In this document: in pieces, positions 1-64,000 of the stretch
How positions within the stretch are numbered: the stretch's first letter is position 1
Layout: every line of letters begins with the position of its first letter
Translations under genes and position numbers: made by a program
Notes under the pieces: model-generated
Seen by the model: the letters and a program-made list of their open reading frames with translations, nothing else
Told to the model about the DNA's origin: nothing
Databases searched by the model: none
Assembly: GCA_040382515.1 (NCBI GenBank)
Contig: JBEIFH010000004.1
Location: 2,470-66,469 of the forward strand
Origin: Chlamydiia bacterium
Lineage (GTDB): Bacteria > Chlamydiota > Chlamydiia > Chlamydiales > RGXB01
Reading direction: 5' to 3'
DNA length: 64,000 nt

Positions 1-1
1 A

Positions 2-355
2 AAAGCCGCAGAGGGAGGCCCTAATATCTACTACATAGGCGCTTATATTCTTTCGCCAACTCCCCCTTTTGCGGTCAAAAAGCACTCCATTGTCCCTTTT
101 CAGCACCCCGATTTTTACTCGACAGATTCATTAGTCAAAAAAATTTTAAATATGCACTGCATTTTTCCTATAGGGATTGCGTTAAAGGGGGAGAAGATCG
201 TGGTTTCTTATGGTGAAAGTGATGCGGCACTCAAGTTGATGGTACTAGACAAGAAAAAGCTTTTGGAAAGTATGAAGGCGACCAAATATCAAAAAACGGT
301 CGACTTCTTGGTAAAACCTTCAGGGATTTTTTGTAAAGAATTCACAACCGGCTAG
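2..355 (+). CDS. 3' end of a CDS running off the window start; possible GH130-like / beta-propeller glycosidase-phosphorylase C-terminus
   Basis: The frame is open from nt 2 (KAAEGGPNIYYIGAYILSPTPPF...) to the stop at 353-355. The tail CIFPIGIALKGEKIVVSYGESDAALKLMVLDKKKLLESM resembles the last blade of GH130/GH43-type propellers (vFpcG...g..l.iyYGaaDt). This was recalled by eye only. Confidence 0.35.
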   Translation, partial: KAAEGGPNIYYIGAYILSPTPPFAVKKHSIVPFQHPDFYSTDSLVKKILNMHCIFPIGIALKGEKIVVSYGESDAALKLMVLDKKKLLESMKATKYQKTVDFLVKPSGIFCKEFTTG

Positions 356-455
356 AGGGTTTTTCTAATCCAAAAAGATTCTTAGTTGATGGCAATCATA
401 GTAAGATCTCTAAAAAAAGTTTCTGCCCTACTTTGATGATATATTTGATGAGCTG

Positions 456-644
456 GTGTGTGAAATCATAGATGATTACGATTGGGCTGATCTAGTGGAG
501 GGGACAAAAGCCGGTATAAGCAAGATCAATTTTGATATCATCTACGATAAAACACTTAAATCTAGCAGAGCTCATATTCACGATGGATGGTGGAACGGTC
601 TTTATGTGGCTGTTTTGAAAAAGCGTGAGAGTCAAATTTTTTAA
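456..644 (+). CDS. hypothetical small protein (possibly a gene fragment)
   Basis: 62-aa ORF with a GTG start, no recognisable motif and no clear RBS. Confidence 0.2.
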   Translation: MCEIIDDYDWADLVEGTKAGISKINFDIIYDKTLKSSRAHIHDGWWNGLYVAVLKKRESQIF

Positions 645-671
645 AAAGGGGCCTTATTGGTCGTCAGTCGT

Positions 672-2804
672 TTAGCGTTTTTTTTGTTCTTTTCTTCTAG
701 TTGACGCTTTAACCTTCACTTGGCTAAGGGTGCCAGTTGGATCGATGAGCATTCGTATGATTTCTCTTTGTAACTTCCTAAAATTCCGGTATACACTGTG
801 CATAGGGCTTTTGTGTCCACTGGGACGGCTTAAAGAAAGAACAAAGGGTTGAAGGTTTTCTTCTTTTTTGACTTCAACTCCTGACCCTATTAACGCATTA
901 GACAAGGCGAACTGGTCTACAAGGTTGACGTAATCTTCTGCAAACTGCTTTACAAGGGCGAGGTAATCTTCTTCTGTGGAATTTTTCCGGCAAAACTCTC
1001 TACAAAAATAATTTAAAGAGTCAAAGTTTTCAAAATATAAGGCAAGGGGTAAGATTTTGTTGCTCTTATCTTGCATATGCAACTTTAATCCAGATCCCAA
1101 ATCATGTACTAATCCAAAATATTGTCTACCTAATTTAAAAACTTCTGCGTAAACTGAATGACCCTGAAATCCTCCATGCATGATTATTGAGGGGGCTGCA
1201 GAACTCATACTTAGAAGGCTATTAAAATTTTTTACGACGCAGCTTCCAGAAAATTGTCTGTATTTCGTTGTTACACATGGCCATGATTTTTCATCATTTA
1301 GATCTGTTTCTTCAAGGATTTTTACAGCTTCTAGAGGGGATAGAAGTAGCGTGCGCATTTTATTGATCAATCTTTTGGAGCCAGGTTCTATTGAAGCATA
1401 GTCCTCTTCAAGGTCTTTAGGTTTCAATCCACTAAAAGAAGTTTTGCTAGCTTGTATCTTTTCTTGTACTTTCGGGTAAAGTATACCCATCAAAAAGAGA
1501 AAAACAAAGAGAGGATTGTTTCCCTCTAATAGATTTTGGTCCTGGCCCTCCCCAATGTCAAGGATGCCATTTTCGAGCTTCTCTAGGTTGTTTTTTAATT
1601 GATTATATATGGATAAACGATCTGAGAAAATAATCTCATTCCAAAAATTGCATAAGGCTTTTGTTACAAATTCCTCTTTTGTTCCCCACCCGGCTTTACA
1701 AAAATAAACGCATAACTGTTGAAAATCATTCAAGCTAATATATCTGAGGTCATCTGGTATAACCCAATTTATGTGCATTATTGGTGTGACTGTATGTAAA
1801 TATGCATGCTCGTTTTTTTTTCTATGACATATTTTTTCCCTTTCAATAAAATCCTCTGGATTACCTGGAGTCCCTCCAAAACGTTTTTTAAGAAAAAGAA
1901 CCATAGAAAAAGGGTCATCTGTCACATAAACTTTTTCTAAAAAAAATTCGAAATCTTTTGGTTTGATGCAGTCTGCTATCCTTTTTTTTATTTCATTTCT
2001 TTGACCTGTCTTAGTATATGCTGTCCATGATGAATCTATATTTAGTTGATAAATTGCCTGAAAAACGTCAACCAATAAATCCTCAATTGAATCATTTTCG
2101 GGTATATGAAGTAGCTCAGTCCAAATCTCTAGAAGGGTCTTAACATTCTTTATTTGTTCTATAATTCTTTGAAAAACTTCACGTGATGGATAAGGTGGTT
2201 TTAGCGTTTTATGAAAAAAAAATTTGAAATCTTTTCGTGCAATGCAGTCTGCTATCCTTTTTCTTAGTTTGTCTTTTAGATTTATCCTAGAATAAGCTTC
2301 ACATGATGAATCTCTATTTTTTTGATAAATTGCCTGAAAAACGTCAACCAATAAATCCTCTAATGAATCATCTTCAGGTTTAAGAATTAGCTCAGTCCAG
2401 ATTTCTAGAAGGGTATCAACATTCTTTATTTGGTCAATAATTCTTTGAAAAACTTCACGTGATGGGAAAGGTGGTTTTAGCTTTTTAAGAAAGTGGTCTT
2501 TAAGTTCTAAATCTCGAATTTGGAGCAAATTGCTCGGATTTGGCCCATAGATTGCTGACATCCGAAGGTGTGTCAATGATCTTGGAAGAAAATAAGAAAT
2601 TGCAAATTGGCTGGTTTTTTCTGTTGTTTTTGATGAATCTGTATTTGGGTTGACATTCGGGGGGGCGGTAGATGTCGTGCCATCTGAAGTTAGAGTTAAT
2701 ATAGTAAGACCAACTACAGAGATTGTGGAGTCTGTTGGGTTAGGATTTGTCTTTGGGTCTAAGGGGAGTTGTTCAGCTGGTTTATCCGGGGGTATATTGG
2801 CCAT
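672..2804 (-). CDS. large hypothetical protein; Pro/Thr/Asn-rich N-terminus, two tandem repeats of about 92 aa, unassigned C-terminal domain (candidate secreted effector)
   Basis: Uninterrupted 710-aa ORF. The N-terminal 60 aa are low complexity (PPDKPAEQLPLDPKTNPNPTDST...TSTAPPNVNPNTDSS). There is an internal duplication LKPPFPSREVFQRIIDQIKNV.TLLEIWTEL...DLLVDVFQAIYQ...RIADCI..KDF.FF. Confidence 0.7.
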   Translation of the reverse strand: MANIPPDKPAEQLPLDPKTNPNPTDSTISVVGLTILTLTSDGTTSTAPPNVNPNTDSSKTTEKTSQFAISYFLPRSLTHLRMSAIYGPNPSNLLQIRDLELKDHFLKKLKPPFPSREVFQRIIDQIKNVDTLLEIWTELILKPEDDSLEDLLVDVFQAIYQKNRDSSCEAYSRINLKDKLRKRIADCIARKDFKFFFHKTLKPPYPSREVFQRIIEQIKNVKTLLEIWTELLHIPENDSIEDLLVDVFQAIYQLNIDSSWTAYTKTGQRNEIKKRIADCIKPKDFEFFLEKVYVTDDPFSMVLFLKKRFGGTPGNPEDFIEREKICHRKKNEHAYLHTVTPIMHINWVIPDDLRYISLNDFQQLCVYFCKAGWGTKEEFVTKALCNFWNEIIFSDRLSIYNQLKNNLEKLENGILDIGEGQDQNLLEGNNPLFVFLFLMGILYPKVQEKIQASKTSFSGLKPKDLEEDYASIEPGSKRLINKMRTLLLSPLEAVKILEETDLNDEKSWPCVTTKYRQFSGSCVVKNFNSLLSMSSAAPSIIMHGGFQGHSVYAEVFKLGRQYFGLVHDLGSGLKLHMQDKSNKILPLALYFENFDSLNYFCREFCRKNSTEEDYLALVKQFAEDYVNLVDQFALSNALIGSGVEVKKEENLQPFVLSLSRPSGHKSPMHSVYRNFRKLQREIIRMLIDPTGTLSQVKVKASTRRKEQKKR
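1935..2495 (-). repeat. intragenic tandem duplication, 2 units of about 276-279 bp
   Basis: The DNA string gataaattgcctgaaaaacgtcaaccaataaatcctc occurs at 2048 and 2324. gcagtctgctatcc recurs about 270-280 bp apart (about 1970 and about 2244). At protein level, residues about 104-196 match about 197-290 with one 1-aa indel. Confidence 0.85.
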
Positions 2805-2873
2805 AGGCCCACGGATAATAGAATACTATTTTTATGTAAAGCGCAGGCTGGTTTTTTTAAAAATGCCCGTTGT

Positions 2874-4688
2874 TCAGCCATCGGCGTCGGTTTTCAAGAC
2901 ATCAATGAATGTTTCCTGAGGTATCTGGACACTTCCAAATTCCTTCATGCGGGCTTTACCCTCTTTTTGTTTTTCCAGGAGTTTGCGCTTACGGGTGATA
3001 TCTCCACCGTAGCATTTTGCTGTGACGTTTTTGGCAAGGGCACTGATCGTTTCACGAGCGATCACGCTGCCGCCGATGGCCGCTTGGATAGGAATCTTGA
3101 AGAGGTGTTTTGGAATCGATTCTTTGAGCTTTGCGCAAAGGCCACGTCCACGACGCTCAGCTTTTGAGCGATGCACTAGGACGGAAAAGGCATCCACAGT
3201 CTCTTCATTGACCCTGATCTCTAGTTTTATGATGTCCCCCTTTTCGTAGTGATCCGATTCGTAGTCAAACGAAGCGTATCCTTGCGTAATCGATTTAAGC
3301 CGATCATTGAAGTCGGTGACGATCTCGTTGAGCGGAAATTTATAGGTCAATAACAGGCGATCACCCGAAACCGATTCGGTCTTTTCTAAAACGCCCCGCT
3401 TATCCATCGATAGATTCATGATACCGCCAAGGTATTCTTTCGGCGTGATAATATGGCAGACGACCCAAGGCTCTTCCACCATTTTAATGTGAGTTGGATC
3501 GGGGTAGTGGGCCGGGTTGTCTATTTCTTGGATAGAGCCATCCGTTTTATGAATCTTATATTTAACGCTTGGGGAGGTGGTAATGATATCAAGATCGAAT
3601 TCTCGTCTGAGTCGTTCAAAAATGATCTCCAGGTGCAATAGACCCAAAAATCCGCAGCGGAATCCGAGCCCCAAAACCTGGGAATTTTCATTTTCCACAA
3701 ATAGGGCGGCATCGTTTAGCTGAAGTTTTTTCAACGCGTCTTTTAAAGACTCGTAATCGCCTGTATCTACAGGGTAAATCGCTGCAAAGACCACAGGTTT
3801 GATTTGCCGAAAGCCGGGGAGTGGCTCCGATGCACCAAAACGGTCTGTTGTGATGGTATCGCCAATTTTCACGTCATGAACGTTTTTGATGTTAGCCAGA
3901 ATGTATCCCACTTCTCCGGGCCTGAGGGTTTCAGTCGGCTTGTCATTCGGAGCAAATATACCCACCTCAAGCACCTCGTAGGTCTTTTGGGTTGCCATTA
4001 AGAGAATCTTTGTCCCTTTTTTCACTTCACCCGACATCACACGAATGTATACCATCACGCCCCTATAGGTGTCATAGTGGGAGTCGAAAATAAGGGCCCT
4101 TAGCACATCATCTTTCGGGGGTTTGGGAGCGGGGATATCATTGACGATAACATCAAGAACCTCTTGTATCCCGATACCTACTTTGGCAGAACAGTGGACC
4201 GCTTTGGAGGCATCGAGGCCAATAATTTCCTCAACCTGTTTTTTAACCTCTTCGGGATTCGCTGCCGGCAGGTCAATCTTGTTGATCACGGTGACAATTT
4301 CCAAGTCGCGATCGATCGCTAGATAGACATTAGCTAAAGTTTGTGCTTGTACACCTTGAACGGCATCGACAACAAGCAAAGCCCCTTCACACGCGGATAA
4401 GGAGCGGGACACCTCATAGCTGAAATCGACATGACCGGGTGTATCGATGAAGTTGATGGTATAAATCTGCCCGTCGGGCGCATCGTAACGCATGGTCACC
4501 GGATGGCATTTGATCGTAATCCCTTTTTCCCTTTCCAGATCCATCTTGTCCAATAGCTGCGCCTGCATGTCGCGACTGGCTACCGTTTTAGTGATCTCCA
4601 ACAAGCGGTCCGAAAGGGTCGATTTTCCATGGTCGATGTGGGCAATAATGGAGAAATTTCGGATGTTTTCTAATTTGTATGCGCTCAT
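2874..4688 (-). CDS. lepA: elongation factor 4 (LepA)
   Basis: N-terminus [35 protein letters not shown] and the LepA-specific C-terminal domain; 604 aa. Confidence 0.97.
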
Positions 4689-4793
4689 GAAAGGTAGGGG
4701 GGTTATTTAAAAAAACTCGTTTAAAGATCTTAGCATAAAAACGGATTAAATCCTACGAGTGAAATAAGAGTCGCTATAAGGGGGGGAATTCTA

Positions 4794-4824
4794 TAAAAAA
4801 ACCCCACTTTTAAAGTGGGGTTTT
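4794..4824 (-). terminator. rho-independent terminator downstream of ntt (hairpin flanked by A/T runs on both sides)
   Basis: ACCCCAC (4801-4807) / GTGGGGT (4815-4821), a 7-bp perfect stem with a 7-nt loop. The A6 run at 4795-4800 gives a U-tract on the minus strand. Confidence 0.6.
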
Positions 4825-4851
4825 AGATTTAAGGACTATTGTCCTGTATCA

Positions 4852-6462
4852 TCAAGTGGCTGGACTTGGTTGACTACTGGCATTAGTCTCAGCTTTTTGC
4901 TCTGTCAACTCTTTGAATTTCGTATTCAATCTGAACACGGAGAGGATCCAGAGTGCTACAACACCGATCGCTATTGGCGCGATGATAGGAGCTAGCTGGT
5001 AAAGAGCGCTGCCTGAGTATGCAGTCAGCAGTCCCATTTGTGTGTAGGAGCCAAGGGATTTTCCACCACGGCCGCCGATCACGTCTACAGCCGCTTTTCC
5101 TTTCACTTTAAGCTCAGGATCTAGCGGGATGTAGGCCATCTCTTTAGTTGGGTCGAAAAGAGAGTACTTTACCGCTTTACCGAAGGCGTTTACAAACAAT
5201 CCTACGATAACCGCAAAGACAATCAACTCTTTATTGATGATCCCTTCTTTGATCGCCTGGACAATTTGCATTCCGCTCGGGATGAGCGTGTTGTTGTACT
5301 GGATCACTCCAAAGAACACAAGGATTCCTGAAATCAGAACCACAGGTGTTACAAGAGCACAGGTTCTCCAGCTAAATAGACGTAGCAAGTTGCTACCCAC
5401 AAGCATCAATGCCACCGCAATACCACCCGTAAGGGTAGAGAGTCCGCCCATAACCTGGTTGTATTCTACCTCGTTCGGGTAAGCGATCTTGATTTGTCCT
5501 TTCCAAACTCCCTCGAAGAGGTTGATGGAGACACCGTAAGCAAGTACGAGCATCGCGATGAAGCCGAGGTATGGGGATTGGAGGATAAGCTTGAAGCTGT
5601 CCATCATGGAAAGCTTGGCTTTCTTCTTTTTGCCTTCGCCCATTTCTTCCGGATTGTAGTGGCGGATGTCTGTTAGAACAGCGCGGTTCATCCAGTAAAA
5701 AGTACCGATAAGAAGGACCCCTGCCGCAATGACGAAAGCCATCAAGACTTTCAACATCAAGCCGGTAGATTCAAAACGGCTCAAGCCGAGGCTGTGGATC
5801 CACTGGGATACGAGGATAATAGCGGGTCCGGACATCAAGAGTCCAAAGTTTCCTACGAAACCGAACATCCCGTAAAAACGGCGTGATTGCTTCACCGGGG
5901 TGATTGCATTCGCAAAAGCCCAGAAAAGGAGGGATAGTACTGCACTGCCCCAAAGCTCGGACAGGATGTAGAAGGTAGTGTAGGTCCAGTTGCCGATGAG
6001 CGGGATCAACCACTTGAAGACGGGGTAGGAGGCTTGCAGGGACTGGATAGTCTCAAGGTTCATGTGGAGTGTTTCTACGTGGGGGTAGATGAAGTAGGGG
6101 AACAATCCGAAGAAGATCAAGAAGGGGAGTGCGGTGACGTAGAAAAGCCCTTCACGCTTGAAGATGTTCGCGGCCTTTGTATATAGGACCATGAAAAGAA
6201 TCGCCGAAATGGTCACTCCGATACCTTTTGCAAAGGCAAGGCTCTCAGCTCCGGCTCCAGGAGCGTTCACGAGGATCGCGTCCTTGGTGTCCCGCAACAC
6301 TGTATAAATAAACAGGATGCAGAACATCATGATGCCCATAGGTAAAAACTTTTTAATTTCGAAAGAGTGGATAGGCCAGAGCAGTTTTCGCCATCCGGTG
6401 AACTCTTCCGTTGCTTGTTGAGACATATGTTTCCTTTGTTCTAAAACTTGTCCTAGTTTCAA
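4852..6462 (-). CDS. ntt: nucleotide transporter of the Ntt/Tlc (ATP/ADP translocase) family
   Basis: 536 aa and polytopic. N-terminal WRKLLWPIHSFEIKKFLPMGIMMFCILFIYTVLRDTKDAILV matches the conserved start of chlamydial/rickettsial Ntt/Tlc proteins. Paralog and substrate cannot be assigned. Confidence 0.92.
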   Translation of the reverse strand: MKLGQVLEQRKHMSQQATEEFTGWRKLLWPIHSFEIKKFLPMGIMMFCILFIYTVLRDTKDAILVNAPGAGAESLAFAKGIGVTISAILFMVLYTKAANIFKREGLFYVTALPFLIFFGLFPYFIYPHVETLHMNLETIQSLQASYPVFKWLIPLIGNWTYTTFYILSELWGSAVLSLLFWAFANAITPVKQSRRFYGMFGFVGNFGLLMSGPAIILVSQWIHSLGLSRFESTGLMLKVLMAFVIAAGVLLIGTFYWMNRAVLTDIRHYNPEEMGEGKKKKAKLSMMDSFKLILQSPYLGFIAMLVLAYGVSINLFEGVWKGQIKIAYPNEVEYNQVMGGLSTLTGGIAVALMLVGSNLLRLFSWRTCALVTPVVLISGILVFFGVIQYNNTLIPSGMQIVQAIKEGIINKELIVFAVIVGLFVNAFGKAVKYSLFDPTKEMAYIPLDPELKVKGKAAVDVIGGRGGKSLGSYTQMGLLTAYSGSALYQLAPIIAPIAIGVVALWILSVFRLNTKFKELTEQKAETNASSQPSPAT

Positions 6463-6562
6463 AAATTTCTTTTAAGAAATCGGTAGTCGAACCGGCTTTC
6501 ACTAGGGGTAATTGTCAGACAACTATTTTACCCTCTTTTACATTAAATGCAAGGGCTCAGTA

Positions 6563-6604
6563 GGAAAAAATAACCCGGCTCTCTGGTAAAAGGGCCGGGT
6601 TATT
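6563..6604 (-). terminator. rho-independent terminator downstream of euo
   Basis: AATAACCCGGC (6569-6579) / GCCGGGTTATT (6594-6604), an 11-bp perfect stem with a 14-nt loop. On the minus strand it is followed by T6 (complement of the A-run 6563-6568). Confidence 0.65.
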
Positions 6605-6625
6605 AAATAAATCTTTTACATTATG

Positions 6626-7141
6626 TTATTTTGAAGGAACAGACTCGGTATAATTTGCCCAGAGAGTTTCATCGATCCTTTCTTGTCGAATGGATTGGAT
6701 CAATTCCCTTTTGATGGCTGCCAAAGATTTTTTTGGGGTTAAAAGGGCCAAAATCTCTCTTGCATTTGCATTTCTCGCCAAAGCGATCATTTGTTCAATC
6801 TGTGTCTTGTTCAGGTGGGGGAAATCCTTCTTTTTGCGACTACCCCTGGGCGCCCTTTGTTTTGGGCTGATACTTGATGGGGCGGGGGGATTAAGAATGA
6901 ATTTTTCAATTAAGGTTGCCAGTTCTTTTGGGTCTCGGCGCTTCATTTTTTTTAAAGTAAAGTGGTGCATGTACCCACCGGTTGTCATCGGAATGTATTT
7001 GCAAAGCTCATTTTCTTTACGAGCCCCCACTTTTTTTATAGCCCGTGCTATGACCGCCTCGAAGTCCTCAAGCGCTCTAGCCTCGGATTTGGTTTCCTTT
7101 GTGTAGCTCATGCCTTTAAGTCCTACTTCTTTAGTTTTCAA
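6626..7141 (-). CDS. euo: Euo, chlamydial early-gene DNA-binding repressor
   Basis: 171 aa. The block KENELCKYIPMTTGGYMHHFTLKKMKRRDPKELATLIEKFILNPP matches my recollection of the conserved Euo core (ENELC.YIPM..GY.HHFT.KKMK). The family is restricted to Chlamydiae. Confidence 0.75.
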   Translation of the reverse strand: MKTKEVGLKGMSYTKETKSEARALEDFEAVIARAIKKVGARKENELCKYIPMTTGGYMHHFTLKKMKRRDPKELATLIEKFILNPPAPSSISPKQRAPRGSRKKKDFPHLNKTQIEQMIALARNANAREILALLTPKKSLAAIKRELIQSIRQERIDETLWANYTESVPSK

Positions 7142-7424
7142 ACAGCTTAAAAAACAGATGGATTTTTGTTTAACCCATTTTAAAAGTAATATTTAACACA
7201 AGGTAACTTTCAAAAGCAAGCAAAATTAAAATTTAAACTTTATTCAGTGAGTAAAAAAATTTTCACTTTTTCTGTTATCTAAAATTTTTTTAATCCCTTT
7301 TATAAACTCAGAAAGGAAGCGATTAGGCAAACAAAAAAATAACTCCGGAATTTTAAAATAATTTATTCGTATCAGGGCCCTTTTTTTCAAAGAGATCTTG
7401 TATTTCTTGATTTGATAATTTAAT

Positions 7425-8267
7425 ATGGTACCCTTCATGCCATTGCCTATCATTAAGGGTGCTTCACAGGCCCCAAAAATAAAAAAGTTAGTTGCCGTTG
7501 CCGCCGGAAAAGGGGGGGTAGGCAAGTCCACAGTTTGCGCAGGTTTGGCTCGGGCAGCTTCTGTTAGGGGGCTCAAAGTGGGCGTTTTGGATGCCGACGT
7601 GTACGGCCCCTCCGTCCCCATTTTATTTCCGGCTGATGTGTCTCCGAAGGTGGAGCAAGGTAAAATCATTCCGGCAGTGAGTGCGGGGATCAAGGTCCTC
7701 TCTGTAACCCATTTCGGATTTGCCGAAACAGCGACCGCTTTTAGGGCTCCTGTTGTCAACATGTTCTTGCAGCAGTGCATGCACCAAGTAGACTGGGGTG
7801 AACTAGATGTCCTTTTTGTCGACTTCCCTCCCGGCGTGGGCGATGTTCACCTCTGTTTATTGCAGGAATGGGCATTTTCTGGTGTTGTTCTTGTGACTTT
7901 GCCCAATCGGATCAGCCTCAGCGATGTCGAAAAGGCCTGTTTGTCCTTTTTGGATATGGGCGTTCCGGTGAGCTGCGTTTTAGAAAACATGGCTTTTACT
8001 GGCCAGGAGGGGGAGGGTAGTGCCCCCCTTTTTGGCAGCGTTGCTATTAAGCCTTTGCTAGAACTAAGCAAAGCGCCGCTGAATAAAAAATTGCCGTTTG
8101 ATCCCAAATTCACTGCGCTTATTGACCAAGGGGATAACCCGTACATGCAATCGAGGCTAACCCCTATGGCAGCGCATCTCCAAACAGTAGAAAAAGAGCT
8201 TTTTGATCTGCTTGATGCCGCCCCTGTCCCCGATGTCTACCCGATGCTTTTGGAGTGGAAACTATGA
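7425..8267 (+). CDS. mrp: Mrp/ApbC/NBP35-family Fe-S cluster carrier ATPase
   Basis: VAVAAGKGGVGKSTV deviant Walker A, LDADVYGPSVP and DFPPGVGD. The start could be a downstream Met. Confidence 0.9.
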   Translation: MVPFMPLPIIKGASQAPKIKKLVAVAAGKGGVGKSTVCAGLARAASVRGLKVGVLDADVYGPSVPILFPADVSPKVEQGKIIPAVSAGIKVLSVTHFGFAETATAFRAPVVNMFLQQCMHQVDWGELDVLFVDFPPGVGDVHLCLLQEWAFSGVVLVTLPNRISLSDVEKACLSFLDMGVPVSCVLENMAFTGQEGEGSAPLFGSVAIKPLLELSKAPLNKKLPFDPKFTALIDQGDNPYMQSRLTPMAAHLQTVEKELFDLLDAAPVPDVYPMLLEWKL

Positions 8268-8539
8268 ACGGAACTTTTTTAGAAATGAAGCAGCTCGATC
8301 TAAAAACGGTAGCCCTTTTTTACAGCGATGGTACTGTGAAAAAGCTTTTCTTGAGCACAGTTCAAAAAAATTGCGCTTGCAGCCGTTGTAAAGGGAAAGA
8401 GCCTTTACTTAAAGGGGACGTAATTGTTTCAAAAATCACCTCCGTTGGCAGGTACGGACTGAAATTCCATTTTTTAACGGGTTGTCAACAGGGGATATTT
8501 TCCCACCGGCAATTGCGGGAGATCCCATGCGATATTTGA
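8264..8539 (+). CDS. DUF971 (gamma-butyrobetaine hydroxylase-like N-terminal) domain protein
   Basis: FYSDGTVKKLFLSTVQKNCACSRC...VGRYGLKFHF..GCQQGIFSHRQLREI fits the DUF971 pattern (C.C..C, G.Y, GiY...L). The ATG at 8264 overlaps the mrp stop (ATGA). Mrp-DUF971 adjacency is common. Confidence 0.7.
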   Translation: MNGTFLEMKQLDLKTVALFYSDGTVKKLFLSTVQKNCACSRCKGKEPLLKGDVIVSKITSVGRYGLKFHFLTGCQQGIFSHRQLREIPCDI

Positions 8540-9507
8540 AGTTTTTGTGGATAGCCCCTTTTATTTTTCTTTTATCGTTTCGGAGCTTGCCGGACAAGAA
8601 CACCCCGTTGCAAAAGTGGATGGAACCTGACTCTAAAAAGCTCCATATTCTTGTGACCACAAGGATGTGTGCAAGTCTTGTTGAGGAGGTCGGGGGTGAT
8701 CGGGTGCACGTCTGGACACTGATCGATGAAGATTTAGATCCCCACTCTTACCAACTTGTGAAAGGGGATGCAGAAAAATTTAGGCGCGCCGATCTTATAA
8801 TTGCGAACGGTTTGCATTTAGAACATGGGAGAAGTCTACAAAATCTTCTAGAGGAAAAAGAGGCGCTGTTTTTAGGCGATAAGATTTTCTCTTTGTCCCC
8901 CGAGCTTTTTTTGCCTATGGACAATGGGATAGACCCCCATTTTTGGATGGATGTCTCTTTATTCAGCAGATCTGTTCCCTATATAGTGGAGGCGTTACAA
9001 AAAAAAGATCCTCTGCACAGCCAAGAGTACGCGGTCCGCGGAGGGCAGCTGTTATTGCAATTGGATCTTTTGGATCATAAAATTCGTGTTCTTATGTCAA
9101 AGATCCCGTTGGAAAAAAGATATTTGGTCACAAGCCACGATGCATTCCAGTACTTTGCTCGACGCTATTTGGTTAAAAACGGGGCTGAAGGGGATCATTT
9201 GGACCATTTCTTAGCTCCGGAAGGGGTCTCCCCTGATGGCCAAATAGGGGCTTTAGACATCCAAAAAATCATCCGCCATGTGGTGAAAAATAGGGTTCCT
9301 GTTGTGTTTGCCGAATCAAATATATCGAAAGACTCGTTGAATAAAATCATTGAAGCCTGTCGCTCGCAAGGGGTGGAGCTCCGGTTGTCGAGATCCGATC
9401 TATACGCGGATTCGATGGGGGAAGAATCCTATATTAAGATGATGGAACACAATGCTAGGGTTATCCAAAGTGAACTTTATCCGATTCATCCCGATGAGAA
9501 TTTTTAG
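8527..9507 (+). CDS. ytgA: metal ABC transporter substrate-binding protein (TroA/ZnuA/MntC family; YtgA)
   Basis: Signal-like MRYLKFLWIAPFIFLLSF, then HILVTTRMCASLVEEVGGDRVHVWTLI..DLDPHSYQL...DPHFW. The ORF is open from 8482, but the Met at 8527 gives the signal peptide. Confidence 0.85.
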   Translation: MRYLKFLWIAPFIFLLSFRSLPDKNTPLQKWMEPDSKKLHILVTTRMCASLVEEVGGDRVHVWTLIDEDLDPHSYQLVKGDAEKFRRADLIIANGLHLEHGRSLQNLLEEKEALFLGDKIFSLSPELFLPMDNGIDPHFWMDVSLFSRSVPYIVEALQKKDPLHSQEYAVRGGQLLLQLDLLDHKIRVLMSKIPLEKRYLVTSHDAFQYFARRYLVKNGAEGDHLDHFLAPEGVSPDGQIGALDIQKIIRHVVKNRVPVVFAESNISKDSLNKIIEACRSQGVELRLSRSDLYADSMGEESYIKMMEHNARVIQSELYPIHPDENF

Positions 9508-9522
9508 CATGCAGGGTTCAAA

Positions 9523-10272
9523 ATGACGAAAAAGAGAATTGAGCTCGAAAATTTGAGTATTTATTACGGCAAAAGATGCGCTATTTGGGACATCAATGTG
9601 GAGTTTCAAACCCATAGTTTGACCGGGATCTTGGGCCCAAACGGCTCGGGTAAGAGCACCATGGTTCAAGGGATGCTGGGGTTGATCCCTATCACCTCCG
9701 GTTCTGCTCGGCTCCACGGCTCTACCGTCGCTTACGTTCCACAAAAAAAAGAGATCGATCTAGATTTTCCCATCAGCGTTTTTGAGCTGGTTCTCATGGG
9801 CGCTTACTCCCGATTGGGCTGGCTGAAATGGTATAACAAGAGGGAAAAGGCGCGCGCTTTGGAAATTATGGAGCGTTTGGGTATCTCAGCTATCAAGCAG
9901 AGGCAGATCCAAGAGATTTCTGGAGGGCAGCTTCAACGGGCGATTGTGGCGAGGGCGCTCATGCAGGATGTCGATTTTTATGTACTCGACGAGCCGTTTA
10001 CCGGGATCGATTTTGCCACCGAAAAATTGCTTTTATCCTTGTTTAAAGAGTTGCGGGATTTGAAAAAAGGGGTCATCCTTGTCCACCATGACCTCACGAA
10101 TGTAGAGGAGATCTTCGACCACGTGGTGATGGTCAATTCACGCCTTGTGGAGGCGGGTCCTACCAAGCAAGTTTTCAATCCTGAGTCTATTCGGAAAACC
10201 TATGGAGAGAAAAACTCTCTTCTGGAAGAAGCAAGTCATCTTTTTGAAAAAGTGCAAAGGGGAAAATCCTAA
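9523..10272 (+). CDS. ytgB: metal ABC transporter ATP-binding protein (YtgB)
   Basis: Walker A GPNGSGKST, signature SGGQLQR, Walker B FYVLDEP. Confidence 0.92.
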   Translation: MTKKRIELENLSIYYGKRCAIWDINVEFQTHSLTGILGPNGSGKSTMVQGMLGLIPITSGSARLHGSTVAYVPQKKEIDLDFPISVFELVLMGAYSRLGWLKWYNKREKARALEIMERLGISAIKQRQIQEISGGQLQRAIVARALMQDVDFYVLDEPFTGIDFATEKLLLSLFKELRDLKKGVILVHHDLTNVEEIFDHVVMVNSRLVEAGPTKQVFNPESIRKTYGEKNSLLEEASHLFEKVQRGKS

Positions 10273-11488
10273 TGGGATTCAGCTTCCTTGACTTTTTCAC
10301 CCATCCTGTTTTGCAGGCCTCTACGATAGCAACACTTTTTTTATCTGTTTTTTGCTCTCTTTTGGGTTGTGTCCTTTTTATCAAAAGGAAGGCTCTCCTC
10401 GCGGAAACGCTCTCCCACGCCGCCTATGTTGGAGTTTTATTGGGGTTGATTTTTTAGGATTGGATTTTATAGCAGGTGCCCTCAGCTCTGTTTTTGGGGT
10501 GCTCCTTTTGACAAATTTAGAGAAAAAATTCCGTTTGCCTCAAGATGTAGCTTTGTCGGTAACGCTGGCTGTTTCATTGGCTTTAGGGACTCTGTTTGCC
10601 TCAATTAGCCAAAACACATGGCCGATTATTTATAAACAGTCCCTTATTTTTCTATACGGACAGGCAGCAACGATGCTCAATAAGCATGTTTTGTATTTTT
10701 CACTGATTTCCGTTTTATCGATTTTGTTTCTTTTCGTTCGCTTTAGAGTGGTCGCCTGGAGTGCATTCGATCCGATTTTCTTTAAAGCGCAAAAAATTGA
10801 TTTTCGCTTTTTAGATGCTCTGTTGTTTTTGCTTTTGTCTTTTGGGGTTGTTATAGGATCGCGTGCATGTGGGATCATGCTTGTGAGTGGTATGATGATA
10901 GCACCCGCAATATTTGCCAGAGCTTGCACACATCAATTTAAAATGATGCTTTTTTTAGCATCAATTATGGGTGCCTTGTGCGCCCTTTCAGGAAATTTTT
11001 TGTCGGTCTATATTCCCCAAGCCCTGGGGATGGAATTGACGCTCCCTACAGGTCCGCTCATTCTAGTAAATCTTGCCCTATTGACCTTTGCGTCCCTCTT
11101 CTTTTCTCCTAGGGACGGGTATCTTGTCCGCATAGTCCGGACAATAAGGTTTTTTTTAAAAATAGAAATTGAGAATGCACTCAAGGCTCTTTATAAAAAC
11201 AATAAGATCGGACGAGGTATTGCCTGTTTACTAGCCCTTTTAGGGATGCAGAAAAACGGGCGCTTGACCTTGAAAGGGGAACAGAAGGCGCAAAATCTGA
11301 TCCGTTTGCATCGCCTTTGGGAATTATATTTGTCAAAAGAATTGGGAATTACCGGTATGCGGATCCATGAAAGCGCTGAGGAGATGGAGCATATTCTTGA
11401 TAGGGACATGGAAAAAAAGCTGACCGAGATTTTGCAGGATCCGACCCATGATCCGCACAACGCTATTATACCGAAGAGGGTCGAGTAA
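10272..11488 (+). CDS. ytgC: metal ABC permease fused to a DtxR-family repressor domain (YtgC-YtgR), interrupted by a frameshift at a T6 run
   Basis: The 61-aa ORF 10272-10457 (MGFSFLDFFTHPVLQAS...LSHAAYVGVLLGLIF*) is the permease N-terminus. ORF 10352-11488 continues it in the -1 frame (LGLDFIAGALSS...). The C-terminal about 110 aa (LIRLHRLWELYLSKELG...HESAEEMEHIL) look DtxR-like. Confidence 0.8.
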
Positions 11489-12441
11489 TGGGTAGCAATC
11501 CTTATTGGAACCAGGACTTTTTCGGCACGATTTTTTTGTTGCTCAAAAGGGCGTTTTTATGGCTTTTCGGACTCATTCCTACAGAGAGTTTAGTTGAAGA
11601 CGACGTGGCTTTTATCGCTTTGGCCGGGATTGGAACCGCCTCCGTCTTATCGGGTCTATTCCTAGTGGTGAAAAGGATGACTCTTTTGATCAATTCTCTT
11701 TCCCATACGATTTTGCTTGGAATAGTAGTTACAGGACTCATTTTTGTCTCCTTTGGGCTAAGCCCCTTTTCAACGGTTGGATTCTTTGTTGCAGCTGTTT
11801 TGACAGCCCTATTAACAATGTTCAGCACCCATGTGTTAGTAAAAATATTCCACGTCCAGTCCGAGGCTGCAGTTGGCTTCATGTTTACGACCCTTTTTGC
11901 TCTGGGGGTGCTGTTCTCCACTTTATATTTTCGCAACACTCACCTTGGGGTCGAGGCCGTTTTTGGAAATTTAGATGCCCTTACGCACCTGGATCTTCGT
12001 CCGATTTTTTTTGTGGTGGGGATAAATCTTGTTTGGATGCTCCTTTTTTTCACAAGGATGCGTTTTGTTTTATTCGATCCTGTATTTTCCAAGGTGACCG
12101 GTCAAAAAGCGGTACCTGTACTGGCTGCACAGATGTTTGTCGCCTCCTTGACAATAGTGGGAGGATTTCAGTCGGTTGGAGTGGTGATCATCATGGCGTT
12201 TTTTACCTTACCTGTTCTTATCGCAAGGATCTATGCACCATTTTTAAAAAAAATAGGTGTTTTTGGGGTGCTGGCCTCTTTTTTTGCGGCTCTTTTTTCC
12301 GTTGCTCTCTCTCGAGATATCTTAACCCACTACGCAACCCCTGTATCCACATCGGCTATCGCCGCACTTTCTCTTTTCTCGATTTATATAGTCCTTGGAT
12401 TGACCAATTTAAAAAAAGTCGATAAAGTTGAGCATTCATGA
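11488..12441 (+). CDS. ytgD: metal ABC transporter permease (YtgD)
   Basis: 317-aa polytopic protein of ABC-3 permease type. TAATG overlap with ytgC. Confidence 0.85.
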   Translation: MGSNPYWNQDFFGTIFLLLKRAFLWLFGLIPTESLVEDDVAFIALAGIGTASVLSGLFLVVKRMTLLINSLSHTILLGIVVTGLIFVSFGLSPFSTVGFFVAAVLTALLTMFSTHVLVKIFHVQSEAAVGFMFTTLFALGVLFSTLYFRNTHLGVEAVFGNLDALTHLDLRPIFFVVGINLVWMLLFFTRMRFVLFDPVFSKVTGQKAVPVLAAQMFVASLTIVGGFQSVGVVIIMAFFTLPVLIARIYAPFLKKIGVFGVLASFFAALFSVALSRDILTHYATPVSTSAIAALSLFSIYIVLGLTNLKKVDKVEHS

Positions 12442-13550
12442 TAAAAGTTGCCCTATTCGGATCGACAGGCAGTGTCGGAAAAATGACGCTAGAGGTTCTG
12501 GAGAAATTCCCTAACGATTTTAGTATTCATGCTCTAGTGGCCCATCGATCCTCAGAGCTTCTTGTAGAACAGGTAAGAAAGTACAAACCGCAAATCGTGG
12601 TGTTATATGATGAAGCAGAAGCCTTGAAAGCGGAAAGGATCTTATCAAAACAGGTCCATTTTGGCAGAGAAGGGCTTTTAAGGGCTCTGGATTCTGCCGA
12701 TTTGATGGTGCAATCGATGGCATCCACTGTCGGAATTGAAGTCACGATCGAGGCTGCGAAAAGGGGGATTAAGATTGCGATTGCAAATAAAGAGACGATC
12801 ATCGCAGCTCACCATTTGCTAAAACCTTACAATCCGGTGCTTTGCCCAATAGACTCTGAGCATAGCTCCCTCAAAAAATTATACGAAATTCAACGCCCCG
12901 TCAAGACCACCATAACCGGCTCCGGAGGCCCTTTTTTGCACCGGCCCCTCAAAGAGTTTCCAACGATCACTCTTAAAGAGGCTTTAATCCATCCGAATTG
13001 GCCCATGGGGGCGCACAACACGATCAACTCCTCAACGATGTTCAATAAAGCGCTCGAGGTGATGGAGGCCCACTCTCTCTTTGGAATGGCTCCTAAGGCG
13101 GTGATAGAGCCCACGAGCCGCATCCACGCTTTTGCTGAATATGAAGATGGTATGACCCAAATGGTCGCCTATCAACCTGACATGCGTGTGCCGATAGCAC
13201 ATGCTCTGGGGGTGGAAAGGACTCTACCATTTCCATTTAGAAAAAACCTTGATTTGAGCAAGATCGAGTTTTTCCCTATCGACCCTGAGAGATTTCCCCT
13301 TTTCCAATTAGCTTATGAGGCAATAAAGACGGAATGCGGCCCCCTTTTTCTGATGTTTCTCAACGAGTTTTTAGTGGATGATTTTCTCAAAGGGGGTCTT
13401 GGTTGGCTCGATTTGCAGCACAAACTTCAGCAAGGATTTGAGTCCTTGCCACAATTTTCGATTGATTCTATTGAAGCGATCGAAGAACTTAAAAAGATTA
13501 CTAAGAGTATACATAAATGCATTACCTCAACATCCTATACGGCCTCCTAG
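12438..13550 (+). CDS. dxr: 1-deoxy-D-xylulose-5-phosphate reductoisomerase
   Basis: MIKVALFGSTGSVGKMTLEV (NADPH loop), PIDSEHSS, NKALEVMEA. It follows ytgD as in Chlamydia. Confidence 0.93.
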   Translation: MIKVALFGSTGSVGKMTLEVLEKFPNDFSIHALVAHRSSELLVEQVRKYKPQIVVLYDEAEALKAERILSKQVHFGREGLLRALDSADLMVQSMASTVGIEVTIEAAKRGIKIAIANKETIIAAHHLLKPYNPVLCPIDSEHSSLKKLYEIQRPVKTTITGSGGPFLHRPLKEFPTITLKEALIHPNWPMGAHNTINSSTMFNKALEVMEAHSLFGMAPKAVIEPTSRIHAFAEYEDGMTQMVAYQPDMRVPIAHALGVERTLPFPFRKNLDLSKIEFFPIDPERFPLFQLAYEAIKTECGPLFLMFLNEFLVDDFLKGGLGWLDLQHKLQQGFESLPQFSIDSIEAIEELKKITKSIHKCITSTSYTAS

Positions 13551-15271
13551 GTTTAAGCTTCCTCGTCTTCATTCACGAGTTGGGACATTTTCTCGTTGCA
13601 CGATTTTTTAAAATGCGCGTGGAGACATTCAGCATCGGATTCGGTCCTACACTATTTGCCAAGGTGTATAAAGGGGTATTGTACCGGATTGCGATCATCC
13701 CGTTTGGGGGGTATGTGAAGATCTTAGGTATGGACGAGGATTCCGAAGATGAGGGGAGTTACTATAAAAGCAAGCCTTATCAAAGGCTGTTGATGGTCCT
13801 TGCAGGTCCTGTCATAAATATTCTGTTTGCTTTTCTCGGTTTTTGCTTCATTTACTTTTCCGGTGGATTTTTAAGGGATTCTGTCGATTCCTCAAAGCTT
13901 ATTGGAATGGTGGAGCCCAGTTCTCAACTCTACGAGAAGGGGGTCCGTTGCGGCGATATTTTGGAGTCTATAAACGGAAACGAGGTCAGAGGACGTAAAG
14001 AACTGTTTTTCCAGGCGATTCTAGATACAAAAAAAAGCATTGTGAAGGGAATTTCCATAAACTACTCGGCTGGCACTAAAAGTTCATTTGCCTACGAGGT
14101 GCAGTCTAAAAAAGAGAAATTTAGAGGTTTGGAATTAAATACGATCGGTTTAAGTGCTCCTGCCTCCTATATGATCTATGACTCGAAGAGGGTACGTGGG
14201 ACATCGATGCTCAGCGATTCTCCTATGAAGGATTCTGGGATCCAGGATGGGGATAGGCTTCTTTGGGTGAATGGAGAACTTGTTTTTTCCAGAGAACAGC
14301 TGCAGTCCCTTTTAAATGAAGAAAAGGCCTTTTTAACGATTCTTAGAGATCATAAGGTTCTTCAGGTGAAGGTCCCAAAAGTGCCACTTTCTGAAGTTGC
14401 AATGACACCCTACGAGAAAGAGGAGATCAACGACCTGAGGTTTGACGCCAAGTTTTCTCTGGTTGAAGATCTTAAATTTATCCCTTACCTAATCGATCAT
14501 GACGGCATAGTAGGGAACAAGTTTGAAAAAATGGAGGACGCCCTACTAAAACCAAACGATAGAATACTCGCTGTCGATGGGATTAAAACAGTTTTTGGTG
14601 CCGATGTGATGCAGCTTTTGCAGAAAAAACATGTAGTGGCGATCGTTGCGCACGGGAACTATCAACCGATTGAGCAGAAAGGGTCTGATAGTCACTATTT
14701 TCAAGAGGTCCATTTTAAGGACCTTGATAGGGTGATTGCATCGATAGGGGTGCAGGGTGCAGGGTATGAGCTAGGGAATTTACGGTTGCTAAAAAGCGTA
14801 TCTCCGATGGAAATAGAATACCAGGGGCAAAAATTCTCCCGCTTGGGGATTTCTCTTGTCGACAGACAGGTCTCAGTGAACCCAAATCCGTTTATTCAAT
14901 TAAAAGATACATTCTTTGAGATTTCTAAAATTTTTGGGCACTTAACGCAAGGGGAATTGAATCCAAAACATCTCAGCGGTCCGGTCGGGATTGTGGGGGT
15001 TATGCAAAAGGGTTGGTCAGAGAGTTTCAAAGACGGCGCATTCTGGCTATCGACGATCAGCTTGAATCTTGGGATCATGAATCTATTGCCTCTTCCTGTT
15101 TTGGATGGGGGCCACATAGTGCTCAATTTTTTTGAAATTCTTTTTCGAAAACGGTTGAGTAGAAAGGCGATGGAGCGGATTTTTTTACCGTTTGTATTCT
15201 TGTTGATTGGATTTGCAGTTTTCGTAACATTTCACGACATAGCAAAATTACTTGGGATGATAAAGTTTTAA
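13517..15271 (+). CDS. rseP: RIP site-2 metalloprotease RseP/YaeL (M50) with PDZ region
   Basis: HELGHFLVARFFKMRVETFSIGFGP (HExxH) and C-terminal NLLPLPVLDGGH. Confidence 0.9.
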   Translation: MHYLNILYGLLGLSFLVFIHELGHFLVARFFKMRVETFSIGFGPTLFAKVYKGVLYRIAIIPFGGYVKILGMDEDSEDEGSYYKSKPYQRLLMVLAGPVINILFAFLGFCFIYFSGGFLRDSVDSSKLIGMVEPSSQLYEKGVRCGDILESINGNEVRGRKELFFQAILDTKKSIVKGISINYSAGTKSSFAYEVQSKKEKFRGLELNTIGLSAPASYMIYDSKRVRGTSMLSDSPMKDSGIQDGDRLLWVNGELVFSREQLQSLLNEEKAFLTILRDHKVLQVKVPKVPLSEVAMTPYEKEEINDLRFDAKFSLVEDLKFIPYLIDHDGIVGNKFEKMEDALLKPNDRILAVDGIKTVFGADVMQLLQKKHVVAIVAHGNYQPIEQKGSDSHYFQEVHFKDLDRVIASIGVQGAGYELGNLRLLKSVSPMEIEYQGQKFSRLGISLVDRQVSVNPNPFIQLKDTFFEISKIFGHLTQGELNPKHLSGPVGIVGVMQKGWSESFKDGAFWLSTISLNLGIMNLLPLPVLDGGHIVLNFFEILFRKRLSRKAMERIFLPFVFLLIGFAVFVTFHDIAKLLGMIKF

Positions 15272-15367
15272 CTCTATTTTTTGTAAACAAAATTTCACAT
15301 CTTCCTTGATGCAAACGACGTTTTTTGAGTAGAATGTTGGACTCATACAATTCAAGCTGTTAGTTCT

Positions 15368-17635
15368 ATGTGCATTCTAAGGTTCGTGTTCTTTTGTCTT
15401 CTCCCTTTTTTTTCCCTGGCCGCTGCATCAAAGGAGATTACCTATTCTCTTTACATCTATCTTAACGGTGTCGAACTTGGAGTTTACGATATCCCCTACA
15501 ATCTTAATGGGGCCTTAACTCTAGATTCCCCCGGATTCAGAAAAGCGATTTACCCTTACCTGAATCAGGTCGGTATAGGCGAAATGAACGAGTTTCTCTA
15601 TGGCCAGGGTTCTATTTTTTCCACATTGGAAGAGGATAATTTCAGCACCCCGGTTGCGGATGATAAGGGCGAAATCACTGTCGATTACGATGACGCTGCG
15701 AAGGTGCTGTACGTTTGGGTTCCCGATGCTTATGTGAATCAAAGTTTTTTAGATAAGCGGGCCCAAGAGGTTCAAGTCCCTTTGCTCAAATCGGGCACGA
15801 CAAGCGGCTACTTAAACATCACCTATGGGCATAAAATTTTCCATAAATTCTATAAAGAGCTCAATATTCCCCAAAACCAGGATTTTGCAAATTTTGATCT
15901 ATCGTTGAATATAAAAGACTACGTTTTTCAGGGGTTTTTATATGCCGCAACAACCAATCCGGGAATTATTAACAGGGGAAACCTAATCTTCACAAAAGAT
16001 TTTGAAGATATGAAAGCGCGCCTTGCCGTTGGAGATCAGGGGAGCTATAGTTTTGGATTGCAAAATTCGATCCCCCTTTTAGGTGCTTCGTTGTGCAAGG
16101 GGATGAATGTGTTTGTAAACCCGACGATTGCTTCGGCATCGAGAAATGAATTTTTCTTGAATGCTCCTACCAAGGTAGAGGTTTATATAGATGGGATTCT
16201 GTATCAAACGATAGAGCTGCCTGCCGGGCCCCATGTTCTGCAAAATTTTCCCATTATTCAGGGTCTAAACAACGTAAAGCTCAAGATCACGAATCCGATT
16301 GGTTTAGAGCAGGTGATTTCCTTAAATTCCTTTTACGAACCAAATCTACTCCCCCCCAAAGAGATCGAGTATTTTGTAACGGCAGGGTTTCCAAACTATA
16401 ACGAAGAGGGATTCAATTACAATTACCAGTTCGATAGGCCGACTATATTGTCAGCGGTCCGTTATGGGTTTGTCGACAATTTCACTTTAGGAACCTACCT
16501 GCAGGGGAACTTCACGGGAGCCTTTTTTGGAGGTCAGGCAGTTTACGAGTACAGCGCAGTGAGAGCTTTACTGGACGTCGGGTTCTCAGCTCCTAAGGAT
16601 AAGGAGATAGCTGCTAAAATGCGTCTTGCTCTTTCAAAAGGTCTATTAAGCCGAGCACCCAAGCTCTCATTTGATTATGAATTATCATTGGAAGCGCAAG
16701 AAAAGTATTTCAGTTATTTGCAGGCACCAATTATCGGAAACCCTATCTATCTCTCTCTGGCAGCCAGGCTTTCCAAAAAACTTCCCTGGAACATCAAAAC
16801 AAGCTTCACCGGATCGTATAATTTTGAGAGGAGCAGTAAGGACCGCTACGTAGCTCAGTTTAAATTAGAGAAAACCTTTTTGGACTCTTTTTTAGCGAGA
16901 TTTCTTTTGGTTTTAAAGGGAAGAGATACTCGCCCGGCGGGGGTATCTAGTTGGAAGAACGACTATTTTGTAGCTTTTGGTATAGATTATGTCCCCAAGG
17001 ACACAAATTTCAGGCTGACGACAGATTATAACCAGGAGCTCGATGCTCTTAATGCGAATGCCAATTATTCGACTCCGCTAAAAGGGGATACCAAGCTGGA
17101 TTTCAATATCGGGGGATCTTTTCTACAGAAAGGGGCTTCCGGAACAGGTTATATGAATTACACGGGTCAAAGATTTTCTGCCGGAATCAGTCAATATTTA
17201 GCTAACGGTCCACTCACGTTTAAAGTTCCCGATTTTCCGACAAATCGAAATTCCTCTATAGCAGTGACACAGATTAACGCAGGGACAGCATTGGCTTTTG
17301 CGGATGGATTCGTTGCCTTATCAAGGCCGATCGACGACAGTTTTGCTCTCGTTGTCAGCAAGAAAAATGATCAGTTGCGTTATTTAAGGGCCTACAAGGA
17401 GAGTTTTAAGAATCGATATAATGAGTCACTTGGGTCTATGCCGGCCGTTGTCCCCTCCCTAAGAAGTTATAAAGAGACCGATATACATGTCGATATTTAC
17501 AAGAAGAATTCGTGGAATATTGAGGCGTCGGAGCAGGTAAAAGTTCGCCCCTCCTACAGAAGCGGTACTTTGATTGAGCCTAAAACGATCGTCTTGAAGG
17601 CATCGAGTAAGCCGTTAAAAAGAAAAGCGCCCTAG
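15368..17635 (+). CDS. outer-membrane usher-like protein (PapC/FimD family-like), orphan
   Basis: Signal peptide MCILRFVFFCLLPFFSLAAA. The N-terminal YSLYIYLNGVELGVYDIPYNLNGALTLD is like an usher N-domain. TKVEVYIDGILYQTIELPAGPHVLQNFPIIQGLNNVKLKITNPIGLEQ parallels the PapC/FimD segment (..V.V.QNG..IY...VP.GPF.I.D......G.L.V...E..G). No chaperone or pilin gene is nearby. Confidence 0.45.
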   Translation: MCILRFVFFCLLPFFSLAAASKEITYSLYIYLNGVELGVYDIPYNLNGALTLDSPGFRKAIYPYLNQVGIGEMNEFLYGQGSIFSTLEEDNFSTPVADDKGEITVDYDDAAKVLYVWVPDAYVNQSFLDKRAQEVQVPLLKSGTTSGYLNITYGHKIFHKFYKELNIPQNQDFANFDLSLNIKDYVFQGFLYAATTNPGIINRGNLIFTKDFEDMKARLAVGDQGSYSFGLQNSIPLLGASLCKGMNVFVNPTIASASRNEFFLNAPTKVEVYIDGILYQTIELPAGPHVLQNFPIIQGLNNVKLKITNPIGLEQVISLNSFYEPNLLPPKEIEYFVTAGFPNYNEEGFNYNYQFDRPTILSAVRYGFVDNFTLGTYLQGNFTGAFFGGQAVYEYSAVRALLDVGFSAPKDKEIAAKMRLALSKGLLSRAPKLSFDYELSLEAQEKYFSYLQAPIIGNPIYLSLAARLSKKLPWNIKTSFTGSYNFERSSKDRYVAQFKLEKTFLDSFLARFLLVLKGRDTRPAGVSSWKNDYFVAFGIDYVPKDTNFRLTTDYNQELDALNANANYSTPLKGDTKLDFNIGGSFLQKGASGTGYMNYTGQRFSAGISQYLANGPLTFKVPDFPTNRNSSIAVTQINAGTALAFADGFVALSRPIDDSFALVVSKKNDQLRYLRAYKESFKNRYNESLGSMPAVVPSLRSYKETDIHVDIYKKNSWNIEASEQVKVRPSYRSGTLIEPKTIVLKASSKPLKRKAP

Positions 17636-17772
17636 ATCCTAGATTTTTAAAATCCAGTGCGCTTTTCAAAAGGCGCTCAATCCCTTGTCCCGTCTGGTAA
17701 ATAGGCAAAAAATAGACGCATGAGAGACCCCATTTTTTAAAAATAACATCTCAATAAAACAGTTTTTTTCTT

Positions 17773-17798
17773 AAGCGCTCAAAAAAAGTGCGCTTTTT
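17773..17798 (+). terminator. weak hairpin + T-run in the usher-cfa spacer (possible terminator)
   Basis: AAGCGC (17773-17778) / GCGCTT (17790-17795) with an 11-nt A-rich loop, then TTT. It lies about 140 nt after the stop of the upstream gene. Confidence 0.25.
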
Positions 17799-17859
17799 AA
17801 AAAGGTAATTCTAAAAAAAAATTGATTTTTTTGTTTCGCGACTGTTAATAGCCGGTTAT

Positions 17860-19026
17860 ATGAAAAAGGTTCTTTTTTTGTGTGCAGTTTGCACTCTTTT
17901 ATCCTTACAGCATTCCGACTCGAAAGAGATCATCAATCAATTAACTTTTTCGGCAGGAATTCAGATTAATGGATCAGACCCCTCAGATATTCAGTTAAAA
18001 GACAATCGATTTTATGATCGGGTTTTAAAGGACCAATCCTTGGGTTTCGGGGAGAGTTACATGGAGGGTTGGTGGGATGCCGACGCTCTTGACGATTGTA
18101 TGTATCGGATCGCACGCGCCAATCTTCAATCACGATTCAAAAAAACCCCCTCCTTTTACTGGGCATATCTGAAAGCCAAACTTCTCAACCGTCAAGATAA
18201 AAGTAAAAGCCTTGATGTGATCCGTCAGCACTACCAGCTCGGAAATGATCTTTACAAAGCTATGCTTGATCCGACTATGACGTATAGTTGCGGTTATTGG
18301 AAAAATGCTAAAACATTAGAGGAAGCCCAATTAGCCAAATACGATTTGATTGCCCGTAAGCTCGGGATTAAAAGCGGTATGCGCGTTTTGGATATCGGAT
18401 GCGGATGGGGCGGCTTTGCTAAATACATCTCCTCAAAATATGGTGCAAAAGTTACTGCAATTACGTTGTCTGAAAACCAAGCTATTCTAGCCCGTGAAGT
18501 TTGCAAAGGGTTAGACGTTGAGATTAGGGTGCAAGACTATCGCGATTTAGACGAGAAATTCGATCGTATCGTAGAAATCGGTATGTTTGAGCATGTCGGG
18601 GTCAAAAATTATAGAGAATTCATGGAGATTTGTTACCGATCGCTACAAGACGGAGGTATGGTAATGTTACATACTATCGGTAGTAACGTAAGCGTCCTAA
18701 ATAGAGACCCCTGGATTGATAGGTATATATTTCCGGGTGGGCAGCTCCCTTCCATTTCCCAAGTGGGAAAATCGATAGAGGGGGTTTTTGTAATGGAAGA
18801 TTGGCACAATTTTGGAACCCATTACGATAAAACTTTGATGGCATGGTTCAAAAATTTTGATAGCAATTGGCCTAGCTTGAAAGAGAACTATTCCCCGGAA
18901 TTCTACAGAATGTGGAAATTTTATCTTTTATCGTGTGCCGGTTCGTTTAGGGCTCGCCAGATACAGCTATGGCAAGTAGTCCTAGTCAAGAATGGGGTCC
19001 TTGGAGGCTACGAAACAGTAAGATAG
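17860..19026 (+). CDS. cfa: cyclopropane-fatty-acyl-phospholipid synthase (SAM-dependent)
   Basis: Collinear with my recollection of E. coli Cfa over nearly its full length (GESYMEGWWD, YSCGYWK, RVLDIGCGWGGFAKY, VGMFEHVG, MEDWHNFG.HYDKTLMAW, CAGSFRARQIQLWQVV). The N-terminal 22 aa are a hydrophobic leader absent from E. coli Cfa. Confidence 0.93.
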   Translation: MKKVLFLCAVCTLLSLQHSDSKEIINQLTFSAGIQINGSDPSDIQLKDNRFYDRVLKDQSLGFGESYMEGWWDADALDDCMYRIARANLQSRFKKTPSFYWAYLKAKLLNRQDKSKSLDVIRQHYQLGNDLYKAMLDPTMTYSCGYWKNAKTLEEAQLAKYDLIARKLGIKSGMRVLDIGCGWGGFAKYISSKYGAKVTAITLSENQAILAREVCKGLDVEIRVQDYRDLDEKFDRIVEIGMFEHVGVKNYREFMEICYRSLQDGGMVMLHTIGSNVSVLNRDPWIDRYIFPGGQLPSISQVGKSIEGVFVMEDWHNFGTHYDKTLMAWFKNFDSNWPSLKENYSPEFYRMWKFYLLSCAGSFRARQIQLWQVVLVKNGVLGGYETVR

Positions 19027-19210
19027 TCCTTTCAATTTTTTAAAGACATGCAATAGGCCCCCTTTTAGTTACGAGACTATCGTCAAAATTCGCCCGGATC
19101 TCGATACCTCTGTAACATACAAGGGGAGTTTTAAAAGCTTGGGTTAAAGATCCCTTTTTTATCCCTTTTTTCCACTTCTCTTCAAAAAACTAGTAATTAG
19201 CCGATTTTTT

Positions 19211-19630
19211 TTGACCGACCCCGATCTAAAGTTCCATCCTAAGTTGCCGGCAAGCTTCTTGCAGCATTTTTATAAGATTCAAGAGGAGTTGCCGGCTAAA
19301 CGGGTCGGATTCGCTCTTGATATTTTTGCACCGGACATAAAAGAAAATATTACGGTTTGCGGCTTATCGGTTAAAAAATGGGAGTCTCGCTTCTGGAAGG
19401 ATAGAGTCTCTAGCAAACTGATGCCCCATCTGGAACTTTATAGTGCTGATATTGATACGACGTTTTGCTTGATTGACCGGACCTTATCCTCTAACCCGAT
19501 AAGGGTAGCCGGGGACTACACCTGTAAGCACATACCTTGGCATGAAAATTTCCACCTTACACTAGAACCGGGAGAATATGAGGCCTATATGACGCAGAAT
19601 CGATCCTCGTCATGGATGGCAAATAACTAA
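19211..19630 (+). CDS. hypothetical protein, possibly the surviving 3' part of a decayed gene (glycosyltransferase-like?)
   Basis: 139-aa ORF with a TTG start and no RBS. DIDTTFCLIDR loosely recalls the 'PIDTTFALY' block of some GT-like proteins. The upstream 180 bp have short ORF pieces in other frames. Confidence 0.3.
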   Translation: MTDPDLKFHPKLPASFLQHFYKIQEELPAKRVGFALDIFAPDIKENITVCGLSVKKWESRFWKDRVSSKLMPHLELYSADIDTTFCLIDRTLSSNPIRVAGDYTCKHIPWHENFHLTLEPGEYEAYMTQNRSSSWMANN

Positions 19631-19671
19631 CGAAAAACAAATTAAGCACCATGAGATAACCGGGAATCACC

Positions 19672-28148: not shown

Positions 28149-31100
28149 CTACTCTGTTTTTAAAATATTTCTTATAGTTTCTTGCAGGACTTGGTTGATG
28201 GAAGGCTCCCATCCAAGTCCGTATTTGTAGATAGTATTAGCCGCTATATAAGAGGCTATGATCGCTTTTTTATGGACATCAGGGATGTTTTTAAGGATTC
28301 TGTCACTGTGCTTTCTTAGTTCGGGCAGACAATGTTGTAAAAGGCACAAATTCAGAGGATCCTCTAGAGAATGGGAGAGTTCCAAGGGGAGGAGGTAATC
28401 AAGAATCTGGTAACACAAAGAGTTGATTTTAGCAGCTATCAGGTCTGAGGCTTGGGCGTAATCAACTTGAAACTCTTGGTGGGCTTTAAGGATCAGGCGG
28501 GTCTCTTTTTTTGCAATCGATTCGATAAAATGTAAAATCTGTTCCACGATCTGTTTTTTAGATTCAAGAAATTCCTCATCAGTGAGCACAAGCCCGCAAA
28601 GGACCTCAAAACTTGAGCAGACCACCCCCCCTTTATTTGCGGAGCTGTCTTTGATGATGATCACCCCTTTTTGTTCCAAGCTATGGCGTGCCTCTGCTGT
28701 GAGGTACAAGTTTGCCCCTTCAATAATTGCCCTGGCGGTGGGAACCCCATGCTCATCGCAAAAATCGTGCACGTTTGCTTGCTGTATCGTTCGTGGTCTT
28801 CCACCTGCCGGAATAAAAATGTCAGCAGGGACTTTCATGAGATTCATCCGAAAAAGGTGGGAGGCCTCCGAAGCCGGGATGAAAGTTTCGATGATCTTCC
28901 CATTTTCTTTACGTATGAAGAGTTGGTGATCCTTGATCCCTACCAACTCTTTTTTGGTGGTGATATCAAGAAGGAAAGAGCCTTCAGAGAGGAGCTCTTT
29001 CGGATAAAATTTGATCCCCAACCCTTTTTCAAAAAGACGTACAAGGGCGCTATGATCCAACCCTTCAAGATCACGAATGGTTCCGGTGCCATCTGTGATT
29101 GCAATGATTTTTGCAGTTTTTGGAAATTCTTTATGCAGTAAAAGGAGCTCATTTCCGGCCACATCCCCGTCAGGACCCCCCGAGATTTTTACAGAAAAAG
29201 AAGTTTTATGGGGGTGCATTTGCAATGTTTCCATCACAACCTTTAGTGCGGTATGCACTCCATAGGAGGTAATCCCGAATTCTTTGTGATTGATCCCTAA
29301 AAGGGGCTTTGAGGAGATGAATGCTTTCCTAGGCTTGTAACCGACTTTGTCGGACATCTCTGCGATCCAGTCAATCATACTGTTGTGCATATTTTCGTCG
29401 GGCCCAAGATAGATGTACTCGGGTTTTTTGTAATAATCGATCACATTCTTCGCTTTGAGTCCCCCATCTTCATGGCAATTGATGAGTGTCAGAAAACTAT
29501 GGATGCAGGCTCTTTGGGATTCATAAATGATCTTCCATCGAAAATCTTGCTGAAATTTTTGTAAATCTTCTTTTTTAGAAAGATTCCCCGATTTGATCTG
29601 GTAATCCGTTTCCTCTTGCAATTGGGGATGGATATTACAAAAAATAATCGCCTTAGAGCCCCCCTCGGGGATATCTTTATTTTTCTTTTGCTGCGTGTAG
29701 GCAAGGTTGTAGCACTCAAAAAAAACGTTATTGACCTCCCAGCTTGTCTGCTCTTTCGGCAAAGCTACGGTGCGCAGCCCACCTCGTGAAAGATCTTTGA
29801 AGCGGATCTGAAATCCGATAAAATTTCTATTTGTAAAATAGAAAATTCCAAAGGGTAGTTCAGGAAATTTTTGGGAGCGGTCGTAGGGGGTGAAATTCAA
29901 AATATTCGGATCGATTCTAAAAGATAAAGCACACCGATTTTCTCTATAGAAATTTGTCTTTAGGCAATATTCAGTAAAGAGGATGAATGTTTTAAGCACG
30001 TTTTTACGGCGCGTATCAATAACCTGGTTACCTGAATCAATTTTTACAATTTCTTGCAAAAGATGGTTTTTTTCTTCTTCGTAGTGGGCATGCCTGAGAT
30101 TTTCCGGATCGAATTTGTGTTGAAATAGATGGATGATGCGGGCGGTGTACTCGGGATGACGATGGGCCGCCTCCTCAATATGTTCTATAGAGTAGACATT
30201 ACTGTCGGCATAGACTAGAAACTGGTGCGTGAAACCGATCATCGCTCTCAATAGATGCGTATGATTTGCGGTAAGTAAAGAGGAATCTACAAAGGTGGTT
30301 TCAAAAGAATCCCTGTAGTTTCCAAACTTCAGATAGCAAAGCTCTCTTAAGAAATCTTCCCGATCGAATTTTTCAGAACCTTTCTTTAAGAAAAGATGCA
30401 TCACAAGAAGATCGTCGTTCTCTTTAAGGGGGATAAAATTTGCGGAAAAATTATCAATGGTGAGATGGTGCCGTTTGCAAAGTTCTGCTAAATTTTCTAA
30501 AAAATGGTTTTTCGGGACGTTTTTCCAGGCGAAAAAAAGCTTGAGGTGATCATCTAGATAAAATTGGAGATGGTCTCTTAAAAGGGCTCTTGCAATGAGG
30601 TGGAAAAGCTCCTCGGTTTCCGAACTGTTCATCCCCTGCAGCACTTTTGAGGAGAGCGCGTCATGCACATGGTAAAGTTCCATCGGGGCCAATTCAGGAT
30701 AGTGGACGAGAATTTGGGATAAAAAATCCCGCTCCAAGGTGAGATCCCCCTTTTGCTGATGCATTTTAGGGGCGTGCTTTAAAAGAGCGACATAGAGCTT
30801 TTTATTTAGGTTTGGGGCCTCAACTGTCGAAAGGTAGGATTCGTAGCTTTGGATTGCCAGGTAATTGGCTTTCTGGAAAATTTTCAGGTCAATGTGAGGC
30901 TCTTCAGTTGCTATCGCCAATGAAAAATCTTTAAAATGGGACAGAATAAAATTTCCCTGCCTAGATAGATCCGTCAAACAGTGGGCTACTTCTATCGGGG
31001 TTTCTTTGGGGCTGTCTTTGAAAAAAGAGGGGGGCATATGGCTTCGCAGCCAATCATAATTTTTCTTAAGTAGTTGAATATGATCTTCAATTGAGTCCAT
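28149..31100 (-). CDS. large NAD-specific glutamate dehydrogenase (GDH2-like, about 110-kDa class)
   Basis: 983 aa. The central/C-terminal catalytic region has GGPDGDVAGNE, IPAGGRP, IEGANLYLT and KDSSANKGGVVCSSFEV, characteristic of large NAD-GDHs. Confidence 0.8.
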   Translation of the reverse strand: MDSIEDHIQLLKKNYDWLRSHMPPSFFKDSPKETPIEVAHCLTDLSRQGNFILSHFKDFSLAIATEEPHIDLKIFQKANYLAIQSYESYLSTVEAPNLNKKLYVALLKHAPKMHQQKGDLTLERDFLSQILVHYPELAPMELYHVHDALSSKVLQGMNSSETEELFHLIARALLRDHLQFYLDDHLKLFFAWKNVPKNHFLENLAELCKRHHLTIDNFSANFIPLKENDDLLVMHLFLKKGSEKFDREDFLRELCYLKFGNYRDSFETTFVDSSLLTANHTHLLRAMIGFTHQFLVYADSNVYSIEHIEEAAHRHPEYTARIIHLFQHKFDPENLRHAHYEEEKNHLLQEIVKIDSGNQVIDTRRKNVLKTFILFTEYCLKTNFYRENRCALSFRIDPNILNFTPYDRSQKFPELPFGIFYFTNRNFIGFQIRFKDLSRGGLRTVALPKEQTSWEVNNVFFECYNLAYTQQKKNKDIPEGGSKAIIFCNIHPQLQEETDYQIKSGNLSKKEDLQKFQQDFRWKIIYESQRACIHSFLTLINCHEDGGLKAKNVIDYYKKPEYIYLGPDENMHNSMIDWIAEMSDKVGYKPRKAFISSKPLLGINHKEFGITSYGVHTALKVVMETLQMHPHKTSFSVKISGGPDGDVAGNELLLLHKEFPKTAKIIAITDGTGTIRDLEGLDHSALVRLFEKGLGIKFYPKELLSEGSFLLDITTKKELVGIKDHQLFIRKENGKIIETFIPASEASHLFRMNLMKVPADIFIPAGGRPRTIQQANVHDFCDEHGVPTARAIIEGANLYLTAEARHSLEQKGVIIIKDSSANKGGVVCSSFEVLCGLVLTDEEFLESKKQIVEQILHFIESIAKKETRLILKAHQEFQVDYAQASDLIAAKINSLCYQILDYLLPLELSHSLEDPLNLCLLQHCLPELRKHSDRILKNIPDVHKKAIIASYIAANTIYKYGLGWEPSINQVLQETIRNILKTE

Positions 31101-31199
31101 GAAATGCGGCCCCTAAACCACTTGGCACCTTAGATCCCCTATATAGTATAAGAATAGATTAAAATCAAAAAAATTATTAATTTTTTAAACGGCAGGAGG

Positions 31200-33104
31200 C
31201 TATTTCCATCTCAAAAGACGTAAGCTGTTAAGCCCGACTATAACGGTGCCCCCTTCATGAAGAATTACGGCGAGCCAGAGCGGGATCAGCCCTAAAAGGG
31301 AAGGGGTTGTCGCTAAAAGGATGACCGAAAGGGCAATCGTAAGATTTTGGCGGACAATTTTTTGGGTTTTACGTGCTTGACGGACGATTTGGGGGATCAA
31401 GTTCAGATCGTTTTTCATGATCACAATATCGGCAGCCTCGACGGCTGTTTGGGAGGAGATGCCGGTGCCGACGGCGATACCGCAAGAGGAGCGTACAAGG
31501 GCGGGACCGTCGTTGATACCGTCTCCTGTCATAGCGCAATTTCCCAAACGGGAAAGCTCGGCGATTTTTTCGAGTTTCTCCTCAGGGTTCAGGTCCGCAA
31601 AGATCTCCTCTATTTCCAATCCTAAAAGACGGCCTACGGGCTGAGCTACCTCTCTTCTATCTCCGGTGAGCATGAAAACCCGTCCTATAGCCTTGAGCTC
31701 GTTGATAATTTTGGGCGCTTCGGGTCTGAGCTCATCTTTAAAATGAAAAACGGCCTCTTCTTTGTCGATTTTCAAAATTGTGACGACTTCCTCAGTGAGG
31801 TGCTCTCTTTCAGATCTTCCGATGAAAACCTCGTGCCACTCATTCCCTAATTGGACACTTCCTTGCACCCCTTTACCCGCAATCACCTGCACCTCTTTCG
31901 TGGGCAAATCGGGGGCATGCTTCAGCTCTGCAAAAAGGACTATGGCCCTGGCGATGGGGTGCGTCGCATTTTTTTCAAGACTTGCTGCTATGGATAAAAT
32001 AGTATCCAAGGAGTGTTTGGTGTGGTTGTCGATCCTAGTACAGGAGAGTCCCCCTGTTGTGAGGGTCCCTGTCTTGTCAAAAAGGAAATACTTGCAGCGG
32101 CTCAAGGCGTCTAGAGATGTCCCCCCTTTTGGCAAAACTCCATGACGGGCGCTTGCGCTCAATGAGCTTAAATACGCTGTGGGGGTTGCAATAATCAAAG
32201 CACAGGGGGAGGCAGCTATCAAAAATGCGAGCGCCCGATAAATGGAGCCTTCGATTCCTAAAAAGGCGACCCCAAAAAGGGGTAGAGCAAGGGCAAAAAA
32301 TAGAGATAAACCGATGATCGATTTGGCGTAGATTCCGCTGAACTGATCCAAAAAAACCTGAATTTTGGGTTTGGCATGCTGCGCCTGTGTGATCAGTTCT
32401 ATGATTTTAGCTAATGTAGATTGGCTGCTGGGTTTATATACCTCAAGATAGAGGGGAGAATCGATCAATAAAGATCCGGCCACCACAATATCGCCTACAG
32501 TTTTTGAAACGGGGATACTTTCACCTGTGATATGAGATATATTAATAAACGAGGAACCTTCAACAATTTTAGCATCGAGGGGAACAATCTCTCCAACGGG
32601 AACGAAGATTTTAGTCCCGACAGCAATCTCCTGGACAGCCTTTTGAAACCGGGTGTTGTCGGGTTGCACAACAATAGCCACTGAAGGGACCAAGGAGTTC
32701 AGATGACTGAGGGCGCTTTTAGTTTTTCGGTCCACCATCTCCTCCATCGCTTCGGACAAGGCAAACAGGACAAGCAGAAGCCCACCCTCATGTTCTGCAC
32801 CGATGCAAACCGACATAAGGGCTGCCAATGTCATCAAAACGTCGATGTTTATGATGGAATTTTTTATATCTTTTATCGTCTGTATAAGTGCCGGAGTACC
32901 CGATAAAAAATAGACAAATCCTAAGAACAGTATAGAGATGTTGTCGAGCCATAAAGTAAGATAGGATAGGGCCAGGAATAGTCCGGACAAAATAGAAATT
33001 TTGAGCGAAAGATCTTTCCCCGTTTTTCTGGAGTCGGGTTTTAAGAAGGGATTTTCTGACTCTTCAAGATCTTTTGCAAAAAAATCATCATAGGAAAAAC
33101 TCAT
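31200..33104 (-). CDS. heavy-metal P1B-type ATPase (SPC motif, no N-terminal metal-binding domain; P1B-4-like)
   Basis: DKTGTLT, TGES, ASPCALIIATP, HPIARAI, TGDGINDGPAL. 634 aa with a short N-terminus lacking CxxC. Confidence 0.88.
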   Translation of the reverse strand: MSFSYDDFFAKDLEESENPFLKPDSRKTGKDLSLKISILSGLFLALSYLTLWLDNISILFLGFVYFLSGTPALIQTIKDIKNSIINIDVLMTLAALMSVCIGAEHEGGLLLVLFALSEAMEEMVDRKTKSALSHLNSLVPSVAIVVQPDNTRFQKAVQEIAVGTKIFVPVGEIVPLDAKIVEGSSFINISHITGESIPVSKTVGDIVVAGSLLIDSPLYLEVYKPSSQSTLAKIIELITQAQHAKPKIQVFLDQFSGIYAKSIIGLSLFFALALPLFGVAFLGIEGSIYRALAFLIAASPCALIIATPTAYLSSLSASARHGVLPKGGTSLDALSRCKYFLFDKTGTLTTGGLSCTRIDNHTKHSLDTILSIAASLEKNATHPIARAIVLFAELKHAPDLPTKEVQVIAGKGVQGSVQLGNEWHEVFIGRSEREHLTEEVVTILKIDKEEAVFHFKDELRPEAPKIINELKAIGRVFMLTGDRREVAQPVGRLLGLEIEEIFADLNPEEKLEKIAELSRLGNCAMTGDGINDGPALVRSSCGIAVGTGISSQTAVEAADIVIMKNDLNLIPQIVRQARKTQKIVRQNLTIALSVILLATTPSLLGLIPLWLAVILHEGGTVIVGLNSLRLLRWK

Positions 33105-33877
33105 GTGCCCATCAATCTCTCAAAAAAAGGGTTGAGAAGTTTTTGCAACTCGTAGGTGCATAACAAGACTAAAAAGACCAAACTTAGAGACCAGGTGTTG
33201 AATGCTATAAACGATCTTTTTTGGGGTAAAATGGAGACGGACGTTGCGATTAGGAAAAGGATAAAGACGGCTCCAAAAAAAACAAAAGGGGAAAAAAAAG
33301 TGGCAATAAACAGGGGGATCGAAGCGGCTAGACTGCCGCTAAAGGCCCCTAAACCCTGTTTTAAAGGGTGCTCATACTCCTCAAGGCGCAAACCCAGCTC
33401 CTCTTCAAGCATAACCGTTAAAAGCCGATTCTCATCCGCCATAAGAACCTGGATCACTTGATCCAGCAAAGGGGGTTCAAATCCTTTTGCCCTGTAAATT
33501 TCCATCAGCTCTTTTTGTTCTGTTTCTCTGGAGTTTTGGATTTCTAAACGCTCCTCAACAATGAGCTGGTTCAAACGATTCAATCGTGACCAACCTAGAA
33601 AGGAGGCTCTGCCGGTCTTCCATATGCAGAGGATGATTCCAAAAATGGGTATTGCTTTTGGGGCGATTAAAAAAAGGATCGAAAGGTAGATCGTGGTCTC
33701 TTTGATCGAGTCACAAGCGGCATTTAAAAATCCGGAAAGTTCAAGCCCATGAATTTGTTCGCTTGCCCTGGCCCCTTTTTCTCTTGCTTCCTTAAGGTGC
33801 TCAGGTACCGTTTTCCCTTTGAAGTGGTCAACATCGGGTTCCAATTTAGGGGTGTAGTTGTCATGAGATTTGCACAT
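33101..33877 (-). CDS. VIT1/CCC1-family (Fe2+/Mn2+) transporter
   Basis: ELMEIYRAKGFEPPLLDQVIQVLMADENRLLTVMLEEELGL plus flanking TM segments fits the VIT1 family layout. The stop overlaps the ATPase start (ATGA). Confidence 0.7.
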   Translation of the reverse strand: MCKSHDNYTPKLEPDVDHFKGKTVPEHLKEAREKGARASEQIHGLELSGFLNAACDSIKETTIYLSILFLIAPKAIPIFGIILCIWKTGRASFLGWSRLNRLNQLIVEERLEIQNSRETEQKELMEIYRAKGFEPPLLDQVIQVLMADENRLLTVMLEEELGLRLEEYEHPLKQGLGAFSGSLAASIPLFIATFFSPFVFFGAVFILFLIATSVSILPQKRSFIAFNTWSLSLVFLVLLCTYELQKLLNPFFERLMGT

Positions 33878-35093
33878 AAAGCTCCTTGATGAATCTTACA
33901 AGCGCTTCTAGATCTTTGACGTGTAGAGATTCCCTTGCAGAGTGCATCGATTGGATTGCTATCCCGACATCGAGGGTAGGAATACCGTAGCGCACAGCAA
34001 CATGCGGGCCTATGGTCGAACCGGACGGTTTTCCTGTCAACGGGGCAAAAAATTGGTGCGGAATCGATTTTTTCTTCATGATTTTAAGAATGTTTGCCTC
34101 CAATTCGATATTGTAAGCGTAATGCAAAGAGTGATTGCGCTTGATTACAATCCCTTTGCCCAGCTCTAATCGGTGGTTGGCGTGAAATTTTTGATCATGT
34201 CCATCTACAAACGCATGGGCAACATCAACGGAATAAAAAGCGCTTCTATCCTTGATTTTTAAAAAATCGAGGCGTCCGATACCGCTCATCAAACAAATTT
34301 GCTCCAATAAGTCTATCACAAACGGGGATTCGGCCCCCTCAATAGACATCGATCCGGTCTCCTCGTCGTTGTAGAACAAGGCTCCGATCAGAGCCGATTT
34401 ATGGGGCTTAACAGCTCCGATCGCCTCCATGGCTGCAAAGGCAGAGCACATATTGTCCAAACGATAGGAGGAAAAAATTTGGTGGTCCAGGCCGGTGAGT
34501 GCTCCGGGCTGGGAGGGTGTGAGGTAAAGATCAAACGCGAGGACGCTTTTTTCTTTCAAAAGTTTTGCCAAGCTCACCTCTTTCTCTTCGCTTGTCAAAA
34601 ACGGGAGTAGCTCTTTTGTCGGATCGAAGGCATGTTTTTCGTTTTTTTCACGGTCAATATGGATCGGACAGTTGGGTATCGAGAACAGGTGGCTGTCAAG
34701 CCTGACGTTTTTTTCCCCTTTATCGGTCACAATTTTTCCCGAAAGCAAAAGGTCTCTGTCGAGCCAGGAGGTATACATGATCCCCCCGGAGCGGTCGACA
34801 TCAAAGTAGATCCGATCCCCTTTTTTGATGAAGGGTTTTGCATTCAGTTTTAAGGCAGGGCTATCAATATGGGTGCCAACAAGGCGGAAACTTTCTATGG
34901 GGTTTATGGGCAAGATAAATGCAAAACAGAACCCACCCTTTTTAAGAAAATATTTTTTTCCGGGCTTCAAATCTTTTTGAGAAAAGAGTTTGAATTCTGT
35001 AAACCCCAGCGACTCGCGAATTGCTTCCACAGCATGATAGGGATCGGGGGAGCGCTGGATGAGCGCATCAAGCTTTTTATGTAATGGTACCAT
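33861..35093 (-). CDS. M18-family (aspartyl) aminopeptidase
   Basis: VGTHIDSPALKL, FYNDEETGS, IQSMHSARE. Confidence 0.8.
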   Translation of the reverse strand: MVPLHKKLDALIQRSPDPYHAVEAIRESLGFTEFKLFSQKDLKPGKKYFLKKGGFCFAFILPINPIESFRLVGTHIDSPALKLNAKPFIKKGDRIYFDVDRSGGIMYTSWLDRDLLLSGKIVTDKGEKNVRLDSHLFSIPNCPIHIDREKNEKHAFDPTKELLPFLTSEEKEVSLAKLLKEKSVLAFDLYLTPSQPGALTGLDHQIFSSYRLDNMCSAFAAMEAIGAVKPHKSALIGALFYNDEETGSMSIEGAESPFVIDLLEQICLMSGIGRLDFLKIKDRSAFYSVDVAHAFVDGHDQKFHANHRLELGKGIVIKRNHSLHYAYNIELEANILKIMKKKSIPHQFFAPLTGKPSGSTIGPHVAVRYGIPTLDVGIAIQSMHSARESLHVKDLEALVRFIKELYVQIS

Positions 35094-36363
35094 CAGCCCT
35101 TATTACCTCAAATCCCACCCTTTTTGCAAGCTTTTGCGGGAGGTGTATGGAGCCATCCTCTTTTTGGTTAGACTCGAGTATGGCAACCATCAAACGGGAT
35201 GTTGCAAGACCGGAGGCATTTAGGGTATGCACGAAGTCTAGACTCCCATCTTTTTTTCGGTAACGGATGTTGGAGCGGCGCGCCTGGTAACAAGAACAGT
35301 TTGAAGCCGAAGAGACCTCGTAGTAACGATTTTGTCCATGGAGCCATACCTCAATATCGACCGTCTTTGCTGCTGCAAAAGACATATCGTCGGAACAAAG
35401 GAGCATGTCTCTATAGTGCAGTTCGAGTGTCTCTAAAACTTCATGCGCGGATGCAATCATTTTTTCATGCACTTGAGGGCTTGTGTCGTGTGTCGTTAAA
35501 GCGAAAAGCTCCACTTTGTAAAATTGGTGTGTGCGGATCAGGCCCCGCTCATTCGATCCTGCAGCACCCGCCTCACGCCGAAAGCAGGGTGTGAGCGATG
35601 TCAAAAGAACCGGCAAGTCCTTCTCTTCAATAATTTCGTCTCTATAGAGACTGTTGATCGGAACTTCAGAGGTTGGAATAAGGTAGAGATGGAAATCCTC
35701 GTCTTTGAGCTTGAAGAGCTGGTTCTCAAACTTGGGAAGCTGACCGGACGCATACATCGTTTCCGGCCTTACAAGCAAAGGCATCATGCGGAGGTGAAAT
35801 CCGTTTTTTTGATGCGTTTCTAACATCAGGTTCCATAGGGCCAGCTCAATTTTTGAAGCAGCATGGTTGTAAATCGGAAAGCCCCGTCCGGAAATCTTCC
35901 CCCCTCGCTCAAAATCAAATAGACCGAGAGAATCGGAAAGTTCAACATGGTTTTTGAAAGGGAAACCTAACTCTTTTTTTTCCTGGAATCGGTGGATCTC
36001 AACGTTATCGGCGGCAGAAGAACCGAAAGGGACTTCGCTGAATGGGAGGTTGGGGAGTTCGCTAAGGAGCTTATCGACAGTTTCATGCAACTCGGTCTGT
36101 TGCTTGGCTAGCTCGGCCTCTTGCTGTTTGATCGCCCCCATCCGTTCAAGCTCGGAGCTGCAATCTCCGTTTTTCCCCTTTTTGATTCCGACCTCTTTGG
36201 CCAATCGATTTTTTTCAGCACGCAAGTTTTCAAGTCTTGGTGTGATCGACTGCCATTCTTTATCTGCTTCAATAAGACGTGTCAGATCAATTTTGGGATC
36301 TTTCATGCGGAGTCGTTTCTGGACAACTTCGGGTTCCTTACGGATGAGTTTGATATCTAGCAT
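35077..36363 (-). CDS. serS: seryl-tRNA synthetase
   Basis: MLDIKLIRKEPEVV start (ATG at 36363; the ORF is open to 36474, but the extension is not SerS-like). Class II motifs FRREAGAAG, RTHQFYKVE, LNASGLATSR. Confidence 0.95.
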   Translation of the reverse strand: MLDIKLIRKEPEVVQKRLRMKDPKIDLTRLIEADKEWQSITPRLENLRAEKNRLAKEVGIKKGKNGDCSSELERMGAIKQQEAELAKQQTELHETVDKLLSELPNLPFSEVPFGSSAADNVEIHRFQEKKELGFPFKNHVELSDSLGLFDFERGGKISGRGFPIYNHAASKIELALWNLMLETHQKNGFHLRMMPLLVRPETMYASGQLPKFENQLFKLKDEDFHLYLIPTSEVPINSLYRDEIIEEKDLPVLLTSLTPCFRREAGAAGSNERGLIRTHQFYKVELFALTTHDTSPQVHEKMIASAHEVLETLELHYRDMLLCSDDMSFAAAKTVDIEVWLHGQNRYYEVSSASNCSCYQARRSNIRYRKKDGSLDFVHTLNASGLATSRLMVAILESNQKEDGSIHLPQKLAKRVGFEVIRADGTIT

Positions 36364-36439
36364 AGTTGGGGTAAGTATAGGGGATTGAAATGAAATTTGT
36401 CTACCGATGAAATCAGTAGAAGTGGTATGATCAAGTGTC

Positions 36440-37555
36440 ATGAACGCATACCCAGAACCGCAGTGTCCCATCATTATCCGCTACCATAGGTTGCTTGAGG
36501 CTTTCTCCCGATCGGACGATGAAAGAGATTTTTATCTAGACCGGATCGAAGGGGCCATACTCTACCTTGACTTAGACAAGCCTGAAGAGGAGGTTAAGGA
36601 GGCGGAGAAGGAGCTCTCAGAACACCCAAATAGATACATCCCTGTTCCAAAGCTCACCTATTACGAATCCAAAAAGCTGATGGAGGGGTTTGTAAACGAA
36701 AAAGTTTACGACATCGATACTAAAGAAAAACTTTTAGATATCATCGGTTCCGCAGAAGCTAGAGAAAATTTTCTTGAATTTGTTTTTGATCATCTCACCG
36801 AGTTAGACAAGTGGCAACAGTTCTATCTCGAGCGTTTTAAGATTAGAATTATTGAGTGGTTATGCAAACACCGGATCCTTTTTACTTTTGAAGAGGATTT
36901 AGAAATTCCAAAGAACCTGCTTGAGAAGGCAAAGCTGCATCTTTTTGATGTGAAGGTTCCCAAAGATGTTGCTCAAGCCAGAGAGATCATCAACATCAAG
37001 GCCGCCAGCTACCAGTCGGCTGACAGCTATGTCCAGAAGCCTAGACGAGGGCGCCCGCCAAAAGCGCTCCCCAAGGTCGAGACAGAACCGCAATTTACCA
37101 TAGATATTTTCAAGACTTGCCCCTCAACTATTCGCCCTTTCCTCTATCTATCCGACTACAATCCGGATGCGATTTACTTCTCATCAAAATTCCAGCAATC
37201 GCAAGAGCTTAACCAGAGCTTGCGTGGGTTGGAGAGACCGAAGGTAGATTCCCGCCTTGAAATGCTTTCACAGCGACTCGAGTCGTTACGCCATCTTTCG
37301 GGGAAACTGGGGACCATTCCCGGGTTCGATCAGCCACAGGATCGCAAGGTAATCGAAACTTTAAAATTAACGCCAACGATCATCGTCCCGGACGAAAACC
37401 GGATGGCAAAAGTTTTTGGCGGTTCCATTCCAGAGGCTCCCAAGAAAAGGGGAAGGCCACAAAAGGGTGAAACGGAACCTAAGAAAATCCTCGAAAAGAA
37501 AGCGATCGACAAGAGAATCAAGTCAGTAAGCCCAATTCGACTCAAGAAGGGATAA
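36440..37555 (+). CDS. conserved hypothetical protein with two C-terminal AT-hook motifs
   Basis: 371 aa. KPRRGRPPKALPK (about 37042-37080) and PKKRGRPQKGE (about 37441-37473) carry the canonical R-G-R-P AT-hook core. The C-terminus is basic. Confidence 0.7.
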   Translation: MNAYPEPQCPIIIRYHRLLEAFSRSDDERDFYLDRIEGAILYLDLDKPEEEVKEAEKELSEHPNRYIPVPKLTYYESKKLMEGFVNEKVYDIDTKEKLLDIIGSAEARENFLEFVFDHLTELDKWQQFYLERFKIRIIEWLCKHRILFTFEEDLEIPKNLLEKAKLHLFDVKVPKDVAQAREIINIKAASYQSADSYVQKPRRGRPPKALPKVETEPQFTIDIFKTCPSTIRPFLYLSDYNPDAIYFSSKFQQSQELNQSLRGLERPKVDSRLEMLSQRLESLRHLSGKLGTIPGFDQPQDRKVIETLKLTPTIIVPDENRMAKVFGGSIPEAPKKRGRPQKGETEPKKILEKKAIDKRIKSVSPIRLKKG

Positions 37556-38343
37556 TGCAAGGATTTTGCTCGCTTGGATCCGGCTCAAAAGGGAACTGCA
37601 CAGTTCTTTTCGGATCAAACTCAGTATTTTTAATTGATGCCGGCTTTTCAAAAAAAAAGACGGAGGATCTACTGAATCGGATCGGAATATCCCTTGAACA
37701 GGTTCAAGGTATTCTAGTGACGCACGACCACCATGACCATATCGCAGGGCTCGAAATGATCGTAAAGCACCATGAGATTCCTATTTATGCGAATTGCGAA
37801 ACAGCCAAAACTTTACATTCTCTGATGCAAGTGCGCTCCAAATTCAAGATATTTGAAACAGGGGTCCCTTTTAAATTAGAAGAATTTTCGGTGCACCCCT
37901 TTTCGATACCGCACGATGCAGTCGATCCCGTTGCATTCACATTTTCATTTGGCGAAAAGAAATTCGGGATATGTACCGACATTGGTTTCGTGACCCCTAT
38001 AGCAGTGAGAGCTTTACAAAATTGCACCCATCTTATTTTAGAGTCCAACCACGATGTGGGGATGGTACATGCATCCAGTCGCCCGCAAGTGTACAAGAAA
38101 AGGGTTTTGAGCAAGCAGGGGCACTTATCTAATGAGGAATCCAGGGCACTTTTAGACGCGGTCAAAAATAATCGACTCGAGATTGTTGTCTTAGGGCATC
38201 TCTCGCAAGAGTGCAACCATCCCGATGCAGCTCTCAAAGCTATGGAAGGGGTGGAAGTTGCGGTGGAGATTTTACACCAAGATGGGCCAAGCCGCTTTTT
38301 TTCTATGGCTAAAAAAGAGTCGCTTCTAGAGACCCTCTCTTAA
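37555..38343 (+). CDS. MBL-fold metallo-hydrolase (YycJ/PhnP-like)
   Basis: VTHDHHDHIAG (HxHxDH), with later His/Asp ligands. Confidence 0.8.
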   Translation: MQGFCSLGSGSKGNCTVLFGSNSVFLIDAGFSKKKTEDLLNRIGISLEQVQGILVTHDHHDHIAGLEMIVKHHEIPIYANCETAKTLHSLMQVRSKFKIFETGVPFKLEEFSVHPFSIPHDAVDPVAFTFSFGEKKFGICTDIGFVTPIAVRALQNCTHLILESNHDVGMVHASSRPQVYKKRVLSKQGHLSNEESRALLDAVKNNRLEIVVLGHLSQECNHPDAALKAMEGVEVAVEILHQDGPSRFFSMAKKESLLETLS

Positions 38344-38412
38344 AATGTGCACTCTCGACTAAAGAAAGAAGAAATTTAGTTCTCGGTTCGATTTATTTAC
38401 AAACTTTTTACC

Positions 38413-40705
38413 TTACATCAAGTCGGGCCTTAGGAGCACTTTCCTGGCTTTTGCTCCGTCCGGGGGGCTGATGATCCCTTTACTTTCCAGTTCATCAATT
38501 AGGCTTGCAGCTCTGGCATATCCGATCTTCAGTTTGCGTTGTAAGAAGGTAGTGGAGGCATTGTTGTGCTGCACAACAATTTCCAGAGCTCGAGAATACA
38601 TCGAATCGCCCCCCTCTCCATCTTCAGCCTCGTCGGAGAAAAGGGGATCCTCCGAAAGAGTGTCAAAAGATTGGATCAGGTAATTAGCGGGGCGTTGATC
38701 CTGAATAAAAGAGACGACCCGATTGATATCCTCATCTCTGATGTAGACACCTTGTGCGCGCAATATTTGCGATGTGCCGGGGGGTAGAAAAAGCATATCC
38801 CCATTGCCAAGCAGCGCCTCGGCGCCATTTTCGTCTAAAATGATCTGGCTATTGATACGGCTGGCAACTTTGAAGGCGATCCTGGTGGGGAAGTTCGCTT
38901 TGATCAATCCTGTGATTACTTCACGAGAGGGGCGCTGTGTTGCCAGCACTAGATGGATGCCAACCGCGCGCGCCATTTGTGCAATACGGGCAATAGGTGT
39001 CTCAAGATCGGCGTTGGTGGACATCATCAGGTCTGCGAATTCATCAATCACTGCAACAATGTGGAACATTTTTTCGGGTACCGGAACACTCAACGATTGT
39101 TCAAGAGTCAGATCTTGCTTTCTTCCATTAAAAGCGTGGATATTGCGCACACCAAGCTGTTTTAGAATCTCATAGCGGAGCTGCATCTCCTGCACAATCC
39201 ATTTCAAGGCGGCGTACGCTCCGTTAGGCTCAGTGATTACCGGTGCAATCAAGTGGGGAAGGTGACTGAAGGGGGTCAATTCCACTTTTTTCGGATCTAC
39301 CAAAATCAGTTTGATATCGTCGGGGGAGGCGTTCATTAAAATCGACATGATAATCGTGTTGATACAGACCGATTTTCCCGAACCGGTTGCACCGGCTATG
39401 ATACAATGTGGCATTTTTGCCAAATCACAGATCACCTCTTCGCCGCTCACGGTTTTCCCTAAAAGAACCGGTATGTGAAATTTTTTCTGGTTGTTTTTGT
39501 AGTAGATCAGCATTTGCTTGAATCCCACCTCTTGCGGAGTCGGGGAGGGTATTTCCACGCCTACCGCAGCTTTACCGGGGATAGGAGCAAGGATACGGAT
39601 AGATTTAGCCTGAAGATTGAGGGCAATGTCATTTTCAAGGGCTTTGATTTTTTGGACTTTGACACCGATTGCAGGATGCACTTCAAAGGAGGTAATAGTA
39701 GGTCCGCAATTGATCTCGCCCACTTTCCCTTCAATACCAAAACTCAAAAGGGTCTCTTCCAGAATTCTTGCCTGGCGTTCCAGATCCTTTTTCAGTAGCG
39801 GTTGGTCAATTTTTTTAGCGTCTGTCAAAAGTGAGATCGGAGGTAATTCATACCCGTTTGTGGTGACCTTTTTTTTGTTCTCCAGTTTTATGGGAGCAGC
39901 CAGTTCACTCGCCCGAATCTTCGGCAAAAGCTTTTTTTTTTTCAAAAACCTCCGGCTCTTCCAGATTGACTTCTACAATAGCGTCCTCTTCTGCTACTTT
40001 GACTTTTTTGGGCCAAACACGACGGGGTGCATCCAGGGCAGTCAGGCTAAATGAAGAAGTTTCATCCACGGGGGGTTCTTTTTTAAGGCGGTAGATACGA
40101 TCTTTGATGTGATCCACAAGGGTTAGAGGGCTGATTTCAAACAGGGACATCAATGAGATGATTAGAACCAGAAGAAATGTGAAAAATGTTCCTGTAGGGG
40201 TGAGGAGGATCTTAAGGTTGAAATAGGGTAAACCCTGGTAGAGGTAATCGGCAAGAACTCCTCCCAAAAAGACCTTGGTAATTTTGGTTGGATAGGGCCC
40301 ATCGCCAACTAAAGTATCGAACAAAACAAATTTTTTTAGGTTTATGAAGAGAGAGCTACCAGAAATTAGCGAAAGCAAAATGCAAGAGGAGAGAAGAAAA
40401 AAAGAAAAGATCACAATTTTTGCAGCAGGTTGTTCGAACGGATCCTTTAGCAGATGCTTGACACCCCAAAAAATCAGAAAAAAGGCGAGCATGAACGATT
40501 GGATTCCCAAAAGGTAATTGAGTGCAAAACTTGTAAAATATCCCACTAGGCCTAAAAGATTGGCCTCGGGTTTTTGGTGATGGAATGAGACAAGAGCTAG
40601 CAGTAAAAGAAGCGCTGAAGCACAAAGGATGAAACCAAAAATCTCACTGTGAGTTTTATGCGGTTTATCTTCCATAGTGTCTGATTTAAACGAAACTTTA
40701 GCCAT
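38413..40705 (-). CDS. ftsK: DNA translocase FtsK, read as two ORFs because of a frameshift in an A11 run
   Basis: ORF 39905-40705 is the 4-TM FtsK N-domain. ORF 38413-39945 is linker + motor (GATGSGKS, DEFADLM) + gamma winged helix (LQRKLKIGYARAASLIDELE). The frames switch inside the coding-strand A11 (T-run 39932-39942 on +). Confidence 0.88.
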
Positions 40706-40746
40706 TTACCTAAAGGTTATGAATAAAGCTTATTTAAAGCAAGAAG

Positions 40747-40820
40747 GGCGAACGACCGAACTCGAACCCACATTAGCCGGATCCTTGAATCCGGAGTACT
40801 GTTGACTGAGCCAAGGTTAC
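40747..40820 (-). pseudogene. degenerate tRNA-His-derived copy (pseudo-tRNA)
   Basis: Exactly 100 bp upstream-offset copy of the tRNA-His locus including its 3' flank. The T-loop and 3' acceptor strand are retained. The 5' acceptor strand and the D and T stems no longer pair. The anticodon stem CCGGA/TCCGG encloses 8 nt (TTCAAGGA). Confidence 0.45.
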
Positions 40821-40846
40821 AAATAAAGCTTAATTGTAGCAAGAAG

Positions 40847-40920
40847 GGCGAACGACGGGACTCGAACCCGCGACAGCCAGATCCACAATCTGGAGCTCTA
40901 CCGACTGAGCTACGTCCGCC
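40847..40920 (-). tRNA. tRNA-His (GTG)
   Basis: GGCGGACGTAGCTCAGTCGGTAGAGCTCCAGATTGTGGATCTGGCTGTCGCGGGTTCGAGTCCCGTCGTTCGCC. Cloverleaf with the encoded G-1:C73 pair typical of bacterial tRNA-His, anticodon loop TTGTGGA. CCA is not encoded. Confidence 0.93.
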
Positions 40921-40938
40921 ACGAAACTTTAACGGATA

Positions 40939-42087
40939 TTAAACAGGAATGGGTGTTTTATAGCAAGAGCGAAGAATAGGGAGGGCGACGACCAACAAAA
41001 AGGCCGTTTCTAAAAATCGGTCAAATGTGCCCGGTAAAGAGAGGGAGAAGGTCAAAGGCCTGGGGACCAGCTCCAAAAACGAGAGTATTTTTTCTGTATA
41101 TCTTTCACAGACGGGGGAGAGGAAAGGGAAAAAAAGGGAGAGCACGAAAAGATAGAAGGTGGGGACCATTAAGGGGGGTATAAGAAAATTTGTTAAAAGG
41201 GCGATCGGCCCAAAACCGCCAATTTTTAAGAAAATATAGGGTAATGTGGTGACCATCACGCTTAGCTGAAGGCTGAGGATGTTGAAAAAAGTTTTTTTTA
41301 ACCGATTTAAGAGGGTTGGAAACCAGTAAAATGAGGTTTTTTCTCTGTACCCGAGAATTCTGAGAAACAAATTTGTATAGTTTAGGATCCCAAAGGTAGC
41401 TAAAAAACTCAAAACGGACCCTGTTTCCAGGATTTTCTTAGGGCTGAAGATGAAAACCAATAAAAAAGAGAGGTAGAAAGTGTTCATAGGCGAAGACACT
41501 CTACCCAAAGTTGGGGCAAGCAGCGCAAGAATGAGGGAAATGAAGCTTCTAAGAACAGAAGGGGAGCCCTCTACAATGGTAAAATAACCGGTTGCTATAA
41601 GCATCAAAAGATAGAAGTAGGTTTTTCCTTTTACAAATCTGACCGCTAGAACATCAAAGGTGCTTAAAATGGATTGAAAATGGAAACCCGAGATGGCCAG
41701 AAGATGGCTTAGGCCTAGCGATCGAAACAAGGCGCCTGTGGTGGGTTCCGGAGCTTCTCCTATGAAAAAAGTTTGAAAAAAATTTGCTATGGAGGGGGAG
41801 TAGTTTGCACAGATTTTTCCTTTCACGAATGTTTGTCCAAAAGTGGAAATCTCGCTCCAATCAAAGTTGAAAACTGAAACGTCGCGATTGAAATACCCGA
41901 ACAGTAGCGAGGCTAAAAAAAGGGGGGCGTCCAAAAAAAAGATGGGAACAGAAAATAACAGCAACAGGGTCAGGTTCGTGAATGACAGATAGGGAAAAAT
42001 TTGGACGCTTAAAACACCAAGAGCCGCAACCAGAGCCGGATTTTTAAGCCTAAAGGGGAGGGTAACCAAAAACGGCATAGTCTTCAA
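40939..42087 (-). CDS. comEC: ComEC/Rec2-family membrane protein
   Basis: Polytopic, with FRSLGLSHLLAISGFHF (ComEC signature GLSHLLAISGLH). No beta-lactamase-like C-domain. Confidence 0.75.
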   Translation of the reverse strand: MKTMPFLVTLPFRLKNPALVAALGVLSVQIFPYLSFTNLTLLLLFSVPIFFLDAPLFLASLLFGYFNRDVSVFNFDWSEISTFGQTFVKGKICANYSPSIANFFQTFFIGEAPEPTTGALFRSLGLSHLLAISGFHFQSILSTFDVLAVRFVKGKTYFYLLMLIATGYFTIVEGSPSVLRSFISLILALLAPTLGRVSSPMNTFYLSFLLVFIFSPKKILETGSVLSFLATFGILNYTNLFLRILGYREKTSFYWFPTLLNRLKKTFFNILSLQLSVMVTTLPYIFLKIGGFGPIALLTNFLIPPLMVPTFYLFVLSLFFPFLSPVCERYTEKILSFLELVPRPLTFSLSLPGTFDRFLETAFLLVVALPILRSCYKTPIPV

Positions 42088-42179
42088 AAGAGTCTAAAAG
42101 ATGCGGTTTTTAGTGAAAAGAATTTTTAAGGAAGTGTTACCTAATTTTAAAGACATGCAAGTGGGTGGTATCCGGGACG

Positions 42180-43460
42180 CTAATTCTCCTCGTCCAGCTC
42201 CTCAGCAGGTCTGATGATGACACGGTAGTTTCTGGACCGGCCTGTTAAATAATGGGTAATCCAGTCCAAGGCGACTATCAGACGATTTCTAAAGGTCACG
42301 ATGTACAATATGTGTATAAAGAGCCAGGCAAACCAGGCGAAGAAGCCCTTTAGTTTCAATCCACCCGAGATGGCTACGGCCCGAAAACTTCCGATAATTG
42401 CCATCATCCCTTTATCAAAGTACTTGAAAGGTTTCTTAAATGGTCTTCCAAGAAGCTTTTCTTTGATTCTTTTAGCAATATAGGAGCCCATTTGTATAGC
42501 TACAGGGGCGATTCCCGGCAAAGGGTTGCCGTCTATGCCTTTAAAATGTGCGGCATCGCCAATTACAAACACATTCTCATCACCTGGAATTTGTAGATAG
42601 GGCCCCACAATTGCTCTCCCTTGACGATCCAACTCCACCCCAAGGGTTTTGAGCATCGACGAAGCCTGATTTCCGGCAGCCCAAATGATCACCTCTGCGT
42701 GGAGAAACCCTTTATCGGTCTCTACACCATGTGCAAGCACGTTTGTGACTTTTGTGTTGGTGAGGATCTCTACCCCTAAAGCCTCTAGATCTTTATGAGC
42801 TTGCTTGCGCAATGACTCGGGATAGGGGGGGAGAACCTCTTGCAGCCCCTCAATCAAAAGGACGCGAGCCTTCTTTGGATCTATGCGGTGAAAGTCTTTT
42901 TTAAGTGTCAGGTTTTTGAATTCGGCAATCGATCCGGCCAATTCTACGCCGGTCGGCCCCCCTCCAATCACAATAAAGACCAGATTTTCGACCGATTGGG
43001 CCTGATTTCTCGATTTTTCGGCCTTTTCGAAAGCGTAAAGGAGTCTCTCTTTGATCTTTAAGGCGTCCTCCAAAGTTTTAAGGCCCGGAGCAAAAGGTTC
43101 AAAGTGGGGATTGCCGAAATACGAATGCTTGGCCCCGGTCGCTATAATAAGGGTGTCGTAGGGGATCTCATCCCCTTTCTGGGTGATAAGTTTTTTTGCT
43201 CCACGATCAGCACTGACTATACAATCCATCTGTACAGTAACGTTTTTCTGGTTTTTAAAGATTTCTCTTAAGGGTTTTGAGATAGAGGATTCACCGAGGC
43301 TAGCCGTTGCCACTTGATACAGGAGCGGTTGGAACACATGAGAATTGGATTTGTCAATCAAAAGAATTTCGCAATCGCAATTCTTTAGTCCTCGGATCGT
43401 ATTCAATCCTGCGAAGCCTCCACCGATGATGACTATACGATGCAACATAACCTTTTTCAT
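42180..43460 (-). CDS. ndh: type II NADH dehydrogenase (NDH-2)
   Basis: HRIVIIGGGFAGL and VIGGGPTGVELAG dinucleotide folds, VFVIGDAA, C-terminal membrane-anchoring helix. Confidence 0.88.
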   Translation of the reverse strand: MKKVMLHRIVIIGGGFAGLNTIRGLKNCDCEILLIDKSNSHVFQPLLYQVATASLGESSISKPLREIFKNQKNVTVQMDCIVSADRGAKKLITQKGDEIPYDTLIIATGAKHSYFGNPHFEPFAPGLKTLEDALKIKERLLYAFEKAEKSRNQAQSVENLVFIVIGGGPTGVELAGSIAEFKNLTLKKDFHRIDPKKARVLLIEGLQEVLPPYPESLRKQAHKDLEALGVEILTNTKVTNVLAHGVETDKGFLHAEVIIWAAGNQASSMLKTLGVELDRQGRAIVGPYLQIPGDENVFVIGDAAHFKGIDGNPLPGIAPVAIQMGSYIAKRIKEKLLGRPFKKPFKYFDKGMMAIIGSFRAVAISGGLKLKGFFAWFAWLFIHILYIVTFRNRLIVALDWITHYLTGRSRNYRVIIRPAEELDEEN

Positions 43461-43621
43461 GATTTAACAAAAAAAACAAATTAATTTAAGCTTTTTGTCT
43501 ATCCTACTCAATCTTAGATGCTACCCGGTTTATTTAGGTAAAAATCGTTGTTTTTGCAAGGGTTGTTGCATCTTTAAAAAGATCTTTGGCAAGATAGAGC
43601 TTTAAGGGTGGATTCCAAATC

Positions 43622-44584
43622 ATGTTGACCGTTCATGAGCTGCTTCTGAAATACAAAGAGTCGTTGAGCCTTGAGCTCACGGCCGGGTCAGAAGGGCTGA
43701 AAGAAAAGAAAATTATAGTTCCTGAGGTGGAGCGTCCCGGACTTGCACTCTGCGGATATTTGAAGCATCGCTCCGAAAGGCGGATCCTTGTTTTTGGCAA
43801 AATAGAGATCGAATACCTTAAGGATATCTCCCCCGAAGAGCGTAAGGAGCGCCTTGCCCTGCTATTTGGAAAAAAAGTCCCGGCCATTCTTGTTGCAAGG
43901 AGATACCGCCCTCCGAAGGAGCTGATTGAAATTTGCAACGATCGGAGGATTCCGTTGTTCCGATCCAGTCTGTCGACTATGAACCTCATCACTCGCCTGA
44001 CCGTGATTCTTGTCGAGGAGTTTGCCCCCACCCTCTCCTGCCACGGGACCCTTGTTGAGGTATTTGGGATCGGTCTTTTGATCCAGGGAAATTCTTCCGT
44101 GGGCAAGAGCGAGGCGGCTCTTGGACTGATTGAACGGGGCCATAGATTGATTGCAGATGATGTGGTTTTGGTCTCTAAAAAAAAGGGGGGGTATCTTGAG
44201 GGGACAGGACCGGAATTGACACGGCATCTTTTGGAAATTCGGGGGATCGGTATCATCAACGTTGCCCATCTTTATGGGGCTGTGTGCATCTCTGAATCCA
44301 AAAAGATCGATCTGATCGTGAAGCTTGAGCAGTGGGATGACACACACTTTTATGATAGAATTGGGCTGGAAGAGAAGTTTTGTGAATTGCTGAATATCAA
44401 AGTCCCTTTCTACATCATGCCTGTAAAACCGGGTAGAGATGTTGTTTTGTTGTTGGAAACGATTGTTTTGAATCATCGCCTCAAAGAGACCGGATACAAT
44501 TCCGCCAAAGAATTCAATGTGCGTCTTTTGGACACGCTCGCAAAGAAAGCTTGTTCGAAAGAAACCTCCTTGGATATACTCTAA
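43622..44584 (+). CDS. hprK: HPr kinase/phosphorylase
   Basis: GNSSVGKSEAALGLIERGHRLIADDVV, LEIRGIGIINV. Confidence 0.92.
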   Translation: MLTVHELLLKYKESLSLELTAGSEGLKEKKIIVPEVERPGLALCGYLKHRSERRILVFGKIEIEYLKDISPEERKERLALLFGKKVPAILVARRYRPPKELIEICNDRRIPLFRSSLSTMNLITRLTVILVEEFAPTLSCHGTLVEVFGIGLLIQGNSSVGKSEAALGLIERGHRLIADDVVLVSKKKGGYLEGTGPELTRHLLEIRGIGIINVAHLYGAVCISESKKIDLIVKLEQWDDTHFYDRIGLEEKFCELLNIKVPFYIMPVKPGRDVVLLLETIVLNHRLKETGYNSAKEFNVRLLDTLAKKACSKETSLDIL

Positions 44585-44593
44585 GAGGAATTT

Positions 44594-46255
44594 ATGACAG
44601 CGCATACTTCAATTGCTTTTGAGGGCAAGCCTATTGTTAAAGGGGCAGCGCTGGGCTGTCTTTTTTTCTACCGGGAAGAAAAATACCCCACAAATACCGA
44701 AAATGTCCGGTTTAATCCTGAAGAGGAGCTCTTAAAATACCACCGAGCTGTAGCGATTACGAAAAAAGAGATTCGTGCTCTTTTGAACTGCTTGAAAAAT
44801 ATAGAGGATACCGAATCGGCAGCAATATTCGAAACGCATCTGCTTATTTTGGAAGACCCCGTTTTTTCAGAAGCGGTTGAGGAGATGATCAAAGAGAACT
44901 TTTTGTCTGCTCAAGCCTCATTAGAATCTGCTCTATCCCGTTTTCTGAAGATTCTTGAAGAGTCGCAAGACCCTTTTTTTATGGAGCGTGCAGCAGATTT
45001 AAAAGATCTTACCCATAAAATCATTTTTCACCTGAATGGGATCGAAGTAAAAATTCCGGATGCATTCCAAGATGCTATTGTATGTGTCAAAGAGGTATCT
45101 CCATCGATGGCAGCACAAGGGGCTCTTAAAGGTGTTAAAGGGTTTGTGACTATAAAAGGATCCACTGCCTCTCATACGTCTGTAGTTTTAAAAAGTCGGG
45201 CTATTCCCCACATCATTGTTAATGATGTTTATGATTTGGAATCTTTTCATGGAAGGTTAGCTCTTTTGGATGGAAAAAATGGAGTTATTACCATCGACCC
45301 GTCTGATACAGATATCCGACTCAACCAAAACGACAGCACCTCCCTTATAGAGACAAAAACAGATAAAAGCGATGTCCTAACCGCTGATGGTTGGAATATC
45401 CAGGTTCTCTCTACATTTGATGGTGTAGAATATTCCAAAGAACTAGAAAATGGAATTGGTCTTTACAGAACCGAGTTTCTATTGCTCCACGAGCGCGAAA
45501 TTGCATTTTGTGAAGAGCGGCAACTTGTGCTATACCAGTCGATCTTGGATCAAATTTGCCCTAAAAAGGTTGTGTTCAGATTGTTTGATTTGGGTGGAGA
45601 TAAAAATTTCTTGCAAGACTTGGAGCCTGAAAGGAGGGATTTAAGATCGATCCGCTATCTTTTAAATCGCTTAGAGATTCTCCATCTGCAACTCAGTTCC
45701 CTACTCAAAGCTAAGAATACAAATAGCTTGAGCATCTTGATCCCTTATGTGAATGCTCCCGAGGAGGTGGATCTCGTCCGATCTGAGATCAAGGATTTAC
45801 AAAAGAAACTTTCTAATACCAAAACGGTACTTTTAGGTGCGATGATTGAAACCCCTCTTGCGGATAAAGAATTGGATCAAATTTTAGAGAGGGTGGATTT
45901 TCTAGCGATAGGTACAAATGACCTGACGCAAGCACTTATAGAGATTCATAGAGATTCTCCCAATTTTTGCCTCTTCCAGCCGGCTCTTTTTAGAACGATC
46001 CGAAAAATTTTAGAGAAAGCTAAGATTTTTAAAAGGCAGGTAAGCGTTTGCGGTGAAATCGTATCGAATCCCGTTTTTACCGAACTTTTACTAGGGCTTG
46101 GGGCAACGGATTTTTCCTGCTCTTTTCATGAAATCCCGCAAATTAAGAGAAAAATCATGGAAACCCGAATGGATCGGGCGGTTGCTATCGCTGAAAAAGT
46201 TTTGGCTGCAGAAACGCCGGCTGAGGTGAAGGCGCTCTTGAAAATGGATCCCTAA
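44594..46255 (+). CDS. ptsI: phosphoenolpyruvate-protein phosphotransferase (PTS enzyme I)
   Basis: GSTASHTSVVLKSRAIP (phospho-His region), GLYRTEFLL, IGTNDLTQ. Confidence 0.9.
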   Translation: MTAHTSIAFEGKPIVKGAALGCLFFYREEKYPTNTENVRFNPEEELLKYHRAVAITKKEIRALLNCLKNIEDTESAAIFETHLLILEDPVFSEAVEEMIKENFLSAQASLESALSRFLKILEESQDPFFMERAADLKDLTHKIIFHLNGIEVKIPDAFQDAIVCVKEVSPSMAAQGALKGVKGFVTIKGSTASHTSVVLKSRAIPHIIVNDVYDLESFHGRLALLDGKNGVITIDPSDTDIRLNQNDSTSLIETKTDKSDVLTADGWNIQVLSTFDGVEYSKELENGIGLYRTEFLLLHEREIAFCEERQLVLYQSILDQICPKKVVFRLFDLGGDKNFLQDLEPERRDLRSIRYLLNRLEILHLQLSSLLKAKNTNSLSILIPYVNAPEEVDLVRSEIKDLQKKLSNTKTVLLGAMIETPLADKELDQILERVDFLAIGTNDLTQALIEIHRDSPNFCLFQPALFRTIRKILEKAKIFKRQVSVCGEIVSNPVFTELLLGLGATDFSCSFHEIPQIKRKIMETRMDRAVAIAEKVLAAETPAEVKALLKMDP

Positions 46256-46350
46256 AAGCGCCTGTGAATCTTTTTTTATCCTTCTAAAATCTGCTGAAGT
46301 CAGGATAGAGGCAGTGTCTGAATTAAAAGACCCCTCTCAGGAGCCGATTT

Positions 46351-46650
46351 TTAAAAGCCGAAGGGGAGGTTCCCCATTTTGCTCAACGGATTGTCATTTT
46401 CCATCTGTTTTTCTGCATCTTGGTAAGCAGCGATGATCAAGTCTTCTAACCCTTCAACATCATCCGGATTGACGCACTGTTTATTGATTTTGATTTTCTT
46501 CATCTCTTTTTCCCCGGAGAGGACAATCTCTACAAGGCCAGAAGGGGCATGGCCGGTATATTCTTTAGCCTTGAGCTCCTCGGTAAGTCGAGACAATTGC
46601 TCGGATATCTGACGTTGGTCTTTTTTCTTTTTTAAAAATCCGCTACCCAT
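46351..46650 (-). CDS. ybaB: YbaB/EbfC nucleoid-associated protein
   Basis: 99 aa. GLVEIVLSGEKEMKKIKINKQCVNPDDVEGLEDLIIAAYQDA; downstream of dnaX. Confidence 0.88.
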   Translation of the reverse strand: MGSGFLKKKKDQRQISEQLSRLTEELKAKEYTGHAPSGLVEIVLSGEKEMKKIKINKQCVNPDDVEGLEDLIIAAYQDAEKQMENDNPLSKMGNLPFGF

Positions 46651-46741
46651 AGAGTTCCTTGAAGGTTATGCATTTTTCGATGAGATCAATCTAGTATATT
46701 TGTTCTTAAAAATTTGAAAAAGATCTATTTGTTTCAAAAAT

Positions 46742-48235
46742 TTATTGAAGGACGGCATTCCACTCGACGATGGCAAACTGGATAAGATTCTGATGGCGCA
46801 CACTGGCGGGGAGAAGCTTTAGTGGGGGATCGCCTGAAGCATCAGAGCTTTTTAGGGGAGCTGTAATTTCCGAGATCGACGGTGAAAAAGAGAGGGATGG
46901 CTCTGTCTGATGCGAAGATGGATGCTCTGCCTTATGCTCTTTGGATCCTCTTTCATCAGTTTTCATGCCGTTTTCTAAAGGCTCGACAGGAGGAGCTTCA
47001 ATCGAAGCACTCTTGTTTGCCAACGCCTCTACTTGTTCGAGAGTAGCTTCAACGGAAGCAGGGGAGGAGGGGAGGATCCTTCTCTCCAGTTTTTTCTCCA
47101 GAGCTTCAAGCCGCTCCACAATAAGGGATAGAGAGGGGCGGTGGTTTTTTTTCATTAAAAGGATCAGAAGTGTCTCAAACTGCTGCTGCGATAAAAAAGG
47201 GCGGGTCGGCTGATGGAAAAAAGGGTAGATCAACTCCAGCATTTCAAGGAGCGAGGCTTGCGTGTAGCCTTGGCTCAGCTCTTGGTAGGATTGCGTTTCT
47301 TTTGGGCTTAAGTGATAGAATTTTGGATCAAGGCTCTTCTGTAGAGCTAGAAGATGGTTGCGGAAATGTTCCGCCAAATCTTCGATTAAAAGGGAGGTCT
47401 CTTTACCCGATAAAAGGAGGACGTCGGAGGCTTTTTTTAGATCCTCTATGGAGCGGTTCTGGATCGCTATGTCTATAGAAAATAAACCCTCTTTGGAAAC
47501 TTTTCCCAAGCTTTCCCGGACGACATCAAGGGTAAGCGCTCCATTTGATGTGCAAAGAAGCTGGTCAAGTAATGATTCCGCATCGCGCATGCTCCCTTGT
47601 GCAGCCTCGGCGATCAATGAGAGGGAAACGGGGTCTGCTACAAGTTTTTGATCTTGTACAATCGATTCCAATTTTGAGGCGATAGTTTCAAGACGTATTC
47701 TCTGCAGATCAAATTTTTGGCAGCGGCTTTGGATCGTGAGAGGAACTTTATGCGGCTCGGTAGTAGCAAAGAAAAACTTCACGTAGGAGGGGGGCTCCTC
47801 CAAAGTTTTCAGTAGTGCGTTAAAAGCCTCTTTTGTCAGCATGTGCACTTCGTCGATCAAATAGATGCGCAAGCGCCCTTTAGGGGGGGCAAAAGCTACC
47901 CCTTCACTAATTAGTCGGATATCATCAATACCCCTATTCGAGGCCCCGTCGATCTCCATCAACTCCATCGACGCACCGCTCAACATTTGCACACAACTCG
48001 AACAGGTGTTGCAAGGCTCTGCATCGGGTGAGAGGTTTTCGCAATTGATGGCACGTGCAAAAAGGCGCGCCAGGGTCGTTTTTCCCGTACCTCGCGTCCC
48101 TGAAAAAAGGTAGTTGGCCGCAACACGACCGTTTTTTATGGCGTTTTGTAATGTATCGACCACAATCTTTTGACCAAACACCTCTTTAAAAAGTTTGGGC
48201 CTATACTTGCGGGCAATGGGCTGGTACATTTGCAT
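46742..48235 (-). CDS. dnaX: DNA polymerase III subunit gamma/tau
   Basis: YRPKLFKEVFGQ, GTRGTGKTT, the Zn module C..C..C.SC, IDEVHML. Confidence 0.93.
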   Translation of the reverse strand: MQMYQPIARKYRPKLFKEVFGQKIVVDTLQNAIKNGRVAANYLFSGTRGTGKTTLARLFARAINCENLSPDAEPCNTCSSCVQMLSGASMELMEIDGASNRGIDDIRLISEGVAFAPPKGRLRIYLIDEVHMLTKEAFNALLKTLEEPPSYVKFFFATTEPHKVPLTIQSRCQKFDLQRIRLETIASKLESIVQDQKLVADPVSLSLIAEAAQGSMRDAESLLDQLLCTSNGALTLDVVRESLGKVSKEGLFSIDIAIQNRSIEDLKKASDVLLLSGKETSLLIEDLAEHFRNHLLALQKSLDPKFYHLSPKETQSYQELSQGYTQASLLEMLELIYPFFHQPTRPFLSQQQFETLLILLMKKNHRPSLSLIVERLEALEKKLERRILPSSPASVEATLEQVEALANKSASIEAPPVEPLENGMKTDERGSKEHKAEHPSSHQTEPSLSFSPSISEITAPLKSSDASGDPPLKLLPASVRHQNLIQFAIVEWNAVLQ

Positions 48236-48523
48236 ACAGATCGCATTTTAGCCGATTTCGATATTCTAAAGAACTTAGATTTTTAGCCATCCCCCTTTTT
48301 TACCCGTTTTGGCTGTGGATGCGATAGAATTTTTTAAAATAGATCTCTTTTGATAAAATTCTATACCAAGGGGAGTCTGCAGGGTCTTAAGCGCTTTTAA
48401 AAAAGGCTTTTTTTAAAAATTTTTAGAAAAAACCGGATATGAATTTTCTAAAAAACTGGGGATGGAAGGGGGTTTGGGGTATCTTGCTTCTCTTAAAATA
48501 GGGGGGGTTGATAGAATGAGGAT

Positions 48524-50647
48524 ATGCAAATGAATCGATGGATGCGGTCAATCAACGAGGGTCTCAAAGAGAACCGACGTGGCCTGCGCCTCATTATTGC
48601 AATCGTGTTTTTTTTAGCACTTTTTGCATTTGTACACTTTAGAGAAGTGCGTGTTGAGGCACTCGAGATTGAGGCTAAGGCTTCGAGCTACATAGTCGCA
48701 CAGGTGGATTTCTCTTTCCCGGACGAAGAGGCGACCATAATTTTACGGCAAGAGGCACTCTCGGACATCAGTTCCATTTATCAAATCGACCCTAAATCGA
48801 TCAAAGAGGCGAGGCTGCAGGTAGAGGACTACTTTATCCGCAACAAAAACTGGCGGGGAAATAATTCGGCAACTTTTGAGGAAATTTACGGCACGATTGA
48901 GAGGATTGCCGATGAGCTTCAAAAAATAAAAATAACCGATGAAAGGACCTCCCGGAAAGCGTGCGAGTCTAAATACATATGCATGGGGATGGTGCAGGTA
49001 CCTATCGATACGCAAAACCCTGTTTTGCCCAAAGAGTTCTGGCCGATTTTTTTGAATGAAGAGCTCAAGAGCAACTCGGTCCAGTCAAAAGAGGCGATAA
49101 AATTGGTGGTGGATAGATACGCATCCTATAGCCAATGGAATATCGAAGTAGACTATGAGGAATTACGAAAATTCAGAACCCATATCGAGGCGCTTGTAGA
49201 GGGTAAAAACACCTCTGTAAAGGCCGGATCGTTGATCATTTCGGAGGGCGAGACGGTGACCGACAGGCACGTGCGCCAGATAGCGGAGATGAAAAAACAG
49301 ATCCGCGAGAGTCGAAATCTTTTTTCATGGAACACGCTTTTAGGAAGCGCGATCATCGCTTTGTTATTGACCGTCCTGATCGCAAGATACTTCAGGCTCT
49401 ACCATAAAAAGATTTACTACTCCTCTTTGAGTCTGTCTTTGTATGCGACAATCGTCATTTTGACACTTGGAGGAGCTAAGTTAATAGAGTACTTCCTTAT
49501 AGAAAACGCTCAATTCCTAACAGACTATATCCGATTTCCCATACTAGTTCCGTTTGCAGCCATCCTTATCTCGATCCTTTTAAATAAGCAGGTTGCCCTT
49601 TTTTCCTCATTTTTTTTGACTATCGTAATAGGGTTGACCCTTGCGGTAGATCAGGGGCGCTTTTTACTCATCAATTATGCCGCTTCTCTAGCGGCCATTT
49701 TTTTTAGCCAGTCTTTGAGCAAGCGCAAAGAGGTGTTTAAAATCTGCTTGCTGTTATGGCTCATCTGCACCCCTATTATTTTGGGATCGAATCTTATCTC
49801 GTCGAGTTTTTTACAGATGTCCACAGTCTATGATCTTGTTGTGACATTACTTTTGGTGATGGCCGAAGCTGTCTTGATAGCACTACTCTTGCCGGTTTTT
49901 GAGACCGCTTTTCATGTGATGACCGATTTAAGATTGATGGAGTTGATGGATCCGAATAACGAGCTGATCCGCAGGTTGTGTTTTGAGGCTCCGGGTACCT
50001 ACCAGCATTCAATCATGGTGGGCATCCTGGCAGAGGCGGCTTGTCTTGCTATTGGTGCAAACGGCCTTCTTTGCCGAGTTTCGGCCCTTTTTCACGACAT
50101 CGGGAAACTATTCAATCCAAATTATTTTACCGAAAACCAATTTGGGGATTTCAATGTCCACCGTCTGCTTTCCCCCACAGAATCGGCCATGGTGATTATT
50201 TCCCACGTGCATGAGGGTGTGGAGCTGGCGAAGAAACATAAACTCCCAAAGTTGATTATCGATATGATCCAGCAGCACCACGGGACTACAATGGTATCCT
50301 ATTTTTATCAAAAAGAGGTGGAGTTGCGCGACGGAAATAGCGATCTTGTCGATAAAGCTCTTTTTACCTATCCGGGTCCCAAACCTCAAACCAAAGAGGC
50401 GGCTGTTTTGATGATTTGCGACACCGTAGAGGCCGCATCCCGCTCATTAGAGGAGATCAACGAAAAAAATGTGGAAGACCTTGTGAACCGTTTGGTGGCA
50501 CAAAAGATAAAAATGGATCAATTCAGCGACTGCGACATCTCGTTTAAAGAATTGGAGATGGTAAAAAAAGTGGTGATTCATACCCTGTATGTAAGTAGGC
50601 ACAGCCGCATCAAATACCACTCCAAAAATACCAGGGCAGAAGATTAG
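48524..50647 (+). CDS. 7TM-receptor HD-domain phosphohydrolase (PgpH/YqfF-like, candidate c-di-AMP phosphodiesterase)
   Basis: Extracellular N-domain + 7 TM + HD domain (YQHSIMVGILAE...LFHDIGK...QHHG). Confidence 0.8.
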   Translation: MQMNRWMRSINEGLKENRRGLRLIIAIVFFLALFAFVHFREVRVEALEIEAKASSYIVAQVDFSFPDEEATIILRQEALSDISSIYQIDPKSIKEARLQVEDYFIRNKNWRGNNSATFEEIYGTIERIADELQKIKITDERTSRKACESKYICMGMVQVPIDTQNPVLPKEFWPIFLNEELKSNSVQSKEAIKLVVDRYASYSQWNIEVDYEELRKFRTHIEALVEGKNTSVKAGSLIISEGETVTDRHVRQIAEMKKQIRESRNLFSWNTLLGSAIIALLLTVLIARYFRLYHKKIYYSSLSLSLYATIVILTLGGAKLIEYFLIENAQFLTDYIRFPILVPFAAILISILLNKQVALFSSFFLTIVIGLTLAVDQGRFLLINYAASLAAIFFSQSLSKRKEVFKICLLLWLICTPIILGSNLISSSFLQMSTVYDLVVTLLLVMAEAVLIALLLPVFETAFHVMTDLRLMELMDPNNELIRRLCFEAPGTYQHSIMVGILAEAACLAIGANGLLCRVSALFHDIGKLFNPNYFTENQFGDFNVHRLLSPTESAMVIISHVHEGVELAKKHKLPKLIIDMIQQHHGTTMVSYFYQKEVELRDGNSDLVDKALFTYPGPKPQTKEAAVLMICDTVEAASRSLEEINEKNVEDLVNRLVAQKIKMDQFSDCDISFKELEMVKKVVIHTLYVSRHSRIKYHSKNTRAED

Positions 50648-50656
50648 AGGTTCTTG

Positions 50657-52126
50657 TTAGCCAAACGCTTTTTTAATAGAAGCGCCGATGAGTGCTAAAT
50701 GGGAGGCTGCCTCATCCGGTGTCCCCTTAAATGGACCTAGTTTGAGGTAAAATTTGACTTTCGGCTCTGTACCCGAGGGTCTGACAAGAATCTGGAGCGC
50801 CTCAAGCTCTATCACGACAATCCCCATATCCGGATGGACCCCTTTTTTGAGAACTTTTTTCCCCCCAAGCTCCGTAAGCGGGTGCTGAAGCACTTTTGAG
50901 TCTACAAAGTCGGCCCCCGATTGCCCCTCTTTCAATTCGATGCTCACCTGATCTTCTCTAAAAATTCCGTAGAGCTGATCGAGTTCTATGCTGAAGTCGG
51001 TAAGGGATTTCCCCTTTTTTTTGAGCAGATGGGCAAGATGGCTCACATAAAGAGCCATATGCGGGGAATCTTTATCCAAAGATCCCCCTTTCACCATCAA
51101 ATAACCTATAGACTCCTCAAAACCCATCAAAAATTCCTCAGGTTTTTTGTGAAGAGCCTCGGATATGTAGCGAAACCCGGTTTTGTAGCGGTGTACCTTG
51201 CGCCCATATTTTTTTGCGATCGCATCGACAAGATTTGTCGAAACATACGAAGTGTGCACATCTCCCTGTTTTCCCTCTTGCAAAAGAGATTCAAGCACAA
51301 TAGCCCCGATTCTATTGCCGGTAAACATCGAATGGCGATCGACAAAAGCTATTCTGTCAGCATCAGGATCTGTTGCAATCCCCAAATCAGCATCCAAATC
51401 AACCATCATCTCTTTTAGAAGAAAAAGATTTTGGGGATCTTCGGGATTGGGTTTTTTAAAACCGGCAAAGTCGGGATCTACAGGAAGTTGTTTGTCAACA
51501 AGGTGGCAGGAGGTGAATCCGGTCCGCCGTAAAAACTCCGGGATGACTGTGGAACCACACCCGCTAAAGGGGGAGTAGACAATTTTTAGCTCTTTTCTGG
51601 ATGGATCAAAAGGGCTTGGGAGAACTTTTGAGACAATTTGAAAATAGGCGTCCACGTTTTTTTTATCTACAAAGTGGATGTTTTCAAAAGAGATTCGGAT
51701 TGGATCCGATTGTTTTAAGGATGCGAGCAATTGTTTCTCATGAGCTAAAAACTGCCCGCCATAATTTTCGTAAATTTTAAATCCGTTATCATGGGAGGGA
51801 TTGTGAGATGCTGTGATCATCACTCCGCCGGCCGCTTCCAAATGGTGGCAAAGAAAAGAAAGGTAGGGGGTTGGCATCAGGGTATCGGTGATATGCACCT
51901 CAAATCCGTTCCCGCTAAAAACTTGGGCTACAGCGTGGGCAAATTCTTTAGAATGGTGTCTACAGTCATACGAGATCACAAATTTTTTAGAAGAGGAGTC
52001 CTTTAGGGTCAAAGCCGCCGCCTGGGCGAATTTCAATACGGTTTCAAGATTCAGTCCGTCTAGACCCTCTTTCATAGGGCCCCGAAATCCGGCTGTTCCA
52101 AAAGGGACTAAAGGGATTCTTTGCAT
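50657..52126 (-). CDS. alpha-D-phosphohexomutase (phosphoglucomutase/phosphomannomutase family)
   Basis: TASHNPSHDNGFK active-site loop, DPDADR metal loop, GFEESIG. Confidence 0.87.
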   Translation of the reverse strand: MQRIPLVPFGTAGFRGPMKEGLDGLNLETVLKFAQAAALTLKDSSSKKFVISYDCRHHSKEFAHAVAQVFSGNGFEVHITDTLMPTPYLSFLCHHLEAAGGVMITASHNPSHDNGFKIYENYGGQFLAHEKQLLASLKQSDPIRISFENIHFVDKKNVDAYFQIVSKVLPSPFDPSRKELKIVYSPFSGCGSTVIPEFLRRTGFTSCHLVDKQLPVDPDFAGFKKPNPEDPQNLFLLKEMMVDLDADLGIATDPDADRIAFVDRHSMFTGNRIGAIVLESLLQEGKQGDVHTSYVSTNLVDAIAKKYGRKVHRYKTGFRYISEALHKKPEEFLMGFEESIGYLMVKGGSLDKDSPHMALYVSHLAHLLKKKGKSLTDFSIELDQLYGIFREDQVSIELKEGQSGADFVDSKVLQHPLTELGGKKVLKKGVHPDMGIVVIELEALQILVRPSGTEPKVKFYLKLGPFKGTPDEAASHLALIGASIKKAFG

Positions 52127-52183
52127 ATTTAGCCTTTATCAACATGGCAATTATTTTTAAAGAAATCTAAATAAAAGATTTAT

Positions 52184-52591
52184 CTAATTAGCCTCTTCCA
52201 TTTTTTTTCGAATCTCTTCGAAGCTATGGAAGACCCCTTCCGGGTGATCTAAACCCTCACAACGGATTTTTTCGCTATCCCACCCTTTTTTTGAGCGCAT
52301 TAACTCGGGCCAAAATGGGTACGTTTTACATTGTTTGGGTCTATGATGATAAACCGTACAGCGATTCTCTTTAAGAAAAACACAATCAAAATTTGGATGT
52401 TCTTTCAAGGAGATTTTACCATGGAGCTTACGGGTATATTTTTCTAAAAAATCTTTTTTCTCCATACCAAGAAAGCTAGCGAGTTGCTCGATCTCATCCA
52501 TAGAGATAAATACCGCCCCGGGCTCCTTAGCACAGCAATTTCCGCAACCCGTGCATTTGAAATGGACCCCCTCGAGATACCAGGGCTTCAT
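52184..52591 (-). CDS. YkgJ-family cysteine-cluster (Fe-S/Zn) protein
   Basis: FKCTGCGNCCAKEPG (CxxCxxCC) plus a distal C..C pair. Confidence 0.7.
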   Translation of the reverse strand: MKPWYLEGVHFKCTGCGNCCAKEPGAVFISMDEIEQLASFLGMEKKDFLEKYTRKLHGKISLKEHPNFDCVFLKENRCTVYHHRPKQCKTYPFWPELMRSKKGWDSEKIRCEGLDHPEGVFHSFEEIRKKMEEAN

Positions 52592-53421
52592 GAGGAGAGC
52601 TCCTGAAAGACCGCCTTTTTATTGTACCAGCCTTCCAAAGAGTTCTTTTTTTCTACAGAGCGCAATTCCACTCTAAGAGTCTTGGCCCCCAGTTCGTAAA
52701 AGTTATAACGTCCAAAACTGCCACGGGAGATCCCAGGATTGGTTACTAAAGTTGATTTGAGTTGAAACAGCGTTTGATTGTGGGTGTGCCCATGGGCAAA
52801 CAAGGCGATCTTTGGGTGCGATGAAAGGAGGTTCTGCAATGCTTCTCCTCTTACCAGACGATTATTTTTTCCTTGTGCAATTGGGGGTGGGTAGTGGCAT
52901 AAAACAGCGATGCGCTCTTTGATCGATGCTGTGATATGTTTTTCAAACATTTCCTCAAGAGACTCGCTAAAAAGACCCGAGTCCCTTTTATGCCCATTGT
53001 GGGAGGCGTCAAGGGTGATCAGATCCCAGTCTTCATTGAGAGAATGGGTTTCCACCGGGTCAAAAGAATCTTTATCTAAAAAAAGTTTTGCTATGTGATT
53101 CTGCAAGTTGCTCCGTACATCATGATTCCCGGGTATCACTCGGATTTTAAGCGAAGGGGGAAGATAGGGAAAAAGGGCCTCTTTGGCCAAAATGAATTCC
53201 TCCTCAAGACCAGAGACGCTAAGATCGCCCGAAATCCAAAGTTCTTGGACATTTTTTTCGAGAATGTCAGCGATTAGATTTTTGAAAAGAGTGGAGTGAA
53301 AAAATTTTTTTCTAAATAGGAGGTGGTTTAGAACCCCTACCCCATTTTTACCAAGAAAACCTTTTAGAGTTCTGGGTAAAGAAAAAAAATGCAGGTCGCT
53401 GATATGGGCAATACGGATCAT
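52588..53421 (-). CDS. calcineurin-like metallophosphoesterase
   Basis: IAHISDLHF, GDLS, PGNHD, GHTH. ATGA overlap with ykgJ-like. Could be a lipid A LpxG/LpxH-type hydrolase, but the sequence alone does not show this. Confidence 0.8.
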   Translation of the reverse strand: MIRIAHISDLHFFSLPRTLKGFLGKNGVGVLNHLLFRKKFFHSTLFKNLIADILEKNVQELWISGDLSVSGLEEEFILAKEALFPYLPPSLKIRVIPGNHDVRSNLQNHIAKLFLDKDSFDPVETHSLNEDWDLITLDASHNGHKRDSGLFSESLEEMFEKHITASIKERIAVLCHYPPPIAQGKNNRLVRGEALQNLLSSHPKIALFAHGHTHNQTLFQLKSTLVTNPGISRGSFGRYNFYELGAKTLRVELRSVEKKNSLEGWYNKKAVFQELSS

Positions 53422-53464
53422 ACCATCTATATTGCCCCATACCTTTTAGGTAAATCAAGAAAAG

Positions 53465-53866
53465 TTATCTCTTTTTTTTCCCAAAATTCTCTTGCTTGTG
53501 GACAGTCATAGATTTGGTCAGTTTCTTTGAGCGGGCCATGCTGCTGGCTTGGCGGTTATTAAGAATCTTAGTATGAGTGTTATGCAGTGGGTGCTCATCT
53601 CTATAGCAGCCGATCTCTTGGAGGGAATCGGCCCTCTTGGAGTGTTTTTTAGCCCTCTTTTTTTTGTCGGCTTTCAGATCGTGGATAAAACGGCGGATCT
53701 GTTTTTGCTTATCCTGGGGGAAAAAGTGGGTAAGAATGAAAGGTAAAATCTCCTCGGTTACCACGAATTCTTCCTCATCTGTGAAGGGGAGCTTGGATTC
53801 GGCCTTCATACCGGAGCGTATAGCCTTTTGACGGGTGTGCTCTTGACGATGAGTTTTGCGGGGCAT
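53465..53866 (-). CDS. hypothetical highly basic protein
   Basis: 133-aa ORF, Lys/Arg/His-rich at both ends, no known motif. Confidence 0.45.
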   Translation of the reverse strand: MPRKTHRQEHTRQKAIRSGMKAESKLPFTDEEEFVVTEEILPFILTHFFPQDKQKQIRRFIHDLKADKKKRAKKHSKRADSLQEIGCYRDEHPLHNTHTKILNNRQASSMARSKKLTKSMTVHKQENFGKKKR

Positions 53867-53893
53867 TTTTATATCCTCTTTTATAACTTTTTA

Positions 53894-53929
53894 AATAAAC
53901 TATTTTACTTTAATTTAAAATAGTTTATT
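53894..53929. promoter_or_regulatory. perfect 14-bp inverted repeat (candidate operator) in a divergent promoter region
   Basis: AATAAACTATTTTA (53894-53907) - 8 nt - TAAAATAGTTTATT (53916-53929). It lies between the divergent starts at 53866 (-) and 53994 (+). Confidence 0.4.
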
Positions 53930-53993
53930 CATTTATTAAATGAGCTTGCTAGAACGTTAAAGCTTATGAGATTGAAAATCAGAGAGTAAAAAT

Positions 53994-54224
53994 ATGAAAG
54001 AATACAAATCCAACATGTCAAAGTGGATGAAAGAGGGGCAAAAAGAGCTGAACCCACAAAGGATGGGGCAGATGAAAGAGGGGCACATGGATACCCATCA
54101 TAAAAACATGGGTGACAAAAGGCACCATGGCGCCCAAGATAGCACCGACAAGGTTCAAGAAAGACGCCCTATGCACGGTTCACCTATGGGGATGAAAAAT
54201 AAGGGTCGGGACCACAGGCTTTAA
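53994..54224 (+). CDS. small His/Met-rich hypothetical protein
   Basis: 76 aa with about 11 Met and about 9 His (WMKEG..MGQMKEGHMDTHHKNMGDKRHHG..PMHGSPMGM). No signal peptide. The 3' end overlaps rsmI convergently by 4 nt. Confidence 0.4.
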   Translation: MKEYKSNMSKWMKEGQKELNPQRMGQMKEGHMDTHHKNMGDKRHHGAQDSTDKVQERRPMHGSPMGMKNKGRDHRL

Positions 54225-55021
54225 ACAGCCTTGTGGAGCTTTTCATAAAGCGGCTGTTTTTTGACCTCGAAAAAGTCCGCTGCAATTTTTGCAGCGGTGC
54301 TTAGACTAAGAGCATGTTTTTGTATTAAATCTTTTGCAAATGCGAGTGCCTCTTGGTCTTTACTTTTTAAAGCTTCAGGTTCAATCGCTACGACTAGCTC
54401 TCCTAAGTGCTCTCTTTGAGCCAAAACCTTTAAAATTTCTTCTTTTGATCCCCGGATGATCTCTTCGAATTTTTTTGTAAGTTCTCGAAAAAGGGTAATA
54501 CGGCAATCGTAAGGGATTTTTTGAATGGTTTCGGTAATTCTGTGGGGGCTTTCAAAAAAAAGGGTAACCCCATCATAGGATGCAATCTTGTCAAACAAGA
54601 GGGCCTGCTCCCCCCCTTTTTTTGGAAAAAAGCCTAAAAATTGGAAGGGTTTCATCGTTCCCAAGAGAGAATAGGCCACTACGGGCGCTGCAGGGCCTGG
54701 TAAAGACGTGACGACAATATTTTCTTCAATACAGGTTTTGACTAAAAGGGCTCCTGGATCACAAACTGCGGGAGTGCCTGCATCGCTGATTAGTGCTACA
54801 TGTTTCCCTTCCTTGAGTGTCGAGATGATTTTGTTTAGCTTTGTTTTTTCAGAAAACTGCTCATAGGAAATGAGGGGAGCCTCAATCTCGTAGTGACGCA
54901 GAAAATGGCCGGAATGGCGCGTGTCTTCACATAAAATGAGGTCAACGGACTTTAATATTTCAAGGGCCCTTAGGGTGATGTCTTTAAGATTTCCTATGGG
55001 GGTTGCAACAAGATAAAGCAT
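54221..55021 (-). CDS. rsmI: 16S rRNA (cytidine1402-2'-O)-methyltransferase RsmI
   Basis: MLYLVATPIGNLKDITLRALEILKSVDLILCEDTRHSG. Confidence 0.92.
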   Translation of the reverse strand: MLYLVATPIGNLKDITLRALEILKSVDLILCEDTRHSGHFLRHYEIEAPLISYEQFSEKTKLNKIISTLKEGKHVALISDAGTPAVCDPGALLVKTCIEENIVVTSLPGPAAPVVAYSLLGTMKPFQFLGFFPKKGGEQALLFDKIASYDGVTLFFESPHRITETIQKIPYDCRITLFRELTKKFEEIIRGSKEEILKVLAQREHLGELVVAIEPEALKSKDQEALAFAKDLIQKHALSLSTAAKIAADFFEVKKQPLYEKLHKAV

Positions 55022-55163
55022 AAAAAACCTCTAGAGCTTTTTGATTTGTCGCCAATAAGATACGGTGGAAAGGATGCGGTGAGAAATAGGTGGCTTTTGT
55101 CTTATTTCATCCCTGGGGTATTTGTTGAAAGGATCCAAAATCACTTTAGAACCTCTACTAAAA

Positions 55164-55235
<72 letters not shown>

Positions 55236-55378
55236 CTGAAAAACCTTAAGAAAATTTAACTTATAGGTTTATAAGAGGATTTTAGGGATAAAATCGAAAA
55301 TGATAGTATCCCATACCCCTTTTTTTGTCTCGAAAAAAATCGGGAAGACGACTAAAGAGGACCTCTTATGGACCTGAC

Positions 55379-56680
55379 TTACGAATTTTGGAATCCGTAG
55401 CTCTCTTTAAGTTTGCCCACTGGCAAAGACAAAAATACCAGCCCGATACATCCTAATAAAAGGATCCCCATAGTGATAAGATCGATCCCTGACCAAAGGG
55501 TGCCTATCGCTAAAATCAAGGCTAAAGCGTAGTTGCACTTGCGTATGCTACGCGCTACTTCCGCCATACTTAGAATCGAAACCACGATGACAAGCGCTCC
55601 AAACGTGTGGGAAAAATCGCTTAGCATCCCTTCGAATTGAAAGAGAAAGGGGGCAAACATGAAGAAAGCACCCACGAGTGCAGCTCCAATAAGGTAGGGT
55701 TGGAATGTCACCCCGCGCAGCATCCCTAAACAAAATTCTTTGAACGGTGGGGGAAATTTATCCGTATCGGGATCATCGGTGGCACCATCAGGGAAGGTCC
55801 CTTTGAAGAACGTCCTTAAAAAATGCCCCTCTTTGTACGCGCGTATTAAAAGCTGAGTCACGGCAACCACTTCGTCAAGGGTTAAAGTACACATCAGGAG
55901 CATGCAAAAAGCAGCCAAAAGGCAAAGACTGCACCAGGCGCCTACAATTAAAGGTTGCAAAATCACAAGGACTATGCTCACTAATCCGAGAGGCACTACC
56001 AAAAAAGAGAATCCAACCACTAGCCAGGGCATGGTGCGCCATCTTGCGGTGCGCCCTTTGAGGCCTAAAAGAACCTCTAGAGAGTATGCCAAAGCCCCTA
56101 GTCCAGCATCAGGCAAAGGAAAAGCTTTCGATACGTTGGATGTGATCACTTTTTCTGTCCCATCTACAAAGAACGGATCCCAAATAGAGTCTATGTAACC
56201 AAGTTGATAGGCGCACATAAGTCGTGCTGCAAACCATCCAATAGTTCCAAAAACCAAGATGGGGAATCTCTGCACCCATGAGGAGGGGTTGTAGCTCCAA
56301 CCCCTAGGAATTTGCCCTTTGTCTTCATCTTGAATCCCTTTTATTCCTGGGAAGATGAGCGCAAATAGGATGCAGATAATTCCCGAAACGGTGTCGTTCA
56401 GATAGGCTTGGGGGTCCTTGGCCCAAAAAAGCATCGGAGCCAGTTGCAGATACACACCCACAAAAGCGATGACCCAGGGGGAAAGAGCGGATCCTCTAAG
56501 AGAAAAAAGGGAAAAAAGGATCACCAGTCCGCCACAAATCTGGTCGCTATAAATAATCTCCGGTTGGTCGATACCTAGCATGTCTACCGTAAACAAAAGC
56601 CAAAAGCCCATGAAAAGGGTGACTAAAAAGTACCAAAGACGTTTTTGTTCTTCTTTAGCGAGAAGGTTTTTTTTGAGCAT
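55379..56680 (-). CDS. polytopic membrane protein with VKOR-like (vitamin K epoxide reductase family) region
   Basis: 433 aa, more than 10 TM. ...SKAFPLPDAGLGALAYSLEVLLG... and GAWCSLCLL (CxxC inside a TM) resemble the VKOR core. The loop Cys pair is not evident. Confidence 0.4.
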   Translation of the reverse strand: MLKKNLLAKEEQKRLWYFLVTLFMGFWLLFTVDMLGIDQPEIIYSDQICGGLVILFSLFSLRGSALSPWVIAFVGVYLQLAPMLFWAKDPQAYLNDTVSGIICILFALIFPGIKGIQDEDKGQIPRGWSYNPSSWVQRFPILVFGTIGWFAARLMCAYQLGYIDSIWDPFFVDGTEKVITSNVSKAFPLPDAGLGALAYSLEVLLGLKGRTARWRTMPWLVVGFSFLVVPLGLVSIVLVILQPLIVGAWCSLCLLAAFCMLLMCTLTLDEVVAVTQLLIRAYKEGHFLRTFFKGTFPDGATDDPDTDKFPPPFKEFCLGMLRGVTFQPYLIGAALVGAFFMFAPFLFQFEGMLSDFSHTFGALVIVVSILSMAEVARSIRKCNYALALILAIGTLWSGIDLITMGILLLGCIGLVFLSLPVGKLKESYGFQNS

Positions 56681-57752
56681 CTTCCTTACTCCATTCTCTT
56701 TCTAAATGTTTAGGGACGATCAGGTTGTTTTCACGATAAAAATCCCGCTTATTATTTTTTGCCCAAGAAATCATCTGTTCGAGTTTTTTATCGAGGGCAT
56801 TTTGAGGCTTCCAGCCTAAAAGGGTTTTTGCTTTGCTGCAGTCGCAATCATAGTGCAGGTCGGCAATGTCGATCATAAATGGCTTTATGAAAGAATTTCG
56901 CAGAAAAAGGGTCCCGATCTTGGCGGCAAATTTTGGAACCCAGAAAAGGGGAAATTTATATCCGAAAAGGGCCTTACTCATTCTCTCATGCAGCTCTATG
57001 AAGGAAAAGGATTTGTCTTCGGCAGCAAGCAATGTCACAAAGCTGGGCAGAGTGGACGCTTTTTCCATGCATAAAACGAACAGATTGACCAAATCATCCA
57101 TATGGAGGAACGGGTTTCCGTGGGTCCTTTTTCCCGGGTAGAAAAAGGCCAGAAACTGTTTTTCCATAGTCCTTTGCAACTGTGTAGATAGTGGAATAGA
57201 GTGAAATTGATCGTTATAGATTCCTGACATCCGGATAATTGTAACCTGTTTGATCGATCCTCGCTCTTCTTGGATCACCGATTCGGTGATGATTTTCGAT
57301 TTCGGGTAGTTCCAATACGGGCAAAGGGGATCCTCCTCCTTGATCTTTTTACCGACTGCTACTTCTTTGTGCACAAGCATGGTGCTGGAAAAGATAAACT
57401 GATCCACTTCAAAACTTTGCAAAAGCTGTAAGAGGAGACGTGTCCCTTCGACGGTGATTTTCTGATACTTTTTGAATGAGGAATCTCCCTCAAAACTATA
57501 GTAGGCCGCAAGGTGGATCACGCAATGAATCTTTGGCCCATGTTTTATTCTGATGTTATGCAGAGTTGAGATCATAGACTCCCGATTGGAAACGTCCAGG
57601 GGGATGATCTCCTCGTCTTCTGAGTAAAAAATAGCGCTCGAGCGATCAAAGCCGATCACCTTATACTGGTCGGCAATCTTTTTGATAATTGCTCTGCCTA
57701 TCCTACCGCCGGCCCCGGTAATCAGAACGAGCTTTTTTTTCCCATTTTCCAT
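56655..57752 (-). CDS. NAD-dependent epimerase/dehydratase (extended SDR)
   Basis: LVLITGAGGRIGRAI Rossmann motif, YPKSK (YxxxK). Confidence 0.8.
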   Translation of the reverse strand: MENGKKKLVLITGAGGRIGRAIIKKIADQYKVIGFDRSSAIFYSEDEEIIPLDVSNRESMISTLHNIRIKHGPKIHCVIHLAAYYSFEGDSSFKKYQKITVEGTRLLLQLLQSFEVDQFIFSSTMLVHKEVAVGKKIKEEDPLCPYWNYPKSKIITESVIQEERGSIKQVTIIRMSGIYNDQFHSIPLSTQLQRTMEKQFLAFFYPGKRTHGNPFLHMDDLVNLFVLCMEKASTLPSFVTLLAAEDKSFSFIELHERMSKALFGYKFPLFWVPKFAAKIGTLFLRNSFIKPFMIDIADLHYDCDCSKAKTLLGWKPQNALDKKLEQMISWAKNNKRDFYRENNLIVPKHLEREWSKEDAQKKPSR

Positions 57753-57867
57753 CGAACACTCTTAAAATTGATATTTTTTTCTTTCTAGGGATTTTTTCTA
57801 TTTCCTGCAAGTGGGGGGGTAAAATCCTGGTAGGACCCTCTCTTGGCTACATGGAAGCGAGGGTAGC

Positions 57868-64000: not shown

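Follow-up and report, generated by a model that had tools for sequence, protein, structure and literature searches.

The window (the whole 64,000-nucleotide stretch of DNA that was analysed, C4:2470-66469) belongs to a 1.39-Mb, 46-contig metagenome-assembled genome (MAG) that is 92.65% complete; among named genomes it is nearest to MAGs of uncultured Chlamydiae/Chlamydiota from lakes and other waters, above all 'Chlamydiae bacterium K_DeepCast_35m_m2_096'. As assembled, the ftsK gene of this genome is divided between two ORFs (Table 1), which lie in different frames and share a 41-nt overlap across a run of eleven A (reverse strand: ..GAGCCGGAGGTTTTTG-A11-GCTTTTGCCGAAG..). An FtsK_4TM domain (PF13491, E 3.5e-11) was detected between residues 18 and 113 of the first, while the second contains the FtsK_alpha domain (PF17854, 7e-33), the FtsK_SpoIIIE motor (PF01580, 4e-61) and, at residues 446-505, FtsK_gamma (PF09397, E 2.3e-25); the Walker A motif GATGSGKS is found in its translation. 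All of the elements that mark an FtsK/SpoIIIE translocase are present -- the 4TM anchor, the alpha domain with its P-loop motor, and the winged-helix, KOPS-reading gamma domain -- though in the window as assembled they are not on one chain, as they are in the A10 form of the gene (11 public sequencing runs and contigs L107 and L108, described below) and in 30 relatives.

Table 1. Features of the split ftsK gene and of the similarly split ytgC gene in the window.
Feature	Position	Strand	Evidence
Homopolymer A11 (T-run on the forward strand)	39932-39942	-	Sequence; A10 in independent assemblies
ftsK 5' part, N-terminal 4TM membrane domain, 266 aa	39905-40705	-	ORF and PF13491
ftsK 3' part, linker, alpha, P-loop motor and gamma, 510 aa	38413-39945	-	ORF, Pfam, read-through in relatives
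Whole ftsK, with A10 a single 2,292-nt ORF, 763 aa	38413-40705	-	Relatives, protein record, contigs
ytgC (ABC-3 permease, PF00950), T6 run	10450-10455 (split ORFs 10272-10457 and 10352-11488)	+	MAG

The original prediction placed the membrane domain and the linker, motor and gamma domains on separate ORFs, in different frames and overlapping only across the A11 run, and held that removal of one A would give a continuous FtsK of about 760 aa. The sequence, the ORF list and the Pfam matches bear this out: with one A deleted, a 763-aa ORF results, reading ..EEPEVFEKKKLLPKIRASELAAPIK.. across the junction. The run codes for the lysines of an E-K-K-K sequence where the membrane domain passes into the linker; no other homopolymer of the window is as long, and its length of eleven letters is reached by just one other run in the genome. 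From the product lengths computed for A9 to A12, the last 9 codons of the 266-aa ORF (AFAEDSGE*) are an out-of-frame tail due to the extra A.

All five congeners in which the region is assembled have ftsK as a single ORF of 750-764 aa (86-98% identity), the closest match being to the 763-aa ORF of a congener, with 98% identity over residues 1-763. A single ftsK ORF is also found in all 24 other Chlamydiota families of the order, whose FtsK shows 51-58% identity, and no split ftsK was seen among the 30 genomes of relatives. At the site itself the nearest species reads GAA AAA AAA AAG (A10, EKKK), three congeners read GAA AAA AAA AGA (A9, EKKR), and one reads ATC AAA AAG CGG (A5, IKKR). A run of at least 9 A is thus kept in five of the six genus members with the region (the species of the window and four of the five congeners), and these sequences indicate A10 or A9 as the in-frame states of the run; since the remaining congener encodes the same K-K-R peptide with A5, such a run is not obligatory. 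The frameshift is absent from all congeners with the region, where the run is in frame at A10, A9 or A5.

The 510-aa ORF begins at a TTG codon (39945-39943), and one of the options put forward in the original prediction was split expression as two polypeptides, which would mean a separate membrane anchor and a motor protein started from this TTG. The N- and C-terminal functions of E. coli FtsK are separable, and a GGAGG is found just upstream of the TTG. The spacer between them, however, is only 3 nt, and strain variants as well as the nearest species have GGAGC in place of GGAGG, so the motif was rejected as a Shine-Dalgarno sequence for the TTG; nor is the gene split in any of the relatives or in the independent assemblies. 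The TTG is an internal artefact of the Phe/Glu frame rather than a start codon, and expression in two pieces is exceedingly unlikely.

The window was compared with the Logan contigs of public metagenome runs from lake, freshwater and drinking-water sources, which drop rare variants and carry no allele fractions. Contigs spanning the run were found in 11 runs from 9 studies (X1-X4 and X6-X12; assembler depth 4-11x), and in all 11 it is one letter shorter, A10, with the missing letter placed at 39931/39932. Apart from this letter, the contigs of X1-X4 show no difference from the window over 701 nt; those of X6-X12 are strain variants with 5-13 SNPs, likewise one run letter short. X5 lacks a spanning contig, its contigs leaving a gap at 39910-39941; this gap was considered as a sign of a length bubble, but its break points are unlike those of a T10/T11 bubble at k=31 and it is uninformative. 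Two further contigs, L107 (JGI 3300044729 Ga0453742_0011591) and L108 (ENA ERZ18672059 scaffold_16489), match the window's ftsK over 2,293 nt with no mismatches and one gap; both have A10 and are identical at the other 2,292 positions, so that the two halves of the gene, apart from the run, are the same as in the intact alleles. The exact 763-aa product is present in the protein collection, where its 90% cluster holds 763-aa members on about 31 contigs along with two 753-aa members (about 33 contigs with a full-length product); split products are on record for three contigs, the MAG's own of 72,886 nt and two more, each seen once. The original prediction had listed a homopolymer-length error in the assembly as its first option, with A10 and an intact gene as the outcome that would point to it; A10 with an intact gene is what the contigs of the 11 runs and L107 and L108 contain, and this option is supported by them. 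Just upstream of ftsK, in a tRNA region, a contig of X1 runs directly from 40737 to 40838 and so omits exactly 100 nt, and several contigs break within 40680-40915; this 100-nt stretch may be variable between samples, or may represent an assembly issue.

Other lengths of the run have been called as well. A 66-nt query with the A11 form at its centre yielded read-sized contigs from two further studies, X25 (drinking water; 236 nt, depth 2.3) and X26 (freshwater; 163 nt, depth 2.6), which match it ungapped, with T11. One JGI contig, from a strain with 96.5% identity, has A9, giving a split into 271 and 504 aa, and on another JGI contig a 265-aa product ending ..EKKAFTEDSSE corresponds to A8, a length deduced here from the protein rather than read from the DNA. 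Across these calls the length thus ranges from 8 to 11 around a strong mode of 10 and varies more than at a stable site, with the off-modal lengths confined to isolated or very shallow contigs. These fit stutter of an A10 run, in PCR or in sequencing, at low depth; a scatter from A8 to A11 is also to be expected from real slipped-strand variation, and at the level of contigs the two look alike.

The genome context weighs against real variation of this kind dominating an assembly. MutS and MutL are intact, which gives no reason to expect a hypermutator background, and searches of the genome yielded neither a second, compensating copy of ftsK nor an FtsZ homologue. Assembly of the divisome in Chlamydia trachomatis, which also lacks FtsZ, depends critically on FtsK (PMC11975371), so that a gene that was really broken would be costly here, and frameshifted alleles of a single-copy ftsK in an FtsZ-less cell should be far too rare to dominate the assembly. 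The domain architecture is the same as that of C. trachomatis FtsK, in a Chlamydiota genome likewise without FtsZ; the present protein comes from an environmental lineage, and nothing unusual was found in it. At window positions 59049-63813 (forward strand) there is a compact dcw-type cluster, mraY - murD - LysM-domain protein - ftsW - murG, in which the genes overlap or directly abut one another; such a cluster in a genome without FtsZ is as expected for Chlamydiota.

Composition would also account for a run at this site. Lysine is encoded by AAA in 74% of cases, and the genome contains 792 A/T runs of length 8 and 152 of length 9, so that an A9-A10 run in ftsK is to be expected. Beyond that length the counts collapse (11 runs of length 10, 2 of length 11), and among KKK tripeptides AAAAAAAAA makes up 16%, as against the 40% expected from AAA usage, the commonest form being AAAAAAAAG; together, this suggests selection against coding A-runs of at least 9.

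Against this background it may be asked whether the A9-A10 tract is biologically variable, with replication slippage producing A8-A11 subpopulations, or is transcriptionally slippery, so that some FtsK-N of 266 or 271 aa is made. Lengths of 8 (from the protein), 9, 10 and 11 have indeed been called across assemblies, a run of at least 9 A is retained in most of the genus precisely where the linker follows the membrane domain, and by computation the +1 and -1 slipped frames stop within 9-18 codons, which would give clean N-domain products. The isolated or very shallow contigs behind every off-modal length speak against this, as do the coding of the same K-K-R with only A5 in one congener, the agreement of the run with AAA usage and A/T-run abundance, and intact mismatch repair, and it is very unlikely that the tract behaves in either way. 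In Thermus thermophilus dnaX, programmed transcriptional slippage on an A9 run gives two protein forms, and the A11 run of Citrobacter rodentium tssM1 (PMC4256274) does so too. The present case is like both in that the run lies at a domain boundary and slipped frames would give a short N-terminal form; unlike in these programmed systems, in-frame A10 is the genomic state here, the run is missing in one congener, and the short form is putative. Use of the in-frame A9-A10 run as a slippery site giving a regulated share of anchor-only FtsK-N beside full-length FtsK is, on these grounds, highly improbable; if it were true, anchor-only FtsK-N would be made by a bacterium that lacks FtsZ and relies on FtsK for its divisome.

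A second broken gene bears directly on the reliability of the MAG consensus. About 74 kb of the MAG (window positions 1-20000 and 30000-64000, and C3:12000-31999) was compared with same-strain contigs, and exactly two single-base indels were found at which all of the same-strain runs agree against the MAG: the ftsK run and a run in ytgC (Table 1). At the latter, four of four runs tested (X1-X4) have T7, the additional T restoring a single frame, and the T6 of the MAG is another consensus error. The deposited MAG annotates both genes as split. Both are housekeeping genes, and both are mended in the independent data, one having gained and the other lost a letter, which is the signature of consensus error and not of biology. 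A miscall between T6 and T7 is unusual for Illumina, a point that counts against this reading.

Such errors are not widespread in the MAG: its length at further long runs, such as T10 at C3:20760, C9 at C3:21785 and T8 at 56667, is the same as in public contigs. A run at window positions 57813-57819 is G7 in the window and in X1, X2 and X4 but G8 in the strain variant of X3; either this G-run is variable in length or the X3 contig is in error. The genome was also scanned for homopolymers (A/T of at least 8, G/C of at least 7) at which a 1-nt change would fuse two long ORFs. There are 14 among 1,181 (1.2%), compared with 1.26% for random positions, so that most of these candidates are simply places where two ordinary genes meet (aroC/aroB, V-ATPase subunits, murD/LysM protein), and the scan gives no evidence of pervasive frameshifting in the genome.

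One of the runs concordant with public data, the T10 at G000:C3:20760-20769 (L094:8761-8770, reverse strand), itself interrupts a gene, leaving ORFs of 699 and 1,053 nt. Contigs of X1, X2 and X4 have T10 as well, so that this frameshift survives the comparison which the ftsK and ytgC frameshifts failed. In paralogues and orthologues the junction lies inside single ORFs of 450-630 aa, and the family has 9 matches in its own genome. The case has the look of a genuine homopolymer frameshift, within an accessory multi-copy family, and is a candidate for a pseudogene, for phase variation or for slippage. A similar T10 candidate at C14:30829 adjoins another member of the same family; no Pfam family was found for these two other T10-split candidates.

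There remains the proposal, also part of the original prediction, that the frameshift is genuine and tolerated: A11 would be real in the source population of the MAG, with RNA polymerase slippage giving a share of A10 transcripts and hence full-length FtsK. Runs of at least 9 A are documented slippage sites, and in Blochmannia frameshifted essential dnaX and dnaG genes persist (PMC3017870), while the Citrobacter A11 run yields two functional TssM forms (PMC4256274). The A11 of ftsK resembles the poly(A) frameshifts of Buchnera and Blochmannia (PMC3017870) in lying within an otherwise intact essential gene of a host-associated reduced genome; it occurs in the shallow contigs of X25 and X26 as well, and outside the run both parts of the gene match intact alleles exactly. 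The endosymbiont frameshifts, however, were confirmed at the DNA level, are conserved between populations and species, and give about 30% in-frame transcripts (PMC3017870), whereas that of ftsK is absent from the 11 runs, from the two otherwise identical contigs and from all congeners. Independent DNA with A11 is limited to the two contigs of 2.3-2.6x; A10 was found in every assembly of at least 4x depth, strain-identical ones included. Conservation among populations or related species without decay is likewise not seen, the congeners having A10, A9 or A5. The absence of any substitution beside the indel gives no sign of time spent as a frameshifted gene, and the ytgC frameshift of the same MAG lies at a T6, a run not long enough to slip efficiently, and public data lack it too. 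With the ftsK frameshift not conserved and this second one unsupported, consensus error is favoured, and a true A11 allele rescued by slippage is very unlikely.

The MAG does differ slightly from the public strains. At L094:12886 (G000:C3:24885), the four runs compared (X1, X2, X4 and X9) have an additional TCT, in frame, together with an A>T substitution, and a few SNPs relative to the MAG, e.g. at window positions 31662, 43756 and 43762, are common to all runs. The SNPs and the in-frame TCT indel, compared with X1-X5, suggest that the MAG was probably assembled from a sample other than those behind the runs compared, and A11 might in principle occur in its source population; contig-level data leave some room for A11 as a minority or sample-specific allele.

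Taken together, the division of ftsK in the MAG is in all likelihood a homopolymer-length error, and very probably not biological. Runs of ten A are commonly miscounted in library PCR, sequencing and consensus calling. The real ftsK of the organism would carry A10, reading GAA AAA AAA AAG (E K K K), and the real product would be a single-chain FtsK of 763 aa with a 4TM anchor, a short linker, the alpha/beta motor and gamma; the MAG consensus would then hold one A too many in the coding A10 run, probably introduced during sequencing or assembly. A10 is found in the independent DNA, the orthologues are intact, and a second error of this kind is present in the MAG; it is from these that we infer a technical cause for the extra A. 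In every material respect the case is like the homopolymer consensus errors known from draft and metagenome-assembled genomes, with a 1-nt indel in a mononucleotide run that breaks a conserved essential gene, contradiction by independent assemblies, and a further instance in the same assembly.

Pseudogene counts, inferences of genome decay or claims of slippage drawn from this MAG would be misled by such errors, and contigs from public runs can separate artefactual from real homopolymer frameshifts in a MAG. The ftsK of this FtsZ-less chlamydial lineage is an ordinary intact chlamydial gene with an in-frame A10 lysine run, and not a novel feature.
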